Shown one piece after another: positions 1 through 64,000 of a DNA stretch of 64,000 bases. The stretch comes from Candidatus Omnitrophota bacterium (GTDB lineage Bacteria > Omnitrophota > Gorgyraeia > Gygaellales > Profunditerraquicolaceae). Location of the stretch: the NCBI GenBank assembly GCA_041651115.1, contig JBAZJY010000002.1, positions 350,855-414,854 on the forward strand. Direction: 5' to 3'. The notes beneath the pieces were generated by a model, which did no database searches, was not told the DNA's origin, and saw nothing but the letters and a program-made list of their open reading frames with translations. Position 1 is the first letter of the stretch; each line of letters begins with the position of its first letter. The translations under genes and the position numbers were made by a program.

Positions 1-162
1 CCTTTATTTATGATCGGGAAGTTCCTGATCATCCTGGTATTGTTTATTTTGATCAAAAATACCAATCCCCGGCTGCGCATTGACCAGGCAATGAGATTTC
101 TCTGGGGGCCGGTGACGTTATTGGCGATTGCCGCGATCGTATTGGCGGCGTTAGGAAAGTAA
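1..162 (+). CDS. C-terminal fragment of a NuoH/MbhM-like membrane subunit (5' partial)
   Basis: Frame 1 reads PLFMIGKF...RLRIDQAMRFLWGPVTLLAIA, which resembles the NuoH C-terminus; stop at 160..162, immediately upstream of the hydrogenase small subunit. Confidence 0.5.
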   Translation, partial: PLFMIGKFLIILVLFILIKNTNPRLRIDQAMRFLWGPVTLLAIAAIVLAALGK

Positions 163-165
163 AAA

Positions 166-615
166 ATGGACCTTAAGCTTAAGGCATTGACCAAATCGAT
201 CTGGGTATTCCATGTCAGCGCCGGATCATGCAATAACTGCGATATTGAGATACTGGATTGCCTTACCCCGCGTTTTGACGTGGAGCGCTTTGGTATCCAA
301 CTGATCGGTTCGGTAAGGCATGCCGACGCGCTGCTGATCACCGGGGCAATGAACCGTAAGGCAGTGCCGCGGATGAAAGAGATCTACCGTCAGGCGCCCA
401 AACCGTGCATCGTGGTTGCCTGCGGCATTTGCGCGCTTTCCCAGCATATGTTCCGCGACAGCTATAATGTCAGAGAGCCGCTGGATAAGATCCTGCCTGT
501 GGATGTTTACATACCCGGCTGCCCGCCAAAACCGGAGGCGATCATCAGCGGCATAGTCAAGGCAGTAAATAAATTACAGGAAAAATCAAGCCATGGACAT
601 AAAAGCAAAGATTAA
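166..615 (+). CDS. Group-4 [NiFe] hydrogenase small subunit (NuoB-like, MbhJ/EchC-type)
   Basis: Cys pattern for the proximal 4Fe-4S cluster and a GCPPKPE motif typical of the NuoB/hydrogenase small-subunit family. Confidence 0.85.
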   Translation: MDLKLKALTKSIWVFHVSAGSCNNCDIEILDCLTPRFDVERFGIQLIGSVRHADALLITGAMNRKAVPRMKEIYRQAPKPCIVVACGICALSQHMFRDSYNVREPLDKILPVDVYIPGCPPKPEAIISGIVKAVNKLQEKSSHGHKSKD

Positions 616-1018
616 AGACAGGCTGGGCGATAAGATCCTTCTTTGGGAGGAGAGGTCAGGGACAAGGATATATTTTTCCGTAAGGAAGAAGGACCTTATT
701 GAGGCGGTAAAATTATTATTCCGGGATTTGGGCTTAAGGCTGGCCACGGCTTCAGCGACCGACACGCCGGAAGGCTTTGAAATATTGTATCATTTTAGTT
801 TTGATGAAACCGGGCAGATCTTTTCCATACGCGTGCTGTTGGAAGATAAGGCGCAGCCGGAAGTTGATTCGATCACTCCGCTTTTCCCCGGAGCGGAATG
901 GATCGAGCGCGAGATGTGGGAGCTGATGGGCATAAACTTTAAAGGCCATCCGAATTTAAAAAAGTTATTATTGGCAGATGACTGGCCGGAAGGCGAGTAT
1001 CCGCTGAGAAAGGAATAG
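593..1018 (+). CDS. NuoC-like (30 kDa) hydrogenase subunit (MbhK-type)
   Basis: Position between small and large subunits; NuoC-like conserved C-terminal EREMWE..GI.F motif. Confidence 0.75.
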   Translation: MDIKAKIKDRLGDKILLWEERSGTRIYFSVRKKDLIEAVKLLFRDLGLRLATASATDTPEGFEILYHFSFDETGQIFSIRVLLEDKAQPEVDSITPLFPGAEWIEREMWELMGINFKGHPNLKKLLLADDWPEGEYPLRKE

Positions 1019-2227
1019 ATGTCGCATAAGGTTGTGGTGCCGATAGGGCCGTATCATCCCTTGCAGGAAGAGCCGGAATTTTTCCGGCTTTACGTGGAAG
1101 GCGAGAAAGTCGTAGATATCGATATTATTATCGGTTACAACCACCGCGGTATCGAAGAGCTTTCTGAATCAAAGCATTTTGACCAGGTGGCCTTTCTCGT
1201 AGAGAGGATCTGCGGGATCTGTTCGTCAAGCCACCCCTATGCCTACGTGCTTGCGGTGGAAGACATTATTGGCGGGGAAGCAAGCGTCGTGCCTGCGCGG
1301 GCATTATACATCCGTACGATCATTGATGAGCTGCAACGGATCCACAGCCATTTATTGTGGCTGGGGCTTGCCGGGCATTTTATCGGTTATAACACCGTTT
1401 GGATGTGGGCGTGGAAATACCGCGAGCCGGTGTTGGATATGTTTGAAATGGTCACCGGTAACCGCAACAACTACGCGATGTTCAAGGTGGGAGGCGTGCG
1501 CCGCGACATCAAAGACGAAGATATACCTATATTAAAAAAGACATTGGATGAGCTTTCTCCGGCAATAGATATGTTCCGCGGCGCGGTAATGGATGACCCG
1601 GTGATCAGGGCCAGGCTTGTCGGAGCGGGGATCTTGACCCGGCAGCAGGCGATTGACTGGTGCGTTGTCGGGCCGACAGCGCGCGCATCGGGTATTAATA
1701 TTGATATCCGGCGCGACGAGCCGTATGGGGCGATATCAAAGCTTGACTGGAACGTGATCGTGGAAAAAGAGGGTGACGTATTTGCCAAGACAAAAGCAAG
1801 GATACTGGAGATGTATGAATGTATCCGGATCATCCGGCAGTGCCTGGACAATATGCCGCATGGCGAGATCGATGCTAATGTTAAAGATATCCCCCCGGGA
1901 GAAGGCATCGGCAGGGTCGAGGCGCCGCGCGGCGAGTGCTTTCATTATGTAAAGACCGACGGCACCAACCGCCCGGTAAGGCATAAGATCCGCGCGCCGA
2001 GTTTCATGAACGTGGCTTCCAACAAGGTCTCCGTTATCGGCAACACGATATCGGACGCAGCGATCACCCTGGCAGCGGTTGATCCCTGTTATTGTTGCAC
2101 TGAACGGCTGGCAGTGATCGCTAAACCGGATGATAAAAAAGTAATGAATGGCTGGGATTTAATTAAGCTTTGCCAGGAAAAGACAGAAGCGGTTAAAAAA
2201 GAAATGAAGGGGTCGGACAGGCAATGA
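1019..2227 (+). CDS. Group-4 [NiFe] hydrogenase large subunit (NuoD-like, MbhL/EchE-type)
   Basis: N-terminal RICGICSSSH and C-terminal DPCYCCTER Ni-Fe ligand motifs are both present; NuoD-like core. Confidence 0.9.
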   Translation: MSHKVVVPIGPYHPLQEEPEFFRLYVEGEKVVDIDIIIGYNHRGIEELSESKHFDQVAFLVERICGICSSSHPYAYVLAVEDIIGGEASVVPARALYIRTIIDELQRIHSHLLWLGLAGHFIGYNTVWMWAWKYREPVLDMFEMVTGNRNNYAMFKVGGVRRDIKDEDIPILKKTLDELSPAIDMFRGAVMDDPVIRARLVGAGILTRQQAIDWCVVGPTARASGINIDIRRDEPYGAISKLDWNVIVEKEGDVFAKTKARILEMYECIRIIRQCLDNMPHGEIDANVKDIPPGEGIGRVEAPRGECFHYVKTDGTNRPVRHKIRAPSFMNVASNKVSVIGNTISDAAITLAAVDPCYCCTERLAVIAKPDDKKVMNGWDLIKLCQEKTEAVKKEMKGSDRQ

Positions 2228-3618
2228 AATCCGTATTGACGGCTGTATTTTTGCCATTGTTGGGGGCGTTCCTTATTCCGGTATTGCCGAAGAGATATAG
2301 GTCTTATTACTCGGTCCTGCTCCTGGGTTTAACTTTTTTCTTCAGCTTGATCGCGGTATCCCTGGCGCTTAAACATAAAGATTTTGTCTTTGTGCGCTAT
2401 TTTTCCGGATGGTTTGAATTTTCCTTTTTGTCCGACGGCCTGGCAGCCTTTATGGCTGCGGTTTCCTCGTTCGTGGCGTTCCTGATCTCTTTGTATTCTT
2501 TGGATTATATGGAGCATTATCCGGAAAACGGCACGTTTTATTTTTGGACCGTGCTGTTCGTAGGCAGCATGATGGGGCTGGTGTTTTCCGCAAACCTCCT
2601 TCTTTTGTTCTGCTTCTGGGAAATATCTTCTGTTTGTTCATGGCGGCTGATCGGATTTTATCGCAAGGATGAAGACGTGGCTGCCGCGGATAAGGCGTTC
2701 CTGATCACATTTTTGGGCGCCTCGTTAATGCTGGCAGGCATTATTGCCGTTTACCTTAATTACGGAACTTTAAGCGTAAATTCTTTGAAGGGCCTGCCGA
2801 TCAGCAATATTGCCGCGTTCCTGCTTTTAGCAGGAATAATTTCCAAATCCGCGCAGCTTCCTTTACAGACCTGGCTGCCGGACGCCGGAGTAGCCCCTAC
2901 GCCGGTAACCGCGCTTTTGCACGCGGCAGTGCTGGTAAAGATCGGGGTTTACTTTTTTGCCCGCGCCTTTGGCATGACTTTCGCGTCATCGCCGTTATTC
3001 ACCAATACCGCGATAGCCATCAGCGCGGTAACGATAATCGTTGCCGGCGGCTCTGCGTTGGTTGAGAATAATATAAAAAGGATCCTTGCGTATTCAACAA
3101 TCAGCCAGCTGGGTTATATCCTGCTCGCGCTTGCTTTAAACAGCGCTATTTCGTTTAAGGTTGCCTTGGTTTATATATTGGCGCACAGCCTTGCCAAGGC
3201 CGGCTTGTTCCTCTGCGCAGGCATAATCGAACAGGCAACCGGAACAAAAGACATTAACCGGCTCGGTGGCTTGCTTAAGACCATGCCGTTTACCGCGGCA
3301 GCTTATCTTTTGTGTGCGTTTTCAGTGATCGGCATTGCGCCTTTTCTGGGGTTTTGGCCGAAATTCATGATCGTGCTCTTGGCAATAAAATCAGGGCATC
3401 TCATCGCCGGATTTCTTGCGGTGCTGGGAGCGTTGTTTACCCTGCTTTACCTGATGCGGGTATTTAATAAAGTGTTCCTGGGCGTTGGCGCTGTTGAGGC
3501 GCATGAAGATAAAAAGTCTTTTATGGTCATGGTAGTGCTGGCTTTCGGGGCTTTGTCCTTGTTGCTGGGCATTTTGTTTAAATTACCGTTTAATTTTGTT
3601 AATACACTGATAAGATAA
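2224..3618 (+). CDS. Mrp/NuoL-family antiporter-like membrane subunit
   Basis: WLPDAGVAPTPVTALLHAAVLVKIGVYFF proton-pumping antiporter motif; polytopic. Confidence 0.8.
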   Translation: MKSVLTAVFLPLLGAFLIPVLPKRYRSYYSVLLLGLTFFFSLIAVSLALKHKDFVFVRYFSGWFEFSFLSDGLAAFMAAVSSFVAFLISLYSLDYMEHYPENGTFYFWTVLFVGSMMGLVFSANLLLLFCFWEISSVCSWRLIGFYRKDEDVAAADKAFLITFLGASLMLAGIIAVYLNYGTLSVNSLKGLPISNIAAFLLLAGIISKSAQLPLQTWLPDAGVAPTPVTALLHAAVLVKIGVYFFARAFGMTFASSPLFTNTAIAISAVTIIVAGGSALVENNIKRILAYSTISQLGYILLALALNSAISFKVALVYILAHSLAKAGLFLCAGIIEQATGTKDINRLGGLLKTMPFTAAAYLLCAFSVIGIAPFLGFWPKFMIVLLAIKSGHLIAGFLAVLGALFTLLYLMRVFNKVFLGVGAVEAHEDKKSFMVMVVLAFGALSLLLGILFKLPFNFVNTLIR

Positions 3619-5516
3619 TGACAATGCCTGTATTTTTATTGACTGGTTTGCCTATTTTGGCAGGGATAATTTGTTTCTGCGTTGCCAATGGCACTTTAAG
3701 GCGTAACCTGGCGCAGTCAATATTCTTTATCAGCCTTGCCGCTTCGGTATTCCTGCTGATGAAGCCGCAGCCCGGCATGGCAATAAATCTGCTCCCGGAC
3801 TACAATATCATCTTGGCAATAAATAAACTTTCCGGGTTCATTATTATTTTCGTTAATCTTTTTGGTTTGCTGATCTGCCAGTATTGCCGTGATTACGAAA
3901 GGCTTAAAGACAGCCGTTTGTATTTTTCCTGTTTACTGTGGCTGATCGCTTTTTCTAATCTGATCTGCCTTGCCGCGGATTTCGCGGTTTTTATCTTTGC
4001 CTGGGGCGCGGGGCTGGCGCTTTTGTACGCGCTTTTAAGCATGGGCTCGCGTGAGGTTGCAAATAAGGCGCTGGTTGTCGTCGGATTAGGTGATTTTTTC
4101 CTGCTTTTAGGAGCAAGCCTTTATATTTATTTGACCGGGACAACTGCCATTCCGCTTAAGGCAGCAGTGCCCCTGGATAATCCGCTTGGCTGGATGAGTT
4201 TTTTGTTCATGCTTTTCGGCGCATTTGCGAAATCAGGCTGTTTTCCTTTTCATACCTGGATCCCCGATGCCGCAGAGACCGCGCCTGTGCCGGTAATGGC
4301 GCTACTTCCGGCATGCCTTGATAAGTTACTCGGCATCTATTTCCTGGCAAGGGTGTGCGCCGACCTCTTTATATTTAATAACGCGGCTTCCGCGTTTCTG
4401 CTTATTATCGGGTCTTTTACGATATTGTTCGCGGTAATGATGGCGCTCGTCCAGCATGACTTAAGGAAGCTTTTATCTTTTCATGCCATCAGCCAGGTCG
4501 GATATATGGTGTTAGGCTTTGGCACGGCACTGCCCATCGGCATTGCCGGAGCGCTGTTCCATATGTTGAATAACGCGATCTATAAAACCGGGCTGTTCCT
4601 CACCGGTGGATCAGTCGGCCAGAAAAAAGGTACTTTTGAGCTGGATAACCTTGGCGGCCTGGCAAAGTATATGCCCGTGACTTTTGGGGCCGCTTTGGTC
4701 TTTTCTCTATCCATCTCCGGCATCCCGCCGCTTAACGGGTTTGCTTCCAAATGGATGATCTATCAGGCAGCGCTGCTGGGAGCGGTGAATTCGTCCTCTC
4801 TACTGCTGCGTCCGGTATTTATGCTCGCCCTGATCAGCGCGATGTTCGGCAGTATCCTGACGCTGGCAAGCTTCGTAAAATTCATTCACGCGATCTTTCT
4901 CGGCGAAGAAAAATCATCAAGCCGCGACAGCGCGGCCGGAATTTCTTTTAATATGCAGGTCCCCGTCGTTATCCTGGCCGGCCTTTGCGTATTCTTCGGG
5001 CTTTTCCCGAACTTATTTTTGAAATGGGTCATCCAGCCATGGATAGGAGAAGAGATATTGTTCTCCGGCAGCTGGAACAGTACGCTCGCTTTTATTTTGA
5101 TCGCTCTCGGGCTGCTCTTGGGGCTGATATTCTTTAGCCTGACCAAAGACAGAAAATCATTAAGGCCGATGGTCTCCTTTATCGGAGGCGAAGACCCGGA
5201 TCTTGCTACGGCCTTTTCATCATCCGGTTTTTATAAAACCATAGAAGAGATGCCGTTGGCAAAAAAGGCATACCGCTTAATAAAGATCGAGGCATTTGAC
5301 CTGTTTAATGTAATAGACAGCGCGATGAAATTATGCGGCTATCTTTTATTTATTTTCGCAGACAGGTTTATAAACCTGATCACGCACGCAACAGGCTATG
5401 CCGTGCTCGGGGTAAGCCGGCTGCTGCGTTTGTTCCATACCGGCGTGCTTGATTTTTATCTGGCCTGGAGCCTGTTTGGTTTAGCAACCCTATTTTTTAT
5501 CTTAATGTCAAAATGA
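3618..5516 (+). CDS. MrpA-like long antiporter subunit
   Basis: HTWIPDAAETAPVPVMALL motif; 632 aa with a C-terminal extension typical of MrpA. Confidence 0.75.
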   Translation: MTMPVFLLTGLPILAGIICFCVANGTLRRNLAQSIFFISLAASVFLLMKPQPGMAINLLPDYNIILAINKLSGFIIIFVNLFGLLICQYCRDYERLKDSRLYFSCLLWLIAFSNLICLAADFAVFIFAWGAGLALLYALLSMGSREVANKALVVVGLGDFFLLLGASLYIYLTGTTAIPLKAAVPLDNPLGWMSFLFMLFGAFAKSGCFPFHTWIPDAAETAPVPVMALLPACLDKLLGIYFLARVCADLFIFNNAASAFLLIIGSFTILFAVMMALVQHDLRKLLSFHAISQVGYMVLGFGTALPIGIAGALFHMLNNAIYKTGLFLTGGSVGQKKGTFELDNLGGLAKYMPVTFGAALVFSLSISGIPPLNGFASKWMIYQAALLGAVNSSSLLLRPVFMLALISAMFGSILTLASFVKFIHAIFLGEEKSSSRDSAAGISFNMQVPVVILAGLCVFFGLFPNLFLKWVIQPWIGEEILFSGSWNSTLAFILIALGLLLGLIFFSLTKDRKSLRPMVSFIGGEDPDLATAFSSSGFYKTIEEMPLAKKAYRLIKIEAFDLFNVIDSAMKLCGYLLFIFADRFINLITHATGYAVLGVSRLLRLFHTGVLDFYLAWSLFGLATLFFILMSK

Positions 5517-6031
5517 TCGAACTGCATCTGATCCTGATATTCATGATCATCGGCGCGCTTGTGGCAATGGAAGCCAAGGATCTCTTGTCCAGCGTAATCG
5601 CGCTGGGTGCGGTAGGTATGGGGCTTACTTTGGAATTTTTGCTTCTTAGGGCTCCGGATCTGGCGATCACCCAGTTGGTAGTGGAGATATTGTCTCTGGT
5701 TATCCTTATCCAGGCAACAGTGGGTGTTACTATACCGCCGGAAAAAATAAAAGTGAGATTGGGTTATTTTGCTTTCGCGATTATCTTTTGCGCGATATTC
5801 CTCTGGTTTGGCCATAAAGCGCTGGCAGAGTTGCCGGCTTTTGGAAACTCCATAATGAAAATGGGCTCGCAATATCTTGCCGAAGGCTTAAGCAAGACCG
5901 GGGCTGCCAACATGGTCGCGGCAATAATCCTTGATTTCCGGGGCTACGACACTTTAGGCGAGGCAACCATATTATTCGCTTCAGTGATCGGAGTGCTCGC
6001 GGTATTAAGGAATAAGGACAAGAAAAAATGA
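5513..6031 (+). CDS. MnhB/MrpB-domain membrane subunit
   Basis: Hydrophobic with an MnhB-like LLRAPDLAITQLVVE motif; translationally coupled to its neighbours. Confidence 0.6.
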   Translation: MIELHLILIFMIIGALVAMEAKDLLSSVIALGAVGMGLTLEFLLLRAPDLAITQLVVEILSLVILIQATVGVTIPPEKIKVRLGYFAFAIIFCAIFLWFGHKALAELPAFGNSIMKMGSQYLAEGLSKTGAANMVAAIILDFRGYDTLGEATILFASVIGVLAVLRNKDKKK

Positions 6032-6489
6032 AACGCAAGGAAGCGGGAATGTCGTTGATCGTCAAACGGATTACCAAGATCACCGTCAGCCTGATATTTT
6101 TGTACGGTGTTTATATTGTTTTGCACGGCCACCTTACCCCGGGCGGAGGGTTTGCCGGAGGAGTGATCATCGCATTGTCTTTTATTCATCTTGTCCTTGC
6201 CTTTGGCAGGGAAACTGCCGTGAAAAGGCTAAGCGAGGCAGCTGTTTCAATCGTGGAATCCGCGGGAGGCTTGATATTTTTGGGATTAGCGCTCCTGGGC
6301 GTCATTACCGGATCAGTTTTCTTTTTAAACGCGCTTCCTAAGGGCCAACCGTTCCACTTATTCAGCTCCGGCACCATTGTCTTGTGCAATATCGCGATAT
6401 TCTTAAAGGTCGGGGCAGGGCTATTCGCGATATTTATCGCGCTGGCTGTTTTAAGAATCCCCGTTGAAACAGCAAAAGAGGAGAAATAA
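6028..6489 (+). CDS. Small Mrp/Mbh membrane subunit
   Basis: 153 aa polytopic protein within the coupled operon; no specific motif recognised. Confidence 0.45.
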   Translation: MKRKEAGMSLIVKRITKITVSLIFLYGVYIVLHGHLTPGGGFAGGVIIALSFIHLVLAFGRETAVKRLSEAAVSIVESAGGLIFLGLALLGVITGSVFFLNALPKGQPFHLFSSGTIVLCNIAIFLKVGAGLFAIFIALAVLRIPVETAKEEK

Positions 6490-6492
6490 GGG

Positions 6493-6831
6493 ATGAGCCT
6501 TTATGTCCTGTGTCTAATTTTATTCTCTATCGGCATATACTGCCTGTTGGTAAAGAAAAACCTGGTCAAGAAGATCGTTGGCTTCGGCATTGCCGAATAC
6601 GCCTTAAATCTTTTCTTTATCCTTTTGGGTTACCGGTCCTCGGGCAGGGCGCCGATACTGGACCAGCGCGTGACGATCACTAATTTTGTTGATCCCTTGC
6701 CGCAGGCGTTGATCCTTACCTCTATCGTCATAGGCCTGGGCATTACGGCATTAATGGTAGCGCTGGTAGTGCGCATTTATGAGAAATACAAGACGTTTGA
6801 TATAGACGAGATTCGCAGGTTGAAAGGGTAA
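6493..6831 (+). CDS. MrpC/NuoK-like subunit
   Basis: 112 aa, three TM segments, NuoK-like pattern. Confidence 0.65.
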   Translation: MSLYVLCLILFSIGIYCLLVKKNLVKKIVGFGIAEYALNLFFILLGYRSSGRAPILDQRVTITNFVDPLPQALILTSIVIGLGITALMVALVVRIYEKYKTFDIDEIRRLKG

Positions 6832-6833
6832 TT

Positions 6834-8312
6834 ATGCTTCCATTATTTGTGGTTGTGCCGTTAGCTGCCGCGTTTACGATCCCGATTTTATCGGCGCTGC
6901 GCAGGAACTTTGCGCAGTGGCTGGCAATAATCTGCGGCGGGTGGCTGCTCTTGCTTTCTATTAAAAGTATCTCCTGGCTGAAAAGCGGCATAAAAGTTTA
7001 TGCTGTAGGAAACTGGCAGCCGCCGTTCGGTATTTGCATGGAGTTGGACGGCCTGACCGTGCTTATGCTTTTAGTGGTTAACTTGATCGGATTTCTTGCC
7101 ATCCTGTATTCTTTTGATTACGCGAAAAAATATTCTTCGCCCAAGCTGTATTATACGCTGTTTTGCCTGCTTTTGGCCGGATTAAACGGCGTAGTGATCA
7201 GCGGAGATTTATTCAACATGTTTGTTTTTCTTGAGATCGCCTCGATAGCCAGCTATTCTTTGGTTGCCTTCGGCGCTGAAGCGGAAGAACTTGAGGCAGC
7301 GTTTAAATACCTGGTCTTGGGCAGCGTTGCTTCGGCATTTATCCTGCTTGCCATTGCAATGCTTTTGGGCGGCGTTTCCACGTTAAATATGGCGGATATC
7401 AGCCGTTCTTTAAATATGTCGTCTTCGGCTAATCTCATTCTTTTTTCCCTTGCCCTGTTTATCATGGGTTTTGGTTTAAAAACCGGGCTTGTGCCTTTTC
7501 ACGCCTGGCTTCCTGACGCCCATCCTGCGGCGCCCGCGCCTGTATCGGCAATGCTTTCCGGCGTAGTGATCAAAACGCTGGGGGTTTATGCGTTAGTAAG
7601 GGTGATCTTTAATATTATCGGTTTTACTCCGCTTATCGGCTCACTTTTGGCAGGCTTCGGGATCTTATCAATGGTTTTCGGGGCCTTGCTGTCTCTGGGG
7701 CAATGGGATCTTAAGCGGCTCCTGGCATACAGTTCAATCAGTCAGGTCGGCTATGTGATTTTCGGCATCAGCCTTGGCACGCCCCTGGGGATTATCGGCG
7801 GCTTGTTCCATCTTTTTAACCACTCTTTGTTCAAATCGCTGCTTTTCTTTAATGCTGGCAGCCTTGAACAGGCAACCGGCACAAGGATGCTTGATAAATA
7901 CGGCGGTTTATCCAAAGAAATGCCGGTTACGGCAGCTACATCTATGGCAGCTTCTTTGTCGATCATCGGTATCCCACCTATGTGCGGCTTCTGGAGCAAA
8001 CTGATCATTATTATTGCCGCTTTCGAAGCGGGAAATATATTCGGCGCGCTTACCTGCATAGCGGTAGCGGTGATCACACTGGCGATATTTTTAAAATTCC
8101 AGAAGCACGCGTTCCTGCGCAAGGGCAAGGAAGATACGGCTCATATAAAAGAAGCAGGCGTTTGCATGCGTTCTTCAATGATCATCCTGGCGCTGTTGTG
8201 TTTTGCGGTGGGAGTAATGTTCCATCCTTTTGTCAATAAAATCGTAAAACCGGCCGCGGATATGTTGCTTGAAGGCAAAGGCTACGCAAATATAGTATTA
8301 AAAGACAAATGA
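6834..8312 (+). CDS. MrpD/NuoN-like antiporter subunit
   Basis: HAWLPDAHPAAPAPVSAMLSGVVIKTLGVYALVR motif. Confidence 0.8.
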   Translation: MLPLFVVVPLAAAFTIPILSALRRNFAQWLAIICGGWLLLLSIKSISWLKSGIKVYAVGNWQPPFGICMELDGLTVLMLLVVNLIGFLAILYSFDYAKKYSSPKLYYTLFCLLLAGLNGVVISGDLFNMFVFLEIASIASYSLVAFGAEAEELEAAFKYLVLGSVASAFILLAIAMLLGGVSTLNMADISRSLNMSSSANLILFSLALFIMGFGLKTGLVPFHAWLPDAHPAAPAPVSAMLSGVVIKTLGVYALVRVIFNIIGFTPLIGSLLAGFGILSMVFGALLSLGQWDLKRLLAYSSISQVGYVIFGISLGTPLGIIGGLFHLFNHSLFKSLLFFNAGSLEQATGTRMLDKYGGLSKEMPVTAATSMAASLSIIGIPPMCGFWSKLIIIIAAFEAGNIFGALTCIAVAVITLAIFLKFQKHAFLRKGKEDTAHIKEAGVCMRSSMIILALLCFAVGVMFHPFVNKIVKPAADMLLEGKGYANIVLKDK

Positions 8313-8812
8313 AGAATAAACGTTCAAGGGTAGTGACTTTTTTTGTTTGCGTGATCCTCTGGCTGCTTTTGACTTTTCCGCCTGACCGGCAGGAATTATT
8401 TGCCGCCGTATTAGTCGGCCTGCTTGCCGCGCTGTTAATGGGCGATATGTTTACCTCTAAAGCGGGCAGATGGGTCAGCCCGAAGCGCTGGCGCTGGTTT
8501 GCCGTATTTATCGCGGTGTTTATCTGGGAGTGTATTAAGGCAAACTTTGACGTGGCGATCCGGATCTTGAGCCCGCGCCTGCCGATAAATCCCGGAATCG
8601 TTAAGGTAAAAACCAGCTTAAAATCAGAGACCGGCCTGACCTTCTTGGCGAATTTCATTACCCTGACGCCCGGTACTTTTACCGTTGACGTAGACAAGGA
8701 AAACGGTTACCTTTATATCCATTGGATCGACGTAAAAACGCAGGACGTTGAAAAAGCTACGCGGATAATCGTGTCTAAGTTTGAAAGGATCCTAAAAGGA
8801 GTATTTGAATGA
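8309..8812 (+). CDS. MrpE-like subunit
   Basis: LTPGTFTVDVD motif characteristic of MrpE/MnhE. Confidence 0.6.
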   Translation: MKNKRSRVVTFFVCVILWLLLTFPPDRQELFAAVLVGLLAALLMGDMFTSKAGRWVSPKRWRWFAVFIAVFIWECIKANFDVAIRILSPRLPINPGIVKVKTSLKSETGLTFLANFITLTPGTFTVDVDKENGYLYIHWIDVKTQDVEKATRIIVSKFERILKGVFE

Positions 8813-9147
8813 AATTTTTTCGCTGGCTGGCGGGTTTTGTTTTCCTGGCTGCGGCAATTATCTTTATTTTTGTTTTTCTTAAGGTTACCGCGCAGCAGAA
8901 ACTTATACTTTTCCTTTTACTTTGTTTTATGCTTTCCCTGATCCGGATCTTTAAGGGGCCGACAGCGGCAGACCGCTCGGTGGCAACGGACATACTCGGC
9001 ATATTGGTCATTGGTTTCTGCGCGATAATGGAAATATACGGAAACCGTGGATGGTATATGGATATTGCCATTGCCTGGGCGCTGCAGAGCTTTATCGGCA
9101 CACTTGCTTTAGCCAAATTTTTGGAAGGCAGGCATTTTGATGAATGA
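8809..9147 (+). CDS. MrpF-like subunit
   Basis: Small three-TM protein in the MrpF position. Confidence 0.55.
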   Translation: MKFFRWLAGFVFLAAAIIFIFVFLKVTAQQKLILFLLLCFMLSLIRIFKGPTAADRSVATDILGILVIGFCAIMEIYGNRGWYMDIAIAWALQSFIGTLALAKFLEGRHFDE

Positions 9148-9487
9148 GATAATTTCACTTTTGTTCATTATTGTGGGCATTATGTTTGACCTGTTCGGCT
9201 GCCTCGGCCTGCTCAGGCTGCCGGATGTTTATAACCGGCTTCAGGCTTCCACAAAGTGCGTGACCCTGGGGACCTGCAGCATCTTATTCGGGGTCTTCGT
9301 AAAGTTCGGGTTCAGCTCTACCGGTATAAAAGCCCTACTTTGCATCGGTTTTCTTTTACTTACTTCGCCGGTTGCCGCGCACGCGCTTGCCCGGGGATGT
9401 CACTGCGCGGGAATTAAATTATGGAAGCATTCTGTCTGCGATAAATATGAGGAAGACAAGAACAGCGCCAAGGAGCCGTCTGCCTGA
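9137..9487 (+). CDS. MrpG-like subunit
   Basis: PDVYNRLQASTK motif (MnhG-like RLHA.TK). Confidence 0.6.
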   Translation: MMNEIISLLFIIVGIMFDLFGCLGLLRLPDVYNRLQASTKCVTLGTCSILFGVFVKFGFSSTGIKALLCIGFLLLTSPVAAHALARGCHCAGIKLWKHSVCDKYEEDKNSAKEPSA

Positions 9488-10095
9488 TGCGATATCCTAA
9501 ATTACGGGAGTTAAAAGAGGCGATAAGGTCGCTTTTTAGTAAGCCTTATACTACGCGCTTTCCTTATGAGCAGCATAAGCCGTATGAAAGGTTCCGGGGA
9601 AAGCCCGAGTTCCACGTTGATGATTGCGTCGGCTGCACTGCCTGTGTGCAGGTCTGTCCTGCCGGAGCGCTCAGTTTTAAAGACGAAGCCAAGAACGGCA
9701 AAACAAAGCGCGTATTGACCGTGCGTTGGGATATTTGCATTTATTGCGGGCAGTGCGAGGCAAATTGCCTTACCGGAAAAGGGATCGTCCTTTCGCGGGA
9801 ATTTGATCTGGCTACCACCGGGAAAAGGGAAGACCTTTACCAGACCATAGAAAAGGAGGTCTTGCTTTGCGATTGCTGTAAAGAGGTAATTATGCCGCTT
9901 GACCAGATAAAATGGGTGGCGAATAAATTAGGGCCGCTTTGTTTTACCAATGCTTCAGTGATGCTGTTTTATTTGCGGAACTTGAGCCTTGCCTGGAAAG
10001 AAAAGTTTTTCCCCAAGGAAGAAGCGTTCCTGCGTTCAGACCGGGTTAAATTGCTTTGTCCGCGTTGCCGCAGGCAGGCAGTAATTACGTCGTAG
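9487..10095 (+). CDS. 2x[4Fe-4S] ferredoxin subunit (NuoI/MbhN-like)
   Basis: CVGCTACVQVCP and CIYCGQCEANC cluster motifs, plus extra C-terminal Cys pairs. Confidence 0.8.
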   Translation: MRYPKLRELKEAIRSLFSKPYTTRFPYEQHKPYERFRGKPEFHVDDCVGCTACVQVCPAGALSFKDEAKNGKTKRVLTVRWDICIYCGQCEANCLTGKGIVLSREFDLATTGKREDLYQTIEKEVLLCDCCKEVIMPLDQIKWVANKLGPLCFTNASVMLFYLRNLSLAWKEKFFPKEEAFLRSDRVKLLCPRCRRQAVITS

Positions 10096-10166
10096 GGACG
10101 GTTCTCGGCCAAGGAGAAAAATGTCCCCGGATGGGGACACTTTTCCCTTGGACCGAGAACCGTCCC
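10096..10166. terminator. Nested 71 nt stem-loop immediately after the hydrogenase operon
   Basis: gggacggttctcggcc...ggccgagaaccgtccc perfect outer inverted repeat with an inner gtcccc/ggggac hairpin. Confidence 0.55.
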
Positions 10167-10245
10167 TAAAACATTTGCATTTTTTAAAATAAGTATTAAA
10201 ATGGATTGCATATTATTGTGCAACGAGAGGGGGTGAATCGCGACT

Positions 10246-10734
10246 ATGAAGAAAACGGGTTTTATAGTTTTAACGCTGGCAATAGCAGGTATTTGCCTTT
10301 GGGGGTGCGGCCAGAAAGAGCCTTCATCCGAAGAATTAATGCAGGATCCGATGTCAATGGAGTCGTTAAGCACAATGACTGCCACTGATACAAAGGCAAT
10401 GCCGGGAATGAAGCCGGAAGTCGGTATTCAAGAAGTAAAACCGGCGGCTGTAACAGCCGAGCCTAAATTGGAGCCGCTTCCGCCCGCAGGACCTTATAAG
10501 CCTACGTCAAGCGAGATCCAGACTGCGCTAAAGAACGCGGGTTATTATGACGGCAACATAGACGGAAAAGTCGGCCCGAAGACAAAAAAGGCAATACAGG
10601 ATTTTCAAAAGGCCAATAGCCTTGAGGCAGACGGAAAAGTCGGCCCCAAAACCTGGGCAGTCTTAGGCCCTTACCTTGATACTGCAGCCATGGAAGCAGC
10701 CGCGTCAAAGCCGGCTGGAAAGAAAAAAAGATAA
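10246..10734 (+). CDS. Lipoprotein with peptidoglycan-binding (PG_binding_1-like) repeats
   Basis: Signal peptide with LWGCG lipobox; tandem DGKVGPKT repeats. Confidence 0.6.
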   Translation: MKKTGFIVLTLAIAGICLWGCGQKEPSSEELMQDPMSMESLSTMTATDTKAMPGMKPEVGIQEVKPAAVTAEPKLEPLPPAGPYKPTSSEIQTALKNAGYYDGNIDGKVGPKTKKAIQDFQKANSLEADGKVGPKTWAVLGPYLDTAAMEAAASKPAGKKKR

Positions 10735-10747
10735 GCATAACGCCCCC

Positions 10748-10776
10748 TTGAAAACCGGAATGTAATGTTGTATACT
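10748..10776 (+). promoter_or_regulatory. Sigma70-like promoter (TTGAAA, 17 nt spacer, TATACT)
   Basis: Spacing and hexamers read directly from the sequence. Confidence 0.45.
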
Positions 10777-10782
10777 TTAATT

Positions 10783-11036
10783 GCCGATAAAGGTAAACCC
10801 CGGGAAACCGGGGGGCGCAAAGCCTCAGGCCTAAGTTGCTCTACAAAGCCATATTCTTTGAGGAGGCGAGATCAAGAATAGCTCGGCATGTAGGGGCAAT
10901 ATGGTAGCTGGGTTGCCGAAACGCGAGGCCGCGAGTAGTTTAGATTTTGGCCTTTATCGGCGTTTTCATTTATCCGGCATATAAATTACTAAAAATCCCA
11001 ACAGGATCCCCCCAAGATTTTGTTGGGATTTTTTAT
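10783..11036 (+). ncRNA. Candidate structured small RNA, possibly 6S-like
   Basis: Promoter immediately upstream; long-range closing helix gccgataaagg (10783..10793) with cctttatcggc (10951..10961); intrinsic terminator hairpin plus T-tract at 10995..11040; no convincing ORF. Confidence 0.3.
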
Positions 11037-11095
11037 TTTAAAGTGTTATAATTAAACGAGCTAAGATAGATTATTCATACAGTTAAGGAGCAAAA

Positions 11096-11299
11096 ATGGC
11101 TATATCCGCTAAGTTGGCCCACGAGATAAAGAATTCCCTGGCAATAATCCTGCAGGGAGTTGAATGCTTAAGGAACAATGCCGTTTCCGCGGATGAAAGC
11201 ATGAAAACAGTAGTAAAATACATTGAAGAGGCGGCATTGAAGATTGATAAAGCCATAAAAGGAGGCGAAATTGACAAAGAAAAAGATCCTGATCATTGA
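11096..11299 (+). CDS. Stand-alone DHp (HisKA H-box) domain protein, 67 aa
   Basis: LAHEIKNSLAIILQGVECL matches the histidine-kinase H-box; there is no ATPase domain. Confidence 0.4.
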   Translation: MAISAKLAHEIKNSLAIILQGVECLRNNAVSADESMKTVVKYIEEAALKIDKAIKGGEIDKEKDPDH

Positions 11300-11651
11300 T
11301 GATGAAGAGGCTCTCACCCATCTTGTGAAGATGAATCTTGAAGCAACCGGCAATTATGAAGTAATGGCGGAAAACAGAGGGGCCAACGGGCTTGCAGATA
11401 TAAAATCGTTTAAGCCGGACCTGGTTTTATTGGATATTATCATGCCGGAGATAGACGGTTCGGACGTAGCCAGCCAGATAATGGCAGACCCGGAAACCTC
11501 CGGCACGCCGATAGTTTTTTTGACCGCGATAATCAGGAAAGAAGAGGCCGCGGCAAGCAAGGGGGTTATCAGCGGGTATCCTTTTATCGCCAAGTCCGTA
11601 AGCATTAAAGAGCTTATTGAGTGCATAGAGAAAAACGCGCGCAGGCAATAA
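11271..11651 (+). CDS. Single-domain response regulator (CheY-like REC)
   Basis: ILIIDDEE...DLVLLDIIMPEIDG receiver motifs. Confidence 0.8.
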   Translation: MTKKKILIIDDEEALTHLVKMNLEATGNYEVMAENRGANGLADIKSFKPDLVLLDIIMPEIDGSDVASQIMADPETSGTPIVFLTAIIRKEEAAASKGVISGYPFIAKSVSIKELIECIEKNARRQ

Positions 11652-11657
11652 AGGCCC

Positions 11658-13676
11658 ATGGAGCCCATTGACAAAGACCTGATATTGCGGCAGATCCCGC
11701 TGTTTGAGGCCTTATCGGCCGAAGAGAGCGAGCTGGTCAAGCCGCGGTCGGAGATCATTGAATACGGCAAGAACCAGGTAGTCTATGAAGAAGGCTCGCC
11801 TGCCGACGCATTTTATTGCGTTGTCCTCGGCAGGGTAGTGATCTACACGCGTGACCCATCCGGCAATGAGACAATCCTTGAATACCTGCATCGCGGAAAA
11901 TATTTCGGGATCATTTCGTTGCTTACCAATGACAGCCACTCGGTAAGCGCCCGCACGCTCAACGATTCGGCGCTGCTGGTCATTAAAAAGGAAGATTTTG
12001 ATTTTATACTTAAAAGTATCCCCAGGCTTGCCATAGACTTAAGCCTTACTCTTTCACGCCGCCTAAAAAATAAATCCGTCCACCAAAAAACGATCTTTGA
12101 AAGCACGATCGCCTCGGTATTCAGTTCCTACTCGCAGGCAGGCAAAACCGTTTATGCCCTGAACCTGGCGCTTAGCCTGCATAAGGAATCATGTAAATCG
12201 GTGTTGATCATTGATATCTGCGCCGAAGATGCAATCCACAGCCTGCCGCAGAAACTCGGGGTAAGCGCAGAGTATAAAGTTGTTGACCTTTCGGCGTTAT
12301 CCGGAAGCCCTGCGGATATAGTAAAGGCATCCATCGTAAAGAGCGCTTACGGCGCCGACCTTGTTTGTATAACTTATGCAGCGGAAGACGAATCAAGCCT
12401 GAAAAAACTCCTGGCTGTTTTAAGCCAGATGATAAACGATTATCATTACATCATCCTTGACCTGCCTTCGTCCATGGACCAGTTTGTGCTTGGCGCGCTG
12501 AACCAGTCTGACTTTATACATATATTGACCAGCCCCCAGGCAGTTGATTTGAAGAAGACGCATAACCTCATCAATCGGCTTAAGGATGATTTTCATTTCC
12601 AGGAAGCAAAGATCAGGGTAGTCATTAATGAATACAAGCTTTCCAAGATCAATTACCAGGAGCAGCGGGAGATCGTAGGTTTTAATATCCACGCGACCCT
12701 GCCGCGAATGGCGCTTGAATCATCCGACAGACTGGTGCTTGACGATCCGCTCTCGGAATATGCCAAGGCAGTAAGGAGGATCAGCCGGCAGCTGGCAGAT
12801 AACCTTGTGGGCCTGGCGCTGGGCATAGGCGTGGGTTACGGGTTCTGCCATATCGGCGTGCTTAAGGTTATTGAAGAGGAAAATATCCCCATAGACGTCA
12901 TTTCCGGATCAAGTATCGGTTCGCTGATTGCCAGCCTATGGGCAACCGGCAGGAGCGCTCAGGAAATACTTGAGATCATTAAAGAGGAGTTTAAACAACC
13001 CAAATATACATGGGGCCTTATTGACCTTACTTTTCCGTCGCTGGGTTTTATCAGGGGCAACAAGCTTTACAAATTTCTCAAAAAATATCTAGGCAGTAAG
13101 ACTTTTTACGACGTGCGGCTGCCGCTGAAGATCATTGCCAGCGATATCCGCAATAAGGAGCCGCGCGTGCTTGACAAGGGGCTCTTGATTGACGCGATCA
13201 TGGCAAGCTGCGCGATGCCCGGGGTTTTCCAGCCGTTTAAACTTAAGGAAGAATTGCTGCTTGACGGCGGAGTGATCAATCCCCTGCCGACGGAAGTGCT
13301 GTTTAAAATGGGGATCCGCAAAATTATCGCAGTCAACGTGACTCCCTCAAGGGAGGATATTTTAAAGCAATACGAGAGTTTAAAAGAACAATTTGCCTTA
13401 GCCGGCAAAGAGATCAAAAAAGGCAACTGGTTTAACCTGAAACATTATCTGCAGAAGAAATTCAGGACGAACATCCTGGATATAATCTTTAGCAGCGTTG
13501 AGTTGATGCAGTCGGAGATAATACGCAGGGAAGTCCTGCTTGCCGATGTTGTCCTGCATCCGGATACCAGCGGCCTGCATTGGCTTGAGCTTTACCGCGC
13601 CGTGGAATTTGCCCAGCGCGGGGAAAAAGAGGCGCGCGCCAACCTTGACAGGATCAAACAGATGTTGAATGAATAA
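11658..13676 (+). CDS. cNMP-binding domain / degenerate ParA-MinD-like / patatin-like phospholipase
   Basis: N-terminal cyclic-nucleotide-binding beta-barrel motifs (GKYFGIISLL); central SQAGKT plus ILDLP P-loop-like region; C-terminal GxGxxG, GSSIG (GxSxG) and DGG motifs of the patatin family. Confidence 0.8.
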   Translation: MEPIDKDLILRQIPLFEALSAEESELVKPRSEIIEYGKNQVVYEEGSPADAFYCVVLGRVVIYTRDPSGNETILEYLHRGKYFGIISLLTNDSHSVSARTLNDSALLVIKKEDFDFILKSIPRLAIDLSLTLSRRLKNKSVHQKTIFESTIASVFSSYSQAGKTVYALNLALSLHKESCKSVLIIDICAEDAIHSLPQKLGVSAEYKVVDLSALSGSPADIVKASIVKSAYGADLVCITYAAEDESSLKKLLAVLSQMINDYHYIILDLPSSMDQFVLGALNQSDFIHILTSPQAVDLKKTHNLINRLKDDFHFQEAKIRVVINEYKLSKINYQEQREIVGFNIHATLPRMALESSDRLVLDDPLSEYAKAVRRISRQLADNLVGLALGIGVGYGFCHIGVLKVIEEENIPIDVISGSSIGSLIASLWATGRSAQEILEIIKEEFKQPKYTWGLIDLTFPSLGFIRGNKLYKFLKKYLGSKTFYDVRLPLKIIASDIRNKEPRVLDKGLLIDAIMASCAMPGVFQPFKLKEELLLDGGVINPLPTEVLFKMGIRKIIAVNVTPSREDILKQYESLKEQFALAGKEIKKGNWFNLKHYLQKKFRTNILDIIFSSVELMQSEIIRREVLLADVVLHPDTSGLHWLELYRAVEFAQRGEKEARANLDRIKQMLNE

Positions 13677-14139
13677 TAGGAGGGAAGCCATGAAGGTAAG
13701 ATTTTCAGGTTTAATGCTTGTATTTTGCGCGTTTATCCTTGTCGGATGCTCGACGGTAAAAGAGGCTGCCCGGGGCGTGATCGGGATATCTACAAAGGAA
13801 GTTGAAGAGAGCCGCAAAGACGCGCTGGTAAAGCAATTCAATTATTCGTATAATGATTGCTATGATAAAACCATGGAAGTCTTGAAGTATATCGGCGCGT
13901 ATGTTTATACGGAGGACCCGAAAAAAAATATGATTGCCGTATATGTCTCTGCTTCCGATACCACGGTAGCCGGAGTGTTCTTTAAAAAGATTGATCCTGC
14001 CAATACGCAGGTGGAAGTGGCGTCTCCGAGTACTTATGCCAAGGAATTGATCGCCGAAAATGTTTTTGCCGGGCTTGACGGGACATTGGATATGGAGAAA
14101 GATTTTGTTAGTCCCAATAATACAATTGAGCAGGAATAG
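13669..14139 (+). CDS. Lipoprotein, function unknown
   Basis: Signal peptide with LVGCST lipobox. Confidence 0.5.
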   Translation: MNNRREAMKVRFSGLMLVFCAFILVGCSTVKEAARGVIGISTKEVEESRKDALVKQFNYSYNDCYDKTMEVLKYIGAYVYTEDPKKNMIAVYVSASDTTVAGVFFKKIDPANTQVEVASPSTYAKELIAENVFAGLDGTLDMEKDFVSPNNTIEQE

Positions 14140-14156
14140 AAAGGGAGGATAAAGCT

Positions 14157-14390
14157 ATGCCGTATAATGCCAGTCTGGATGAACAGTTGTTTTCCAAATC
14201 ATGGGAATCGGAGAACGGTAAGATCGTTGTCAGCGTATATTCCTACAATAAAGGGACTAAGAAACTGCAGATCGCAAGGGAAGTCAAAGACAGGGAAGGC
14301 AATTTTACCTTTGCCAAGCTCGGAAGGCTTTCCAAGGATGAAGTAGAAGCGGTCTTGCCTTTGATACAGGAAGCTGTAAAAGCCATGTAA
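14157..14390 (+). CDS. Hypothetical small protein
   Basis: ORF with RBS (aagggagg); no motif recognised. Confidence 0.4.
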   Translation: MPYNASLDEQLFSKSWESENGKIVVSVYSYNKGTKKLQIAREVKDREGNFTFAKLGRLSKDEVEAVLPLIQEAVKAM

Positions 14391-14399
14391 ATTCCGGCA

Positions 14400-14891
14400 A
14401 TGTCAGACACTGCCTGTGATATGCTGCAACATTTAAGAGCTCATTTAAAGGGTAAGGTCGTGATACTTGCCGTAGGCAATACCCTAAGAAGCGACGATGC
14501 TCTTGGCCCTGTCTTAGCCGGGCGCATAAAAGACAAGGTGCCCTTTAAGGTCTTTGATGCCGGCCCAACCCCGGAGAATTATTTCGGTAAGATCATCCGG
14601 GAAGCGCCGGATAATCTGGTCGTCATTGACGCGGTTGATTTTGGCGCTAAAGCAGGCGAATTCAGCGTTATTGAAGCCAGCGCCTTAAAGACAGCTAATT
14701 TATTCGCCACGCATAATGCCTCCATTTCATTAGTCAGCGATTACTTGCAAAATAATTTGGCCGCGGATATAATATTTTTAGCGATCCAGCCTAAAACAAC
14801 CGTTTTCGGCGAGAATTTAAGCCCGGAAGTAACCCGCACATTGGATAAATTAGAGGATTGGTTTTGTGAAGCAGGCAAAGAAGAGAGATAG
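14400..14891 (+). CDS. hycI: Hydrogenase maturation endopeptidase (HycI/HyaD family)
   Basis: VVILAVGNTLRSDDALGP...VIDAVDFG signature of hydrogenase maturation proteases. Confidence 0.75.
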   Translation: MSDTACDMLQHLRAHLKGKVVILAVGNTLRSDDALGPVLAGRIKDKVPFKVFDAGPTPENYFGKIIREAPDNLVVIDAVDFGAKAGEFSVIEASALKTANLFATHNASISLVSDYLQNNLAADIIFLAIQPKTTVFGENLSPEVTRTLDKLEDWFCEAGKEER

Positions 14892-16434
14892 CTGGGGTTC
14901 GCGATTAGGCATCATCATGGCGGTTGCCGGTTCGGCAATCGGCTTGGGAAATTTTTTGAGGTTTCCTGCTAAAGCAGCCGCTAACGGCGGCGGCGCTTTC
15001 ATGATCCCGTACTTTGTTTCGTTATTCCTGCTTGGCATACCTTTGATGTGGATCGAGTGGACGCTCGGCCGTTACGGCGGCGGGTTTGAACACGGCACTG
15101 CCCCGGGGATCTTTCACAGCGTCTGGCAGAAGAACCGTTTTATCAAATATTTCGGGGTGATTGGCATATTCGGGCCGCTGGTTATATTCGTATATTATAC
15201 GTATATTGAAGCCTGGACTTTAGCGTACAGTTTTTTCGCGCTCACGGGAAAATATTCCGGGCTTGCCGATCAGGCCTCAATGCAAAGTTTTCTGGCGGGT
15301 TTCCAGGGCCTGGAGCATAACCAGCATTTTAGCGGCTTGCGCACCGCCTACATTTTTTTCCTGATCACTTTTGCGTTGAATGCCGGGGTGATCTACTATG
15401 GCATAAAAGGCGGCATTGAGCGGCTTTGTAAGATCGCCATGCCGCTGTTGTTTATTTTTGGCGTTATCCTGATGATCCGCGTTTTGACTTTAGGCGCGCC
15501 GGATCCTAACCATCCGGCGTGGAATATTTCCAACGGCTTCGGGTTCTTATGGAACGCGGATTTTTCCAGTTTAAAATCAGCAAAGGTCTGGCTTGAGGCA
15601 GCAGGCCAGATATTTTTTACTTTAAGCGTGGGTATCGGCGTGATCCTTACTTATGCCAGTTACCTTTCTAAGGGCGATGATGTTGTTTTATCAGGTTTGA
15701 CTGCGGCAAGCACCAATGAATTCGCGGAAGTGATCCTTGGAGCCAGCATTATCATCCCGGCGGCATTTGTTTTCTTTGGCCCGGATCAGATGCAGTCCGT
15801 GGCAAGCTCCGGAGTATTTAATCTGGGCTTTGTGACTATGCCATTAATACTCAGCAAATTGCCGCTTGCCGCGTTATTCGGATTTTTGTGGTTTGGCCTG
15901 TTGTTTTTGGCAGGCGTAACTTCTGCAGTTTCCCTGGCACAGCCGGCGGTGGCCTTCCTTGAAGATGAATTTGACATTAACAGGAAAAAAGCGGTTGGCA
16001 TATTTTCCGCAGCGGCATTTTTACTTTGTCAGCCGGCGATCTTCTTTTTGGGCAGGGGCGTGGTTGATGAATTGGATTTTTGGGGCGGGACATTTTTCCT
16101 GGTTTTGTTCGCTACGATCGAGACGATCCTTTTTGCCTGGGTATTCGGCATTGAAAAGGCATGGGATGAGATACATAAGGGAGCGGATATGGCCGTACCG
16201 AAGATATATAAATTCATTATCCGCTATATTACGCCGTTGTTCTTGTTCATTATTCTGGGGATGTGGTTTTGGCAGGAATGGCTGCCGATCATTTTTATGA
16301 AAAATGTTTCTGCACAAAACCGGATCTATGTATTGGCAACAAGAGTGGGGCTGCTGTTGGTGTTTTTCGTCCTGGCGGTTTTAGTCAGGCTTGCCTGGAA
16401 ACGTAAAAAGGCAATAGCGGAGAAATTCAGATGA
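14866..16434 (+). CDS. Sodium-dependent transporter, NSS (SNF) family
   Basis: GNFLRFP...GGGAFMIPYF...WIEWTLGRYGG N-terminal NSS motifs; about 12 TM segments. Confidence 0.85.
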   Translation: MKQAKKRDSWGSRLGIIMAVAGSAIGLGNFLRFPAKAAANGGGAFMIPYFVSLFLLGIPLMWIEWTLGRYGGGFEHGTAPGIFHSVWQKNRFIKYFGVIGIFGPLVIFVYYTYIEAWTLAYSFFALTGKYSGLADQASMQSFLAGFQGLEHNQHFSGLRTAYIFFLITFALNAGVIYYGIKGGIERLCKIAMPLLFIFGVILMIRVLTLGAPDPNHPAWNISNGFGFLWNADFSSLKSAKVWLEAAGQIFFTLSVGIGVILTYASYLSKGDDVVLSGLTAASTNEFAEVILGASIIIPAAFVFFGPDQMQSVASSGVFNLGFVTMPLILSKLPLAALFGFLWFGLLFLAGVTSAVSLAQPAVAFLEDEFDINRKKAVGIFSAAAFLLCQPAIFFLGRGVVDELDFWGGTFFLVLFATIETILFAWVFGIEKAWDEIHKGADMAVPKIYKFIIRYITPLFLFIILGMWFWQEWLPIIFMKNVSAQNRIYVLATRVGLLLVFFVLAVLVRLAWKRKKAIAEKFR

Positions 16435-16535
16435 ACCTGAGCGGGTGGATATTTATCGCTATTTCATGGGGTTTTATCATCAGCCTGCTCATATTTTGTT
16501 TTATGAAAGTCTTCTCAAAGAAGGAATTAAAATGA
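16431..16535 (+). CDS. Small (34 aa) single-TM protein translationally coupled to the NSS transporter
   Basis: ATGA start/stop overlap with the upstream gene; MNLSGWIFIAISWGFIISLLIFCFMKVFSKKELK. Confidence 0.3.
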   Translation: MNLSGWIFIAISWGFIISLLIFCFMKVFSKKELK

Positions 16536-16671
16536 GGGGTTATCTGGAATTTCAGGATGGCGCAACGAAAGTCACGCTGCGGTAAGCTTCCCCGCTGAAA
16601 GCCGGTAAAAATGTTGCTTTTTCTGTAATTTGTGTTAATATAAAAACCCTGCAGTTTTATGGAATTAATTA

Positions 16672-16746
16672 GCCGAGGTAGCTCAGTGGTAGAGCGCGGC
16701 CCTGAAAAGGCCGGCGTGGGGGGTCCGATTCCCTCCCTCGGCACCA
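16672..16746 (+). tRNA. tRNA-Phe (anticodon GAA)
   Basis: Cloverleaf folded by hand: acceptor GCCGAGG/CCTCGGC, D-arm GCTCAGTGGTAGAGC, anticodon loop CTGAAAA, CCA encoded. Confidence 0.85.
16724..16743. repeat. attL: 20 bp core (tccgattccctccctcggca) inside the tRNA-Phe 3' end
   Basis: Identical 20-mer recurs at 33650..33669. Confidence 0.8.
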
Positions 16747-16752
16747 TATAAA

Positions 16753-16790
16753 AACGAGAGGTTCTCACAAGCCTCTCGTTTTGCTTTATT
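16753..16790 (+). terminator. Intrinsic terminator after tRNA-Phe
   Basis: cgagagg...cctctcg stem followed by a T-tract. Confidence 0.5.
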
Positions 16791-16919
16791 TAGGCGTAAT
16801 TGCTTCATTTTTGAGGCACTTACGCCTTTTTTGTTGCTTTGGATAACTTTGCATGAATTTACAGGGGTTTATATAACGCATTGTCTTAACGTCACCTTAA
16901 CGTCACAAGGAGGATAATT

Positions 16920-18044
16920 ATGAAAATTCAGGAACTGAGGGAAGATTTAACAGTTTTAGGGTTAGGGGATAATCTTAATTTAGCTGTATTGCTATATTTA
17001 TCCGCAACAGCCAGAAAGACCTCGTGCAAAATCTCCGTTCTTGTTTCCGGCCCTGCAGGATTAGGTAAATCTCATCTTGCCAAGAAGATATTAGAATTAT
17101 TCCCGTCAGAAGATATTATCGTAAGCTCCCGGATGACCCCCGCCGGTCTTATGGGGCTTGAAGATTTAAGGGGCAAGATCCTGTTTATTTACGAACGTTT
17201 TGAAGATCCGCTATTTGCTCAATACATTCGGGAGCTGATGACAGAGGGAGAAGTCAGGTATACCACGGCAGACGGCGAACGGTGTCTGAAGGGCCCGGTT
17301 ACCTTAATCGAGACTACCGTTAATCACAACATCATAGGTGCCGAGAACAGGTCGAGGTGTTTTGTGGTCGGCATAAATACTTCTCTCGAAGCAAAAAATG
17401 GAATTCTGGAGAAGCAGAAGGCGTTAAGAACCATGGAAGGTTTTCGTTATCAGGAGAATTTTGATTCTATTCAGAAAAAGCATAGGGAATTCCACCAAGG
17501 GTTAGACGAGTCTTTGTGGGTTATAATTCCCTTTGCGAAGAATATCAAATTTCAAGCCTCTCCGCATCACGCCCCGCGGATACTCCAGCGTGTCCTCAAT
17601 GTTATCGCAACTATAGCATATCTAGACCAGAATCCAACTCGTGTCGTCACTGAAGGCGGCACACGCTACATTGAAGCTACAACGACTGATTTCGAAGAAG
17701 CAAGGCAGCTACTTACCAATATTCCTATTGAAGAAGACGGTTCTCTGCTTTCTTATAAGGAGGTGGAATTTATTAATATGCTAAGAAGTCAAAGAGAGAG
17801 GCTGTCCAGAAAAACCTTTTTTTCGCGCAATGATTTATTGAATGCGTTGCCTCAAGAGAGCCCTTACAGGAGCTATAAGGTTGTTTCTAAAATCCTTGCT
17901 ACCATTAGTAGGCTTGGTTTCATTGATGAACTTCCGCTGCGGGGGATAAAGAATAGGGTAGAGTATCGTTTCAATAAGGAGTTTCCGTATATGTCTGAGG
18001 GGAATTCGATGTTGACGTGCTACTCAACGCTGAGTTTGGCGTAG
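16920..18044 (+). CDS. SF3-helicase-like P-loop NTPase (phage/plasmid primase-associated type)
   Basis: Walker A GPAGLGKS, acidic Walker-B-like FIYERFED, TTVNHN motif-C-like; first gene of the island. Confidence 0.5.
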   Translation: MKIQELREDLTVLGLGDNLNLAVLLYLSATARKTSCKISVLVSGPAGLGKSHLAKKILELFPSEDIIVSSRMTPAGLMGLEDLRGKILFIYERFEDPLFAQYIRELMTEGEVRYTTADGERCLKGPVTLIETTVNHNIIGAENRSRCFVVGINTSLEAKNGILEKQKALRTMEGFRYQENFDSIQKKHREFHQGLDESLWVIIPFAKNIKFQASPHHAPRILQRVLNVIATIAYLDQNPTRVVTEGGTRYIEATTTDFEEARQLLTNIPIEEDGSLLSYKEVEFINMLRSQRERLSRKTFFSRNDLLNALPQESPYRSYKVVSKILATISRLGFIDELPLRGIKNRVEYRFNKEFPYMSEGNSMLTCYSTLSLA

Positions 18045-18080
18045 TTTTGCCATAAGGCAGGGGAAGCAGATCTTGAGTTA

Positions 18081-18815
18081 TTGAAATTAGTTAGGTTAAA
18101 AATTTTAGTTTTGCCAGTTTTCACAAAAGAAAGGAATGACAAAATGGAAGACTTTAGAATTAAATACCGGCCACAAGATATGTCAGAAATTTGGGGCAAT
18201 GAATGTTTGAAAAAAAGATGGGCTGGGTATCTAAGGAGAAAATCTCCGCCTAAATCCATAATCTTGCACGGTAACTACGGCGTAGGCAAAACTACCCTAG
18301 CAAGGATTATTGGAGGGGATATCTTAAAACTCAGAGATAATAATTTTGGTTTATCTGGGGGTTTTCACGAATTGGATTCAACTAAGCTTGATTCTGAAAA
18401 CCTAAGAGGGTTTTTATCTAAGATTACGGGATATGTTCATGGAACTACGGTGTTGTTTTTTGACGAATTCCAAAGGATGCCCCCAAAGGCCCAAGAGATA
18501 CTTTTAAAGCCCGTTGAAGAGGACGACGATCTGTTTTGTGTCTTTGCAACAACGGATATGAACAGCATAGACGGCGGTATCCAATCAAGAAGCGATAAAT
18601 TCATCATCCAAAAACCCTCAATGGCGATCCTGATAGAGAAGCTTACTGAAATAGCCGAAAAAGAGGATATTGAGATTACGAAGGAAGCCTTGGGGTTTCT
18701 CATCGAGTTAGCTGATTATTCTCCACGCGAGTGCTTGGGGAATCTCTATTCTTTTGGGGGTTCCGATGGCATTATTGACGGAAAAGTGGTGCAACAATTC
18801 TTAAACCCTGATTAA
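18081..18815 (+). CDS. AAA+ ATPase, clamp-loader (DnaX/RFC-small)-like
   Basis: HGNYGVGKTTLARII Walker A, LFFDEFQRM Walker B, CVFATTD sensor-1. Confidence 0.6.
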   Translation: MKLVRLKILVLPVFTKERNDKMEDFRIKYRPQDMSEIWGNECLKKRWAGYLRRKSPPKSIILHGNYGVGKTTLARIIGGDILKLRDNNFGLSGGFHELDSTKLDSENLRGFLSKITGYVHGTTVLFFDEFQRMPPKAQEILLKPVEEDDDLFCVFATTDMNSIDGGIQSRSDKFIIQKPSMAILIEKLTEIAEKEDIEITKEALGFLIELADYSPRECLGNLYSFGGSDGIIDGKVVQQFLNPD

Positions 18816-19036
18816 GCAATAAAATTTTAAAATTCTCCGACGAGAAAATAAATTTAACTAAAAAATCCCTTGACAAATATTATCCGCTATGGTTTTTATT
18901 TATTTGTAGATGTGATGTAACATACTGTAAATAAATGAGTTATGTGTCAGGAGCGAAGCAGGGAATTATCAATTTTTCTCTGTAGCAAGAGCAATATAGG
19001 CATTATTAAACTTTTTCTCCGTGAGAGGAATAGATA

Positions 19037-20275
19037 TTGTCCGATTCAAAGAATAGAACTCCCCGGAGCCATATTTATAGGCGTCACAGGATGCACAGCC
19101 AGTCAATCATTGAACTGGAGCAGGCGATGCTGCCCGTCAAAGCGGCGATGCAGGCGCGCGGGCTCAATATCTGCTTGGAAAAATTAGATAGCCTAATCAA
19201 TAAGATTAACCATGAAAAATCAGACATAGAGTCTAACCTTCGCTCAAGCCTCGGCATTAAGGGCGAGATAAATTTCAACAGCTCAAAGGATATCGCGGTC
19301 ATTCTTTCCGCGGCCTTAGGGGTTAAATTGCTTAAGAGCCGCAGCGGTAGATTTATTACGAACAGGCAGGTTCTCCAAAATTTCAATAATCCTTTGACTG
19401 AAACTATTGCCCAATATCGCAACCTGCAAAAGATTTTGTCTTCCCTAACGGCTGTTTATGGAGCAACTGACAAAGCGGAAGCTAAACTATCCTGCATCTA
19501 TACTGATGATTGCCCCAGCGGTCGGCTTTATACCAAAAACTACAACATCCAAGGCATCGGCGAACTCTGCCGTGGTGTCGTTTATCCTGATGAGGGCTGT
19601 TCGTTTATCTTAGCGGACTACGATAGTTTTGAATTGCGAATTCTTAGCGCACTTGCCCACGATACCTATTTTAAAGACTGCTGGTCTAAAGGTTTGGATT
19701 TACACCGTAAAGTAGTCAGTGATATGAAAGGGATTCCCTACGAATCCGTAACTGCTAAGGAACGCAAACTCGGAAAATGTCTCAATTTCGGTCTTGCATA
19801 CGGTCAGGAGCCTCATGGATTGGCGCGTAATCTCCGTATTCCCGTTTCTGAGTCTTCTAAGTTAATGGCTGGCTATAAAAACAAGATTCCTAAGATTGAA
19901 GAATTTAAACGGGAGTCAATCCGTTCAGCGCATATCACCGGCTACACTAAGACTTACTACGGTCGCAAGCGCCTGCTTCCTGAAATCCTATCTTCTAATC
20001 TCCTCGATGCAAAGAAAGCTGAGCGGCAAGTCATTAATACCAAGATCCAAGGCACAGGGGCAGACATTGTTAAATTCAGCTTAGTTAAATTACATAACGC
20101 CGGGTTTAAAATAGACACCATGTTACACGACGGGATTTTAATTACGGTCTCAGACGATAAGGTCGACAGCAGCATTCAGAAGATCAGGGAAATTATGGAG
20201 ATAGAAATTGAAGGGATGAAATTTACTACTTCTATCAAAACCGGGAAGACGTGGGGCCAATGTCACCAATCTTAA
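19037..20275 (+). CDS. Family-A DNA polymerase, polymerase domain only (no exonuclease domains)
   Basis: Motif A ADYDSFELRIL, motif B KLGKCLNFGLAYG, motif C MLHDGIL; TTG start at 19037 or ATG at 19091. Confidence 0.75.
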   Translation: MSDSKNRTPRSHIYRRHRMHSQSIIELEQAMLPVKAAMQARGLNICLEKLDSLINKINHEKSDIESNLRSSLGIKGEINFNSSKDIAVILSAALGVKLLKSRSGRFITNRQVLQNFNNPLTETIAQYRNLQKILSSLTAVYGATDKAEAKLSCIYTDDCPSGRLYTKNYNIQGIGELCRGVVYPDEGCSFILADYDSFELRILSALAHDTYFKDCWSKGLDLHRKVVSDMKGIPYESVTAKERKLGKCLNFGLAYGQEPHGLARNLRIPVSESSKLMAGYKNKIPKIEEFKRESIRSAHITGYTKTYYGRKRLLPEILSSNLLDAKKAERQVINTKIQGTGADIVKFSLVKLHNAGFKIDTMLHDGILITVSDDKVDSSIQKIREIMEIEIEGMKFTTSIKTGKTWGQCHQS

Positions 20276-20293
20276 ATAACAGGCTTAATCAAA

Positions 20294-20427
20294 TTTTTAA
20301 CTTTTTTGGGCTGGCAAAAAGCTACCTGTTTATTGTGTATGGTCATAGTTTGACTTGTGCTGGGAGATTTTATGCTGATAAATGATTTTACCTTTTGAGC
20401 CAAAAATAACCCAACCTATGCCCTGTT
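20294..20427. repeat. 134 bp direct repeat, copy 1
   Basis: Perfect match to 24463..24596; contains promoter-like TTGACT-N17-TGCTGATAAAT. Confidence 0.9.
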
Positions 20428-20439
20428 AGAGTTTTTCTT

Positions 20440-20745
20440 ATGAAACTGTTACCGAAAGAACTGGCACAAAAGATACCTAATCTCTATTCGCAGGAATATA
20501 AGGGCGAAGAGGCGTTGGTTTATATTAAATTATTCGATCCCTGCAGTAACTGGGCATGGTTTGCCACGGAATTTGATGGTGAGGATACTTTTTTCGGATT
20601 AGTGATTGGCCATTTTACAGAACTGGGCTATTTCAGCTTAAAAGAATTAGAGAGTTTTCGCAACCGTCTTGGGCTGGGTATTGAAAGGGATTTGCATTTT
20701 ACACCTATGACTCTAAAGGAAGTGAGGGAAGTAAATGGCTGCTAG
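20440..20745 (+). CDS. DUF2958-like conserved phage/plasmid protein
   Basis: LPxLYSQE...KLFDP..NWAWFATEFDGEDTFFGLV..ELGYFSL.ELE....LGLGIERDLHF pattern recalled from plasmid/ICE proteins. Confidence 0.5.
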   Translation: MKLLPKELAQKIPNLYSQEYKGEEALVYIKLFDPCSNWAWFATEFDGEDTFFGLVIGHFTELGYFSLKELESFRNRLGLGIERDLHFTPMTLKEVREVNGC

Positions 20746-20793
20746 GTCTATATTTTTATTGATAATTATTCTGCCGGTAGTATCATAATTCCT

Positions 20794-21399
20794 ATGACAA
20801 TACAAGAGCGCTACGAAGCATTAAAAGGTAAAGTCGTTAAGAGAAAGAAGGAATTCGATTCCTTCATAAAGATGTTGGAGTCAGAGTCAAGTTGGCTCAC
20901 AAGTCCGGCAAGCACGAGGTTCCATTTGAACAAAGAAGGTGGGCTTTTGGAGCATAGTGTTGGCGTTACTGAAACTCTCCTGAAATTCAGAGAGTTCCTC
21001 GCTCCTCAAATATCAGAGGAATCTTGCGTAATTGTTGGGCTTCTTCACGATGTCGGCAAGATAGGCATGCCTGGCAAACCTAGGTATTTGAAGAATGATA
21101 ACCAATGGGAGATCGATAAACGAGGTATTACCTATAAGATCAACCCCGCAGAGGTAGATATGAATCTTGCCGCACGCAGCTTGTATCTCATTGCAAAATA
21201 TATCCCGCTTTCTGACTCAGAGGCCCAAGCTGTTCTTTATCACGATGGCCAATTTTTAGATTTTAACAAGGAAGTGGCGCATAAAGAGACGCCCTTGACT
21301 CTTTTAGCGCATTGGGCTGATTACTGGACGGCGCATATCTATGAAGAAGGCCGTAGCATTAATGAAGATAGTGATTATTATACTGGAGATAGAAAATAA
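20794..21399 (+). CDS. HD-domain phosphohydrolase
   Basis: H..H, LLHDVGK and a late D motif of the HD superfamily. Confidence 0.7.
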   Translation: MTIQERYEALKGKVVKRKKEFDSFIKMLESESSWLTSPASTRFHLNKEGGLLEHSVGVTETLLKFREFLAPQISEESCVIVGLLHDVGKIGMPGKPRYLKNDNQWEIDKRGITYKINPAEVDMNLAARSLYLIAKYIPLSDSEAQAVLYHDGQFLDFNKEVAHKETPLTLLAHWADYWTAHIYEEGRSINEDSDYYTGDRK

Positions 21400-21401
21400 A
21401 T

Positions 21402-22355
21402 ATGTATCAACCAATGCATTCAGATTTTCTTATACACTGGACAGGCAAGGACATTGATGCAAAATATGACCCTAGGTGGTATACAGGACATTCATCGCGG
21501 ACAAGTGAGAAGGCTATCAAGTTATATTTGCAGCGTCTTAAAGGCATCTTATACCACGGCTTGTGGATGACAAAGCGCAGAGAAGATGAGACGGTTGTTA
21601 TTTATGATAACAATGGGAAGAGAAGAAAAATTAAGAGACCAGAAACAGCGAGGATATGTTTTACTGAATTGCGGCTGTCTGACGCGCGGGCTCATGCGAA
21701 AAAGTTTGGAAGGTTAGGTATTGGATTTAAAAGATTTTTTGTATTCAACCTTTTAGGAGCTCCCGTGGTCTATTTTCATCCTCAGAGAGCTAACTGGTTT
21801 TTTCCTCCTTATTTCGACTGGTTCAAAAAGATTGGCAAGGAAGCGTATTTCTCATGTTTTTTGAAAAAGATGGGGGAGAAAGATAGGAAAGACAGGACTT
21901 GGAAGTATAAGTTTTTCGATGAATCAGAATGGCGCGTAGTGTATTCTCCAGAGATTAAAGAAAAATTAGTAAGTATGGGGAGAACTGATGTATGTTCCGG
22001 ATTTAAAGAATCCGGAGATAAAGAATTTAAGAGGCTTGAAAGATATTTAGAAAAGACTGGCATAAAGGAGAGGCCGAGTTATCTCATTCCTATAAATCCA
22101 TCTCGGTGGTTCGCTATGATCATTTATCCTAGTTTAGCTGTAAAAGTCATAGCCGAAAGGGATCCCGATATTAGAAGAATTATAAATAAACTGAAATCTG
22201 GCAGAGAGAGCGTGGATGGGATGGAAGCAACCATCAGCAAAGATTGGCCATCAGGGGTATCTTCCGTCGGAGCTATCGGGAAGGCCAAATCGGCTTCCCT
22301 TGAAGATTTTAATCTGCCAATTCAGATTGACTTAGACGCTTGTAGAAATTTCTAG
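21402..22355 (+). CDS. Hypothetical protein (317 aa), function unknown
   Basis: ORF translationally coupled to the HD gene (stop and start 2 nt apart). Confidence 0.5.
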   Translation: MYQPMHSDFLIHWTGKDIDAKYDPRWYTGHSSRTSEKAIKLYLQRLKGILYHGLWMTKRREDETVVIYDNNGKRRKIKRPETARICFTELRLSDARAHAKKFGRLGIGFKRFFVFNLLGAPVVYFHPQRANWFFPPYFDWFKKIGKEAYFSCFLKKMGEKDRKDRTWKYKFFDESEWRVVYSPEIKEKLVSMGRTDVCSGFKESGDKEFKRLERYLEKTGIKERPSYLIPINPSRWFAMIIYPSLAVKVIAERDPDIRRIINKLKSGRESVDGMEATISKDWPSGVSSVGAIGKAKSASLEDFNLPIQIDLDACRNF

Positions 22356-22371
22356 AAACTAGAAAGGCAGT

Positions 22372-23136
22372 ATGAATATACTTATTACAAATGACGATGG
22401 TATCAATTCTGATGGTATCTTCACTTTGTTCGAAGCGGTTAAAGAGCTTGGTAATGTAACCGTTGTAGCCCCTGATTCAGAACGAAGTGCCGCGGGCCAT
22501 GCTATAACGATATCCGATCCTTTGCGCGTGAAGACAGTGAACCGTAACGGTAAGTTTTTTGGATATGCGTGTTCAGGGACACCGGCGGACTGCGTCAAAC
22601 TAGCTGTAAGGGCATTGATGAAGGATAAACCCGACATAGTCATATCCGGGGTTAATCTGGGCCCAAACACTGGTTTTAGTGTTTTATACTCTGGTACGGT
22701 ATCAGGAGCAACTGAGGGTGCAATATTAGGCATACCAGCCTTTGCAATATCTCTGGGAACTTTCGATAACCCTGATTTTAGTATAGCAGCTGAATTTGCC
22801 AAAAAATTAGTAGTTCTGCTTAGAGAAAAAGGTCTTCCGAAGGGAACCCTGTTAAATGTCAATATCCCTGCTGTAAAAAATAGAAATGATATCAGAGGCA
22901 TAAAGGTTACTACTCAAAGCAAGACTTCATTGGTAGAGCATTTCGATAAGCGGGAGGATCCCCGTAAACACGTCTATTACTGGCTTACAGGTGAGCTGAT
23001 AGAGTTGGACGGGGAGGAAGATAGTGACATCAAAGCACTACGGGATAATTTTATCTCCATAAGCCCCGTTCATTGTGATATGACTAACCGCGCCTTTATC
23101 GATGAGCTAAAGAAGTGGGATTTTGAGAGGCGTTAA
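22372..23136 (+). CDS. surE: 5'/3'-nucleotidase SurE
   Basis: MNILITNDDGINSDGI N-terminus and a SurE-like core. Confidence 0.85.
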   Translation: MNILITNDDGINSDGIFTLFEAVKELGNVTVVAPDSERSAAGHAITISDPLRVKTVNRNGKFFGYACSGTPADCVKLAVRALMKDKPDIVISGVNLGPNTGFSVLYSGTVSGATEGAILGIPAFAISLGTFDNPDFSIAAEFAKKLVVLLREKGLPKGTLLNVNIPAVKNRNDIRGIKVTTQSKTSLVEHFDKREDPRKHVYYWLTGELIELDGEEDSDIKALRDNFISISPVHCDMTNRAFIDELKKWDFERR

Positions 23137-24206
23137 AATATATTAAAGGCCCGGCTGCAACCCAAGCTTTTGTTTTTTAAATACCAGCCTAAATTATCCA
23201 ATTCTCTATTGTCTTTTACGATCTGTTCGTAAATGTCCTCCCAAGTCAGATGGGTAAACCGCTTTTTGTATTCAGCTTTTAACATAGAGCGGACATTACG
23301 CATAACAGGCATGCTTTCAGGCTCGCCGCGCTTTAAATTCATCGCGTGCCTGTTCCTTAAGTTCACTACATACCATCTTTTCGCGCCTTCCAAATGAGCC
23401 ATTGATGCAGCGAATACAATATTCCTAAATAGCTGCTCGTAGAATGGGTTCGGCATATCACTAAAATCAAATATGCTGTTAGTATCTATTAGTTTGTTAT
23501 GGGTGCAGTATCTCGTTATTGACCTATCTGCTGCTTTTGGCTTTTCGCCCTCAACATCTTCTTTTTCTTTTGCTATAGAGTTTTTACTCCCAAACTTAGC
23601 CTCTATACATATGATAACCTTATTCGGGACGACAAGCATTATGTCCGGTTCAGTAGCGAATCGCTTTATATCACTTTCAAGGTGCTTGCGAACATCTAAT
23701 AGAGGGGCGTAAGGCGTGAATTTATTGTTTTTAAGATCAATCTTTCCGCCCCACAGATACAAGTCTACCTTATCCTTTATATCTTCATTGATTATTTGGC
23801 TCGCTAGTTTATTTAGCGCCAGTCCGTTTGATAGTAGCTCCGTAAATACATTGTAAGATACCGCATCTTCGCTGTTTTCATAGCACAGCCTTCCAGATTC
23901 CATTTTGTTGCCTTTTTTGAAGAAATTTGCTATGTAGTATTCTCCATTGAATAATAAATTACGCTTGGTGGCGGTCAGCAGGTTTGAGTCAAAGGGCCCA
24001 TTATAATATACGAATCCATTGGTATGTATCCGCAGGCCGTGTTCAGGGCAGAAGGGTAAATATCTCATTTTACCCTTGAAGCGCTGGAAGGGAACCTTAT
24101 GGCTATGGGTATCTGATGAGCAGTTTTTGATTGGGCAGCTATTAGGAAGTCTCGTTTTTTGAAGGTCGTTTCTGAAGAATGATATTGTGCAGCTTGAATC
24201 GGGCAT
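23133..24206 (-). CDS. PD-(D/E)xK-type nuclease with N-terminal Cys-rich (Zn-ribbon-like) region
   Basis: PDIMLVV...IICIEAKF matches a D..(D/E)xK core; CPIKNC...CPEHG; convergent with surE. Confidence 0.5.
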   Translation of the reverse strand: MPDSSCTISFFRNDLQKTRLPNSCPIKNCSSDTHSHKVPFQRFKGKMRYLPFCPEHGLRIHTNGFVYYNGPFDSNLLTATKRNLLFNGEYYIANFFKKGNKMESGRLCYENSEDAVSYNVFTELLSNGLALNKLASQIINEDIKDKVDLYLWGGKIDLKNNKFTPYAPLLDVRKHLESDIKRFATEPDIMLVVPNKVIICIEAKFGSKNSIAKEKEDVEGEKPKAADRSITRYCTHNKLIDTNSIFDFSDMPNPFYEQLFRNIVFAASMAHLEGAKRWYVVNLRNRHAMNLKRGEPESMPVMRNVRSMLKAEYKKRFTHLTWEDIYEQIVKDNRELDNLGWYLKNKSLGCSRAFNIF

Positions 24207-24462
24207 AGGTTATTTTTCATTGTAGCTCCCTAAAATAATAAGGGAGCGCATATCTGCTACCGGCAACGTTCAAGTAAATCCGATAGAGCTGCATTTCTCC
24301 CTGCCCTTTCGGGCAACGAAACAGCTCCACCATACTTGAACGTTCACAGGGCTCTCCCCTGTGTTATGGTAGAAACGAACTGCTCCTGATTGTAAAAACT
24401 AACTAAAGTATATCAGCCGGTTAGGTTATTGTCAATTGAGCTATGTTAGGAAGCATAGTTAT

Positions 24463-24596
24463 TTTTTAACTTTTTTGGGCTGGCAAAAAGCTACCTGTTT
24501 ATTGTGTATGGTCATAGTTTGACTTGTGCTGGGAGATTTTATGCTGATAAATGATTTTACCTTTTGAGCCAAAAATAACCCAACCTATGCCCTGTT
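24463..24596. repeat. 134 bp direct repeat, copy 2
   Basis: Perfect match to 20294..20427. Confidence 0.9.
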
Positions 24597-24648
24597 TCTA
24601 AATATATCCAATCTTAATCAGGCACGTGATGCTTCTAAGTAAAAGCCC

Positions 24649-24676
24649 TTGACTTTTTCAAAATGTAGCATATAAT
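24649..24676 (+). promoter_or_regulatory. Strong sigma70-like promoter (TTGACT, 16 nt spacer, TATAAT)
   Basis: Near-consensus hexamers read from the sequence. Confidence 0.55.
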
Positions 24677-24683
24677 TTTATTC

Positions 24684-24795
24684 AAGATACGATATAGTGG
24701 TGCGTTACGGAGAGGGAACCTCCACTTTAAAAAAGTAAAATCTCCACGAGCCGATTGCTCATGCACATTTGCGCTTGTGGGGATTTTTTATTTTA
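24684..24795 (+). ncRNA. Candidate sRNA (about 110 nt) with its own promoter and intrinsic terminator
   Basis: No ORF; internal ggagaggg/cctcc hairpin; terminator stem tctccacgagc/gcttgtgggga plus TTTTTTATTTT at 24741..24795. Confidence 0.4.
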
Positions 24796-24911
24796 TAGGG
24801 AAATTAGCTTGGTTAATTGACAAGACGAAAGGTAGGTGAATAATCTTTTAGGTATCTTGAGCGACCGAGTTTAAGTATAAAAACTATAAATATTGAAAAC
24901 GGAGGACTTAA

Positions 24912-25142
24912 ATGGGTAAAAATCAGCACGTTGTGCCTTATGGTGATAAGTGGGCAGTTAGAGGTGAGAAAAACAGCAGGATAACTTCTGATCACCACAC
25001 GCAGGGAGCGGCGATTAGTGCTGCAGTAAAAATAGCCAAGCACGAGAAATCAGAAGTAGTGATACACGGCAGGGATGCGAAGATTCGGGATAAAGATAGC
25101 TACGGATCTGATTCTTGCCCGCCAAGAGACAAAAAATATTAA
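24912..25142 (+). CDS. DUF2188-like small protein (paralog 1)
   Basis: NQHVVPYGDKWAV...EVVIHGRDAKIRDKDSYG pattern; paralog at 27304. Confidence 0.6.
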   Translation: MGKNQHVVPYGDKWAVRGEKNSRITSDHHTQGAAISAAVKIAKHEKSEVVIHGRDAKIRDKDSYGSDSCPPRDKKY

Positions 25143-25272
25143 AATACTAGAGGGGCATGAAAATGCCCCTCAGTTCTAATGTATTTTTGTGGCTTATAGA
25201 AGGAAATGGTAATATAATACAATATGAATCATAAGGGATAGTATATACAGATGCAGGACAAGATATCCTAAA

Positions 25273-26019
25273 ATGAAAAATATTGAAACTATAGGTCTTT
25301 TTAAAAAAATATTACAGCCCGCATTTATTATAACTATTGCTACGTGTGTAGGATATCTATGGGGTTGGCATTATATAGATGGTTATTTAGAACGTTTTGG
25401 ATTAAATCATGATTCCTTTGAATTTTCTTTAACCTATTATTTGAATCAGTCGTTCTTTATATCCATTTTTCTTGCAATGATTTTGTTTTTTTCCATAGGT
25501 AGAAAAAAAGATTCTCAGTTGACTATCCCTCAAGCCTTTCAGCAGAACTCAATCATTTTATTATTTTTAGGAATTGGCTTGTCGATGGCATTTAAAGATT
25601 TTCCCTCCCCGAATGCAATAATGATACTGTTAAATTCATTAATTTTGTTAATTTATTTTGTTAGATTAAGCTGTAAGAAAAAAACGATTATCTCGGTTAT
25701 TGAGAATGAAGGGTCGCCAATAGTATTTCTTTTAGCTTTCTTATTAATGATTTTACTAGGACTTTTGATTAGTAGAGATTTCGGAGAAGAACATGCCCGG
25801 AGGACCATCAGTGGCGCACTTAATAATTTATCTTCGATCTCTTTTGTATCTGATAATCCATCAATCACTGATCTCAACAAAAAAGAATTAAATCTTATTT
25901 TTTATCATAATAGTAACTATTATTTAGTTGAAAAAGAACAGCCAGCGCCTAAGTTCCCTAAAATTTTTATTGTTCCAGATAAGAATATAGAGTATGTAAT
26001 TTGTAAAAAATTTAATTAA
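25273..26019 (+). CDS. Hypothetical polytopic membrane protein (AT-rich gene)
   Basis: Multiple hydrophobic segments; very low GC compared with its surroundings. Confidence 0.5.
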   Translation: MKNIETIGLFKKILQPAFIITIATCVGYLWGWHYIDGYLERFGLNHDSFEFSLTYYLNQSFFISIFLAMILFFSIGRKKDSQLTIPQAFQQNSIILLFLGIGLSMAFKDFPSPNAIMILLNSLILLIYFVRLSCKKKTIISVIENEGSPIVFLLAFLLMILLGLLISRDFGEEHARRTISGALNNLSSISFVSDNPSITDLNKKELNLIFYHNSNYYLVEKEQPAPKFPKIFIVPDKNIEYVICKKFN

Positions 26020-26126
26020 TTTATGATTATATAGTAACTCAATGAACCTATGTTAATGGTGATTGTAGGCGTTGGTAAATATCATGGACAGAGAACACGC
26101 TAAACAAAAATGATTAAAGGAACTAT

Positions 26127-27293
26127 ATGCGCAGAGGCATAGTTGATATCGTACAGGAGAATAGCAGGGACATAGAAAGAAAAATTCTTTCTGAGTTCGC
26201 GACAAAAAGTTGTGATGCTTTAAGGCGGTTACCGGAGAAATTAGGCGTTAGGCCCGATTTCTTTAGGGACACGGATAGGATATTGCATTCTAAATGTTAT
26301 GCGAGATATATTGATAAAACACAGGTATTTTATTTATTTGATAATGATGATATTACTCATCGAGTATTACATGTTCAATTTGTCTCTAAGATTGCCAGAA
26401 CCATTGGTAGAGCTTTAAAACTGAATGAAGATTTAATTGAAGCAATAGCGTTAGGGCACGATGTTGGGCACCCTCCCTTTGGGCATGAAGGTGAAAGTTA
26501 CTTAGACGAACTTTGTTTGCATTACAAAATAGGTCATTTTGTTCATAGTGTTCAAGGAGTAATTTTTTTAGACAAAATTGAGAAAAGAATGGAGATAAAA
26601 CCATTGAATTTAAGTTTACAAGTTTTAGATGGCATACTTTGTCATGATGGCGAGAAATTTAATGATTATTTAATACCTCAAAGAAAGAAAACATGGTCAA
26701 CACATTATAATGAACGAAAGGAGAAGATGTTTAACAAGCAAGTAGCGCTCGTTCCAATGACCATGGAGGGTTGTGTTGTTAGATTTGCGGATGTTGTAAG
26801 CTATATTGGAAGAGATATTGAAGACGCTATAACGCTAAGACTAATAAAAAGACAAGATCTGCCAAGGGAATGTACAAAGGTATTAGGGGATAATAACAGA
26901 GATATAATTAACACATTAGTTACCGATTTGATAGAAAACAGCAAAAGAATTGGCGACAGGATATATTATAGTAAAAGAACCTCTAAGGTTTTAAAGAAAC
27001 TTAAGAAATTTAATGACAAAAATATCTACTTGAATAAAAAAATAAAGAGAGAATCCCCAAAAAATAAAAAATTATATACTCTTCTATTCGAAGAATTTCT
27101 TCATGATATAAAAGTAAAAAACAGTAGATCAGAAATATTTACTCAATGGAGTGACATTAAAGATGCCAAGTATATTTCAAAATGTAGACACCCAGAAATC
27201 GTACGCGATTTTTTGTCATCTCTTACAGATGATTATTTTATAGGGCTTTTTGAACGGAAATTTTTCCCAAGAAGATTTGGAATACATTTCTAA
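26127..27293 (+). CDS. dGTP-triphosphohydrolase-like HD-domain protein (Dgt family-like)
   Basis: H..RxxH at the N-terminus, ALGHDVGHPPFGHEGE signature of the dGTPase family, later D motif. Confidence 0.7.
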   Translation: MRRGIVDIVQENSRDIERKILSEFATKSCDALRRLPEKLGVRPDFFRDTDRILHSKCYARYIDKTQVFYLFDNDDITHRVLHVQFVSKIARTIGRALKLNEDLIEAIALGHDVGHPPFGHEGESYLDELCLHYKIGHFVHSVQGVIFLDKIEKRMEIKPLNLSLQVLDGILCHDGEKFNDYLIPQRKKTWSTHYNERKEKMFNKQVALVPMTMEGCVVRFADVVSYIGRDIEDAITLRLIKRQDLPRECTKVLGDNNRDIINTLVTDLIENSKRIGDRIYYSKRTSKVLKKLKKFNDKNIYLNKKIKRESPKNKKLYTLLFEEFLHDIKVKNSRSEIFTQWSDIKDAKYISKCRHPEIVRDFLSSLTDDYFIGLFERKFFPRRFGIHF

Positions 27294-27303
27294 AGGAGGA
27301 GAG

Positions 27304-27534
27304 ATGAGTAGAAACCAACATGTCGTTCCCTACGGAGACAAATGGGCTGTGCGAAAAGAAGGGAATACTAGGATAACATCTTCACACATAACTCGGAGAG
27401 ATGCTATCCATACTGCGAATAGAATTGCTTCGTCGGAAGCTTCTGAAGTGGTTATACATGGTAGAGACGGGAGAATTCGAGATAAAGACAGTTACGGTTA
27501 CGATGCGTTACCACCACGATGCAGGAAATACTAA
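27304..27534 (+). CDS. DUF2188-like small protein (paralog 2)
   Basis: MSRNQHVVPYGDKWAV...EVVIHGRDGRIRDKDSYG; RBS aaggagga; ORF-track start 27250 rejected. Confidence 0.6.
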   Translation: MSRNQHVVPYGDKWAVRKEGNTRITSSHITRRDAIHTANRIASSEASEVVIHGRDGRIRDKDSYGYDALPPRCRKY

Positions 27535-27686
27535 TTTTTAAAGAAAGAGGACTCATTAATCTGAAAGAAATCAAGGCTGTCAAGAGAGGTAGTAGTTGGC
27601 ATGATCTCACCTTTTAATATCGTCAAGAAAGGTCAAAAATATAGCCTTTGTTAATTCCATTTAGTCCCCCCTATAAGTGAATACTA

Positions 27687-27935
27687 TCAAGCTAATTTAC
27701 ACTCGAATTCATCTAAGTCCTGCCGGCTTTTAGCAATGATTTCTTTTATGCATGTCTGGCAGTAAACCTTTCTTCCCATGCTGCCGGGAATAGGAACTAC
27801 AATGCATACAGTTCCTCCGTAAATCGCTGTGTTGCACCTTTTGCAAGTTCGTTTTCCTTTTGCAGTGTCTAATTTTGGCGCTCCATGTGTTCCATTGATA
27901 AGAGAAGGACATTTTCCACGTTTTTTACTTATCAC
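27687..27935 (-). CDS. Small Zn-ribbon protein (82 aa)
   Basis: CKRCN...CIVV...CQTC Cys quartet; directly downstream of the helicase and overlapping it. Confidence 0.45.
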   Translation of the reverse strand: MISKKRGKCPSLINGTHGAPKLDTAKGKRTCKRCNTAIYGGTVCIVVPIPGSMGRKVYCQTCIKEIIAKSRQDLDEFECKLA

Positions 27936-29952
27936 CCTTAGCCTCCTTTTTAGTTAAGCGTCTTGTTAGGACATTGAGAATATTGTCAAGGGCTTCTATC
28001 GCTTTTACATAGTCTTCAGTTCGTAACTTTTCCCGTTCGCCTTTTTCAATTCCGAGCTGCTTATTTACCTCATGATTTATAAGTTGGACAGCGGCTGCAA
28101 AGTTAGGCCCAGTGACTCCACTACTCTGAGCAAGTTTATAGGCTAAATCTTTTCCGTCAAATGAGATGTCCAAGCGATTCAACAATAGTTTTGCCGCTCG
28201 TTTTACCTCTTCATGCAAACGTCGCTTCGCCTCGTTCCTTTGCCGTTGGGGAATTACAGGGAAAGGTATGGTGGATTCCACTTTGTTTATTTTATCCCCT
28301 TGTTTATTTTTGAGGAATTCTGCTATGTCTTGAGCATCAATTCCAAGTGACTCAGCGGTAGCTTTCATTTCTTCGATAAGTATCTCGTCTTCCACATCAA
28401 TGAAATGTTCCTGTAGGAAGCTATCCACTATTTCATTGCGAATGATCGTAGATTCACTAAGTTTTAATCTTGTACTACCTTCAAGCACCTCTCGAGGAGG
28501 CTCGGGTTCTTTGCCTTTAATAATATCTGTGAAGAATTCTCGGTCGTCCCTGTCAATTTCACGGAAATCAGCAAGATGGGTATCTATGTTAAGCCCAATA
28601 TGTGTTACTATGTGACCATAATTATCAGGGTGTCGAGGGTCATTTTGGACGATGACACGCATTACTCGACCAACGAATTGGACATACGGTGGTAGGGTGC
28701 GGAAAGGCCTAAATATAGCTGCAACACTTAAATGAGGGTGGTCAAATCCCTCGCCGAGCATTTGAACTTGGATAATACAATCTAAGGCGCCCGCTCTCAA
28801 TTTATTTAAGACAGCATCTTGCTCATCGGGTAGCATTTTACTATGGATTTCCGCTGCTTCATAACCACGCTCAGCATATAGAGAGCGTATTGCCTTTGCA
28901 TGATTTACTGAACACGCAACTGCTATTAGTTGGTGCTTTGTTCCAGATTGCCGCAGATGTTCGAGTTTGTCGAGACTTGCGTCTACGATATTTTTATTAC
29001 AGACTGGGGATAAAGCCACACCACGACTAAACCATTCTTCATCTTTTAACACCAATACTTCTTCAAGTGTGTGGTATTTTTCATCACCTTCATATGTAAA
29101 ATAGAGTTCTTTAGGTGCGACATATGTTGCCTGTAATTTTTTTATGTAGCCTTTTATCATTGCCCGTTTGAATGAATACTTGTAAATTAGTTCACCTTCA
29201 ATTTCTTGTTGGTCACTTCTGAATGGCGTAGCAGTTAAATTAACAACCTTTGCATCCGGGAATCTACTAAATACTTTTTTCCAACTCGGGGCCGCACTAT
29301 GGTGTCCTTCGTCTACCAGAATCATATCAAAGAAATTATTTGTAAACTGTGGGAGCCAGCGGTCGGCGCTACTCGCCAGTTGCTGTATATTTGTCAAAAC
29401 AAAATGCGACTGTTCGCAATCATGGATGTTGGCATCGATGCTATCGAGAATAGCAAGATACGGGCCGGCTAAGGTTACGTCCGGATTCAGCACCCGGCAT
29501 TTAAACCAGAAGCAGTTTCTACGATTGGCGATATCTAAAGCCTTTCTTAATTCATCTCTGATGGTGAGATTTGGCGCGATCACGAGGATCCTTCCTTGGG
29601 CAATTCCAAGTGGAAGTAACGTAATGAGCCCTGATTTTCCACATCCAACCGGTAATTGAATTAACGCTTTTTTGGCTCCTTTCTCGAAAAAATTACGGGT
29701 TGCTATGTATGCTTCTTTCTGTGGGTCTCTTAATAGTAAATTGTCTTCTATTTTGAAATCCAGCGAAGCAAAGAAATTACCCATGGATTTATTAGCTTTT
29801 ATCCACTTGTCTAATTCAAGAACTTGGAATCGCCACATTTTTCCTACTTTGTGAGCAGGTATCCGGTTGCTCTGCGCAAGTGCGTATAAATTCGTTATGC
29901 TGATATCAAGATATTTTGCTGCTTCCTCTGCGTTTAGCCATTCTTCTCTCAT
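27925..29952 (-). CDS. HTH (excisionase/MerR-like) + SF2 DEAH/ResIII-type helicase
   Basis: N-terminal LNAEEAAKYLDISITNLY...HKVG.MWRF HTH; Walker A PVGCGKSG; DEGH box; TATP motif III; QFVGRVMR motif VI. Confidence 0.75.
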   Translation of the reverse strand: MREEWLNAEEAAKYLDISITNLYALAQSNRIPAHKVGKMWRFQVLELDKWIKANKSMGNFFASLDFKIEDNLLLRDPQKEAYIATRNFFEKGAKKALIQLPVGCGKSGLITLLPLGIAQGRILVIAPNLTIRDELRKALDIANRRNCFWFKCRVLNPDVTLAGPYLAILDSIDANIHDCEQSHFVLTNIQQLASSADRWLPQFTNNFFDMILVDEGHHSAAPSWKKVFSRFPDAKVVNLTATPFRSDQQEIEGELIYKYSFKRAMIKGYIKKLQATYVAPKELYFTYEGDEKYHTLEEVLVLKDEEWFSRGVALSPVCNKNIVDASLDKLEHLRQSGTKHQLIAVACSVNHAKAIRSLYAERGYEAAEIHSKMLPDEQDAVLNKLRAGALDCIIQVQMLGEGFDHPHLSVAAIFRPFRTLPPYVQFVGRVMRVIVQNDPRHPDNYGHIVTHIGLNIDTHLADFREIDRDDREFFTDIIKGKEPEPPREVLEGSTRLKLSESTIIRNEIVDSFLQEHFIDVEDEILIEEMKATAESLGIDAQDIAEFLKNKQGDKINKVESTIPFPVIPQRQRNEAKRRLHEEVKRAAKLLLNRLDISFDGKDLAYKLAQSSGVTGPNFAAAVQLINHEVNKQLGIEKGEREKLRTEDYVKAIEALDNILNVLTRRLTKKEAKGDK

Positions 29953-29990
29953 CGTAGCCTCCTTTGATAACTGATTTCATAATACCATAT

Positions 29991-30052
29991 TTAAATACGA
30001 TGTCAATTAGTATTATTTAGTATCATTTAGTATCATTTAGAGTTATTTATTA
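29991..30052. repeat. Short tandem/iteron-like repeats (tatcatttag family) in a divergent promoter region
   Basis: attagtattatttag / tatcatttag / tatcatttag / agttatttat in series. Confidence 0.5.
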
Positions 30053-30296
30053 ATGGGGTAGATATTTAAATCTAAAAGATTTCTTTGGGTAGCTGCGTTG
30101 AAATACTCAAGTTTTCTCTAAAAAACTTTTACCTTTTTAGCATAACTCCCCTCGGCATAAGCAGTTAGTAAATTCCTTCCATTCATTTCAGAGTTAATTT
30201 CCGTCGGTAAAATTACATAAAAGGTTAAAACTTTTTTACATTTTTCATTGACAAATAAGTACCATATGGTTCTTATATTGTTAGGAGGTGATTGTT

Positions 30297-31112
30297 ATGA
30301 ATTCCGACGAGATTGCGGTTGGCTATATACGAGTTAGCAGTATCAATCAGGTGGAAAATGGTGGTGGTTTGGCTATCCAGAGGAAGAAGATAACCAACTT
30401 CTGCAGAGAAAAAGGCTACAATCTAGAACGTTTCTACGAAGAAAGGGGAATTTCCGGCAGCATTAAAGAACGCCCTGCGTTATTAAGATTGTTAAAGGAC
30501 TGCGAGTCTGGTTTAATCAAAAGGGTAGTAGTTTTTCGTCAGGATAGGTTAGCTCGTGAATTAACAGTTTCCCTCTGGCTCGAGACTCAATTCAAGAAAT
30601 ATGATGTAGCAGTCAGCTCAGTTCTGGATCCAGAACTCGATATGAATGACCCGCTGCAGCTCGCTTTTAAAAGGCTGATTGATGTGTTTGCTGAATTAGA
30701 GAAAACACTTATTGTGACCCGTCTTAGAGAAGGCCGGGTTGATAAGGCCGAGAATGGACGTAGAGCTGTCGGTGCAATTGCTTTTGGCTATTATAAAGAG
30801 AAAGACGGTTTGGTTGTTAACCTTGAAGAATCCGAATGGGTGAAAAAGATTTTTCGGAACGCAGCTAAGGGAAAGAAATACTCAGAGATTGTGGCGATGC
30901 TTAAAAAGAACGGCGTAGTTACACGGCGAAAGAAACCGTTCAGTATTGAAACAGTTAAGTATGTCTTACGAAACTCTTTTTATTATGGTGAGTCAACCTA
31001 CGGCGATATAAAGAGCAGGGGGGAGCATAGGCCTATTATTAGTAAACGACTTTTTGTTAGAGTTCAAAAGGTCAAAAGGAAAGAAGTATTGTTACCAGCT
31101 AGGGTTTCGTAG
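30297..31112 (+). CDS. Serine recombinase (resolvase/invertase family)
   Basis: VGYIRVSS catalytic Ser motif, RLARE; RBS aggagg 8 nt upstream of ATG 30297. Confidence 0.8.
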   Translation: MNSDEIAVGYIRVSSINQVENGGGLAIQRKKITNFCREKGYNLERFYEERGISGSIKERPALLRLLKDCESGLIKRVVVFRQDRLARELTVSLWLETQFKKYDVAVSSVLDPELDMNDPLQLAFKRLIDVFAELEKTLIVTRLREGRVDKAENGRRAVGAIAFGYYKEKDGLVVNLEESEWVKKIFRNAAKGKKYSEIVAMLKKNGVVTRRKKPFSIETVKYVLRNSFYYGESTYGDIKSRGEHRPIISKRLFVRVQKVKRKEVLLPARVS

Positions 31113-31631
31113 TTCGTTGATGTTCATTTTTTCCGAATGGCTCTGGAATTCTGGCATATGAGGCCAACAGGATACTTCCTGAAGTCGCTTTAAATGTTCT
31201 TGAGTGACGATTAGTGATTCCCGTTTTTTCCCGTTGCGAAGAAGGCTTCTAAAGAATTGACGCCTTAAATAATAATCAAGTTTCTTAGCATTTTTAAGGT
31301 AAGAATCGTAATCCTCAGGGTCATCATGGACTTTTCTAATCCAGTCGATTATTGTATTGGGTCGGGTATTAAGCGCGCGGGCAATATCGATAATACGCAT
31401 CCCGTTATTGTATCGACCAATTGCATCATCGAATTTATCGGGTGACACGCGCATTCCTTTGAAAAATGGCTCTTGAAGTAGCGTGAATGCTTTTTTGCAG
31501 CTTCGACAGTAAATCCTCTGCACTGCGGGTTTATTTTTCAACCTGCGTTTCCCGTAATAAATAGCGATTTTGTGACATTCTGGACAAGGTTCTTTGTAAG
31601 GCATAGGTAGATTATACCGCAGAAACGCCAA
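31092..31631 (-). CDS. InsA-like Zn-ribbon + HTH protein (IS1-type transposase N-terminal fragment or regulator)
   Basis: CPEC...CRSCKKAF Zn ribbon followed by an HTH (IIDIARALNTRPNTI). Confidence 0.45.
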   Translation of the reverse strand: MAFLRYNLPMPYKEPCPECHKIAIYYGKRRLKNKPAVQRIYCRSCKKAFTLLQEPFFKGMRVSPDKFDDAIGRYNNGMRIIDIARALNTRPNTIIDWIRKVHDDPEDYDSYLKNAKKLDYYLRRQFFRSLLRNGKKRESLIVTQEHLKRLQEVSCWPHMPEFQSHSEKMNINELRNPSW

Positions 31632-31833
31632 CTGTCAAGCGATATAAAACGACAGCTAACCGATATAGGAGTCTTTATTGATTAAAAATATTTTTTTTCT
31701 GGTTCTGTAACTTATTGTATAACAGGATGATGCATCATTGAATTTTTTTAAAGTTTTTCTGAATTGGTGCGTATTAATTCTGAAGGGGGGAGTTCAGACA
31801 CGGTTAGTTCCCCTCAGAAGGAGGTGAGGTTAG

Positions 31834-32016
31834 ATGGAGCGCTTTATTAAGGTTGAGTGTTTGAGATGTGGTGAGCAATACTATATACCAGCGTATAAGC
31901 TCCCGCAAGAAAAGGCAGAGATTCTTGATGCAGCTTTCCCTAGCAGGTGTCCCTTTTGCGAAGATAGCGATTACGCTGTATTAACAGTTCCAAACGAACT
32001 TAAGAAAAGGAAATAA
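31834..32016 (+). CDS. Small Zn-ribbon protein (60 aa)
   Basis: CLRCG...CPFC; strong RBS aggaggtgag. Confidence 0.35.
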   Translation: MERFIKVECLRCGEQYYIPAYKLPQEKAEILDAAFPSRCPFCEDSDYAVLTVPNELKKRK

Positions 32017-32095
32017 CACGGTGCAGCAGGAGTTTGGGTTGTTATCCTGAACTCCTGCTGCCAAAAAATGTAATTTAAGCTATGGAGGTAATCAA

Positions 32096-32320
32096 ATGAA
32101 GGCAATCTGGAATGGCGAAAAGTTATTGATTAGACGCAAACAAGTAGGGTTAACTATGGCTGAATTAGCCGCAAAAGTGGATTGTGACCGGCCATTGGTG
32201 TCAATGTGGGAAGCAGGCAAGGTAGCTCCGTCCGGGCATTTTCTTGTGATGCTCGGCATCACATTGAATATTGAGCCGAAAGAGTTTTATAATCTGGAGG
32301 ACGAAGGAGTGCAGCTATGA
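32096..32320 (+). CDS. XRE/Cro-type HTH regulator
   Basis: LTMAELAAKVDCDRPLVSMWE HTH. Confidence 0.6.
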   Translation: MKAIWNGEKLLIRRKQVGLTMAELAAKVDCDRPLVSMWEAGKVAPSGHFLVMLGITLNIEPKEFYNLEDEGVQL

Positions 32321-32508
32321 GTAACCTTTTAACTCCAGAGCAAGTATGCGAGAGGTATGGTATAAGCCGGTGGACGCTCTATCAGTGGACATCCAAGCAT
32401 CTTATACCATATCTCAAGATTAGAGGGCTAAACCGTTTCAGGGAAGAAGATCTTGAGAAGTGGGAAGAACAAAATCTGGTAAGCGATGGGAAGGCTGAAT
32501 TGGTATGA
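32317..32508 (+). CDS. xis: Excisionase / AlpA-like HTH protein
   Basis: QVCERYGISRWTLYQW motif; immediately upstream of the integrase and overlapping it. Confidence 0.6.
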   Translation: MSNLLTPEQVCERYGISRWTLYQWTSKHLIPYLKIRGLNRFREEDLEKWEEQNLVSDGKAELV

Positions 32509-33572
32509 GACAGCGTTATCGAATGCCAAAATCTATTTACCCCCGTGGCAACTGGTATTGCTTTAAGGTAACTACTTCTTATGGCAAGAGAGTCGAGGTT
32601 AAGTCAGCCACCATGGAAGAGGCGCGTAAGAAACGCAACGATATAGAGCGTCAGATATTCAGTGCCGTGTCTGGAGATCCATCCTATAGAGTTAGCCTTG
32701 AGCATGGAATAGGGTTTTGGCTAAAAATTAAGAAAGGAAGTATCGACGATACCTCATATGATAGATACCGGGGATGTTTAGATAACTTCCTTGATTATAT
32801 TAAGGCAAAACGCTCCGATTTACAATATTTCGACCAAATAAAAGCGGAGGACATTAAGGCATTTATGGACTATCGGATCGAAGAGAAGGGGCGGGCGACT
32901 AAGACCGTGAATTCTGAAAGGCTGGCTTTATACAACTTATTTCTTACCTTGATTAAACATAAGAAAATTGAAGGTAGTAATCCCGTGGAAAATGTTGACC
33001 CATTAAAAATGATTAAGGTCCAAAAGAGGCATGCTCTTTCTGATGAGGAATTGTTGAAATTTCTTGAGGGTGCCAAGGCAGAAAGCGGGGCTATTAATTG
33101 GTATGCTATCTTTCTTACCTTATATATAACCGGCATGAGAAGGGATGAGGTTCGGAAGATGGAGAAAACAGCAATAGACCTGTCCAGAAATCTGATAATT
33201 ATTTTGAACACCAAAACCGATAAGCCAAAGATCATACCGATACATCCTGAATTGCGGCCAGTATTGCAGCAGGCGTTGGGGCAGTCCAATAGCGGCTTGG
33301 TATTTCCTAACTCTAAAGGCGGGCTGCTTCATAAGAACAAAATTCGGGATAAGATGATTCAGATATGTGAGAGGGTCGGTATCCCTAAAGCAACGGTTCA
33401 CGATTTACGCCATACATTCGCGAGCCGCCCAGAATTATCCGGTATGGCCAAGCAACTTATAGGCGGTTGGAGCAGCAAGCAGGTAATGGAGAAAACCTAT
33501 ATTCACGCCCCCGAGGATTATGTTCGAGATGAGTATTTTAAGGTTAAGTTCATACCGAAGGCAGGAAACTAA
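32505..33572 (+). CDS. int: Tyrosine integrase (phage integrase family)
   Basis: Conserved R...HDLRHTFAS...Y catalytic region; adjacent to attR. Confidence 0.85.
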   Translation: MRQRYRMPKSIYPRGNWYCFKVTTSYGKRVEVKSATMEEARKKRNDIERQIFSAVSGDPSYRVSLEHGIGFWLKIKKGSIDDTSYDRYRGCLDNFLDYIKAKRSDLQYFDQIKAEDIKAFMDYRIEEKGRATKTVNSERLALYNLFLTLIKHKKIEGSNPVENVDPLKMIKVQKRHALSDEELLKFLEGAKAESGAINWYAIFLTLYITGMRRDEVRKMEKTAIDLSRNLIIILNTKTDKPKIIPIHPELRPVLQQALGQSNSGLVFPNSKGGLLHKNKIRDKMIQICERVGIPKATVHDLRHTFASRPELSGMAKQLIGGWSSKQVMEKTYIHAPEDYVRDEYFKVKFIPKAGN

Positions 33573-33649
33573 TGTCACGCTATCGTCACGAAAGGATGTT
33601 GCAAATGTCAGAACCTTCTGATAATATAGATAATTATGCAAAACCGGGA

Positions 33650-33669
33650 TCCGATTCCCTCCCTCGGCA
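33650..33669. repeat. attR: second copy of the 20 bp tRNA-Phe 3' core
   Basis: tccgattccctccctcggca identical to 16724..16743. Confidence 0.8.
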
Positions 33670-33680
33670 TTTAAATTTTA

Positions 33681-33709
33681 AGAGGGGTTATCGCAACCCC
33701 TCTTTTTTA
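33681..33709 (+). terminator. Intrinsic terminator (probably the ancestral tRNA-Phe terminator)
   Basis: agagggg...cccctct stem plus a T-tract. Confidence 0.5.
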
Positions 33710-33727
33710 TTGGGGTTTTATGCGCCT

Positions 33728-34900
33728 ATGAAGATAAAATACCTGAGATTATTGGATAAATATTTAGGGTTTTTGCTGATCCTGGCTATCCACTTAGCTA
33801 AAATATTCAGCAAAGCGCCCCATTTTTCCGGTAAGCAGAAGGTAGAAAAGATACTGATCATCAAGTTCTGGGGTTTCGGGAGCATAATTTTAGGGTATGA
33901 TTTTTTTCAAGCCATACGCAAAGAATTTCCCGGCGCGCATATCTGCGTCTTAACCCTGAAACAAAACCGCCAAGTTTTTGAGATCAGCGGGATTTTCGAT
34001 GAAATAATTGATATCGATATAAGGGACCCGCTGCGTTTTGCGATAGATGCCGCCAGGGCAGTCATTTATTTAAGAAAGAAATCTTTTGATGTTTCTTTTG
34101 ACTTGGAATTCTCGGCAAGGTTTTCGGCCTGCATATCTTGTCTGATCAATGCCAGGCGGAGGGTGGGTTTTCAGTACGACGGCATCTGGCGAGGGAATTG
34201 TTTTTCGGATCTCCTGCATTTCCGGGAAGACGCAAAACTAAAAGATTCTTACCTGGGAATGATTTATCGTATAAAGAGCGATGCCGCGGCGCCTTCCCGG
34301 CCGCTTGAATTAGAAATTGGAAATGAGCAGAAAGCGATTGTTGATGATCTGCTTAAGAAGGAATCTTTAAAAGGTGCGGGCCCGCTAGTCGCGATCAACA
34401 TAAACGCAAGCGAATTATGTTTATTAAGGCGCTGGCCAAAGGAATATTTTGTTATTTTAGCCGAAGAATTGATCAAGCTGTATTCTGCGCGTATAATATT
34501 TATAGGTTCAGAAGAGGACTTTCATTATGTAAGTTCCGCGATCAGCCTGATACAGCCGGGCCGGAGGGAAAGTATCCGTAATTTTGCGGGTAAAACTTCT
34601 TTGGCGCAGTTGGCTTATTTAATGACAAAATTCAGGTTATTTATTTCTAATGACAGCGGGCCTTTGCATTTAGCCGTTTACTTAAAAGTTCCCTCGGTTT
34701 CCTTCTTCGGCCCGGAAACCCCGCTTATTTACGGGCCGGACAGGGCAGCAGATACGGTATTTTATAAAAACCCGGGCTGCAGCCCGTGCATCAGAGTCAA
34801 GAATTATAAGTTTGCCAAATGCGGCAATAACCACCTGTGCCTGAGAGAAATAAAACCATCCAGCGTTCTCGATGAAATCAGAAGAAAAAAATTACTTTAA
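33728..34900 (+). CDS. Glycosyltransferase family 9 (heptosyltransferase-like)
   Basis: KILIIKFWGFGSIIL N-terminus and GT9-like core; start moved to ATG 33728 to clear attR and the terminator. Confidence 0.7.
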   Translation: MKIKYLRLLDKYLGFLLILAIHLAKIFSKAPHFSGKQKVEKILIIKFWGFGSIILGYDFFQAIRKEFPGAHICVLTLKQNRQVFEISGIFDEIIDIDIRDPLRFAIDAARAVIYLRKKSFDVSFDLEFSARFSACISCLINARRRVGFQYDGIWRGNCFSDLLHFREDAKLKDSYLGMIYRIKSDAAAPSRPLELEIGNEQKAIVDDLLKKESLKGAGPLVAININASELCLLRRWPKEYFVILAEELIKLYSARIIFIGSEEDFHYVSSAISLIQPGRRESIRNFAGKTSLAQLAYLMTKFRLFISNDSGPLHLAVYLKVPSVSFFGPETPLIYGPDRAADTVFYKNPGCSPCIRVKNYKFAKCGNNHLCLREIKPSSVLDEIRRKKLL

Positions 34901-35591
34901 CGCGGTAGCGGATTCCTTTGACGCGGACTTTAATGCATACTCCCGGCCTGCGGGCATATTGCGGGTAGAGAAGCGCGTAAAACTTTTTATGGAATATTGC
35001 AGCCTGAAACCCGGCCTTAAGATTTTAGAAATTGGCTGCGGCACCGGCGAATACAGCAAGGCCTTATTTGGGCGCGGGCTGAATTTATTTGCCACTGACA
35101 TATCCTTTAATATGTTGAGGCATGCCAAAAATAAATTAAATAGAACAAAAAGGGTAATGTTCTTTGTATCGGATATCAGCCTGTTTCCTTTTGCGGCAGA
35201 TAGCTTTGACGTAATTTTAGGCAATTCTATTTTACACCACTTAGAAATTGAAGAGTCCCTTAAAGAGATACACCGGGTTCTAAGAAAAAATGGAAGATTT
35301 GCTTTTTCGGAGCCGAATATGTGCAATCCGCAAATATTCCTGCAAAAAAGAATAAAATCCCTTAAAAAACTTGTCGGCGATTCTCCGGGAGAGAAGGATT
35401 TTTCCCGTTGGGCGTTAAGGAGGATGTTTGAAATGGCAGGCTTTAAGAATATAATTGTTAGGCCGTTTGATTTCCTGCATCCCTATACTCCGGCAGCGTT
35501 GGTTAAGGCTGCCGATAAAATAGGCACGTTCCTGGAAAGGACGCCGTTAAGGGAAATCGCAGGGTCGTTATTTATCACAGGTGAAAAATGA
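34872..35591 (+). CDS. Class I SAM-dependent methyltransferase
   Basis: LEIGCGTGEYS motif I. Confidence 0.75.
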   Translation: MKSEEKNYFNAVADSFDADFNAYSRPAGILRVEKRVKLFMEYCSLKPGLKILEIGCGTGEYSKALFGRGLNLFATDISFNMLRHAKNKLNRTKRVMFFVSDISLFPFAADSFDVILGNSILHHLEIEESLKEIHRVLRKNGRFAFSEPNMCNPQIFLQKRIKSLKKLVGDSPGEKDFSRWALRRMFEMAGFKNIIVRPFDFLHPYTPAALVKAADKIGTFLERTPLREIAGSLFITGEK

Positions 35592-37006
35592 GAGTTTATT
35601 TTGTTAATCCTCCGGCAGCAAACGGCATAAAGATGGTCAGGGAGGGCAGGTGCATGCAAAGGAAAGGCGCCTGGACCACTGTCTGGCCGCCGGTTACGTT
35701 AGCGACGATGGCAGCAATGCTTTTAAAAGAGGGGATAGAAGTAAAATTAAGCGACTGCATTGTTGAGGATATGCCTTTCCATGAATTACGGAAGAATATA
35801 GAAAAATTCAATCCGGACCTTCTCGTGATTAATACGGCAACAGCTTCCATATATTCCGACCTTGATTGCGTAAAGATCGCTAAAGAAATTTTACCAAAGA
35901 TTAAGACTTTGGTTTTTGGCTTACATGTGACTGCGCTGCCGGATGAGGCATTTTCAATAGCCCATGGCCTTGATTATGTAATTCGCGGCGAACCGGAATT
36001 CTGCCTTTTAGACCTTGTAAAGGGATTGGGGCGCGGCAGCTTCGCGGTTCAGGAAATCAGGGGCCTATCTTACCGTGAAGGCGTTAAGATACAGCATAAT
36101 TTAGACCGTGGATTTGAGGAAAGCCTGGACAGGCTGCCGTCTCCTGCCTGGGAGTTAATAGATACAAATAATTATCTCCTGCCGTTAAGCGCCGAGCCGT
36201 TTCTTCTAATTACAACTTCCAAGGGATGCCCTAATGCTTGTATATTTTGTCCGGCAAAGCCTTTTTACGGCAGCCGCATCAGGCACCGGGATTATAGGAT
36301 CGTAGTTCAGGAGATGGCTGATATAAAAGAGAGGCTCAAGGTTAACCAATTCCTTATTTGGAGCGAATCATTTACCGAATCCCGGGATTATGTGGTTAAT
36401 CTATGCAATGAGATCAGCCATAGAAAACTGGCTGTGTCTTGGGCATGCAACAGCCGCGTGGATAAGGTAGATTTAGAATTGCTTCGGCTAATGAAGCGCG
36501 CCGGATGTTGGATGATCGGCTACGGCATAGAATCCGGCAGCCAGCGCATACTTGATGCGGCAAAAAAGAACGTGACGATCGCGCAGATAGAAAGCGCGGT
36601 TGATCTGGCCAAATCCGCAGGGCTGGAAGTTACCGGGCATGTAATTTTTGGCTTGCCCGCAGAGACGATGGAAACCGGATTAAACACGATAAATTGGCTG
36701 AAGAAACTCAAGATAGACTTTATTCAGGTGTATTGCGCTGTTCCCTGGCCGTCCACGGCCCTTTATAAGATAGCCCAAGAAAAAGGATGGCTGGCAACGC
36801 GGGATTGGAAGTTATACGAGCAGAATAATTACATTATGGGTATGGGCGGGATCACGCCGAAGCAGGTGGAGTATTTAAGAAGGTCGGCGATGGTAAAGTT
36901 TTATTTATCCGCCGGCAGGGCAGGGAAGATATTAAAACAAATAAATTCTTTTAAAAAATTAAAAATATTCCTTAGTACGCTTAAGGAATTCATGGGGTGG
37001 TTATAA
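35588..37006 (+). CDS. B12-binding radical SAM protein
   Basis: N-terminal B12-binding-like domain; CPNACIFCP radical-SAM Cys triad. Confidence 0.8.
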   Translation: MRVYFVNPPAANGIKMVREGRCMQRKGAWTTVWPPVTLATMAAMLLKEGIEVKLSDCIVEDMPFHELRKNIEKFNPDLLVINTATASIYSDLDCVKIAKEILPKIKTLVFGLHVTALPDEAFSIAHGLDYVIRGEPEFCLLDLVKGLGRGSFAVQEIRGLSYREGVKIQHNLDRGFEESLDRLPSPAWELIDTNNYLLPLSAEPFLLITTSKGCPNACIFCPAKPFYGSRIRHRDYRIVVQEMADIKERLKVNQFLIWSESFTESRDYVVNLCNEISHRKLAVSWACNSRVDKVDLELLRLMKRAGCWMIGYGIESGSQRILDAAKKNVTIAQIESAVDLAKSAGLEVTGHVIFGLPAETMETGLNTINWLKKLKIDFIQVYCAVPWPSTALYKIAQEKGWLATRDWKLYEQNNYIMGMGGITPKQVEYLRRSAMVKFYLSAGRAGKILKQINSFKKLKIFLSTLKEFMGWL

Positions 37007-37009
37007 CTC

Positions 37010-38902
37010 ATGCTTATATCCGACAATAAAATATCCGGTTTTATGGTATTTATCGTGTTTTTTGGCGTTTGCTTTTTTTTATATTTCAACGGCCTGAACA
37101 GCGCTTTTATCTTTGACGATAATTTTCTTATTGTGGATAATGTATTCGTGAAGAATTTTGATATCGCAAAGATTTTTACAACCGACATCTTTCATTTTAA
37201 GCCTCAAGATGCCGTTTCGGCCGGCTATTATTATCGCCCGTTCCAATCGTTAAGTTATTCCCTGGAGCATATTGCCTGGGGGTTGAAGCCGATAGGATAC
37301 CGTATCACTAATATACTTTTACACAGCCTTAACTCTTTTTTTATCTTTCTGATCATTTGTTTGATATTTAAGAACAGGATCCTGGCATTTTTAAGCGGCA
37401 TGTTCTTCTGCATTCATCCCGCCCAGGTCTGTTTAGTCACATTTATTGCCGGCAGGTCAAACCTGCTGGAAACGTTTTTTATGCTCTTGTCCGTGCTCAT
37501 GTATATTAATTGGCTGGATTCCGATAGAAAAAGATTTTATTGTTTTTCCTTGTTGTTATATGCCGGGGCGTTGCTCTGCAGGGAGGGCGCCCTGTTATTG
37601 CCGCTTTATTTGATTATTTGCGCATTATTCCTAAGGATTAAATATAAAAAAATCATTTTATCCGTCCTGCCTTATGCTGCCTTAAGCTTATTGTATCTTG
37701 TCATCCGCAATATGTTTTTGCCTTCTAATAATCTTAATATCGCGGCCCCGCTGCCGTTAAGCAGCCTGCTTGGTTTTGTATTGCGGTTACAGGACTATTT
37801 TTGGCAGCTCATTTTACCTCTACCTTTAAAGGTAGAGGTATTTGCCAAACACTATGCGATCAGGGCGGTATTTTATTTATTTTCTTCAATAATATTCAGC
37901 TATCTTCTAGTTAAAGCCATTATCCATAAAAATAAAATAATCGCTTTCGGATTAATCATGTATTTCGTTGGGTTGGTCCCCCTTATCAAGCTCGGCGATA
38001 ATCTCGCTTATCTTGGGCTGGTCTTTTCCGAGCACTATGTCTATAATGCGTCTATCGGCTTTTCCGTTCTTTTGGCATGCTCGATTTTAGGGGTATATTA
38101 TCACCATCGCAAGTTTGCTGCGGCCGCATTTATTGCGGTAAGCTTATTTTTTTCAATTTTGACGATCGCATCGAATTCCTATTACAAAAATGAGCTTAGT
38201 TTTTATGAATATGTTTTGCGCGTTGATAAGCATAATCCAATTGCCCGTTTGAACCTGGGGAATGTTTATTACGCGCAGAAAGAATATGCGCGGGCAATTG
38301 ATGAGGCAAAAAAGGTTTTGAGACTTGAGCCGGAGGCCTGGGATGCGTATTTACTACTGGGCAATATTTACGCTGCCCAGGGTAAAAAAGCCGAAGCGGT
38401 TGAATCATTTCAGGAGGCGCTGCGCATTTATCCGCGTTCCGTAGAAGCGTTGAATAATCTGGCGTTGATCTATCGGGACAGCGGCGAAGACGAAAAAGCG
38501 GATGATTATTTGAGGAGGGCGTTGTTGATCAACCCGGAATACTCATTGGCCCTGCAGAATTATCACGATCTTCTATTTGGAAAAAAGCTGTATGGCCCGG
38601 CCTTAGGAATAGGCCGGCGGGTTTTGCGGCTTGAGCCGCATAATGCCGATATGCTGCTCAAGCACGGCATAACTTTAGCGCAGCTTGGGCGTGCGCAGGA
38701 GGCTGAATCAGCTTTGCTCAGGGCGTTGAAATTGAAGCCCGGATCATTTCAGGCTACCTATAACCTTGCTGCGTTATACGGCAATATGGGTAAGCTTGAT
38801 AAGGCTGTTACCATGTGGAAAGCGGCTTTAAGGATAAAACCGGATGATAAAGATGCCAAGGATAGTTTAAAAAAGGCCGAGGGCCTTATTAAAGAGAAAT
38901 GA
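37010..38902 (+). CDS. Polytopic membrane protein (PMT/ArnT-like glycosyltransferase fold?) with C-terminal TPR repeats
   Basis: About 11 TM segments at the N-terminus; four or more TPR-like repeats at the C-terminus. Confidence 0.6.
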   Translation: MLISDNKISGFMVFIVFFGVCFFLYFNGLNSAFIFDDNFLIVDNVFVKNFDIAKIFTTDIFHFKPQDAVSAGYYYRPFQSLSYSLEHIAWGLKPIGYRITNILLHSLNSFFIFLIICLIFKNRILAFLSGMFFCIHPAQVCLVTFIAGRSNLLETFFMLLSVLMYINWLDSDRKRFYCFSLLLYAGALLCREGALLLPLYLIICALFLRIKYKKIILSVLPYAALSLLYLVIRNMFLPSNNLNIAAPLPLSSLLGFVLRLQDYFWQLILPLPLKVEVFAKHYAIRAVFYLFSSIIFSYLLVKAIIHKNKIIAFGLIMYFVGLVPLIKLGDNLAYLGLVFSEHYVYNASIGFSVLLACSILGVYYHHRKFAAAAFIAVSLFFSILTIASNSYYKNELSFYEYVLRVDKHNPIARLNLGNVYYAQKEYARAIDEAKKVLRLEPEAWDAYLLLGNIYAAQGKKAEAVESFQEALRIYPRSVEALNNLALIYRDSGEDEKADDYLRRALLINPEYSLALQNYHDLLFGKKLYGPALGIGRRVLRLEPHNADMLLKHGITLAQLGRAQEAESALLRALKLKPGSFQATYNLAALYGNMGKLDKAVTMWKAALRIKPDDKDAKDSLKKAEGLIKEK

Positions 38903-39717
38903 TCAGGGCGACAGTTTTTTTAATTTTATCCTGCGTTATTTTTTCCGGTTGCAACCGGCCTGACCTTGTCAGCGCCTGGCGCGACCATCCGATAGTTATC
39001 AACGGCAAATATACGGATTTTGGCAATGCCACGGCTTATTATGATGAAAAAGAAAAGGTAACGCTTAGTCTCTATAATGACAATGAGTTTTTGTATATTT
39101 GCCTGATCTCCCGGAACCGCCGGATGGAAAACCAGCTACTGGAATCGGGCTTAATGGTATGGTTTGACCCGGAGGCGGGAAAAAATAAAGGGTTTGGCAT
39201 CCGTTTTCCTGTTGGCATGCAGGCAATGGGCATGCCTTTAATGGAGCCTGGCAGTGCAGCAAGGGCCAGGCCGGAAAGTGAAGAGGAAGCAGCCGCAGAA
39301 GACGAGAAAACCCGGGTAAAAGCAAGGATGCGTGAAAGAGAGCTTGAAAAAAGACTGGAGGCTTTAGTAGACCTGCAGGAAGAATTAGAGATCATAACCG
39401 GCCCTGGTAAGGAAAGCCGCGTAAAACTATCCTTAGAAGAGGCGGCAAAACAGGGCATTGAGGCAAAAACCGGCAGGGAGAACGGATATTTTGTTTATGG
39501 GCTTAAGGTACCGCTGGTAAAAAACAGCAAATATCAATATGCAATAGCTGCCAAAGAAGGCAAGCCAATAGGCTTTGGCATAGAAATGGCTCCTATGGTT
39601 GAGATAGAGATGCCGGGCGAAGAGCCTGATAAACCCGGCATGCATACGGACGGGATGGTAGCGGAAGGCTTTCGGTTATGGACAACAATCACGCTTGCCC
39701 AGTCCAATAATCAATAA
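38899..39717 (+). CDS. Lipoprotein, function unknown
   Basis: Signal peptide with FSGCN lipobox; Glu/Ala-rich middle region. Confidence 0.5.
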   Translation: MIRATVFLILSCVIFSGCNRPDLVSAWRDHPIVINGKYTDFGNATAYYDEKEKVTLSLYNDNEFLYICLISRNRRMENQLLESGLMVWFDPEAGKNKGFGIRFPVGMQAMGMPLMEPGSAARARPESEEEAAAEDEKTRVKARMRERELEKRLEALVDLQEELEIITGPGKESRVKLSLEEAAKQGIEAKTGRENGYFVYGLKVPLVKNSKYQYAIAAKEGKPIGFGIEMAPMVEIEMPGEEPDKPGMHTDGMVAEGFRLWTTITLAQSNNQ

Positions 39718-39775
39718 AAACCCCCGCTTTCCTAATCGGAGTTTACTCCCATTTAGGTAAGCGGGGGATTCTTTT
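39716..39775. terminator. Bidirectional intrinsic terminator between convergent genes
   Basis: aaaaa-cccccgctt...aagcggggg-attctttt. Confidence 0.6.
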
Positions 39776-39791
39776 GCTATTCAGGTGCTAC

Positions 39792-39992
39792 TTATAATTT
39801 ACTAACGTTGGTAGCCTGTTCGCCTTTGGGACCCTGGGTGACGTCAAACTCCACTTCCTGTCCCTCATCCAAGGTTTTATAGCCTTCGCCTTTGATTGCG
39901 CTGTGATGCACGAACACATCTTTGCCATCTTCGCGGGTGATAAAGCCATAACCCTTTTGGTTGCTGAACCACTTCACTTTGCCTTTTGCCAT
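39792..39992 (-). CDS. cspA: Cold-shock protein (CspA family)
   Basis: [28 protein letters not shown] motifs. Confidence 0.9.
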
Positions 39993-40236
39993 TTATTACC
40001 TTTCACCCCCTTCACAACAAGAAAAACAACTTTGTTAATAACCTGCGATTTTCGCAGTGGTATAGGAAAGTTTCTAGTTTCCTATACCATAAAAAACCGT
40101 AAAGCGCATTGGTTGTGTTGACTGATTTTGCTTTACGGTCCGTAGATCCAAAATAAGTTACTCCTTCATGCTCTAACTGCCTCTAGCATAGCAGGTTTTT
40201 GCTTTTTGTCAACAGATTTTTTGGGGATTTGTTCAA

Positions 40237-40264
40237 TTGACTAATGGCTAAAAGTTGATATAAT
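40237..40264 (+). promoter_or_regulatory. Sigma70-like promoter (TTGACT, 16 nt spacer, TATAAT) driving the tRNA-Thr leader
   Basis: Consensus hexamers. Confidence 0.5.
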
Positions 40265-40433
40265 TAAATGCGCTTAAGATCACACGTGGCGCATTTATCC
40301 TGAGGCCATCCGGGCATAGTAGAGTAGGGCCGAAGGATCTCGCATTTACTTTTTGCTGGCGTAGCTCAGTTCCCGCCACAGGCGGGTCCGCCTCCGGCGG
40401 AGGCAGGCAGGGAGCAGCGCCTATTTTATTTAA

Positions 40434-40508
40434 CGCCGACGTAGCTCAGTTGGTAGAGCAAGTGTTTCGTAAACACTAGGTCGAGGGTTCGAATCCCCCC
40501 GTCGGCTC
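40434..40508 (+). tRNA. tRNA-Thr (anticodon CGU)
   Basis: Acceptor GCCGACG/CGTCGGC, D-arm TAGCTCAGTTGGTAGAGC, anticodon loop TTCGTAA, T-loop TTCGAAT, CCA encoded. Confidence 0.8.
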
Positions 40509-40513
40509 CATTT

Positions 40514-41797
40514 ATGTCTAAATTCACCGAAGTATTAAAAAGACGCGATTTCTTTTTCCTTTGGCTGGGCCAGATCATCTCACAGCTGGGCGATCGGCTT
40601 AACCAGATGGCGTTGATCGCCTTTATTTATCTGCGCGCCCCCGGCTCAAGCATTGAGATTGCCAAAATGCTCTCCTTTACCATAATTCCCGTGTTTTTGA
40701 TCGGCCCGCTTGCCGGAGTATATGTTGACCGCTGGGACAGGCGCAGGACGATGTTCATCTGCGATTTCTTAAGGGCCGGCCTGGTTTTGACTATTCCGGC
40801 ATTTCTGTTTTACGCAAAGAGCCTTATCCCGATATATATCGTTATCTTCATAGTATTTTGCATCAGCAGGTTCTTTGTGCCGGCAAAGTTAGCGATCATC
40901 CCCGATCTTGTGGAGCCTAAAGATCTTTTGATCGCCAATTCATTGGTTAATATTACGGGCATGATCGCGGCAATTTTAGGCTTTGGCGTCAGCGGTATAG
41001 TGGTTGACTGGCTGGGCGCAAGGAGCGGCTTCTTCCTTGATGCGTTTAGTTTCCTGGTTTCCGGCTCGCTGATCTTTTTTATCTCGCGCAGGGCATTTGT
41101 AGCCGTAGGCAGCAAGGCAAAGCATATAGACAGGCAAGGCATAAAAAAAGTAAGCCGGGAGATCGTTGCCGTGATCAATAAATCCGTATTCCAGGAGATA
41201 AAAGAGGGCGTGCTTTATTTCCTGAAAAATAAGGATATCCGTTTTACCGCCGGCATCATTTTTATCCTTTGGTCGGCATTGGGAGCGGTTTACGCGGTTT
41301 CCATTGCTTTTGTGCAAAGGACTTTGCAATCGGTAACCAAGGACCTGGGGCTTCTGGCAATGCTTTTAGGCTTGGGTTTGTTCCTCGGTTCGCTTGTCTA
41401 CGGCCGTTTTGGCCAGCGGCTTTCGCATTACAAAACTATATTTATGTCGCTCGTCTTAAGCGGTATAATGTTGGTAGCATTTGCCTTTGGCATTAGCCAC
41501 TTCCCGAATTTTTTTGTGGCTGCCGGGCTTTCCCTGCTTTTAGGGATGGCGATCGCTCCGATCATGATTGCCTCCAATACGATCATCCACAATGCCAGCT
41601 CAAACGATATGATGGGCAAGATCTTCAGCTCTTTGGAGATCGTGATGCATTTGGGCTTTATTATCTTTATGTTCATCAGCAGTTTCCTGGCAGAAAGATT
41701 CTCTCATAGCATTATCCTCATCAGCGTCGGATGCGTAGTTATCATTTCCGGCATCGTTAACCTTATTTATCATCGTAAAATACCGTGGTTAGATTAG
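40514..41797 (+). CDS. MFS transporter
   Basis: 12 TM segments; GPLAGVYVDRWDRR MFS motif A. Confidence 0.75.
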   Translation: MSKFTEVLKRRDFFFLWLGQIISQLGDRLNQMALIAFIYLRAPGSSIEIAKMLSFTIIPVFLIGPLAGVYVDRWDRRRTMFICDFLRAGLVLTIPAFLFYAKSLIPIYIVIFIVFCISRFFVPAKLAIIPDLVEPKDLLIANSLVNITGMIAAILGFGVSGIVVDWLGARSGFFLDAFSFLVSGSLIFFISRRAFVAVGSKAKHIDRQGIKKVSREIVAVINKSVFQEIKEGVLYFLKNKDIRFTAGIIFILWSALGAVYAVSIAFVQRTLQSVTKDLGLLAMLLGLGLFLGSLVYGRFGQRLSHYKTIFMSLVLSGIMLVAFAFGISHFPNFFVAAGLSLLLGMAIAPIMIASNTIIHNASSNDMMGKIFSSLEIVMHLGFIIFMFISSFLAERFSHSIILISVGCVVIISGIVNLIYHRKIPWLD

Positions 41798-43059
41798 CGC
41801 ATAATAAAAATCTTACCGAGCATAAGGCGATAGAAACTGCGGCCGCACCGCAAAGGGCTTATGTGCCTTTAAGCCAGCATGTAGGTAAAGCCTGTAACCC
41901 GGAAGTCAAGGCAGGAGACGACGTGCTGATTGGCCAGCGGATCGCCTCTGTGGAAGCAAAGGTTTACGCGCCGATACATTCGCCGGTTAGCGGCAAGGTA
42001 GTTTCCATCGAAGATTGGCCGCATCCGGTTTTAGGCAGGTGTAAGGCTATTATCATTGAAAATGACTCAAGTAACCGGAAGGTTGAAATGCCTGCCCGGG
42101 CTCCGGAAGATAGCCACCAGTTAACCGCAGAAGAAATAAGAAAGATCGTTTTTGCATCCGGCATTGTCGGGCAGGGAGGGGCAGCTTTCCCTTCCCACAT
42201 AAAACTTGACCCCCCTAAGCCGGTTGACAGCCTGATCATTAATGGCGCGGAATGCGAGCCATACCTTACCGGAGATTACCGCTTAATGCTGGAGCGGACA
42301 GAGAATATCCTGCGCGGGATTGAATTGATCGCCAGGTGCCTTGGGGTAAAGGATGTTTATATCGCCATTGAAGATGATAAGCCGCAAGCCGTAGAAAAGT
42401 TCAAAATTAAAAATGCAAAATTCAAGATCAAGGTGTTGCGGCCGGAATACCCGCAGGGCGGGGAAAAGCAACTGATCAAATCCGTGCTTGGCAGAGAAGT
42501 CCCCGCAGGCAAGCTTCCTTTGGATGCCGGTGCATGCGTTCATAACGTAGGCACTGCCCTTGCGGTTTATGAAGCTGTTTACCTGGGAAAGCCTTTGTAT
42601 GAGCGCGTGGTCACGGTTACAGGAAGCTGCCTGTCCAGCCCTAAAAATCTTCTCGCGCGTGTCGGCACACCCATAAAAGATCTGATCGATTCTTGCGGCC
42701 CGCTGAAAAAAGAGCCGGCAAAGATTATTACCGGCGGGCCAATGATGGGCATTGCCCAATTTAGCGACAATGTCCCGCTGATAAAATCCACGACCGGGAT
42801 ACTCCTTTTGGCTGAAGAAGAAGTTAAGGAAGTAGAGGAATTGTTCTGTATCCGCTGCGGAGCTTGCGTCAGGGAGTGCCCGGCAAAGCTGTTGCCTACC
42901 TCAATAAACCTCGCGGCGCAGAAACAGCTCTGGCAGGAGGCAAAACTATACGGCGCTTCCGATTGCATTGAATGCGGCGTCTGCAGTTACGTCTGTCCTT
43001 CAAACATAAATTTGGTGCAGTCAATAAGAAGGGCTAAATGGGAGGTGGCGCGATTATGA
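41785..43059 (+). CDS. rnfC: Rnf complex subunit C
   Basis: NADH/FMN-binding core plus CIRCGACVRECP and CIECGVCSYVCP ferredoxin motifs. Confidence 0.85.
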   Translation: MVRLAHNKNLTEHKAIETAAAPQRAYVPLSQHVGKACNPEVKAGDDVLIGQRIASVEAKVYAPIHSPVSGKVVSIEDWPHPVLGRCKAIIIENDSSNRKVEMPARAPEDSHQLTAEEIRKIVFASGIVGQGGAAFPSHIKLDPPKPVDSLIINGAECEPYLTGDYRLMLERTENILRGIELIARCLGVKDVYIAIEDDKPQAVEKFKIKNAKFKIKVLRPEYPQGGEKQLIKSVLGREVPAGKLPLDAGACVHNVGTALAVYEAVYLGKPLYERVVTVTGSCLSSPKNLLARVGTPIKDLIDSCGPLKKEPAKIITGGPMMGIAQFSDNVPLIKSTTGILLLAEEEVKEVEELFCIRCGACVRECPAKLLPTSINLAAQKQLWQEAKLYGASDCIECGVCSYVCPSNINLVQSIRRAKWEVARL

Positions 43060-43583
43060 GAACCATGGCCCGTTACGGTATTACGCTGGGATTCATCTGT
43101 ATCTTGGCTGCCGGGCTTTTAGCCGGGGTAAATGCTTTGACTCGGCCAATGATCTTTGCCCAGGCAAAACAGCAGGAAGAAAAGGCCCTTTCGGAAGTCT
43201 TTCATGATGCCGGCCGTTTTGAAGAGATAAAGTCAGCAGCCGGCGAAATAATTTATTATAAGGTCTATGATAATAATGGCGTTGTCGTTGGCGTTGCTTT
43301 TAAAGCAACGGGCAAGGGTTATTCCGGCCCGGTTGAAACAATGGTGGGTATGGATATGGATGGCAAGATCGGCATAATCAAAGTATTAAGCCAGAATGAA
43401 ACCCCTGGTTTGGGCAGCCGGGTTAGCGAGGGATCTTTTACGTCGCAATTCAGCGGAAAAAATATTGCCGGCCTGGATGAAGTTCAGGCAATTACCGGGG
43501 CAACAATATCTTCCAAGGCAGTTACGGATCCGGTAAAGAATAAGGCGCAAGAAATCCTCTCTTTGATTAAAAATGAAAGATAA
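43038..43583 (+). CDS. rnfG: Rnf complex subunit G (FMN-binding)
   Basis: N-terminal TM segment; ITGATISS FMN-attachment motif. Confidence 0.75.
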   Translation: MGGGAIMRTMARYGITLGFICILAAGLLAGVNALTRPMIFAQAKQQEEKALSEVFHDAGRFEEIKSAAGEIIYYKVYDNNGVVVGVAFKATGKGYSGPVETMVGMDMDGKIGIIKVLSQNETPGLGSRVSEGSFTSQFSGKNIAGLDEVQAITGATISSKAVTDPVKNKAQEILSLIKNER

Positions 43584-44517
43584 GTTATACGTTTCCAGTT
43601 CTCCGCATTTGCATACGAAGGAATCAGCCGCTAAAATAATGTGGCTGGTTGCGCTTTCCCTGGTTCCGGCAGGCATTGCGGGAATTTTTATTTTTGGCGC
43701 ACGCGCCCTGTGGGTGATTGCCGTGGGCATCTTGTCCGCCCTGGCCAGCGAAGGCATTTTACAAAGATTAACGAAGAATAAGATCAGGATTTTTGACGGC
43801 AGCGCTTTTCTTACCGGTTTGCTGTTAGCGTATAATCTTCCTCCTTCAGTCCCGTTATGGATGCCGGTAATCGGCTCTTTTTTTGCCATAGCGATCGGTA
43901 AATTCGTTTTCGGAGGGCTGGGGAAAAACATATTTAACCCTGCTTTGGCAGGCCGGGCGTTCCTGATGGCGTCATGGCCGAAGTATATGACCGACTTTAC
44001 ATCACCGTTCAGTTATGACGCCGTGACTTCTGCTACGCCGCTGGCAATGTTAAAGGAAGGTAAATTGATTGAAAAGATTTCATATTTGGACCTCTTTTTT
44101 GGTAAGCGCGCCGGCTGTATCGGAGAGGTCTGTATCTTAGCCCTGCTTATCGGCGCGGCATTTCTTCTGCTGCGGGGATACATTACATGGCATATCCCGG
44201 TAACCTATATCGCTACTACCGGATTTTTCATTTATATTTTCGGCGGCCCGGCAGGATTCTTTAGCGGAGACTGGCTTTTTCATATTCTCTCCGGTGGATT
44301 AGTGCTGGGAGCATTCTTTATGGCTACCGATTATGTTACTTCGCCCCTTGCAGCTAAAGGGCAGGTGATTTTCGGCATAGGTTGCGGCTTGCTTACTGCG
44401 ATCATCAGGCTTTGGGGCGGCTATCCTGAAGGCGCCTCATACGCGATACTAATGATGAATGCCGCAGTCCCGTTGATCGACCGTTATGCAAGACCGAGGA
44501 TATATGGCACTTATTAA
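43573..44517 (+). CDS. rnfD: Rnf complex subunit D
   Basis: SSPH motif near the N-terminus; polytopic; NqrB/RnfD-like. Confidence 0.8.
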   Translation: MKDKLYVSSSPHLHTKESAAKIMWLVALSLVPAGIAGIFIFGARALWVIAVGILSALASEGILQRLTKNKIRIFDGSAFLTGLLLAYNLPPSVPLWMPVIGSFFAIAIGKFVFGGLGKNIFNPALAGRAFLMASWPKYMTDFTSPFSYDAVTSATPLAMLKEGKLIEKISYLDLFFGKRAGCIGEVCILALLIGAAFLLLRGYITWHIPVTYIATTGFFIYIFGGPAGFFSGDWLFHILSGGLVLGAFFMATDYVTSPLAAKGQVIFGIGCGLLTAIIRLWGGYPEGASYAILMMNAAVPLIDRYARPRIYGTY

Positions 44518-44529
44518 TGGACCAGTAAC

Positions 44530-45207
44530 ATGAAAAAATTGATCGGTATATTCAAAAAAGGCATTGCTGTTGAAAATCCCACGTTCGGGCTGGTGCTGGG
44601 CCTATGCCCCACGCTTGCGGTTTCCACTTCCGTGCATAACGCCGTAGGTATGGGAGCGGCTGCGACCTTTGTGCTATTCGGTTCAAACACCATAATTTCT
44701 TTAGTGCGTAAACTCATCCCTACCCAGATACGCATTCCCTGTTTTATCGTGATTATCGCCACATTCGTTACTATTAACGAGATGATAATGAAGGCTTATT
44801 TTCCGGCGCTTAATGCTTCATTGGGCATCTTTGTGCCTTTGATCGTGGTTAACTGCATTGTCCTGGGCAGGGCAGAAGCGTTTGCTTGTAAAAATCCCGT
44901 AATCGATTCTATTTTTGATGCTTTGGGTAAAGGAGCCGGGTTTACCATCGCCCTGGTGATAATTGCCGCGATCCGGGAGGGCTTAGGCGCGGGAAAGATT
45001 TTCGGCTTTAATCTTATAAAAGGATATGAGCCGGCAGCAATGATGATCCTTGCCCCGGGAGCCTTGCTTACGCTGGGGCTTCTGATTGGTATCGTGAACC
45101 ATCGGCATATTAAACTTAAAACCAAACAACGGGACGGTTCTCGCCAAAATCCAGAGAGATCAACAGAGAACTGTCCCGAAGGAGAGCATTGCGATGGATG
45201 CAAGTAA
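44530..45207 (+). CDS. rnfE: Rnf complex subunit E
   Basis: RnfE/NqrD-like six-TM protein. Confidence 0.8.
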   Translation: MKKLIGIFKKGIAVENPTFGLVLGLCPTLAVSTSVHNAVGMGAAATFVLFGSNTIISLVRKLIPTQIRIPCFIVIIATFVTINEMIMKAYFPALNASLGIFVPLIVVNCIVLGRAEAFACKNPVIDSIFDALGKGAGFTIALVIIAAIREGLGAGKIFGFNLIKGYEPAAMMILAPGALLTLGLLIGIVNHRHIKLKTKQRDGSRQNPERSTENCPEGEHCDGCK

Positions 45208-45802
45208 ATTTATGGCCATAATGATCTCCATGGTCTTTATTAATAATTTTATCCTTTCCAAATTCCTCGGGCTCTGCCCGTTTATCGGAGTATCCAAAGA
45301 AATAAAGCCCGCGTTTTCCATGGGGTCGGCTGTTACCTTTGTTATTACAATGTCCAGTATGATCACTTGGGTTATTTATCGCTACCTGTTAATCCCCTTT
45401 GACCTGACTTATCTGCGCACGATCTCTTTTATACTGGTGATTGCCAGTTTTGTGCAATTTGTAGAAATGGTGATCCGTAAGTTTTTTCCGGCCCTTTACC
45501 GGGCATTCGGGATATACCTGCCGTTGATTACGGTTAACTGCGCAGTGCTGGGAGCCGCGGTCCTGAATTCGGAAACATTCTTTAACGCGAATACCGGTAA
45601 TGCGGCGAGCTTTTTAATGAGCCTTACGCAGGGTTTTTTTGCGGGCGTAGGCTTTCTTCTGGCAATGGCGCTAATGTCCGGCATCAGGCAAAAGCTGGAA
45701 GTGGTTGACGCGCCTGTCAGCTTAAGGGGCGTGCCGTTGGCTTTTATCATTGCTTCCTTGATGAGTTTGGCATTTATGGGCTTTAACGGGTTTAAGTTTT
45801 AA
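45194..45802 (+). CDS. rnfA: Rnf complex subunit A
   Basis: RnfA/NqrE-like. Confidence 0.8.
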   Translation: MDASKFMAIMISMVFINNFILSKFLGLCPFIGVSKEIKPAFSMGSAVTFVITMSSMITWVIYRYLLIPFDLTYLRTISFILVIASFVQFVEMVIRKFFPALYRAFGIYLPLITVNCAVLGAAVLNSETFFNANTGNAASFLMSLTQGFFAGVGFLLAMALMSGIRQKLEVVDAPVSLRGVPLAFIIASLMSLAFMGFNGFKF

Positions 45803-45804
45803 AA

Positions 45805-46620
45805 ATGGACATACTTACTCCTATTCTGATCCTTGGCGGTTTAGGCGTTATTTTCGGTATTGGCCTTGCCGTAGCGGCAAGAAGGTTCTGTGTAGCCGTT
45901 GATCCGCGCATTGAAAAGATATTTTCCCGTTTGCCCGGGGCAAATTGCGGGGCTTGCGGTAAGCCCGGTTGCATAGGTTTTGCCGAAGGCCTGATACAAG
46001 GCACCTGCACGGTTGAAGGCTGCACTGTAAGCTCGGAAAAGGCGCGGCAGGATATTGCGCAGATACTCGGCGTGGAAACAAAAGTAAAGGTTAAGACCCT
46101 GGCAGTCCTGCATTGCCACGGCGGAAGCAAACGCGTAAAAGATAAATTCGTTTATCGCGGGATAAATGATTGCGTATCGGCAAGCATGGTTATGGGAGGG
46201 CCTAAGGCCTGTGTGCATGGCTGTATCGGTTACGGCACTTGTGCCAAAATTTGCCCGTTTGGCGCAATTACCATGAATGAAGAAAATCTTCCGGTGGTGC
46301 ATGCCGATAAATGTCGCGCATGCGGCAAGTGCGTTGAGGTTTGTCCGAAGAAATTATTTAGCCTTACCCCCGCTACAAAAACCTATGCCGTCAGATGCAA
46401 GTCCCTCGATGCGGGAAAAAGCGTGATGGCGGTTTGTTCCGTAGGCTGCATTACCTGCCGCAAATGCGAACAGGCCTGCCCGGTCAAGGCAATCCAAATC
46501 ATCGATAATCTCGCGGTCATAGATTATAATATTTGTGATAACCGGGGAGAATGTTTTAAAGTCTGCCCTACAAAAGCGATTGCTAAAAAAGGGCATCAGT
46601 CGTGGATAAGCAGGCAATAA
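45805..46620 (+). CDS. rnfB: Rnf complex subunit B (polyferredoxin)
   Basis: N-terminal TM segment; CGACGKPGC; multiple CxxCxxCxxxCP motifs. Confidence 0.8.
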   Translation: MDILTPILILGGLGVIFGIGLAVAARRFCVAVDPRIEKIFSRLPGANCGACGKPGCIGFAEGLIQGTCTVEGCTVSSEKARQDIAQILGVETKVKVKTLAVLHCHGGSKRVKDKFVYRGINDCVSASMVMGGPKACVHGCIGYGTCAKICPFGAITMNEENLPVVHADKCRACGKCVEVCPKKLFSLTPATKTYAVRCKSLDAGKSVMAVCSVGCITCRKCEQACPVKAIQIIDNLAVIDYNICDNRGECFKVCPTKAIAKKGHQSWISRQ

Positions 46621-46630
46621 ATATTTTAGG

Positions 46631-46750
46631 CTTAGGTTAAGGTTAGGGCCAGGAAGCCGGTATGGTCTAAGGGTTAAGGTTAGGTCATTGCTACTTAACC
46701 CTAACCTATTTACCATACTGGCTTCTTAACCTTGACCTAATAACCTAACC
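46631..46750. repeat. About 120 bp imperfect palindrome built from GGTTAAGG/GGTTAGG (telomere-like) units
   Basis: Left arm ggttaaggttagggccaggaagccggtatggt; right arm is the near reverse complement accatactggcttcttaacc...cctaacc. Confidence 0.6.
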
Positions 46751-46773
46751 AAGAATGCGATTAATGAAAGGGT

Positions 46774-47385
46774 ATGATGATGAATATTGCGGTATTTGCT
46801 TCGGGCAACGGTTCAAATTTCGCGGCAATCGCTGCGGCAATAAAAAAGAAAAAGATCCGGGCAAAGCTTGCGCTCGTTGTTTGCGATAATCCTGCTGCCT
46901 ATGTGGTCAAACGGGCGCAAAAAGCAGGCGTAAAGGTAGCGTTGGTCAAGCGGCAGGATTTTTCCTCGAAAAAAGATTTTGAAGAGAAGATCATTGAGCA
47001 CCTGGAAAAAAACAATATCAGGCTGATCGTGCTGGCCGGATTCATGCGTATGCTCGGGCAGGCGATCCTTAAGTCTTACAAGAACCGCATCTTAAACATC
47101 CACCCGGCGCTCCTGCCGTCGTTTAAAGGCTCTGCAGGGATAAAAGACGCGTTTGACTACGGCGTGAAGGTTACGGGTGTGACCGTACATTTTGTGGATG
47201 CGTTGATGGATAACGGCCCGGTCATCCTGCAGGCGGCAGTCAGCGTACAAGAAAACGATACGCTTGCCAGTCTTGAGGCAAAGATCCATAAGGTGGAACA
47301 CCGGATCTATCCTGAAGCAATAAATTTATTCGCGCAAGGGAAGTTGAAGGTAAAGGGGAGGAAGGTCGAGATTCTTAATCCGTAG
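46774..47385 (+). CDS. purN: Phosphoribosylglycinamide formyltransferase
   Basis: IAVFASGNGSNF and NIHPALLPSF motifs. Confidence 0.85.
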   Translation: MMMNIAVFASGNGSNFAAIAAAIKKKKIRAKLALVVCDNPAAYVVKRAQKAGVKVALVKRQDFSSKKDFEEKIIEHLEKNNIRLIVLAGFMRMLGQAILKSYKNRILNIHPALLPSFKGSAGIKDAFDYGVKVTGVTVHFVDALMDNGPVILQAAVSVQENDTLASLEAKIHKVEHRIYPEAINLFAQGKLKVKGRKVEILNP

Positions 47386-48271
47386 TTCTTGCCCAGATCG
47401 CCGCTTCATTAAGCGTAACTTTTTTACTCGTTTCCTGGTTGGTCAATCTTACCTCTTCAAAATTCTTGATCCCGTAAGCTTTTAATGTCACCGCGGCTAT
47501 CTTTATGATCTCTTTATCAATGTCCGCGTGCTTATCCACTTCCGGCTTTTGGAATTTGAGCCTAATGCGGTGCTGGATCTGCTTGGAGATGAATTCGCCC
47601 ATGGGAATATCCGTGTAGCTGATATACAGGCCGTCTTTGTCCCCGACAGCCTCCGGAAGAAAGCTAACGTCCTGGATCGTGCGGTGCTGGTATTCTCCCA
47701 GCGAGATATAATTATAGGAAACTTTCTTTAGATCAAGGTAATAGGATAATTCCCGTATTTCAATACCCGTTTTTATGTCGGCAATAACGATACAGATGAA
47801 TTTCGGTTCGCGCTTTTTTTCCCGTTCGGCGCTGAACATCACGCGCCGCGTAACGCTGATGATATCGTTTATTTTCTCCAGTATTTTTTTGTTGTATTTG
47901 AATTCCTGTGTCTTTTCCGTATCTGGTATGGGGCGGATGAAATAACCGATTTCCAGCCTTCCGTCTTTAAATTGGGCGCTGCTTTCTTTTATCAGGAATT
48001 TTTCAGAATACTTTTCCGGCTTGTCTGCTTTTTCAAATATGTTTTCTACGGGAAAATAGACCCAGACAGTTTCTCCCACCAGCCGGGCCTTAAGATCGAT
48101 CCCGTATTCCTTTTTAGAGATATCTACTATCGCTTCCGGGATATTTTCTTTAAGGAAGGTGGGGGCGGTTGAAGTGGAGCAACCGGGAAGAAAAAATATG
48201 ATTAATGCAAGGCTGGCGTTAAAGAGAAGGCCGCGTTTTGCCGAATTCCCTGAATATTGCCTCGATCTCAT
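47375..48271 (-). CDS. Lipoprotein, function unknown
   Basis: Signal peptide with LPGCST lipobox. Confidence 0.45.
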   Translation of the reverse strand: MRSRQYSGNSAKRGLLFNASLALIIFFLPGCSTSTAPTFLKENIPEAIVDISKKEYGIDLKARLVGETVWVYFPVENIFEKADKPEKYSEKFLIKESSAQFKDGRLEIGYFIRPIPDTEKTQEFKYNKKILEKINDIISVTRRVMFSAEREKKREPKFICIVIADIKTGIEIRELSYYLDLKKVSYNYISLGEYQHRTIQDVSFLPEAVGDKDGLYISYTDIPMGEFISKQIQHRIRLKFQKPEVDKHADIDKEIIKIAAVTLKAYGIKNFEEVRLTNQETSKKVTLNEAAIWARTTD

Positions 48272-49901
48272 CGTAATTGAGCTCTTCCTTTATCACAAGT
48301 TCCTTTGCCAGGCGCTCTAAAAGCGGCTCTTCTTTCTTGAGAAGATTTATCACCTCTTCAAGGCAGCTGTGCATGATCTCCTGCGTGTCTTTATCCAGCA
48401 CGGTTTTTGTTTCTTCGGATATCAGGGGCACTCCGCCCACGCGGCGGTAGAAATCAAGCGCGTGAAAATCGCCGATCATGCCGGTCTTGCCCATACCCAT
48501 GCGCCAGACCATATTATGCGCGGTATAAAGGGCATTGGCAAAGTCTCCGCCTACGCCGGAGGTGGTAAACCCAAGTTTTATTTTTTCCGCGGCATAGGAG
48601 CCGAGGGCGATCTTTATTTCAGTCAGCAGCTGTTTCTGGTCTTCAATAAAAATTTCCTCGCGCTCCGGCACCCAGGTGACGCCGCCTGTATGTCCGCGCG
48701 GGGTGATGGTGATTTTGAATACGTCTTTTGTCGGGGCCAAGAGGTAAGTCACAATCGCGTGGCCTGCTTCATGATAGGCGATCTGTAATTTTTCTTTTTC
48801 GCTGAGCTTGACCCGGCGCTTAATGCCTAAGGCGATCCTTTCGCGCGCGTCGTCAATGTCTTTCATCCCGATAGCCTGCCGGTTGTTACGCACGGCAATC
48901 AGCGCGGCTTCCCTGACGAGATTGGCAATATCCGCCGGGCTTGAACCTACGGTAATGCGCGCAAGGCGGTCGATCTTTACGTCGTTTGCGTCAAATTTTA
49001 CTTTCTTGAGATAATAAGCAAGAAGTTTTTCCCTGTCTTCAAGGCTGGGTTTATCCACGTAGATCTTGCGGTCAAACCGTCCGGGCCGCAACAGCGCCGT
49101 ATCAAGGAAGAATTCCGCCATGTTCGTGGCGCCGATGATCACAATATTGATGTCTCTTTCTTTAAGGCCGTCCATTTCCACCAATAACTGGTTTAAGGTG
49201 GTGTTAGTTTCTGTCTGGCCGCCAAATCCGGAATCCGCCGATCTCTGCGCGCCCACGGCGTCTATTTCATCAATAAAGATTATGCACCCGCCGTGCAACT
49301 CTGCCAGCTGGCGCGCCTTTTTAAACAAACTCCTGATCCTGCCCGCGCCCACGCCGACAAACATTTCTACGAATTCCGAACCCGACATTGAAATAAACGG
49401 CATTTTTGCTTCTGTGGCAATTGCTTTAGCCAGGTAGGTCTTGCCGCATCCCGGAGGTCCGAGCATAAGGATGCCCTTAAGGATCTTTCCGCCGATACGC
49501 TGGAGCGAGGCGCGGTCTGTGATCAGCTTGACTACTTCCAGCGCTTCCTGCTTAGCCTCATCCATGCCGATCACGTCATTCCAGGTAATGCCGATACTTT
49601 CCCCGGAGATAGATTTTTTGCTTGTCTGGCTGAATGACTGGGCGCCGCGCTTAAACATCAGCCAATACCACATATATGTATATATAACACCGAATATAAG
49701 CGCCATGACCAGCTGCAGGTATAATTGCAGGGGGATCATGGCCATTTGCGACTGGCGCAGGTAGGATTCGGCTTCATTCCAAGCCTGTATGCCTCTTGAA
49801 ATAAAGAATACCAGGGATATGATGAAAGCGGCCAGGCCGATGGTGCCGAGTATTCTTATCCAGTATAACTTCCAGAAAAATCTTATTTTTTTCCAGTTCA
49901 T
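48219..49901 (-). CDS. ftsH: ATP-dependent zinc metalloprotease FtsH-like
   Basis: N-terminal TM segments, GPPGCGKTYLAKAIA, IIFIDEIDAVG, HEAGHAIV zinc site. Confidence 0.85.
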   Translation of the reverse strand: MNWKKIRFFWKLYWIRILGTIGLAAFIISLVFFISRGIQAWNEAESYLRQSQMAMIPLQLYLQLVMALIFGVIYTYMWYWLMFKRGAQSFSQTSKKSISGESIGITWNDVIGMDEAKQEALEVVKLITDRASLQRIGGKILKGILMLGPPGCGKTYLAKAIATEAKMPFISMSGSEFVEMFVGVGAGRIRSLFKKARQLAELHGGCIIFIDEIDAVGAQRSADSGFGGQTETNTTLNQLLVEMDGLKERDINIVIIGATNMAEFFLDTALLRPGRFDRKIYVDKPSLEDREKLLAYYLKKVKFDANDVKIDRLARITVGSSPADIANLVREAALIAVRNNRQAIGMKDIDDARERIALGIKRRVKLSEKEKLQIAYHEAGHAIVTYLLAPTKDVFKITITPRGHTGGVTWVPEREEIFIEDQKQLLTEIKIALGSYAAEKIKLGFTTSGVGGDFANALYTAHNMVWRMGMGKTGMIGDFHALDFYRRVGGVPLISEETKTVLDKDTQEIMHSCLEEVINLLKKEEPLLERLAKELVIKEELNYDEIEAIFREFGKTRPSL

Positions 49902-49983
49902 TTTATTCCTCCACAGGGTTTTCTTAAAATAGCATATTAAAAAGGTATAGTCAATCCCTAAATTTGCTTGACTATGGTTATGA

Positions 49984-51309
<1,326 letters not shown>

Positions 51310-51317
51310 TCTAACCG

Positions 51318-51593
51318 ATGCTGAAAAAAGCTTTCTGGCTGTTTGGGATCACGGTTTTTTTGCTGGTGATATTTTTGCCGGGCTATACCAAGTTACAGGA
51401 ACTCAGGGAAAAAAACAGCAATCTGGAAGTTAAGATCAAGCGCCTGAACGTGGAGAATGCGCTCCTGGAACAGGAATTAAAGCGCGCGGAAAGCGATCCC
51501 GTATACCAGGAAAAGATCGCCCGGGAAAGAATGGGCGTGGTGCGCAAAGGCGAAGTTCCGGTAAAGATTATCGCCGCTGATACAAAGCGGTAG
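51318..51593 (+). CDS. ftsB: Septum formation initiator FtsB/DivIC-like
   Basis: N-terminal TM segment plus coiled-coil leucine zipper; position after eno. Confidence 0.55.
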   Translation: MLKKAFWLFGITVFLLVIFLPGYTKLQELREKNSNLEVKIKRLNVENALLEQELKRAESDPVYQEKIARERMGVVRKGEVPVKIIAADTKR

Positions 51594-51712
51594 GCTGGAA
51601 AATTCATTTACAAGCATTATTCGTTCTGTTAATATAGTAAGTAAGAGATCGGACAGTTTGAAGTTGAAGCTGCTTCTTTGACAGCGAACAGTAGGAAATA
51701 ACGCGCGATATT

Positions 51713-51789
51713 CGCGGGGTGGAGCAGCCTGGTAGCTCGTCAGGCTCATAACCTGAAGGCCAGAGGTTCAAATCCTCTCCCCGCAATTA
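51713..51789 (+). tRNA. Initiator tRNA-fMet (anticodon CAU); CCA not encoded
   Basis: CGCGGGGTGGAGCAGCCTGGTAGCTCGTC.GGCTCATAACC...GGTTCAAATCC..CCCCGCAA closely resembles the canonical bacterial initiator tRNA. Confidence 0.85.
51770..51786. repeat. att core (aaatcctctccccgcaa) at the tRNA-fMet 3' end
   Basis: Identical 17-mer at 56341..56357. Confidence 0.7.
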
Positions 51790-51890
51790 ATTCAACAAGA
51801 AGGCAGTCAATGAGTTACATCGTTGGCTGCTTTTTTGTTTATTAGTATAATCTATTATGTGCTAACGCTGTGCTAGCAGAATCTCTAAAT

Positions 51891-51977
51891 CGCCATCCCC
51901 CGGAGGGGTATCTGGCTCGATCCTTATAGGGTAAGTCAGTGATCACCCGTCACAGAGAACCTCCACGGAAATATTTT
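51891..51977 (+). ncRNA. Conserved roughly 90 nt non-coding motif, copy A
   Basis: GC palindrome cccccggagggg, then atctgg...tataggg.aag...cacccgtcacagaga.c.cc.cgg.aatattt; second copy at 53462..53547. Confidence 0.35.
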
Positions 51978-52217
51978 TAAGATAGGTAAAATGTAGCGTA
52001 ACTCATTAAATTAAATTAGGTTACGGAAAGAAAATGCACTATGTTTTAAGATTAAAAAACTGTTATTTAGTGTGTCCAAAACAGGTAAGCGGAAAGTGTT
52101 AAAAAATAAAACACCAATATGCGCGCGAATTATTAAGTTAGGATCGCATATAGTCTACTCCTTATGTTCATTGACAAGATACGTGGGTTGTGCTATCTTA
52201 TCACTTTGGAGAACATA

Positions 52218-53075
52218 ATGCTAAACGCAACCACCCAACAAAAAGAAAAGATAGTATTTCTCGGACCCGAAGAAACTTATAGCCACAAAGCAGCAAAATC
52301 TTTATTTGGCGACAAAGTTATCTATAATCCAGTAGCAAGCTTTGATTCCGTTATAAATGCGGTCATAGAGAAAAAGGCAGATAAGGGAGTTATTCCTTTC
52401 TTTAACCCTTACGAAGAACATATACGTGAATGCCAGGATAAGTTATTTAAGACTGAGTTAATAGCTACCGGTGTAACAAAAATAGATATCGATTTAACTT
52501 TAGCTACAAATAGATTAAAACTCGATGAAATCAAAAAAGTTTATTCAAATAGCCACGTATTTAAGCAGTGCGATATATGGCTAAGAAAAAACCTCCCAGG
52601 GGTTATTACCGAATTGGTAACGAGCACGGCTAAAGCAGCCGAAGAGGTAAAAATTATCCCGGGTTCTGCAGCGATATGCTCTTTAGAATCAGCGATGAAA
52701 AATGAGCTTGATACGATCGCTGAGCGTATACAAAATCCTAAGAACTTTACCTTATTTTTCGTTATTGAGCGTTCCGATTCTATAGCGCAGCGTAAAGAGT
52801 GGGGGTATTATTCATTTTTGTGTTTTAAGCTTAATAGTTCAAAAGAAAAAATGAATATTTTAGATATCCTTGATGCCCATCATTTACGGAGTTCACAAAA
52901 ATGGGATTTTCCTCATCCGTCAGATGATTATTTGCTTTTCTTTTTAGAATTTTTTGGCAGCTGGCTCGATCTTAATGTTGTGGCTTTTATCGCCGATTGC
53001 AAAAAGTATTTTAAAGACTTTAGATTAATTGGTACATTTGATCATAGTATTACCAAGGTATTGGAAACGATTTAA
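52218..53075 (+). CDS. Prephenate-dehydratase-like (PDT + ACT-like) protein
   Basis: IVFLGPEETYSHKAA...GVIPFFNPYEE...VYSNSHVFKQC...NFTLFFVIER pattern; ATG 52218 with RBS ggag preferred over the ORF-track start 52164. Confidence 0.5.
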   Translation: MLNATTQQKEKIVFLGPEETYSHKAAKSLFGDKVIYNPVASFDSVINAVIEKKADKGVIPFFNPYEEHIRECQDKLFKTELIATGVTKIDIDLTLATNRLKLDEIKKVYSNSHVFKQCDIWLRKNLPGVITELVTSTAKAAEEVKIIPGSAAICSLESAMKNELDTIAERIQNPKNFTLFFVIERSDSIAQRKEWGYYSFLCFKLNSSKEKMNILDILDAHHLRSSQKWDFPHPSDDYLLFFLEFFGSWLDLNVVAFIADCKKYFKDFRLIGTFDHSITKVLETI

Positions 53076-53116
53076 TTTCAGTTGACAAGAAAAAAAAACC
53101 TAATATACTAAAAGAG

Positions 53117-53389
53117 ATGGATTCTATGAGACAGGACTCCCCAAAACCTTTTTTAACCTTAGCAATAACTGAAATAAACGGCTGGGCCATGGCTTTATGC
53201 CCCGAGTTGGAAGTTTCTGCTTGTGGACCGGACCGGAATATTGCTGTTAATGATCTAAATGATATGATAAAACGCAACGCTTCTTTGATATTAAAAGGTA
53301 AAGAGCACGTACCGTCTCATGTTGTCGAGTGGGCAAAAGAAATTGCGAAGCAAACTGATGTCACTATTCTTTTTAAAAGACAGATATAG
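53117..53389 (+). CDS. HicB-like (UPF0150) antitoxin-fold protein
   Basis: WMALCPELEVSACGPDRNIAVNDLNDMI resembles the HicB N-domain. Confidence 0.4.
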   Translation: MDSMRQDSPKPFLTLAITEINGWAMALCPELEVSACGPDRNIAVNDLNDMIKRNASLILKGKEHVPSHVVEWAKEIAKQTDVTILFKRQI

Positions 53390-53461
53390 TAAATAGTATT
53401 GAGGTCGTATTTCAGAATTCATTAGGCTGGACTTAACTGTTCAGTCTTTTTTGTTTGTATT

Positions 53462-53547
53462 GATGCCCCCCCGGGGGGGCATCTGGTTTACCCTATAGCG
53501 GGTACAGTTATAACCACCTGTCACAGAGATAACCCCCGTAAATATTT
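53462..53547 (+). ncRNA. Conserved roughly 90 nt non-coding motif, copy B
   Basis: gatgccccccc/gggggggcatc perfect palindrome followed by the same conserved blocks as copy A. Confidence 0.35.
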
Positions 53548-53807
53548 CAGTTAAAAGCATTGACAAAATTTAATTTTGAGCTATACTCAAACTAGTGCGT
53601 GGAGCTCGCACTTAGCTAAATTAACCTTAGGGTGCCGGTAGGCACGAAGGAAAGGAGTCGTGAGATGAAAAAACATTTTTGGTAACAGCTACACATTGAA
53701 TAAGTGTGTAGTTTTTTGTTTATATGGCCCGGATGGGCTAAGGTTTACCCTTGGAAGGTACTGGACTGTAGAAGATTATTGGATCTATAAATAAAAAGGA
53801 GAATGAA

Positions 53808-54998
53808 ATGGATAAGAAAAAATTAGAGAAAGTTATTCTAAAATCAGACTATTCCCGCCGCTATCCAGACCCACTTAACAGTACCCAGGTTGAAGAAACT
53901 TATAGCATTGAACACCATGTGCTTCTGTGTAAAGCAAAAGATGTTCCTTCGGGAATATCCAAAGAGCCTAACCCCAGAGAACAGAGGATTGATTTGGGTA
54001 TCTATAAGGATATTCAGACCAGTCTGGAGGATGGAGAAGAACCGACTTTTCATCTGAAAAACAAAGGGATTACCTTATTGGCGCACAGCATCGATTACAG
54101 CGAAGATAAAAAAGTCGCCACAGTATACCTAGGTGAAAAAGATGGTATAGCTGACGGTGGGCATACTTATGAGATAATCCTCAATGCGATATCAAGAGGA
54201 GCCTGTCCGGATAGCCAGTATGTAAAATTCGAAATTCTTACTGGCGTTCCAAGCAGTATGGCCGTTGATATAACAGGAGGGTTAAACACCGCCGTTCAGG
54301 TACAAGAAGCCAGCTTGGCTAATCTGGAAGGTGCATTTGATTGGATTAGAGAAATTATTAAGCGTGAGCCCTATGCTGATAAAATAGCGTTTAAGCAGAA
54401 TGAAAGGAAGGACGTTGACATAAGGGATATAGTAGCTTTCCTTACACTCTTTAACGTTGAACAAAAGAGTTTAAAGGGTAGGCATCCGAGGGAAGCGTAT
54501 ACTTCGAAGGCCGCGTGTTTAAATCTTTACAAGGATGACCAGGATTCCTACGAAATGCTCGCTCCAATTCTGAAGGATATTCTGTACCTCAGCGATTACG
54601 TCCATATTAAATCTAGGGAAATCTACAATGCCGAGACAGGCGGTAAAGCTGGTGGCATGAAGGGTGTCTATGAGGGAAGGTTAAGGGGGAAGTTTCATTT
54701 TGTGTTTATGGATACCGATTATGAGTATAAGCTTTACAGCGGCACCCTATTCCCAATCTTAGGTGCCTTAAGATATCTTGTGGAGAAGAAACCAGGCCAA
54801 AACGTATATTCATGGAAATTGCGTTCGTTTGAAGAAGTAAAATCCTTCTTCAACAAGATAGCTGCTGATATGGTAGGCATTACCTATAACACGAGTATAA
54901 ACTATGGCAGAAAGCCGAATGCGGTAGGTAAAGATGAAAACCATTGGGATAATCTATATAAGACTGTAGCCTTAGCTTATCTGCAGGGTCGTCGTTAG
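53808..54998 (+). CDS. Hypothetical protein (396 aa), possibly abortive-infection-like
   Basis: ORF with RBS aaaaggaga; no confident motif; located in the islet next to the RES-like gene. Confidence 0.45.
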   Translation: MDKKKLEKVILKSDYSRRYPDPLNSTQVEETYSIEHHVLLCKAKDVPSGISKEPNPREQRIDLGIYKDIQTSLEDGEEPTFHLKNKGITLLAHSIDYSEDKKVATVYLGEKDGIADGGHTYEIILNAISRGACPDSQYVKFEILTGVPSSMAVDITGGLNTAVQVQEASLANLEGAFDWIREIIKREPYADKIAFKQNERKDVDIRDIVAFLTLFNVEQKSLKGRHPREAYTSKAACLNLYKDDQDSYEMLAPILKDILYLSDYVHIKSREIYNAETGGKAGGMKGVYEGRLRGKFHFVFMDTDYEYKLYSGTLFPILGALRYLVEKKPGQNVYSWKLRSFEEVKSFFNKIAADMVGITYNTSINYGRKPNAVGKDENHWDNLYKTVALAYLQGRR

Positions 54999-55055
54999 AG
55001 TATCTCTAAACGGGGGGCTTAATAGCCCCCCCTCTTTATTGGAGAAAATAAGTCT

Positions 55056-55970
55056 ATGGCAAGCGGAATTAAGAAAAGAAGTCTCACGGAAATAAGCTCT
55101 CAAATAGATAAAATTAAGAAATTGGATCTTAAAGTAGTTGATTTTATGGAAGTTCATAAGGAAATAAGAATCCTAATGAGCGAGTATACAGCTGTAGGAT
55201 TTCCAGCTTTACAGAATACTATTTATCGAGCAAGGCCTAATGATAAAGATAAGTTGTTTGAAACCATTAGTGATATGTGGGCCCCTCGTCCGGAAAAAAT
55301 GCCCCAGAATAGATTCGGCAGGGCAAACAAGCCCAGAAAACCGGTTTTCTATTGTAGTAATCGTGAAGAGACAGCCATTTCTGAATTACTAATTAATGAA
55401 GGGGATTGTGTAACAATTATGCGATGTTGTAGCAGAGGGGATACATCTGCTATGATGAATGTCGGGTTTGGTTTCAGGGATGAAGGGAAGCTACAATCTA
55501 AGGATGGAAAGACCATTATAAACTGGGGAAAGTACAAGGAAGAAAAGATACGCCGGTTATATAGTAAACAATATAGTATAGATAGGATCGTTCAGGAGTG
55601 TTTATTGAAAAATAAAATGATAGACGGGTTTTTGAATCAAGAATTTCGTAAAGAGATTAATTCTGACGAATGTAACTATGAGTATAAAATTACTGCTGCC
55701 ATCGCTAGTTTATATTTAGATAATCCCTTATCACATGTGAGGCTCGATGCGATTAGCTACCCAAGTATACGTACTGGTCTATCGGCTGGACCTAATTGGG
55801 CATTCACGATCGAATCAGCTAACAAATTTTATAAACCTGAACATTTAGAGACTATAGAGATTGACAAAATTGAAAATAAAAGCGAATCTATAAAATATTC
55901 TGGTAATGCTCGGTTTAAATCAAAAGAGATAAAGCACTCGGGACAAATTATCTGGGAAAAGCTAGTATAA
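55056..55970 (+). CDS. RES-domain-like protein (putative NAD+-targeting toxin family), 304 aa
   Basis: NRFGRANKPRKPVFYCSNREETAISE resembles the R-x-E-x-S core of RES toxins; longer than typical. Confidence 0.35.
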   Translation: MASGIKKRSLTEISSQIDKIKKLDLKVVDFMEVHKEIRILMSEYTAVGFPALQNTIYRARPNDKDKLFETISDMWAPRPEKMPQNRFGRANKPRKPVFYCSNREETAISELLINEGDCVTIMRCCSRGDTSAMMNVGFGFRDEGKLQSKDGKTIINWGKYKEEKIRRLYSKQYSIDRIVQECLLKNKMIDGFLNQEFRKEINSDECNYEYKITAAIASLYLDNPLSHVRLDAISYPSIRTGLSAGPNWAFTIESANKFYKPEHLETIEIDKIENKSESIKYSGNARFKSKEIKHSGQIIWEKLV

Positions 55971-56340
55971 CGTAACGTATTAGCCAGTAGAGAATTCCAG
56001 CAATTCACAGGTTTGACTTTTAATGCTTTTGTAATCCGTTCGATAGCATCAATCTTTAGCGTGGGTGGTCTAGATTTAAGGTGTGCCGTTGCCACTAGCG
56101 ATACTGTGCAATTCGTACCAACCTCCAATAGCTGGAAAATGGAGAATCTCACAATAGATGGCTTCGCTGTTGATCCTAGGTCGTAATTTTAATATCTAAA
56201 AATACGGTACCCTGTATCAAAAAATCTGATAATTTATCCGCTCTCCTAAGGTTGCAGAGGTTCTCCCGCAAAAAGCGTGCGGGATTAATTCGGCCAAGCA
56301 ACTTATGTCGCTGTCGCTCCATAAGTTGCGGCCTCATTAA

Positions 56341-56357
56341 AAATCCTCTCCCCGCAA
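56341..56357. repeat. Distal att copy (aaatcctctccccgcaa followed by CCA)
   Basis: Exact 17-mer match to the tRNA-fMet 3' end. Confidence 0.7.
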
Positions 56358-56364
56358 CCATAAA

Positions 56365-56420
56365 AGTAGGGACAGAGACTATTTTTATTTACAAAAAATA
56401 GTCTCTGTCCCTACTTTTTT
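56365..56420. terminator. Perfect 22 bp stem bidirectional intrinsic terminator
   Basis: agtagggacagagactattttt...aaaaatagtctctgtccctact followed by tttttt. Confidence 0.7.
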
Positions 56421-56490
56421 AGGAGCACCCCCCTTTTTAATTGACTTTCCCCGTAGTCTTTGTATAATACGAGAATAGGATAGGAGGGCG

Positions 56491-57933
56491 ATGAAAAATA
56501 TTCTGAAGCTCAAATCAGTTGATGATGCTCCGATAGTCAGGAAGTTTTCCGTTTATTTCAGCTTGATGTCGCTGCTGCCTTTTGTAATACTGGCGGCAGC
56601 TTTTTTTGTTTTTTCTTCCCGCGGCGAGATAAAAGTAGACTCTAACCTGTTCTTCTGGGCGGTTTTTATCGTCGGGTTCTTTTCCTTTGTCGGGTTCGTC
56701 GCCATGCGTAAGACCTTTGTCAATCTGATGAAGGTCTCTTCAAACGTCAAAGACATCCTTTCCGGAAATCTTTCCAAGCGCATTGATATTAAGGGAAGCG
56801 GCAATAATGAAGTAGCGCAGCTCGCCCACGCCTTTAACGAAGTGGTCCAGCAGTTAGAAAATAACATCCAACAGCTGGAAAAATCAAAAGCTACGCTGCA
56901 GAATGTCCTGCTGAAAGTTTCCAGCGGCGCCTCTTCCGCCGATAATATTGATGCTTTTCTTGACTTAATATTAGAAACCACCGTTAATGCCCTAGACGGG
57001 CACATCGGCATGCTTCTGATGCTTGATGAAACAAAAAAAGAATTTATCGTAAAGAGCCATCACGGCCTGGATAAAACTTATGCCGATAGGCGTATTCCCG
57101 TTGATGAAGAGGTTGTCGGCTGGGTAGTAAAGCAAAAAAAACCTTTATTAATCCCGCGGTTGCATAAGATTGATTCAGCAGAGGGAAAGCCTTCATTTTT
57201 TGAGCCGCCGTTGATCTGTTCGCCGCTGGTGTTCCGGAATCAGGTTATTGGTGCGATCTCTATCAGCGGTAAAAAAGGAGATGTGAACTTTGAAGAGGAC
57301 GAGTTGATCATCCTTTCCAACCTCGGCGCGCAGATCGCCCTGGCCATGGAGAACGCGCGGCTTAACTCGGACAACCAAAAAACATACCTTGAAACAGTTA
57401 CTGCTTTGGCGTTGGCAGTTGAGGCCCGCGACTTATACAGCCGCGGCCATTCTGACCGGGTCAGCGAATATTCGGTAAAGCTGGCAGAAGCTATTGGATT
57501 AAGCGAGCAGCAGATCAAGACGATCAAGGAGGCTGCGCAGCTGCATGATGTGGGTAAGATCGGCATCAGTGACGAGATCCTGCGTAAGCCCGCCGCCTTA
57601 AACGACCTTGAGCGCAGGATCATTGAGCAGCATCCGGTTATCGGCGAGGGCATTATCGTGCCTTTGCACGGGTTCTCGCATTTAAGGGACCCTATCCGGC
57701 ACCATCATGAGTGGGTTAACGGCGAGGGCTACCCCGACCATTTGAAAGGCGATGAGATCTGTATCGAGGCGCGCATCATGGCAATTACCGACAGTTACGA
57801 TGCGATGATCACCGATCGGCCTTACCGCAAGGGTTTGAGCATAGAAACGGCAAAAGCCGAACTCTTAAAATATAAAGATATCCGTTACGACCCAAAGCTG
57901 GTAGATGCTTTTATTCAGTGTATGAATATATAA
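56491..57933 (+). CDS. Membrane-anchored HAMP/GAF/HD-GYP c-di-GMP phosphodiesterase-like protein
   Basis: Two TM segments at the N-terminus, GAF-like middle, LHDVGKIG HD motif, HHHEWVNGEGYPD GYP motif. Confidence 0.8.
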   Translation: MKNILKLKSVDDAPIVRKFSVYFSLMSLLPFVILAAAFFVFSSRGEIKVDSNLFFWAVFIVGFFSFVGFVAMRKTFVNLMKVSSNVKDILSGNLSKRIDIKGSGNNEVAQLAHAFNEVVQQLENNIQQLEKSKATLQNVLLKVSSGASSADNIDAFLDLILETTVNALDGHIGMLLMLDETKKEFIVKSHHGLDKTYADRRIPVDEEVVGWVVKQKKPLLIPRLHKIDSAEGKPSFFEPPLICSPLVFRNQVIGAISISGKKGDVNFEEDELIILSNLGAQIALAMENARLNSDNQKTYLETVTALALAVEARDLYSRGHSDRVSEYSVKLAEAIGLSEQQIKTIKEAAQLHDVGKIGISDEILRKPAALNDLERRIIEQHPVIGEGIIVPLHGFSHLRDPIRHHHEWVNGEGYPDHLKGDEICIEARIMAITDSYDAMITDRPYRKGLSIETAKAELLKYKDIRYDPKLVDAFIQCMNI

Positions 57934-58039
57934 AAAACCGGCTTATGGTTTATGCATCAAGCAACCCGCCTTACGGCGGGTTTTTTAGTTGCCAAAACCG
58001 TTATTTTTGGTATAATAAAGCCTTCTTGACGGAGGGAAC

Positions 58040-59344
58040 ATGATTGAGCGTTACAGCTTGCCAAAAATGGCCGGAATATGGCAGGATGATTTCAAGTTTA
58101 AAGTTATGCTTGAGATTGAACTGCTTACCATAGAAGCACTTGCCAAAAAAAGAAAGATCCCCGCATCCGTACCTTCCCGGATAAGAAAAAAAGCAAAATT
58201 CAGCATTCCCCGGATCAAAAAAATCGAAGAAAAAACCCAGCACGATATCGTAGCATTCGTAACCAACGTTGCCGCAAGCATCGGCGCTGACGCCAAATAC
58301 CTGCATGCCGGCCTGACTTCTTCAGACCTCTTGGATACGACTTTGGGCGTGCAGCTCAAGGCAGCTTCGGAGATACTTATTGCCGATTTGGAACGGCTGC
58401 GCAATGTCCTGGCGAAGAAAGCTTTGAGATATAAAGACATGGTTTGTATCGGCAGGACGCACGGCATACATGCTGAGCCGACAACCTTTGGTTTGAAGCT
58501 GGCGCTTTGGTATGATGAAACCAACAGGAATTTAGCGCGCCTTAAATTAGCCAAGGAGGAAGTTTCCGTCGGTAAGATCTCCGGGGCAGTCGGCACTTAC
58601 GCAAATGTTGATCCCGAGGTAGAGGCTTATATCTGCCGCAAGCTAGGGATAAGGCCGGCAAAAATATCCACGCAAGTCATTCAAAGAGATATTTACGCGG
58701 TATTTATGGCCAGGCTTGCAATCGTCGGCTCCAGCCTTGAGAAATTCGCAACGGAGATCCGGCATTTACAGCGCACAGAAGTGCGCGAAGCAGAAGAGCC
58801 GTTTGGTAAAGGCCAAAAAGGCTCATCAGCCATGCCGCATAAGCGCAACCCGGTGATCTGCGAGCGGATCTGCGGTTTATCGCGCTTGCTGCGCGGCAAT
58901 GCCTTAGCCGCCATGGAAAACGTGGCCTTATGGCATGAGCGCGATATCAGTCATTCTTCGGTTGAACGGGTGATCATGCCTGATTCTACGCTTGCCCTCG
59001 ATTATATGTTAAATAAATTCATTCAGGTAGTTGAAGGGATGACGGTTTATCCCGATAATATGCTTGCCAATCTCGTCAAGACCAACGGCTTGATCTTTTC
59101 CCAGCGGGTACTCCTGGCGCTGATGGATAAGGGTCTGGCGCGGCCAAAAGCGTATGACCTGGTACAACGTCAGGCTATGAAGAGCTGGAAAGAAAACCTT
59201 GATTTTAAAAAATTACTTTCGCAAGATAAAGACGTATCAAGGCTCTTAAGCCCGTCAGAACTCAATAAGATTTTTAATCTGGATTATTATTTGCGTAACG
59301 TCAATAAGATCTTTAAAAACGTCGGTTTAAGGCCCTCTCCTTAA
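58040..59344 (+). CDS. purB: Adenylosuccinate lyase
   Basis: MIERYSLPKM N-terminus; SSAMPHKRNP fumarate-lyase signature. Confidence 0.9.
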   Translation: MIERYSLPKMAGIWQDDFKFKVMLEIELLTIEALAKKRKIPASVPSRIRKKAKFSIPRIKKIEEKTQHDIVAFVTNVAASIGADAKYLHAGLTSSDLLDTTLGVQLKAASEILIADLERLRNVLAKKALRYKDMVCIGRTHGIHAEPTTFGLKLALWYDETNRNLARLKLAKEEVSVGKISGAVGTYANVDPEVEAYICRKLGIRPAKISTQVIQRDIYAVFMARLAIVGSSLEKFATEIRHLQRTEVREAEEPFGKGQKGSSAMPHKRNPVICERICGLSRLLRGNALAAMENVALWHERDISHSSVERVIMPDSTLALDYMLNKFIQVVEGMTVYPDNMLANLVKTNGLIFSQRVLLALMDKGLARPKAYDLVQRQAMKSWKENLDFKKLLSQDKDVSRLLSPSELNKIFNLDYYLRNVNKIFKNVGLRPSP

Positions 59345-59365
59345 AGCTCCGGAAAACACATTATC

Positions 59366-62341
59366 ATGCTATACAATATCGAAATAAAAGATAAGCCCGG
59401 CGTCTTTGACGCTGTCGGCGAAGGCATTAAGAAGGATATTTCTGATTTAGGGATTAAAGGCGTATCCGAAGTCAGGTTCGTGCAGGCATATTTTATAGAG
59501 ACAGATGCTTCAGAAACGGATGTACGCAGGATATGCGAAGAGCTGTTGATCGACAGGGTCGCGCAGAATTATACGATTGAGAAAAGGGAGGCGTCGCAGG
59601 CTTTACCGGAAACATCCTCTTTTTCAGTGATAGAAGTTGCCTATAACCTGGGGGTAATGGATCCGGTAGAAGAATCCGCGCTTAAGGGGATAAAAGACTT
59701 AGGCATAGAAGGCGTTACTTCTTTTAAAACCGCAAAGAAATATCTCATCAAGGGAAATATCAGCAAGGATCAGCTTAAAACAATTTCCAATAAGCTCCTC
59801 TATAATAAGTTGATCCAGCATATTGTCTTGCCAAACACCAAGCATCAAACACCAAGCATCAAACAGGTCGGCTACAGGTTTAATTTAGTTACCGTTGATC
59901 TGTTAGCTGCTTCCGACAATGACCTGATACGTATTGCCAGGGCCGGCCAGCTGTTCTTGAGCCTTGCGGAAATGCAGGCGATCAAAAATTATTTCAAAAA
60001 ACTTAAAAGGAACCCCATTGACTGCGAATTAGAAGCGATTGCCCAGACATGGTCGGAGCATTGCCTGCATAAAACCTTTCGCGGAAAAATAAAATACAGC
60101 GAAAAGATCCCGGGTTCCAAGCCCCAAACCCCAAAGCTAAAAATAAAAAAAATAAATAACCTGCTTAAATCAACGATCATGAAAGTGACCATGGAGTTGA
60201 ATAAGTCCTGGTGCGTTTCGGTATTCAAGGATAATTCCGGGATCATTAAATTCGACGAAAAAAACAATGTCTGTTTTAAGGTTGAGACGCATAACCACCC
60301 TTCAGCGCTTGAGCCGTTCGGCGGGGCAAATACCGGCATCGGCGGCGTGATCCGCGACCCGATGGGCACAGGCCTGGGCGCCAAGCCGATCCTCAATACC
60401 GATGTTTTTTGTTTCGCGTCTCCGGACTATCCGTTTGCCAAAGTGCCCAAGGGCAGCCTTCACCCCAAACGCGTAATGAAAGGCGTGGTTTCCGGGGTGA
60501 GAGATTACGGTAATAAAATGGGCATCCCTACGGTAAACGGCGCGATATTATTTCACGAGAGGTTTGTCGGCAACCCCCTTGTATATTGCGGGACAGTCGG
60601 CATTTTGCCTGAAGATAAATCTTTTAAGGATCCCCGGACCGGGGACCTGGTAGTTGTTACCGGCGGCAGGACCGGAAGGGACGGCATCCACGGCGCGACT
60701 TTCTCTTCAGGCGAACTGACGCACGAGTCGGAAACCGTATCCAGCGGCGCAGTACAGATCGGCAATCCCATACAAGAAAAGAAAATGCTGGACGTGATAC
60801 TTAAGTGCCGCGATGAAAACTTGTATACCGCGATCACCGACTGCGGCGCAGGCGGGCTTTCCAGCGCTGTCGGGGAGATGGGCCAGGACCTTGGCGCAGA
60901 AGTGCACCTTGAAAAAGTGCCGTTAAAATATTCCGGCTTATCCTATACGGAGATCTGGATCTCCGAATCGCAGGAGCGCATGGTGCTTTCCGTGCCCAAA
61001 GAAAAGATCAGCCGGCTGCTGGAAGTTTTTAACAGCGAAAACGTTGAGGCGGCGGTGATCGGCGAATTTACCGATACAAAACAACTCAAGCTTTATTATG
61101 AAGGCAACCTTGTCTGCGACCTGGAAATGGGATTTTTGCACTCCGGCAATCCGCAGATAGAAAAAAAGGCAATGTTTATTATGCCGCGGCATAAAGAGCC
61201 GGGATTCAGCTGTCCGAAAAATCTCACCCCGCAGCTTAAGAAACTGCTTTCACATTACGATACCTGCTCTAAGGAATGGGTAGTCCGTCAATACGACCAT
61301 GAGGTGCAAGGCGGTTCGGTGGTAAAGCCACTTTCCGGCATTGCCAATGACGGCCCATCGGACGCGGCAGTTGTCCGGCCGCTCTTAAATTCTCCCAAAG
61401 GGATCGTTGTTTCCAACGGCATAAATTTCCGGTTTGGCTTTATCGATCCCTACTGGATGGCTGCTTCCTGTATTGATGAGGCCCTGCGCCAGATCATCAG
61501 CGTTGGCGGCTCACTTAAAGAAGTGGCGATATTGGATAATTTCTGTTGGGGCAATCCCGATAAGCCGGACAGGCTGGGCAGTTTAGTGCGGGCGTCTTAC
61601 GGTTGTTATGATTTTGCCAAAGCATTCGGCGTGCCGTTTATTTCCGGCAAAGACAGTTTATATAACGAATTTACCGTGGAGAACAAGTCTATTTCTATCC
61701 CCGGCACTTTATTGATCTCGGCGATCGCGGTGATGGAAGATGTTGCCAGGGCAGTTTCGATGTATGCCAAGCAGGCAGGAGATTTGGTCTATGTGGTCGG
61801 CCCCACTTATGATGAAATGGGCGGCTCGCATTATTTTGATCTCTCCGGGGCCATAGGCAATAATGTGCCGAAAGTGCATAGCCGGCAGGCGCTGAAAATT
61901 TTCAATGCTTTAAGCAGCGCTTCCGGGCAGGGATTGGCAAAAGCAATACACGATTGTTCAGACGGCGGCATAGCTGTTGCCTTGGCAGAAATGGCGTTTT
62001 CCGGCGGATTGGGCATGGAAGTATTTTTGTCGGAAGTGCCGTATACGGTAAGATCACGGGTTTCAAATTCCGCCGTAGGCGGATCAGCCTACGGCTGGCC
62101 CAAATCACAAAATAGGAATGATTTTATTTTATTCTCGGAGTCAAATTCGCGGTTTATCGTGGAAGTAGAACGGAGAAATCAGAAAAAATTCGAAGCGCTT
62201 TTAAAGGGCATTGATTTTGGCCTGGTCGGCTGTTTGTCCGCGGACAAAGCATTCATGGTGCACGGCCTTGACGGAAAGCTTTGCGTCAAAACGGATATTG
62301 ATACCTTAAAAGAAGCGTGGCAGAAACCATTGAGGTGGTAA
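59366..62341 (+). CDS. purL: Phosphoribosylformylglycinamidine synthase subunit PurL with N-terminal PurS-like domains
   Basis: PurS-like repeats in the first roughly 230 aa, then PurL AIR-synthase-like cores (HNHPSALEPFGGANTGIGG). Confidence 0.9.
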   Translation: MLYNIEIKDKPGVFDAVGEGIKKDISDLGIKGVSEVRFVQAYFIETDASETDVRRICEELLIDRVAQNYTIEKREASQALPETSSFSVIEVAYNLGVMDPVEESALKGIKDLGIEGVTSFKTAKKYLIKGNISKDQLKTISNKLLYNKLIQHIVLPNTKHQTPSIKQVGYRFNLVTVDLLAASDNDLIRIARAGQLFLSLAEMQAIKNYFKKLKRNPIDCELEAIAQTWSEHCLHKTFRGKIKYSEKIPGSKPQTPKLKIKKINNLLKSTIMKVTMELNKSWCVSVFKDNSGIIKFDEKNNVCFKVETHNHPSALEPFGGANTGIGGVIRDPMGTGLGAKPILNTDVFCFASPDYPFAKVPKGSLHPKRVMKGVVSGVRDYGNKMGIPTVNGAILFHERFVGNPLVYCGTVGILPEDKSFKDPRTGDLVVVTGGRTGRDGIHGATFSSGELTHESETVSSGAVQIGNPIQEKKMLDVILKCRDENLYTAITDCGAGGLSSAVGEMGQDLGAEVHLEKVPLKYSGLSYTEIWISESQERMVLSVPKEKISRLLEVFNSENVEAAVIGEFTDTKQLKLYYEGNLVCDLEMGFLHSGNPQIEKKAMFIMPRHKEPGFSCPKNLTPQLKKLLSHYDTCSKEWVVRQYDHEVQGGSVVKPLSGIANDGPSDAAVVRPLLNSPKGIVVSNGINFRFGFIDPYWMAASCIDEALRQIISVGGSLKEVAILDNFCWGNPDKPDRLGSLVRASYGCYDFAKAFGVPFISGKDSLYNEFTVENKSISIPGTLLISAIAVMEDVARAVSMYAKQAGDLVYVVGPTYDEMGGSHYFDLSGAIGNNVPKVHSRQALKIFNALSSASGQGLAKAIHDCSDGGIAVALAEMAFSGGLGMEVFLSEVPYTVRSRVSNSAVGGSAYGWPKSQNRNDFILFSESNSRFIVEVERRNQKKFEALLKGIDFGLVGCLSADKAFMVHGLDGKLCVKTDIDTLKEAWQKPLRW

Positions 62342-62342
62342 G

Positions 62343-62996
62343 ATGAAAAGAATAAACATCAAGGATGATTTTACGCATGAAGACACATGGCGGATGTTCA
62401 GGATCATGTCGGAGTTCGTGGAAGGTTTTGAAGTGCTTTCCGAAGTAGGCAGCGCAGTGTCCATTTTCGGGTCCAGCCGTTCAAAGGCCGCAAATAAATA
62501 TTACAAATTGGCCGAAGAAATAGCCTATCTTTTAGCAAAAGAAGGCTTCGCGATCATTACCGGCGGCGGGCCGGGGATAATGGAAGCCGGCAACCGCGGG
62601 GCAAGGCGGGCAAAGGGCCTTTCTATCGGCTTGAATATCCAGATACCCATGGAGCAGAAGGCCAATAAGTATATTGATACGTTGCTTGATTTTCATTATT
62701 TCTTCGTGCGCAAGGTGATGTTCGTGAAGTATGCCAAGGCATTTGTGATCATGCCCGGCGGCTACGGCACGCTGGATGAATTTTACGAAGCGATCAACCT
62801 TATCCAGACAAAAAGAATACCCCGTTTTCCCGTAGTCCTCTTTGGCAGCGATTATTGGAAAGGTATGATCAAGTGGCTTAAGGAAAACGTGCTTGCCGCC
62901 GGAAATATCAGCCGGGAAGACCTTGATTTATTCAAGATCGCCGACAGCCCGTCAGAAGTCGTGGGCATAATCAAAAAGTTTTATGAAAAGACCTAA
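62343..62996 (+). CDS. LOG family protein (Rossmann-fold nucleotide-binding, cytokinin riboside 5'-monophosphate phosphoribohydrolase-like)
   Basis: ITGGGPGIMEAGNRGA and PGGYGTLDE motifs. Confidence 0.75.
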   Translation: MKRINIKDDFTHEDTWRMFRIMSEFVEGFEVLSEVGSAVSIFGSSRSKAANKYYKLAEEIAYLLAKEGFAIITGGGPGIMEAGNRGARRAKGLSIGLNIQIPMEQKANKYIDTLLDFHYFFVRKVMFVKYAKAFVIMPGGYGTLDEFYEAINLIQTKRIPRFPVVLFGSDYWKGMIKWLKENVLAAGNISREDLDLFKIADSPSEVVGIIKKFYEKT

Positions 62997-63780
62997 GGTT
63001 TGCGTATTAAGGACAGCAGGAACGAACTGTGACAAGGAGACTGCTTTTGCTTTTCAGAAAGCAGGCGGAGAGCCTGAATCCGTGCATATTAATAAATTTA
63101 TTTGCGGGCAGGAAAAACTGGATGCCTTTCAGATCCTTGTTTTGCCCGGAGGTTTTAGTTACGGCGATGACCTGGGCGCCGGCAGGATCCTTGCCAATGA
63201 ATTAAGGTTTAAATTGATCGATAGCCTTAAAGAATTTATCCGGCAGGGCAAGCTGATCATCGGAATATGTAATGGCTTCCAGATACTGGTAAAAAGCGGG
63301 TTATTGCCGGGTAATGCCGGTTTTAGGCAGGAAGTAAGCCTGATCATAAACGATTCGGGAAAATTCGAGGACCGCTGGATATATCTGAAATCCCAAATTA
63401 TAAATTCCAAATCCCAAACCAAATGCGTATGGACGCAAGGATTGCCGGAAGTGATCTATCTGCCGGTAGCGCACGGAGAAGGAAAATTTATCAGCGAAGA
63501 TAAGGCTATCTTGCAGCGCCTTCAGGCAAGCGGCCAGATAGTTTTACGGTATTGTAATGAGCATGGCCAGGCATCAGGCTATCCTGCTAACCCCAACGGG
63601 TCAACTGATAATATTGCCGGTATCTGCGATGAGACCGGGAGGATACTCGGGCTGATGCCGCATCCGGAAAGGCATATTGACAGCCTGCAGCACCCGCGGC
63701 ACGCGGGGGCGGCCAAAAAGGACGGCGACGGCCTGCAGATATTCAAGAACGCCATAGAATTCGCAATTAAGAACCTCTAA
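62983..63780 (+). CDS. purQ: Phosphoribosylformylglycinamidine synthase glutaminase subunit PurQ
   Basis: Class I GATase: GICNGFQ catalytic Cys, HPE at the C-terminus. Confidence 0.85.
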   Translation: MKRPKVCVLRTAGTNCDKETAFAFQKAGGEPESVHINKFICGQEKLDAFQILVLPGGFSYGDDLGAGRILANELRFKLIDSLKEFIRQGKLIIGICNGFQILVKSGLLPGNAGFRQEVSLIINDSGKFEDRWIYLKSQIINSKSQTKCVWTQGLPEVIYLPVAHGEGKFISEDKAILQRLQASGQIVLRYCNEHGQASGYPANPNGSTDNIAGICDETGRILGLMPHPERHIDSLQHPRHAGAAKKDGDGLQIFKNAIEFAIKNL

Positions 63781-63792
63781 CGGAGCGTAAAC

Positions 63793-64000
63793 ATGAGCGG
63801 CATTTTCGGCGTAGTTGCAAAAGATAATTGCCGGCAAGACCTGTATTACGGCACAGATTATCACTCGCATTTAGGCACGCAGTTCGCCGGCCTTGCGGTG
63901 TGGTCGGACAACGAGCTGGTGCGTAAAATACACGATATCAGGGGCAGCCAGTTTAAGGCTAAATTTTATGATGACCATAAGAAGATGAATGGCCGCATGG
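63793..64000 (+). CDS. purF: Amidophosphoribosyltransferase N-terminus (3' partial)
   Basis: MSGIFGVV Ntn-type start (Ser in place of the usual Cys); runs off the window. Confidence 0.6.
   Translation, partial: MSGIFGVVAKDNCRQDLYYGTDYHSHLGTQFAGLAVWSDNELVRKIHDIRGSQFKAKFYDDHKKMNGRM

Follow-up and report, generated by a model that had tools for sequence, protein, structure and literature searches.

Described helicase systems and their relation to the cassette

RadD, the product of E. coli yejH, is the described protein closest to the helicase studied here, giving the best match to its RecA-like core in sequence (phmmer, E 9.5e-14) and in fold (Foldseek, E 2e-13). RadD is a core gene, its zinc ribbon lies within the chain, and its function is reported to depend on that ribbon (PMC9049331). 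XPB, including TFIIH XPB and the archaeal XPB-Bax1, has a similar translocase fold (Foldseek, E 3e-12) at an identity of only 15-17%, and XPB-Bax1 joins a motor to a partner protein. The ResIII and Helicase_C core is also common to HsdR, SauUSI and the Dnd/Pbe helicases, which occur in a similar setting among defence genes. Hachiman HamAB, Rst_Helicase-DUF2290 and Shango combine an SF2 helicase with a small partner or one of unknown function, on defence islands or mobile elements. The locus considered here lies in a 64,000-nucleotide stretch of DNA from a Candidatus Omnitrophota bacterium (the window), and comprises two genes:

27925..29952, reverse strand, gene 1, helicase, 675 aa, coordinates including the stop codon (open reading frame, Pfam domains, homologues)
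27687..27935, reverse strand, gene 2, zinc-finger partner, 82 aa (open reading frame starting with GTG at 27935)

Compared with RadD, the helicase has an N-terminal HTH_17 domain and an unrelated C-terminal region of 240 aa, the zinc module is a separate and apparently translationally coupled protein, and the gene is accessory and mobile. The NCBIfam RadD model (NF053632) gave 78.8 bits where 720 are required, and no RadD chain was recovered with the C-terminal profile, so that membership in the RadD family was rejected. An anchored-translocase mechanism is plausible both for XPB and for the cassette, but the latter is without a Bax1-like nuclease and has an 80-aa zinc finger as the partner. 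The same SF2-helicase-plus-partner logic as in Hachiman, Rst_Helicase-DUF2290 and Shango is realised in the cassette by an HTH_17 domain with an XPB/RadD-like motor and a zinc finger.

Unlike the restriction motors, the helicase carries no PD-(D/E)xK, PLD or HNH nuclease domain, has no conserved methylase gene, specificity-subunit gene or dnd gene in its surroundings, and falls far short of all curated cut-offs. The PADLOC models mREase_IV (54 bits) and PbeA (46 bits) match over about residues 180-433. A type IV SauUSI-like assignment was set aside, with the mREase_IV and 7clg matches covering only residues about 181-433. For a type I HsdR, the EcoAI model reached 43 bits against a cut-off of 550, with no nuclease domain and no hsdM/hsdS-type gene conserved among 145 neighbours; for a type III Res subunit, only the generic ResIII ATPase domain matched and no Mod gene is conserved. 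The initial annotation had argued that the pair does not match canonical type I or III restriction-modification, and the survey of the 145 neighbours, which yielded no conserved methyltransferase or nuclease partner, agrees with it. Hachiman, Shango, DISARM, Dpd, Pbe and the other PADLOC v2 helicase systems gave partial core matches of at most 54 bits, and their partner genes are not conserved beside the cassette. MADS was likewise rejected (MAD1, NF047737; 51.6 bits against a cut-off of 80); 'mad2' or 'mad3' matches are found for only 3-4 of the 145 neighbours, among them a methyltransferase of the UPF0020 type that matches mad2 weakly (E 1.7e-11).

A relaxase-associated helicase of the TraI/TrwC type does not account for the protein either, which has an SF2 core and no relaxase domain and seldom has relaxase or coupling-protein genes nearby. 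Assignment to a known conjugation, mobilisation or replication family, which had been raised as the outcome that would overturn a defence reading, does not hold for relaxase-helicases; operon linkage to a ColE2-type Rep was seen only in plasmid relatives without the HTH. None of the curated thresholds for type I, III and IV restriction, RadD, UvrB, Dnd/Pbe, Hachiman, MADS or any other such family was reached in PADLOC, NCBIfam and PHROG. In the HMM check, neither protein hit the PADLOC models of the two-gene helicase systems, in keeping with the earlier view that the domain combination differs from those of known helicase defence systems. No description of the pair was found in the literature searched by full text and protein accessions, including a guilt-by-embedding preprint supplement. 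The pair is previously unnamed, with no curated family, PADLOC model or description in that literature.

Organisation of the two-gene cassette

Both open reading frames named in the initial annotation were recovered at the same coordinates of the window. The GTG of gene 2 lies 11 nt inside the helicase gene, and each gene is preceded by its own ribosome-binding sequence:

29958..29964, reverse strand, Shine-Dalgarno sequence AAGGAGG of gene 1 (read from the sequence)
27942..27946, reverse strand, Shine-Dalgarno sequence GGAGG of gene 2, 6 nt upstream of the GTG, within the 3' end of gene 1

The separate Shine-Dalgarno sequence and the overlap indicate that gene 2 is translationally coupled to gene 1. 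Of 79 intact homologous loci, 78 have the small open reading frame behind the helicase, with an overlap across the helicase stop codon in 75, and the sequence identities of helicase and partner co-vary across homologous loci (r = 0.83). These three observations go far beyond chance and indicate that the two genes are inherited, translated and evolving as one unit, and the co-occurrence bears out the original proposal of a genuine two-gene module.

No third conserved gene or effector emerged from all-against-all clustering of 1,444 neighbour ORFs or from Pfam and PADLOC scans of the 145 immediate neighbours. Because these neighbours scatter over 102 Pfam families with at most four members each, and because in a Syntrophales lineage the pair stands alone between serS and housekeeping genes, the cassette is autonomous; it is a horizontally mobile unit with the order promoter/operator, HTH-helicase gene, zinc-finger gene. 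A transposon was considered and rejected, there being no flanking terminal inverted or direct repeats and no operator motif downstream. Rfam returned no RNA family within the module.

The helicase and its zinc-finger partner

The helicase is divided into four parts:

29791..29940, reverse strand, HTH_17 (excisionase/MerR-type) DNA-binding domain, residues 5-54 (Pfam, TIGR01764)
29218..29736, reverse strand, RecA-like domain 1 (ResIII), residues 73-245, with Walker A GCGKSG, VDEGHH and TATP (Pfam, alignment)
28654..28968, reverse strand, RecA-like domain 2 (Helicase_C), residues 329-433, with motif VI QFVGRVMR (Pfam, alignment)
27928..28653, reverse strand, conserved C-terminal region of about 240 aa outside known families (alignments, model)

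The N-terminus scores as a member of the HTH_17/excisionase family, with 49.3 bits against a cut-off of 27 (E 6e-13) for PF12728 in Pfam and 41 bits against 28.8 for the TIGR01764 'excisionase' model. The ResIII (88 bits, E 7e-25) and Helicase_C (51 bits, E 3e-13) domains are both above their Pfam cut-offs and place the gene 1 product in the SF2 helicase/translocase superfamily. The helicase motifs first reported are all present, and G103/G105/K106/G108, VDEGHH (213-218), TATP (240-243) and QFVGRxMR (425-432) are invariant in a 20-sequence alignment. The best fold and sequence matches by Foldseek and phmmer are RadD, XPB and SauUSI. From these matches and the intact ATPase motifs, we infer that the motor is an XPB/RadD/HsdR-like SF2 translocase on double-stranded DNA.

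A C-terminal tail is indeed present, but the charged stretch of roughly 170 aa originally proposed is, in the alignments and the model, a conserved domain of about 240 aa following motif VI. It consists of an HPDNYG..THxGxNxD element (HPDNYG..THIGLN.D in the window), an acidic linker and a helical bundle. In the AlphaFold model, which is of low confidence overall (pLDDT 66) with RecA2 and residues 396-520 disordered, residues 570-670 are helical at a pLDDT of about 80-90. When a profile of the C-terminal 240 aa was searched against PDB sequences, no match had an E value below 0.5; a PHROG_16 match to the helicase reaches residue 643.

The partner has an N-terminal G-x2-PSLI-G motif, a C30-x2-C33...C43...C58-x2-C61 core with five conserved cysteines (C30, C33, C43, C58, C61), and a C-terminal helix. 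Members of the family always stand alone and are 75-110 aa long; when 1.84 billion representatives were searched exhaustively with a profile, no fusion of the zinc finger to other domains emerged save one deletion-fusion and spurious eukaryotic repeats. The zinc finger is weakly similar to the PARP type, with a score that misses the threshold of Pfam zf-PARP (PF00645). Its putative ligands are Cys4 with the fifth conserved Cys, as against CCHC in the PARP-type fingers of PARP-1 (Zn1/Zn2) and DNA ligase III; the likeness counts as a lead, not yet as family membership. The partner matched no PADLOC model.

Promoter and phased repeats

The helicase gene is separated from a divergent serine recombinase gene (30288-31112) by an intergenic region of 335 bp, which contains the following elements on the helicase strand:

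29979..30006, reverse strand, sigma-70-like promoter, TTGACA, 16-nt spacer, TG-TATTAT (consensus match, 11/12, extended -10)
30003..30052, reverse strand, operator-like array of 3-4 repeats phased at 10 bp and abutting the -35 box (sequence)

The promoter is assigned by consensus match, and a TTGAC box recurs at the equivalent relative position in homologous loci. The sequence of the operator-like array is CTAAATGATA in the gene-strand orientation and TATCATTTAG in that of the forward strand; arrays of the form TGTCATTTGCTATCATTTG are candidate operators as well. Among 77 homologous loci, 34 have a 10-bp-phased TRTCATTTG tandem at the promoter, where control windows give 0.05 of 77, and the array at 30003-30052 is the sole such tandem in the 64 kb of the window. 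The repeats lie 12-14 nt after the TTGAC box in 25 of 32 cases. Their usual place is the stretch from the -35 box to the start codon, where they cover the -10 element and the transcription start, as expected for an operator. The motif is upstream of the cassette in 47 of 72 loci and downstream in 4 of 72.

The array noted at the outset beside the gene is therefore real, but its 'iteron-like' label is not retained: since the same motif recurs upstream of homologues with no recombinase nearby, the repeats are assigned to the helicase promoter and operator. Most simply, the 'iterons' would be an autoregulatory operator of the helicase, and the recurrence of box and tandem indicates that the cassette carries its own conserved promoter with 10-bp-phased TRTCATTTG repeats. 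The N-terminal HTH_17 domain may bind the phased repeats and autoregulate the operon. Relatives without the HTH would be driven instead from the promoter of another gene, rep on a plasmid or cI in a prophage.

Genomic context

In the window, the cassette belongs to an island of about 16.9 kb delimited by a tRNA gene end and its repeat:

16720..16743, forward strand, attL-like 3' end of tRNA-Phe, left edge of the island
33646..33669, forward strand, attR-like repeat, 23/24 matching the tRNA-Phe 3' end, immediately beyond the tyrosine integrase

The integrase (32505-33572) is adjoined by a separate HTH_17 gene, and the defence-type genes of the island encode a dGTPase (PADLOC, E 1e-49), an AbiGi-like protein and REase-ARP. 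In other genomes, the neighbours include an HmaB match (1579 bits), a DpdE/DrmD/HmaA-like SNF2 helicase in 8 loci, CBASS cyclases in 3 loci, PsyrT in 3 loci and many type II methylases, together with integrases and type IV secretion genes. A setting like that of a defence island is thus seen, qualitatively, both in the window and elsewhere, with Hma, CBASS, PsyrT, methylases and dGTPase as its constituents.

Of 81 loci, 12 have a serine recombinase of the cluster found in the window and 10 a tyrosine integrase, at varying positions. The divergent serine recombinase described earlier is present in the window, but its link to the cassette, seen in those 12 loci, is incidental. The same inconsistent pairing, together with the separate HTH_17 gene beside the integrase of the island, led to the rejection of a role of the helicase as an excisionase or recombination directionality factor. 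A gene for a relaxase or coupling protein is present no farther than 10 kb away in only about 5 of the 81 loci.

Distribution and distant relatives

At least 501 species genomes encode a full-length relative (51-85% identity), and the family search returned 3,886 protein clusters at 90% identity, reaching most bacterial phyla and one archaeon. Full-length helicase homologues from different phyla share 62-100% identity, with 62-68% between Omnitrophota, Desulfobacterota, Nitrospirota, Acidobacteriota and the archaeal Methanolobus. Cultured carriers include Rhizobium, Bradyrhizobium, Paraburkholderia, Chryseolinea, Desulfospira and small plasmids of Klebsiella and Salmonella. A phage origin was rejected, INPHARED matches being distant, confined to the core and covering at most 57% of the protein. 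Among 2.9 million viral contigs, a relative was present on about 18, in several of them right at the contig end.

More distant relatives without the HTH are organised in other ways. On enterobacterial plasmids of 5.9-6.9 kb, relatives of about 35% identity stand behind a ColE2-type Rep primase, in an operon of overlapping genes for Rep (Replicase+PriCT_1), helicase and small protein. In a prophage, a 33%-identical helicase and a small partner are directly downstream of, and co-directional with, the cI (HTH + S24) repressor gene. The rexAB genes of lambda sit directly downstream of cI, and the comparison with RexAB is one of position only, with no sequence relationship. Another distant relative has the order integrase, Gp49 toxin, helicase and zinc-finger gene. 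Complete E. coli genomes gave no match to either the enterobacterial plasmid relative or the prophage relative.

Possible functions of the cassette

The genomic context suggests an autonomous, nuclease-free system of defence type against incoming phage or plasmid DNA, a reading that is the most likely of those considered and about as likely as not. In such a system, the C-terminal helix of the partner would probably dock on the C-terminal helical bundle of the helicase, its zinc finger may recognise ends, nicks, gaps or similar features of DNA, and the partner would permit the motor to act on foreign or aberrant DNA; by ATP-driven translocation the motor would then prevent replication or circularisation, remove bound proteins, or pass the DNA on to nucleases of the host. 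Neighbours such as Hma, CBASS, PsyrT, restriction-modification methylases and dGTPase are consistent with this role, as are the rexAB-like position of the distant relative behind prophage cI, the rarity in phages, and RadD, XPB and SauUSI as the closest motor matches. However, the cassette has no nuclease, toxin or other recognisable effector, its very high conservation across phyla is unusual for arms-race proteins, it is also common on conjugative plasmids and ICEs by relaxase, coupling-protein and ArdC-like genes, and its enterobacterial HTH-less relatives are translationally linked to ColE2-type Rep. It is decidedly doubtful that the cassette is a DNA-surveillance system in which a prokaryotic PARP-type zinc finger, sensing breaks or nicks, licenses an HTH-tethered XPB/RadD-like translocase. 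A mobile-element factor for repair, recombination or establishment is a possible, if unlikely, alternative, in which a RadD-like accessory motor and a gap- or nick-sensing zinc finger would serve the element's own DNA, for instance in second-strand completion after conjugation, RecA-dependent recombination or fork rescue, and would leave foreign DNA alone. In both sequence and fold RadD is the best match, and it is reported to need a zinc ribbon (PMC9049331), a module that the cassette supplies in trans. The absence of nuclease and toxin, a conservation across phyla that fits a universal DNA substrate, and the position of the cassette beside TraA, TraG and ArdC-like genes on conjugative plasmids and ICEs all agree with such a factor, whereas the RadD model score of 79 bits against 720, a C-terminal region unrelated to solved structures, and the many cassettes that are chromosomal and solitary, or in defence islands without conjugation genes, do not; the relative in a prophage cI operon better fits an immunity gene expressed in the lysogen.

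The patchy, transfer-driven distribution would also suit an anti-defence or establishment gene, carried as cargo near leading regions, whose motor counters host restriction or other immunity. On Paracoccus plasmid p2 the cassette adjoins an ArdC-like zincin gene and MobQ, and in an alphaproteobacterial ICE it lies between a coupling-protein gene and an exonuclease gene. This role is nevertheless improbable, given that conjugation genes are missing from most loci, that the family is nearly absent from phages, and that the putative tight autoregulation from a sigma-70-type promoter contrasts with early expression from single-stranded DNA; moreover, no anti-defence protein is known to have the architecture of the cassette. 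The phased iteron-like repeats beside the gene recall a replication module analogous to the initiator-helicases of satellites and plasmids, in which the HTH would recognise the 10-bp repeats as iterons, the SF2 motor would open or unwind the origin and the zinc finger would assist priming. The HTH-less relatives in the overlapping Rep operon of the small plasmids make a replication or maintenance role possible, but the mostly operator-like placement of the repeats between the -35 box and the start codon, the occurrence of the cassette alone among housekeeping genes or on replicons with their own Rep systems, and the pair on Acinetobacter pAC1633-3, located away from repM, render replication very improbable. 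ColE2 Rep suffices with host Pol I, and XPB/RadD-type SF2 motors are not known as replicative helicases. Finally, with TFIIH XPB as the model, an HTH-anchored XPB-like translocase might remodel or open promoter DNA as an ATP-driven transcriptional switch that controls itself and a variable downstream gene. The helicase is XPB-like, a sequence-specific HTH anchor at phased promoter repeats is predicted, and in 24 of 76 loci a variable gene on the same strand starts right after the zinc-finger gene (Mrr_cat, PIN_12, SMODS, MazG_C, DUF6119, Trypsin_2 and Hypoth_Ymh are found directly downstream). Yet about two-thirds of the loci, the window included, have no co-directional downstream gene, and the HTH-less relatives retain motor and partner, which implies that the core function needs no HTH anchor; a switch is hardly probable at all.

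Implications

Proteins of the family are publicly annotated as 'DEAD/DEAH box helicase' with an unannotated or 'hypothetical' neighbour, and from the comparative analysis a minimal unit of about 2.4 kb emerges, made up of operator, HTH-motor and zinc finger. The conserved pairing of HTH and operator would offer a ready-made portable autoregulatory module. If the cassette has a maintenance role on plasmids and ICEs, it would represent an accessory function of mobile elements that is both new and widespread. As a defence system, the cassette would work without a recognisable nuclease or toxin and would be mechanistically informative. Were the surveillance reading true, the cassette would constitute a new mechanistic class of immunity or genome surveillance by motor activity alone, and the zf-PARP DNA-damage sensor of eukaryotes may have a prokaryotic relative in the partner.

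The helicase gene and its zinc-finger partner

Both open reading frames of the cassette proposed in the initial annotation were recovered by ORF reading at the coordinates below, and three domains of the helicase scored above the Pfam cut-off.

27925-29952 (-): helicase ORF, 675 aa
helicase residues 5-54: HTH_17
helicase residues 73-245: ResIII
helicase residues 329-433: Helicase_C
27687-27935 (-): small ORF, 82 aa, GTG start

The helicase also passes the threshold of a TIGRFAM "excisionase" domain model. The helicase motifs quoted earlier are all present and invariant across homologues, and the HTH domain is conserved, with L22, Y23, and Q27 invariant in the homologue alignment. The region past motif VI, previously described as a charged tail of roughly 170 aa, is in fact about 240 aa long, conserved, and more than a charged tail; a profile search of PDB sequences with this C-terminal domain detected no relative. 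By sequence and fold, the closest matches of the motor are RadD, XPB, and the SauUSI motor, and it is probably a double-stranded-DNA translocase. The helicase falls far under every curated family cut-off, and its PADLOC matches are partial, covering the core region only.

The small ORF starts 11 nt within the helicase gene, with GGAGG 6 nt upstream of its GTG. It has no direct match in the family libraries (Pfam, NCBIfam, PADLOC, and PHROG), and it is comparative genomics alone that shows it to be a real gene. The partner family comprises 676 members, each of 79-100 aa and none with a Pfam domain, with invariant positions G6, P9, S10, L11, G17, C30, R32, C43, C58, and C61. When 1.84 billion representatives were searched exhaustively with the partner profile for fusions, every match was a stand-alone small protein apart from one deletion-fusion and spurious eukaryotic repeats. 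The zinc-finger partner probably binds the motor and may sense a DNA structure.

Conservation of the pair

At E <= 1e-10, helicase homologues form 3,886 clusters. Proteins of the first 120 are without exception 664-694 aa long, share the architecture, and show 62-100% identity over the full length. The labelled sources of the top homologues include Omnitrophota (100% match), Planctomycetota, Thermodesulfobacteriota, Nitrospiraceae, Terriglobales, Syntrophales, and the archaeon Methanolobus. With each species represented by one genome, a scan found a relative in at least 501 genomes, and the best 80 loci were retrieved. All but one of 79 intact loci carry, after the helicase, an ORF of 80-100 aa that shows this Cys pattern; in 75 of these 78 it overlaps the stop codon of the helicase, most commonly by 20 nt. 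Pairwise identities of helicase and partner co-vary (r = 0.83, 600 pairs). The proposal of a two-gene module holds.

A sigma-70-like promoter (TTGACA, 16 nt, TG-TATTAT) is predicted in front of the helicase gene, 27 nt from its ATG. Directly upstream of its -35 box lie three to four copies of a 10-bp unit, reading CTAAATGATA on the gene strand, the sole such tandem across the 64 kb. Upstream regions of homologues share T(A/G)TCATTTG(C/A) in two or three copies with a 10-bp period; in the window the motif is inverted, just upstream of the -35 box. Tandem repeats (at least two TRTCRT units, 9-11 nt apart, no more than 120 nt from the start codon) occur in 34 of 77 non-redundant loci, against a mean of 0.05 of 77 in control windows from the same loci, and the strict 8-mer occurs in 47/72 upstream but only 4/72 downstream regions. 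The first unit begins 12-14 nt past the TTGAC box in 25 of 32 forward-oriented cases, so that the array covers the -10 region and the transcription start. The initial annotation had described an iteron-like repeat region between the helicase gene and the divergent serine recombinase; since the motif also precedes homologues with no recombinase nearby, the repeats belong to the helicase gene and not to the recombinase. The simplest reading is that the HTH domain would bind the repeats and autoregulate the operon. The comparison establishes the cassette as an autonomous, translationally coupled, co-evolving gene pair with a conserved promoter and operator.

Genomic context in other genomes

When the neighbour ORFs of 81 loci, 1,444 in all, were clustered, the helicase and zinc finger alone were conserved, and 145 immediate neighbours matched 102 Pfam families with at most four members in each. 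A co-directional gene directly follows the zinc-finger gene in 24 of 76 loci, from a different family every time (e.g., Mrr_cat, PIN_12, SMODS, MazG_C, DUF6119, Trypsin_2, Hypoth_Ymh, M78-Macro, and DUF3800). The cassette has been transferred widely across phyla, with no tie to any third gene. Within 10 kb were found large serine recombinases (12 loci), tyrosine integrases (10 loci), an SNF2 helicase matching DpdE, DrmD, and HmaA (8 loci), HmaB (1,579 bits; 4 loci), CBASS cyclases (3 loci), PsyrT (E 2e-294; 3 loci), several type II methylases, and relaxase and coupling-protein genes. In one Syntrophales lineage the pair is solitary, between serS and housekeeping genes.

At two loci (L076, 12098-20380; L061, 1-9955), Hma-type systems (DpdE/DrmD/HmaA-like SNF2 helicase plus HmaB) lie right beside the cassette, with a CBASS cyclase or DUF6119 gene in between. 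Four loci (L026, L036, L060, and L077), two of them from the alphaproteobacterial isolates Manganibacter and Nitratireductor, share a 158-160-aa Cys-containing protein directly after the zinc-finger gene, about 238-245 nt past the helicase stop; it has no PADLOC match and may be a lineage-specific third component.

Full-length members are carried by plasmids of Rhizobium, Aminobacter, Skermanella, and Paracoccus. HTH-less relatives (~35% identity) retain a small partner of 73-80 aa whose first knuckle is degenerate, and on enterobacterial plasmids of 5.9-6.9 kb (L084, L133) they form an overlapping operon of Rep (ColE2-type; Replicase + PriCT_1), helicase, and partner. The cI (HTH + S24) repressor of a Pasteurella prophage (L135, 6019-8297) is directly followed by an HTH-less relative of 33% identity and its small downstream partner, a 134-aa ORF. 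Another locus reads integrase, Gp49 toxin, helicase, and zinc-finger gene. Phage records gave core-level matches only. A relative was found on just 18 or so of 2.9 million viral contigs, in several cases at the extreme contig end.

The island in the window

The cassette sits within an island of ~16.9 kb (16720-33669), where GC content falls to 0.35-0.41.

16720-16743: tRNA-Phe 3' end, left island edge
32096-32320: HTH_3 gene, right end of island
32317-32508: HTH_17 gene, right end of island
32505-33572: tyrosine integrase gene, right end of island
33646-33669: 23/24 direct repeat of the tRNA-Phe 3' end, right island edge
10782-10920 (+): c-di-GMP-I riboswitch outside the island (Rfam RF01051, 73 bits, gathering score 35)

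The cargo also includes a dGTPase (PADLOC E 1e-49), an AbiGi-like protein, and REase-ARP. A perfect 134-nt direct repeat (20294-20427 and 24463-24596) encloses a 4.2 kb segment with an HD-domain gene, the AbiGi-like gene, surE, and the REase-ARP gene, which may be a nested insertion or recombination cassette. DUF2188 paralogues (24912-25142 and 27250-27534, the latter overlapping the dGTPase gene end) flank a 248-aa multi-pass membrane protein and the dGTPase (26127-27293), and this set (24912-27534) could form a small defence module of its own. Two AAA-type ATPases (16920-18044, 18081-18815) precede a 412-aa protein with a family-A DNA polymerase domain (19037-20275), a trio unusual in an integrative island. 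In the region 30288-31631, the serine recombinase is short: its 274 aa comprise Resolvase and Recombinase domains but neither a zinc ribbon nor a C-terminal part. At its 3' end the recombinase gene overlaps an IS1 InsA-like zinc/HTH ORF of 179 aa (31092-31631) that runs convergently, and the protein may be a truncated form of a large serine recombinase. At 40345-40451, a 27-nt tRNA 5'-end-like stretch, GCTGGCGTAGCTCAGTT, occurs a second time 80 nt ahead of tRNA-Thr (40435-40510); neither ARAGORN nor Rfam called a second tRNA there, and the stretch may be a tRNA remnant.

Putative function

Defence-island neighbours, the cargo-like distribution, the placing of one relative after a prophage cI gene, and rarity in phages point to a nuclease-free defence-type system, the most likely role, to which we give an even chance. 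An unlikely alternative is that the cassette serves mobile elements in repair or establishment, as a RadD-like factor; against the RadD model the helicase scores 79 bits, with a cut-off of 720. An anti-defence function is improbable, and slightly more so is a replication module, an idea that the ColE2-Rep operon of the small plasmids keeps alive, although the geometry of the operator and the existence of solitary chromosomal copies weaken it. The least probable reading, which we consider very doubtful, is a transcription switch by an anchored translocase.

Pfam, NCBIfam (June 2026), PADLOC v2, and PHROG hold no model specific to the helicase or the partner, and the literature and one supplement searched contain no description of the helicase/zinc-finger pair. 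With its function putative, the cassette is best filed with the helicase-plus-partner cassettes of defence islands.

Follow-up and report, generated by a model that had tools for sequence, protein, structure and literature searches.

A 64-kb stretch of Candidatus Omnitrophota DNA (the window) carries a complete initiator tRNA-Met (tRNA-fMet) gene, four protein-coding genes downstream of it and, beyond these, a second copy of the 3' end of the tRNA (Table 1). The tRNA gene displays the initiator features C1 opposite A72 and discriminator A73, as judged by ARAGORN and Rfam. Exactly two copies of the 17-mer AAATCCTCTCCCCGCAA are present in the window, one ending the tRNA gene (51770-51786) and one at 56341-56357, and no further matches were found in the 64 kb at up to two mismatches, where shuffled sequences predict 0. 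This confirms the claim of an earlier note on this DNA that the tRNA-fMet 3' end is duplicated downstream, and, within the 64 kb, disposes of the objection that the 17-mer might occur at many positions. CCA (56358-56360) stands behind the distal copy but not behind the proximal one, as had been reported. The sequence CAGAGGTTC, which lies 5' of the proximal 17-mer (51761-51769), is present again at 56255-56263, indicating that the distal copy comprises the whole T-arm and the acceptor 3' strand. Thus, the 17-bp repeat described previously is real and unique, but its actual length is 26 nt, and a 77-nt insert (56264-56340) interrupts its distal copy in the T-loop, between C56 and A57. Further 5', toward the anticodon arm, the two copies resemble one another no better than shuffles do.

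Hairpins with T-runs lie behind both copies of the repeat. The one directly after the tRNA gene is likely a terminator at the left edge of the inserted segment, a call that we infer from the sequence since its 12-nt loop exceeds the limit of the terminator scanner. We assign the one behind the distal copy to the tRNA gene as its native terminator, outside the inserted segment, since relatives carry a terminator hairpin straight after their tRNA-CCA; its stem is perfect, as had been stated, but measures 25 bp rather than 22 and belongs to the tRNA instead of the inserted segment. The CCA and terminator behind the distal copy, arranged as they are behind the intact gene in relatives, identify that copy as a displaced tRNA 3' end. 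The missing CCA at the proximal copy is not by itself diagnostic of insertion, since some relatives (L007) have a natively CCA-less tRNA-fMet gene with a terminator directly behind it.

Table 1. Features of the tRNA-fMet locus, in window coordinates
Feature	Position	Strand	Evidence or detail
Initiator tRNA-Met gene, complete, no encoded CCA (TTA instead)	51713..51786	+	ARAGORN; Rfam tRNA 63.7 bits; sequence
Proximal repeat copy, CAGAGGTTC + AAATCCTCTCCCCGCAA: T-arm and acceptor 3' strand, to A73	51761..51786	+	
Hairpin GCAGTCAA/TTGGCTGC and T-run directly after tRNA	51801..51836	+	By eye from sequence
Repeat element A: GC hairpin, ATCTGG, ..CCNGTCACAGAGA..	51880..51985	+	Approximately 70% identical to B by eye
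PDT-like protein, 285 aa	52218..53075	+	Pfam PDT 2.3e-39; promoter-like site 52171-52199
87-aa partner of PDT-like gene	53126..53389	+	Promoter-like site 53082-53109 (strong); terminator 53424-53447
Repeat element B	53458..53556	+	
Conserved AIPR leader	53560..53807	+	Aligned with regions upstream of homologues in L331 and L333
AIPR-family protein, 396 aa	53808..54998	+	Pfam AIPR 8.3e-21; terminator-like hairpin 55012-55031
Divergent RES-domain protein, 304 aa	55056..55970	+	Pfam RES 25.8 bits
Non-coding spacer between cargo and displaced tRNA fragment	55971..56247	.	Six-frame translation
Displaced tRNA fragment with T-loop insert (unit)	56248..56363	+	Covariance model R1; fold
Perfect 25-bp hairpin and T-run	56362..56418	+	Arms 56362-56386 and 56394-56418

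The segment between the two copies is foreign in composition. Its G+C fraction is 0.356-0.421 across 52001-56000, versus 0.46-0.51 in most neighboring 1-kb bins (36-42% against 46-51%), a fall of approximately 10 points that bears out its earlier description as AT-rich. Pfam searches with the four genes returned solely PDT, AIPR or RES matches or nothing, no protein-level remnant of the integrase of a tRNA-Phe island located elsewhere in the window was detected at 55900-56365, and no integrase was seen among the translations of 51787-52225, which were inspected by eye. The spacer likewise contains no recognizable gene remnant in six frames, its open reading frames having no Pfam match and no integrase trace. 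The segment is thus integrase-less, as previously claimed. In the related species represented by L015, L021 and L051 the site is empty: a terminator hairpin comes immediately after tRNA-CCA, with purB directly behind it in L015. The region behind tRNA-fMet varies among species: L030 carries an integrase-less insert of 4.8 kb with a 17-nt repeat, and L039 one of 185 bp. The four genes are missing from this position in all of the 80 related loci, which contradicts the notion that they might be conserved core genome. The search for empty-site alleles succeeded across species but not within the strain, where none is on record and the segment is present on every contig whose FtsB or HD-GAF protein is identical. 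The 4.47-kb islet (51787 to ~56250) is best read as horizontally acquired; its anatomy, its foreign composition and the empty sites at the species level are established.

The first cargo gene encodes a protein with a prephenate-dehydratase domain (135.5 bits, Pfam) and a divergent ACT-like tail, so that its PDT-like assignment is solid. It falls short of the level of a PheA prephenate dehydratase: its NCBIfam score of 106.7 bits is below the equivalog cut-off of 219, and in all family members in the alignment the TRF motif kept by canonical sequences reads TLF and the ESRP motif of the ACT domain, which some of the sequences aligned with them have, is missing. The 87-aa gene lies directly behind the PDT-like gene in all five other loci (L086, L087, L088, L089 and L090), one of which is a mobile element with a resolvase and an integrase. 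The label of HicB-like that this small protein had been given has no support; the protein has no Pfam match, four homologues have none at E values up to 10, there is no PDB profile match, and a single-sequence model (pLDDT 56.8) is too poor for searching. The two genes form a conserved pair, and the pair is a candidate two-gene conflict system.

The 396-aa protein, formerly described as unknown, belongs to the AIPR family (PF10592; 75.4 bits, profile positions 2-297 of 308), with the domain spanning residues 53-352. More than 1000 homologues exist, and among the matches listed they share 57-90% identity and come from several phyla. One homologue is solitary (L331) and another adjoins a restriction-modification system and a SMODS gene (L333). 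The AIPR family has been listed among abortive-infection and defense genes (PMC3632139), and the domain match and this neighborhood are shared with it; the window subfamily, known from sequence, differs in being short (~396 aa) and single-domain and in having its own conserved leader and terminator. The leader comprises a promoter-like site (53560-53587), two hairpins, a mini-ORF encoding MKKHFW (53665-53685) and an intrinsic terminator (53687-53713), after which comes GGTACTGGACTGTAGAAG (element C), and it has no Rfam match.

The product of the last gene matches Pfam RES (PF08808) above the cut-off of 23.2 bits, in its N-terminal part only (profile positions 2-49 of 157). All six members of its family match RES. 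The putative counterparts of the active-site Arg and Glu, R89 (within FGRAN) and E110, do not vary among them, and the putative active-site Ser, in a YPS motif near residues 235-237, is present in five of the six. The predicted model (pLDDT 84.6) has ADP-ribosyltransferases as its top fold matches, none of them significant. The earlier RES-like assignment thus stands, with the restriction that the domain is a divergent one. Upstream of the gene lies AIPR in the window and, in three homologue loci (L083, L084 and L085), an unrelated gene for a protein of 84, 245 or 113 aa that lacks a Pfam match. An Xre/DUF2384 antitoxin adjoins the RES-like gene in none of these four loci. The AIPR and RES-like genes were not seen together in the homologue loci (L083-L085, L331 and L333), making it unlikely that they constitute the toxin and neutralizer pair that had been proposed. 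RES-Xre pairs such as ParST, MbcTA and NatRT share with the window gene the RES domain and the predicted action of NAD+ degradation, but not its lack of an Xre/DUF2384-type antitoxin or the unrelated upstream genes of its homologues. The module would most resemble aRES, a recently reported group of stand-alone antiphage RES-domain proteins that deplete NAD+ (bioRxiv 10.64898/2026.01.28.702374). Both are RES-domain proteins without a conserved operon partner, found among defense-type genes; the likeness is one of description, and the window family differs in having six members and an estimated ~120 residues inserted between the R/E and S motifs.

Within the islet, the modules are set apart by promoter-like sites and terminators, and all three occur separately elsewhere: the PDT-like gene with its 87-aa partner, AIPR alone or in a defense neighborhood, and the RES-like gene. 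PADLOC assigned the four proteins to no known defense system. Repeat elements A and B fold no better than shuffles, and A was not found in other loci. The best reading is that the islet is a mosaic of three independently mobile, defense-type modules with presumed defense functions.

The 77-nt insert that splits the distal repeat belongs to a family of two-hairpin units. The family layout, captured in covariance model R1, is the T-stem 5' strand and TTC, hairpins H1 and H2, and AAAT followed by the 3' strands of the T-stem and the acceptor. The window copy, which was outside the training set, scores 35.5 bits against this model (E 1.1e-7). Its acceptor-like strands pair as GGTTGC/GCAACC, the T-stem 5' strand and TTC lie within 56255-56263, H1 (56264-56284) is canonical, H2 (56285-56340) is longer than and divergent from that of the family, and AAAT with the two 3' strands occupies 56341-56357. 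Its predicted fold has an energy of -48.5 kcal/mol (z -6.4; the unit of L013 has z -4.8). The unit pattern has more than 120 matches in metagenomes, versus approximately 2 that we estimate would arise by chance, and 56 distinct units, on more than 50 metagenome contigs, follow tRNA genes that represent at least 14 isotypes. Most sit just 8-50 nt behind an intact tRNA, always within partial tRNA copies; removal of the insert gives a full tRNA in 0 of 56 cases. The acceptor strand equals that of the neighboring tRNA in at least 21 of 44 units, whereas the T-stem usually differs yet is internally paired (5/5 pairs in 36 of 55). In the window, L233, L266, L269 and L286, tRNA and unit are separated by cargo of 1-7 kb, which is integrase-less in each case. 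A tyrosine recombinase is within reach of a unit in 3 contigs only. No Rfam family corresponds to the unit, with 10 unit-bearing loci and the window region giving only tRNA and group I intron matches; no true unit was found in 2.9 million viral contigs with a strict pattern, and nothing was found in plasmids with one unit sequence as the query. The family is large, widespread and undescribed in the databases searched.

We consider the unit most likely to be a small non-autonomous insertion element that prefers T-loop-like sequence (TTC^RAWT); such insertions would persist only in dispensable tRNA copies. The units have inverted-repeat ends, near-identical hairpin cores recur at Pro, His, fMet, Thr and Ser loci, and two copies lack tRNA flanks, one of them bounded by a direct repeat. 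Small size, nested inverted repeats, dispersed near-identical cores and direct-repeat-flanked copies are shared with MITEs, REP/REPIN repeats and attC sites. The units differ from these in being fixed to a precise T-loop position of partial tRNA copies, in having no transposase, RAYT or IntI known to be associated with them, few units having any tyrosine recombinase nearby, and in not being in Rfam; with respect to attC, they have no R' core GTTRRRY, the left junction reading GTTCTCC in the sequence. Two observations are left unexplained by the insertion-element reading, namely the 8-50 nt spacing behind intact tRNAs and the acceptor strands that match the neighboring tRNA while the T-stems usually do not.

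Taken as a whole, the locus is probably, though far from certainly, an acquired islet of decayed or CIME type that carries three defense-type modules, with the unit as an insertion element. The islet lies between tRNA-fMet and the displaced T-arm and acceptor 3' strand, which retain the original CCA and terminator, and would have arisen through site-specific recombination within the 3' portion of the tRNA gene, as performed by T-arm-targeting tyrosine integrases. Its integrase would since have been lost or would never have been in cis, which would make it a decayed island of the cis-mobilizable type; since no integrase remnant was found, these two histories look alike. It is probably immobile now, since the T-loop of its right-hand site is split by the two-hairpin insert. 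Of the earlier interpretation, the foreign, integrase-less segment and the displaced tRNA end survive, but the gene pair, the HicB label, the placing of the terminator and mobilization by the tRNA-Phe integrase are unsupported or corrected.

Known systems provide partial parallels. A CIME is an att-flanked element without recombination and transfer modules (PMC5704250, PMC6323972). With such elements and with tRNA-linked islands the islet shares a direct repeat of tRNA 3' sequence on either side, restoration of a functional tRNA at the proximal end, foreign composition, accessory or defense cargo and the lack of recombination and transfer genes. It differs in its very small size (4.5 kb), its mosaic of three unrelated modules, its split right-hand site and the lack of a nameable cognate integrase-bearing element, and no integrase gene stands beside either att site as in a tRNA-integrated genomic island. 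Williams, in 2002, reportedly sorted integrases into sublocation classes within tRNA genes. The mycobacteriophage Ms6 integrase uses a tRNA T-arm/T-loop as attB (PMC1762012). Integrases of this type share with the islet an identity block from T-loop to discriminator (57-73) and a distal copy that keeps the T-stem 5' strand, whereas the islet has no integrase and many units have a T-stem unlike that of the neighboring tRNA, an outcome not predicted by a T-loop crossover. The preferred reading also has a difficulty in the four other cargo-bearing unit loci, whose shared lack of an integrase would be surprising if each had decayed independently and would fit a system served in trans.

These four loci, with the window, count in favor of a different explanation, one that we regard as doubtful while giving it some weight. 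Here, the tRNA and unit together would be an insertion hotspot for a trans-acting recombinase, loosely like attI/attC with an integron integrase; the unit would be the recombination site on each cassette, the islet one cassette and the cargo-less units empty ones. Cargo-less units do occur in tandem (two each at fMet and Thr in L014, and again in L293), the L014 duplication extends past CCA into the trailer in a manner resembling Campbell-type integration, and the unit center CGGGATCCCG is a perfect palindrome that would suit a dimeric DNA-binding protein. Equal acceptor strands beside different yet paired T-stems are likewise expected for a crossover between T-stem and acceptor strand. However, the few tyrosine recombinases in reach provide no candidate linked to the units, a cargo-less cassette circle of ~110 bp is implausibly small for duplex recombination, and the window islet carries three modules but a single unit. 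The two copies in non-tRNA contexts, the missing integron-type R' core at the left junction and the empty viral and plasmid searches count against it as well.

It is unlikely that the unit instead functions at the RNA level, as a structured part of the tRNA 3' trailer (displaced in the window by the islet) that would mimic the tRNA "top half" in processing, in CCA addition or as a decoy. Consistent with such a role, the inspected cargo-less loci have no terminator between tRNA and unit and one after the unit, the predicted folds are stable, and the helix bases are conserved while the loops are free to vary, with orthologous Glu loci having the same stems and different loops. Nevertheless, unit presence differs among close relatives (L015 is empty and L248 and L260 are filled, with the same downstream flank), almost no unpaired nucleotides are conserved except those derived from the T-loop, the unit matches both strands as a DNA palindrome would, and copies occur outside tRNA loci, again with no Rfam match.

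Still less credible is a live satellite, a CIME or mobilizable islet moved in trans by, for example, the tyrosine integrase of the tRNA-Phe island (32505-33572), as the earlier note had suggested. Both islands are flanked by a 17-nt repeat in the same tRNA register (positions 57-73), the Phe-island integrase gene adjoins its distal repeat, and a 15-mer, GGCCAAGCAACTTAT, is common to that gene (33446-33460) and the right end of the fMet islet (56292-56306; blastn E 2e-4 in a small search). Mobilization by this integrase is nevertheless unsupported: the two cores are identical at only 9 of 17 bases by manual count, the flanks have no other common motif beyond chance, the 15-mer cannot be extended at the DNA or protein level, and 77 nt interrupt the right-hand T-loop, the place of strand exchange for integrases that target the T-arm. 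Neither an excisionase nor a same-strain empty allele was found. That nothing was inserted, the region being ancestral and the distal 17-mer a chance match or duplicated fragment, is scarcely credible even with the natively CCA-less gene of L007 as a reminder that CCA loss alone proves nothing, given the unique 26-nt repeat, the CCA and terminator exactly as behind the intact gene of relatives, the lower G+C and the absence of the four genes from the locus in the 80 related loci.

One extension of the trans-acting recombinase idea goes further. Although we think it rather improbable, the unit may be the attachment site of an undescribed gene-capture system in Omnitrophota that uses tRNA 3' ends as fixed entry points and is served by a recombinase in trans. 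If so, this system would be a tRNA-anchored counterpart of integrons, with integrase-less cassettes, defense genes such as this islet among them, inserted between tRNA and unit.

An initiator-type tRNA-Met gene (tRNA-fMet), with C1 opposite A72 and with TTA next instead of CCA, was identified by ARAGORN and Rfam at the left-hand edge of the islet, the ~4.5 kb of DNA that ends at a displaced tRNA 3' fragment. The earlier note had reported that 17 bp of the 3' end of this gene recur downstream with CCA retained, and this proved correct. In a search of the 64-kb window with up to 2 mismatches allowed, the 17-mer AAATCCTCTCCCCGCAA occurs at two sites only, where none is expected by chance, and CCA lies directly 3' of the distal copy. 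The nine bases 5' of the proximal 17-mer, CAGAGGTTC, also occur a second time near the distal one, indicating that the distal copy comprises the complete T-arm and acceptor 3' strand (26 nt). An insert of 77 nt splits this copy between C56 and A57 of the T-loop. We rejected an extension of the distal fragment to the anticodon arm, where similarity is not above that of shuffles. Between the repeat copies G+C is 0.36-0.42, compared with 0.46-0.51 in most neighbouring bins, in agreement with the description of this segment as AT-rich. The perfect hairpin that had been read as a 22 bp stem terminator ending the islet has arms of 25 nt and starts two bases past the distal CCA. Since a terminator hairpin likewise follows tRNA-CCA in three related loci (L015, L021 and L051; L numbers denote loci or contigs compared with the window), this hairpin is the native terminator of the tRNA and lies outside the islet. 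A restored site would read tRNA ...CCCCGCAA-CCA-terminator.

The identical locus is also present on a 487-kb ENA contig and a Logan contig, and enolase is 84% identical in the nearest species representatives. The order eno-ftsB-tRNA-fMet is kept in the related loci inspected, and the tRNA-fMet of most relatives encodes CCA. Empty sites, for which the earlier note had proposed looking in related genomes, were found across species: L015 reads ftsB-tRNA-CCA-terminator-purB with no DNA inserted, and the gene is likewise uninterrupted in L021 and L051. Searches for exact copies of the FtsB-like and HD-GAF proteins returned islet-bearing contigs only, and no same-strain empty allele. None of the four islet genes is present at the tRNA-fMet locus in 80 loci of relatives. 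In L007, a CCA-less tRNA-fMet has a terminator directly behind it, and the absence of CCA alone is therefore not diagnostic. Integrase-less inserts with 17-nt repeats of the tRNA 3' end at their borders also lie behind tRNA-fMet in L030 (4.8 kb, 11602-16405) and L039 (185 bp, 7069-7270); the 3' side of this gene is a recurrent insertion hotspot. In some relatives the tRNA-fMet gene is interrupted in the anticodon loop (L012 11633-11800 and L229 1081-1279), and the interruption in L229 scores 66.8 bits as a group I intron in Rfam.

Three promoter-like sites (52171, 53082 and 53560) and three terminator-like sites (53424, 53687 and 55012) break the islet up into individual units. The first contains the PDT-like gene, whose label is borne out by Pfam although the protein falls below the NCBIfam equivalog cut-offs; throughout this small family the canonical TRF is changed to TLF and the ACT ESRP motif is lost. 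The 87-aa protein encoded downstream had been called HicB-like, a label for which neither Pfam nor a PDB profile search gave any match, and its single-sequence model was unusable (pLDDT 56.8). This protein is 48-63% identical to counterparts in L086, L088 and L089, and in L087 and L090 the PDT-like gene is also followed by an 87- or 90-aa gene. The contigs bearing the pair have unrelated contexts, and in L089 it adjoins YaaC on a mobile element with a resolvase and an integrase. The PDT/ACT-like gene and its 87-90-aa partner are a conserved mobile gene pair in Omnitrophota.

The 396-aa protein, previously listed as unknown, belongs to the AIPR family. It has more than 1000 homologues. Identity is 57-90% among the matches listed, which span several phyla and include one archaeon; the homologues inspected are solitary or lie next to a restriction-modification system and a SMODS gene. 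A 230-nt leader is kept upstream of homologues in L331 and L333 and has no match in Rfam. Its parts are a promoter, a pair of hairpins, a six-codon ORF (window sequence MKKHFW) and an intrinsic terminator, with the motif GGTACTGGACTGTAGAAG after the terminator. The leader may represent attenuator-type control of an abortive-infection gene.

The RES-like label holds in part. Pfam RES is matched by 6/6 family members in the N-terminal part only, and R89 and E110 are invariant, with a YPS motif about 120 residues further downstream. The AlphaFold model is confident (pLDDT 84.6). Foldseek against the PDB gave no significant match, the best but weak ones being ADP-ribosyltransferase toxins. No Xre-type partner lies beside the homologues, and their upstream genes are unrelated. 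The AIPR and RES-like genes, proposed earlier as a pair, are not conserved together. The closest described analogue of the RES-like protein is the stand-alone antiphage RES family aRES (bioRxiv 10.64898/2026.01.28.702374). In L083, a RES-like homologue and an 84-aa gene lie between ~45-nt direct repeats (2620-2667 and 4058-4103) with a palindrome, suggesting that this module is itself a mobile cassette.

Three related elements, A, B and C, are interspersed with the modules (A and B ~70% identical by eye, C shorter), and no further copies were found elsewhere in the window or among some 90 loci searched besides it. We rejected a structured RNA, as plus-strand folds of A and B are near shuffle level and B does only slightly better on the minus strand (z -2.7), and we rejected cassette borders, as other PDT modules lack comparable flanking repeats and no copies were found in those loci. 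No internal att copies pointing to accretion were found in the islet. PADLOC assigned none of the four islet proteins to a known system, PHROGs gave no meaningful match for any of them, and the islet sequence matched no plasmid or phage. A minus-strand Xre-type helix-turn-helix pseudogene suspected by eye at 55975-56152 had no Pfam support.

Coordinates of the islet, its boundaries and the features compared with it
Feature	Position	Remarks
tRNA-fMet	51713-51786	initiator type
17-mer, proximal and distal copies	51770-51786; 56341-56357	
CAGAGGTTC, second occurrence	56255-56263	
Insert in distal copy	56264-56340	77 nt
Perfect hairpin	56362-56418	
Unit copies	window 56248-56363; L013 10526-10631; L014 99-300 and 11684-11880	also >50 metagenome loci (L211-L330)
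PDT-like protein	52218-53075	PDT domain, Pfam 2.3e-39; divergent ACT-like tail
87-aa neighbour of PDT-like gene	53126-53389	downstream
PDT-like gene plus partner	window 52218-53389; L086 8001-9226; L088 8001-9166; L089 1667-2838	
AIPR leader	window 53560-53807; L331 about 5800-6000; L333 about 2700-2955	
AIPR protein	53808-54998	Pfam 8.3e-21
RES-like protein	55056-55970	six-member family; Pfam RES in N-terminal part
Elements A, B, C	51880-51985; 53458-53556; 53725-53795	each after a terminator, ahead of the next module
tRNA-Phe island	16747-33669	about 17 kb
Tyrosine integrase of tRNA-Phe island	32505-33572	adjoins distal 17-nt repeat

As the earlier note had stated, no integrase or integrase remnant was recognised in the islet; for the right end, a tblastn search with the integrase of the tRNA-Phe island found nothing past AKQL. 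The suggestion that this enzyme mobilises the islet in trans is unsupported. The fMet and Phe repeats both span tRNA positions 57-73, but only 9/17 bases agree by our count, and the sole sequence common to the flanks of the two sites is an exact 15-mer, GGCCAAGCAACTTAT, located in the Phe-island integrase gene (33446-33460) and in the 5' arm of the second hairpin of the window unit described below (56292-56306). This match does not extend at the DNA or protein level. In the tRNA-Phe island it is the proximal copy that keeps CCA, and the distal repeat (33653-33669) lies within the 5' end of an ORF (33572-34900) for a glycosyltransferase-9 protein. The cargo of this island includes AbiGi-like, REase-ARP, HD-domain, helicase and PolA-like genes, a serine recombinase and the tyrosine integrase.

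Short segments that resemble the 77-nt insert together with its tRNA-derived flanks lie right behind tRNA-fMet in L013 and L014, the latter with two in tandem. A three-block search pattern taken from these copies gave more than 120 metagenome stretches among the matches listed, where about 2 were estimated by chance, and removal of coding false positives left 56 distinct units. Each unit consists of a T-stem 5' strand, TTC, T, a first hairpin CCCGnn...nnCGGG (H1), AT, a second hairpin CCCGnn...nnCGGG (H2), A and AAAT, followed by the T-stem 3' strand, the acceptor 3' strand and sometimes CCA. The distance from a complete tRNA gene (14 isotypes are represented) to the unit behind it is 8-50 nt; in a few loci, integrase-less cargo of 1-7 kb separates the two. 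T-stem pairing, no part of the search pattern, is complete (5/5) in 36/55 units, compared with a permuted mean of 7.7 and maximum of 18; in our alignment A6 the pairing of this helix reaches 88.5%, and 4/5 pairs show double changes. A covariance model of units built without the window sequence (R1) scores the window unit at 35.5 bits (E 1.1e-7). Its H1 is canonical and its H2 is a longer, divergent hairpin; it folds at -48.5 kcal/mol (z -6.4), with GGTTGC pairing with GCAACC across the discriminator and CC. The unit was not picked up in the L030 insert by R1 or in the L039 insert by sequence. In enolase loci sampled across many phyla, 1.18 Mb in total, units are confined to close Omnitrophota relatives. 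No Rfam family matched, and one unit sequence matched no plasmid. In IMG/VR the strict pattern gave no true copy and one coding false positive, and the junction 20-mer expected of a viral attP was absent; a loose pattern gave only chance matches in viral sequences.

Our favoured interpretation makes the unit a small insertion element, non-autonomous and with a preference for T-loop-like sequence, that is kept only in dispensable tRNA fragments. Hairpin cores are ~85-90% identical by eye at Pro, His, fMet, Thr and Ser loci, and two copies lack tRNA flanks: one in L007 (1762-1870) between direct repeats TTTAGACTTTWAATTT, and one in L015 (7301-7390) downstream of purB with T-loop-like flanks (TTTTC...GATTC). 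Removal of the insert in silico restored a full tRNA in 0/56 units. An insertion element leaves unexplained why units stand at a short and constant distance from intact tRNA genes, and why a matching acceptor strand (that of the neighbouring tRNA in at least 21/44 cases) is combined with a mismatching T-stem (3' strand identical in only 6). The main rival, under which cassettes delivered in trans would recombine at the unit, explains both, as well as the recurrent integrase-less cargo; it lacks a recombinase, however, and its empty cassettes would be implausibly small. A functional trailer RNA is a third possibility. A hammerhead is rejected because its core (CUGANGA/GAAA) is absent, and an IS200/IS605-type element because the hairpin feet and the flanks leave no room between them for guide or cleavage sequences; similarity to GTTC, an IS91-type target, is a bare resemblance.

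For the islet as a whole, the best-supported reading is horizontally acquired, integrase-less DNA at the 3' part of tRNA-fMet; the observation in the earlier note is confirmed, and its interpretation is supported in part only. By comparison with cis-mobilisable elements (PMC5704250, PMC6323972), the islet would be a decayed island of that type carrying three independently mobile, defence-type modules. With the T-loop of its right-hand site split, it is probably no longer mobile.

Taken alone, the islet is a small, ordinary tRNA-associated defence islet, from a phylum whose members are known almost exclusively through metagenomics. The PDT/ACT-like gene and its 87-aa partner form a mobile pair found in the company of defence genes, and the leader and terminator of the short AIPR subfamily hint at regulated expression of an abortive-infection gene. 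The islet is of a known kind. What sets it apart is its boundary unit, through which we came upon a widespread and conserved structured element that none of the databases searched here contains. Located behind tRNA genes of at least 14 kinds, the unit occupies one exact T-loop position in partial copies of tRNAs and marks sites where integrase-less DNA accumulates. Whatever its nature, the unit would account for a class of annotations of tRNA fragments, and a new means of targeting tRNA genes could come to light through it.

Follow-up and report, generated by a model that had tools for sequence, protein, structure and literature searches.

A Low-GC Island beside a tRNA-Met Gene

The DNA that we analyzed, hereafter the window, is a 64-kb stretch of a Candidatus Omnitrophota MAG. 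It contains a 4.6-kb island that lies between two 17-nt att-like repeats, the left one formed by the end of a tRNA-Met gene, and that has a GC content of 34–42%, as compared to 45–52% outside. A 17-nt match of this kind was never seen in shuffled sequence (0/100). The features of the island, all on the plus strand, are as follows.

51712–51787, +, tRNA-Met gene
51770–51786, +, left att-like repeat, the last 17 nt of tRNA-Met (AAATCCTCTCCCCGCAA)
52171–53457, +, module lying between the two motif copies described below: two promoters, two genes and an intrinsic terminator
52171–52199, +, σ70-like promoter of the PDT-like gene
52218–53075, +, divergent prephenate-dehydratase-like (PDT-like) gene
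53082–53109, +, second promoter, ahead of the 87-aa gene
53126–53389, +, gene for an 87-aa protein
53424–53447 (stem), T-tract to about 53457, +, intrinsic terminator of the 87-aa gene
53808–55970, +, second island module: AIPR-family gene and RES-like gene
53808–54998, +, AIPR-family gene
55056–55970, +, RES-like gene
56341–56357, +, right att-like repeat, identical over 17 nt to the 3′ end of tRNA-Met

The island thus has four genes (PDT-like, 87-aa, AIPR and RES-like), and its limits and module boundaries are now defined. We found no gene for a transposase, relaxase, recombinase or integrase in it, nor an integrase remnant by the right att-like repeat, as judged by Pfam and by tblastn similarity to the window's own integrase. 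The only tyrosine recombinase that we saw lies 18 kb off, in a tRNA-Phe island. The 87-aa protein, previously labeled HicB-like, had no match in Pfam, NCBIfam or PDB sequences, and its single-sequence model (pLDDT 57) was too poor for a fold test of that label. As a separate observation, the PDT-like gene and its small partner constitute a conserved mobile two-gene module; the pair had no match in PADLOC.

A 90-Nucleotide Motif on Either Side of the First Module

A first-pass annotation of this DNA had described two copies of a noncoding motif of roughly 90 nt. Both copies are present at the places claimed for them, together with the listed sequence blocks, and both lie inside the low-GC island, which is integrated at tRNA-Met. 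Each was recovered by alignment, HMM and covariance model.

51893–51981, +, motif copy 1
51895–51911, +, copy 1 G/C hairpin (AT-CCCC/GGGG-AT, one bulge)
51910–51915, +, copy 1 ATCTGG
51949–51958, +, copy 1 GTCACAGAGA
between GTCACAGAGA and AAATATTT, +, copy 1 C-rich decamer ACCTCCACGG
51969–51976, +, copy 1 AAATATTT
53462–53552, +, motif copy 2
53462–53483, +, copy 2 perfect 22-nt palindrome GATGCCCCCCCGGGGGGGCATC
53481–53486, +, copy 2 ATCTGG
53520–53529, +, copy 2 GTCACAGAGA
between GTCACAGAGA and AAATATTT, +, copy 2 TAACCCCCGT
53540–53547, +, copy 2 AAATATTT

Local alignment of the two intergenic regions, each of ~420 nt, gave a score of 56, against 20.0 ± 2.3 (maximum 31) in 500 shuffles, and a repeat of the test gave z = 14.6. 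The homology is limited to ~90 nt, outside of which the flanks have only a terminator tail (CTTTTTTGTTT) in common. Both window copies have a core of 67 nt with the layout ATCTGG-33-GTCACAGAGA-10-AAATATTT, and because the spacing of the blocks is the same in both (33 and 10 nt), the core aligns without gaps. The G/C palindrome said to open each copy is indeed there, as a bulged hairpin in copy 1 and a perfect palindrome in copy 2.

The copies are direct repeats, 1.57 kb apart, that flank the PDT-like/87-aa pair. The next ATG downstream of copy 1 is that of the PDT-like gene (52218), 241 nt away, and the next one downstream of copy 2 is that of the AIPR gene (53808), at a distance of 260 nt. 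The shared orientation with the next ORF (plus strand) stands as annotated, and the distances come out near the annotated range of 170–250 bp. We considered and rejected the idea that two elements sharing homologous att arms had integrated in tandem, given that the flanks are dissimilar past 90 nt and that there is no internal att core. A stretch at 53718–53760, picked out by eye as a candidate third window copy, was likewise set aside: it was undetected by HMM or covariance model and is part of a conserved leader of the AIPR gene (see below), and only copy 2 resembles it locally.

A Third Copy on an Unrelated Contig

The first-pass annotation had proposed a search for more copies. A two-copy HMM, a three-copy HMM and an unfiltered covariance model detected none elsewhere in the 64-kb window. 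A further copy came from another contig, through an exact-pattern scan with the two best-conserved blocks, which yielded at least one true relative among the metagenome matches listed. This third copy resides on Ga0315291_10306032 (L116, with an identical sequence in L207), a metagenome contig unrelated to the window. A model that had been built without it, from just the two window copies, gave it an nhmmer E value of 1.5e-14. Its hairpin and blocks are those of the window copies, as are its 33- and 10-nt spacings, it has the right boundary CAGTT in common with copy 2, and the gene downstream of it encodes an SGNH/GDSL hydrolase. Exact-block scans of 185,579 species genomes (GTDB) and of IMG/VR (four patterns) returned chance matches only and no true copy, and BLAST against plasmids and phages gave no motif match. 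Thus, the known family consists of three copies, two of them ~1.5 kb apart.

Comparison of the three copies revealed a conserved anatomy. They are 64–73% identical with zero indels in the 67-nt core, and the blocks and their spacings are invariant, whereas the intervening sequence drifts. All three have a hairpin of 6 to 9–11 bp that reaches or overlaps the AT of ATCTGG. Imperfect inverted arms of 16–18 nt, 36–38 nt apart (CCGGRGG..TMTCTG and its complement), are also found in 3/3 copies, and a lineage-specific change (GGAGG/CCTCC as opposed to GGGGG/CCCCC) is mirrored across both arms. Further conserved boxes are the short palindromes CYGTCACAG and AAATATTT, whose spacing is invariant, and the conserved sequence continues outside the inverted arms, with a C-run at the left and AAATATTTYAG at the right. 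The motif forms a discrete unit whose ends are sharp and whose length is fixed.

The third copy also bears on the simplest explanation for two direct repeats 1.57 kb apart, a recent tandem-type duplication within the island. The core of copy 1 is identical to that of L207 at 49 of 67 positions, but to that of copy 2 at only 43 (64%); copy 2 and L207 agree at 44/67. Copy 1 is thus nearer to a copy from a different contig than to copy 2, so the window copies are not each other's closest relatives, and the duplicated stretch would, moreover, end at 90 nt. Recent local duplication, one outcome that the first-pass annotation had named as fatal to its proposal, is therefore effectively refuted, and we consider it extremely unlikely. 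Judged from these sequence comparisons, the two window copies have separate histories.

The Motif Is Independent of the Neighboring Genes

The motif precedes three unrelated modules: the PDT-like/87-aa pair, the AIPR leader and the SGNH hydrolase gene. We examined homologs of each. AIPR homologs at 70–90% identity (L074–L080) have the upstream leader in common with the window and have no motif, which is absent even at the locus with 90% protein identity; viral relatives of AIPR, only 33% identical, have neither leader nor motif. At six PDT-like loci in unrelated contexts, the small downstream gene, the promoter and the terminator were kept in all six and the motif was found in none, nor were there direct repeats flanking these six modules. 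(One PDT-like module, L084, has unrelated inverted repeats, and a resemblance of the junctions of L081 to the motif proved not to be significant.) The motif was also absent from an SGNH homolog at 77% identity, and renewed HMM and covariance-model searches of the AIPR, PDT-like and SGNH homologous loci recovered no copy. Since homologs of all three downstream modules occur without it, the motif is a portable unit outside any of them. It does not appear to regulate the PDT-like gene or the AIPR gene.

On the right, the joint is delimited by the AIPR leader, the parts of which, all on the plus strand, are listed here.

53560–53807, +, conserved AIPR leader, ~220 nt, starting 7–12 nt past copy 2
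at 53560 (−35 hexamer TTGACAAA), +, leader promoter TTGACA-16-TATACT
between the promoter and the RBS, +, hairpins GTGCGTGGAGCTCGCAC and GTGCCGGTAGGCAC
ahead of the intrinsic terminator, +, RBS and 6-codon ORF
53687–53713, +, intrinsic terminator, followed by GGTACTGGACTGTAGAAGA

Similarity between the window and the homologous loci begins at the −35 hexamer (53560), and the leader is common to homologs on unrelated contigs. Because those homologs lack the motif, the leader marks the right-hand limit of the junction. The long gap on the 5′ side of AIPR is thus explained by a separate, conserved and structured leader. Terminators lie upstream of both window copies, and copy 2 takes up almost the whole gap from the T-tract of the upstream terminator (~53457) to the leader −35 (53560). 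As to position, then, the proposal of a cassette boundary was borne out: the copies bracket the PDT-like/87-aa module, and copy 2 falls between a terminator and the AIPR-leader promoter.

The leader itself, which had no match in Rfam, may be a better lead and a more interesting object than the motif. Among its hairpins, GUGCGUGGAnnCGCAC displays three covarying pairs and UGCCGGnnGGCA is invariant; a further segment, GGUACUGGACUGUAGAAGA, lies on the 3′ side of the intrinsic terminator and on the 5′ side of the gene's RBS.

Coding, RNA and Regulatory Interpretations

As the first-pass annotation had stated, the motif is noncoding. We considered a small ORF on the minus strand, where all copies have an SD-like GGAGG and a GTG, and rejected it: substitutions fall about equally on the three codon positions (5/6/8, 4/5/6 and 6/4/7), two stops interrupt the frame in copy 1, and the peptide is unconserved.

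The first-pass annotation had also suggested a repeated cis-regulatory RNA. In such a case, the 5′ hairpin might alternate with a long-range helix and so alter read-through, stability or translation. RNAalifold does predict an 11-pair long-range helix (GGRGGGG:CYCC and UCUG:CAGA) that competes with the 5′ hairpin, and one compensatory pair is found in each; by reading, the arm with the G-run looks like an SD and the 3′ decamer like an anti-SD; and a promoter matching at 10/12 positions (51823–51851) could transcribe copy 1. However, the plus-strand folding z-scores of the three copies (−0.8, −1.9 and +0.8) are no better than those of shuffles, and the covariation term is +0.34, a value that, coming from three sequences, says little either way. 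The proposed check for compensatory substitutions thus came to one pair per helix. Further, σ70-like promoters are predicted a short way past two of the three copies (copy 2 and, as read by eye, the third), copy 2 sits between an intrinsic terminator and the next promoter, a unit of promoter plus terminator is not consistent across copies, and the motif is tied to no gene family and does not travel with its three downstream genes. Rfam 15 gave no motif match in the window at gathering score, and a search across 51600–54000 at E ≤ 10 yielded nothing relevant. We did not, therefore, retain the RNA proposal, and we regard a cis-acting RNA as quite unlikely.

Several other candidate signals were tried and rejected. 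An intrinsic terminator is not evident, as the motif hairpin is followed by YAUCUGGYU and not by a U-tract, and a terminator scan flags copy 2 only, and weakly. Checks by eye for a σ54 promoter, for a minus-strand promoter (GTGACA...TATAGG, with spacers of 17, 19 and 21 nt) and for a DnaA box, a dif/Xer site or an IS200/IS605 or REP head all gave results that were inconsistent across the three copies.

A second possibility is that the motif is regulatory DNA, that is, a cluster of protein-binding sites ahead of promoters on mobile DNA that serves as an operator, an insulator or a site for nucleoid proteins. The candidate sites would be palindromes that keep a fixed spacing (CCCCGGGG-like, CYGTCACAG and AAATATTT), and the invariance of block sequence and spacing amid drifting sequence is what such a cluster would display. 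Each of the three copies points in the same direction as the gene that follows and has a predicted promoter downstream, σ70-like for copies 1 and 2 and TTGCAC-17-TAGAAT, read by eye, for the third. In copy 2, as counted from the promoter coordinates, AAATATTT is ~48–55 nt on the 5′ side of the expected transcript start, in the region where UP elements sit. Against this, AAATATTT is separated from the next −35 by 12, ~30 or 194 nt, depending on the copy, so the motif cannot generally serve as an activator site or UP element. It is not accompanied by a regulator gene, and at homologous loci the same promoters function without it. We consider regulatory DNA an unlikely explanation.

A Candidate Junction Element

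Independence from the neighboring genes, position at module joints within tRNA-linked DNA of low GC content, the placement of copy 2 between a terminator and a promoter, and the conserved anatomy together favor an element that works at the level of DNA. The reading we prefer, tentatively and at somewhat less than an even chance, is that the motif belongs to a small family of portable junction elements at the joints of horizontally acquired modules, and is either a mobile element or a recombination site. It would act as DNA rather than as RNA, and an enzyme encoded in trans (a transposase, an HUH nuclease or a site-specific recombinase) would recognize its conserved features, namely, the G/C hairpin or cruciform adjoining YATCTGGY, the inverted arms and the palindromic boxes. 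The motif may insert into intergenic DNA behind terminators, in the manner of MITE/REP-like spread, or it may be a crossover site at which modules join, excise or exchange, in the manner of a cassette site; we weight the two about equally. Effects on neighboring transcription would be incidental. Several observations speak against this reading: copies are few, the window has none beyond the island, neither a target-site duplication nor a true empty site was seen, the inverted arms are not clean terminal repeats, the island encodes no partner enzyme, the exact-block scans of species genomes and IMG/VR gave no copy, and PDT-like modules elsewhere have no flanking direct repeats.

A functionless relic is a doubtful alternative. 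The three copies might be what is left, in decay, of a single ancestral intergenic segment, such as the tip of an older element, that recombination has carried along. In favor of this are the scarcity of known copies and the failure to find a partner enzyme. Copy 2, in its 5′ flank and first half, is also similar to the part of the AIPR leader that follows the terminator, 260 nt distant (score 28 versus 14.5 ± 2.1), a likeness that points to local patchwork recombination. Neutral decay to 64–73% identity should, however, have erased the invariant blocks of 6–10 nt, the gapless alignment of 67 nt and the mirrored changes in the arms.

If the motif is a recombination or insertion site, it would show how small defense-type modules are shuffled in tRNA-linked islands of Omnitrophota, an uncultured phylum, without integron machinery, and such joints could be located by its sequence. 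As a mere rare dispersed repeat, it would be ordinary.

Comparison with Known Systems

The first-pass annotation had likened the motif to attC sites. Like attC sites, including those of CALINs (attC clusters without an integrase), it is noncoding, in the size range of ~60–140 nt and in direct orientation, and it brackets a gene module; in both, the inverted arms can vary in sequence and yet stay complementary. The likeness does not go further. The attC cores R″ (RYYYAAC) and R′ (GTTRRRY) are absent from all three copies on both strands (regex search with flanks of 25 and 12 nt), and so is a whole-site hairpin, MFE folds of both strands consisting of several small hairpins. The shared fold across copies is only an interrupted long-range helix of 10–11 bp, whereas attC is one imperfect hairpin in which R″ pairs with R′ and L″ with L′, with extrahelical bases. 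The motif conserves long blocks of primary sequence, whereas attC conserves structure above sequence. Finally, an integron has an integrase and attI nearby and promoterless cassettes, whereas the island has no integron integrase and its modules have promoters and terminators of their own. Chromosomal integrons do hold TA and defense cassettes with their own promoters. On these grounds we do not consider the motif attC-like.

T-DNA is delimited by two direct copies of a border site. The motif has a trait of MOBP oriT and T-DNA border sites, an inverted repeat directly on the 5′ side of a YATC..G..Y string. The MOBP consensus, (C/T)ATCCTG(C/T), directly follows the inverted repeat (PMC3772185). 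The hexamer ATCCTG is, however, absent from all copies on both strands, with invariant ATCTGG in its place. Also unlike MOBP sites, the island is without a relaxase gene, and 60 nt more of conserved sequence lie past the putative nick region.

A bolder form of the preferred reading, which we consider very unlikely, is that the motif is a new kind of cassette-boundary site, analogous in function to attC or a T-DNA border and unrelated to them in sequence. In that event, a putative HUH-type or site-specific enzyme would cut or recombine the hairpin together with YATCTGGY, and defense- or TA-like modules such as the PDT-like/87-aa pair might leave as circles or single strands and be swapped among the tRNA-linked islands of Omnitrophota and their neighbors.

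The motif also resembles small dispersed repeats. Like MITE, REP, BIME, ERIC and Correia elements, it is ≤~100 nt in length, noncoding and intergenic, with inverted repeats or a hairpin; like MITE- and REP-type repeats, it is independent of its neighbors, and such repeats often adjoin terminators. Its imperfect inverted arms do not lie at the very ends; because conservation reaches past the arms, these are not clean terminal repeats. No short direct repeat of the kind left by target-site duplication was common to the flanks of the three copies, by eye. Homologous modules without the motif might pass for empty sites, but none is strictly orthologous. Unlike REP elements, the motif lacks a GTAG-type head. 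As to copy number, the 64-kb window has two, which lie in a single island, and one more is known from another contig; a genome-wide MITE or REP family is usually more scattered. Overall, the motif represents a new and rare family within a familiar class, that of small dispersed or junction repeats.

CACAGAG Foldback Elements

Our scans of other genomes also turned up a second kind of repeat. About 18% of the pattern matches there, which are otherwise due to chance, fall in palindromic foldback elements that consist of tandem CACAGAG units, a AAATATTT center and complementary CTCTGTG units, and that occur in MAGs of many phyla. Twelve example loci had no match in Rfam, two 16-nt strings taken from the elements did not occur in the literature searched, and to our knowledge the elements are undescribed. 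None was found in the window or in Omnitrophota-context loci. The elements differ from the motif in having two to four tandem CACAGAG units on one arm, with CTCTGTG units on the other, where the motif has one unit; the 5′ hairpin is different and the flanks are out of register. Like the motif, they have GTCACAGAGA, a spacer of ~10 nt and AAATATTT, and the same foldback logic, in which TCTG pairs with CAGA. Because the string in common is the one used as search query, the link may be an ascertainment effect. It is possible, from the sequence likeness, that the motif is related to these elements.

A Two-Gene Module in the tRNA-Met Island

The 3′ end of a tRNA-Met is duplicated exactly, and the 17-nt duplication delimits a 4.6-kb, low-GC island in which no integrase was found.

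51770-51786 and 56341-56357: the two identical 17-nt copies of the tRNA-Met 3′ end
56367-56413: bidirectional terminator with a perfect 20-bp stem, beyond the right repeat

Between the two copies of the ~90-nt motif lies a gene pair encoding a divergent prephenate-dehydratase-like (PDT-like) protein and a small protein, which we also found at five loci fetched from other contigs.

Window 52171-53457: PDT-like/small-protein module
L081 257-1425; L082 1667-2838; L084 6001-7226; L086 6001-7166; L210 3285-4448: the same module

At these loci the PDT-like protein is about 281-301 amino acids long and is always followed by a protein of 87-90 residues, 48-67% identical to that of the window. The pair carries a promoter and a terminator of its own, and the genes adjoining it vary (GmrSD, YaaC, HEPN_AbiU2, and RadC/methylase or resolvase). 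Given the constant pairing, the dedicated promoter and terminator, and the varied neighbors, we conclude that the PDT-like gene and its small partner are a mobile two-gene module. PADLOC returned no match to the pair, and the small protein matched no Pfam family and no PDB sequence. In L084 (~5720-5780 and ~7560-7620), and also in L086, both Omnitrophota-type contigs, inverted repeats of the type TGGGCAnnTTTTGGGCACA (z = 5.2) lie on either side of the module region, possibly marking the termini of another mobile element.

A Conserved, Structured Leader Precedes the AIPR Gene

The AIPR gene, located 3′ of motif copy 2, is preceded by a conserved structured leader, which recurs at four of the comparison loci.

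Window 53556-53807: AIPR leader
L074 66-313; L075 2722-2957; L076 5772-6003; L079 252-488: the same leader

It begins with a promoter (TTGACAAA), followed by a first hairpin (GUGCGUGGAnnCGCAC) with three covarying pairs and a second, invariant hairpin (UGCCGGnnGGCA). Next come a ribosome-binding site and a tiny open reading frame (in the window, MKKHFW*). An intrinsic terminator and finally GGUACUGGACUGUAGAAGA follow, ahead of the ribosome-binding site of the AIPR gene. The leader, which had no Rfam match, could be an attenuator, or a small-RNA-plus-gene arrangement, for an abortive-infection-type gene.

We also observed that the first half of copy 2, together with its 5′ flank (53446-53494), resembles a stretch of the leader after its terminator (53711-53751), 260 nt downstream. 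The resemblance takes in a T-tract, a G/C hairpin and GGTTTACCCT, and its score of 28 (versus 14.5 ± 2.1) was reached by 1 of 500 shuffles. The GGTTTACCCT identity is absent from L074, an AIPR locus that is 90% identical. Local gene conversion or patchwork recombination could account for the resemblance.

A Second tRNA-Linked Island

The window holds a second tRNA-linked, defense-type island, in which the 3′ end of a tRNA-Phe recurs (23 of 24 nt) after 17 kb containing genes for AAA ATPases, a family-A DNA polymerase and HD proteins, as well as an AbiGi-like protein, an REase-ARP protein and a helicase.

16720-33669: tRNA-Phe island
16720-16743 and 33646-33669: tRNA-Phe 3′ end and its recurrence
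32505-33572: tyrosine integrase
20294-20427 and 24463-24596: 134-nt direct repeat, 100% identical

The direct repeat, unrelated in sequence to the ~90-nt motif, encloses a 4.2-kb segment with the HD, AbiGi-like and REase-ARP genes, and could stem from a recent duplication, mark a recombination site or be an effect of assembly.

Other Elements

Palindromic intergenic elements were found in MAGs of many phyla, at 33 of the 181 loci retrieved with the search pattern (exact blocks of the motif) and at none in 760 kb of other loci.

L156 ~521; L060 ~3148; L096 ~3644; L202 ~12954; L030; L104; L012; L067; ~25 further loci: palindromic elements

Each has two to four tandem (G/T)CAC(A/G)GAG units on one side of a AAATATTT-type centre and, on the other, CTCTGTG units complementary to them. 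They matched no Rfam family at the gathering threshold (12 example loci), and two 16-nt strings from these elements were both absent from the literature searched. One element lies between the terminator of a SAM riboswitch and the start codon of that riboswitch's gene. The window itself carries a c-di-GMP-I riboswitch (10782-10920, 73 bits).
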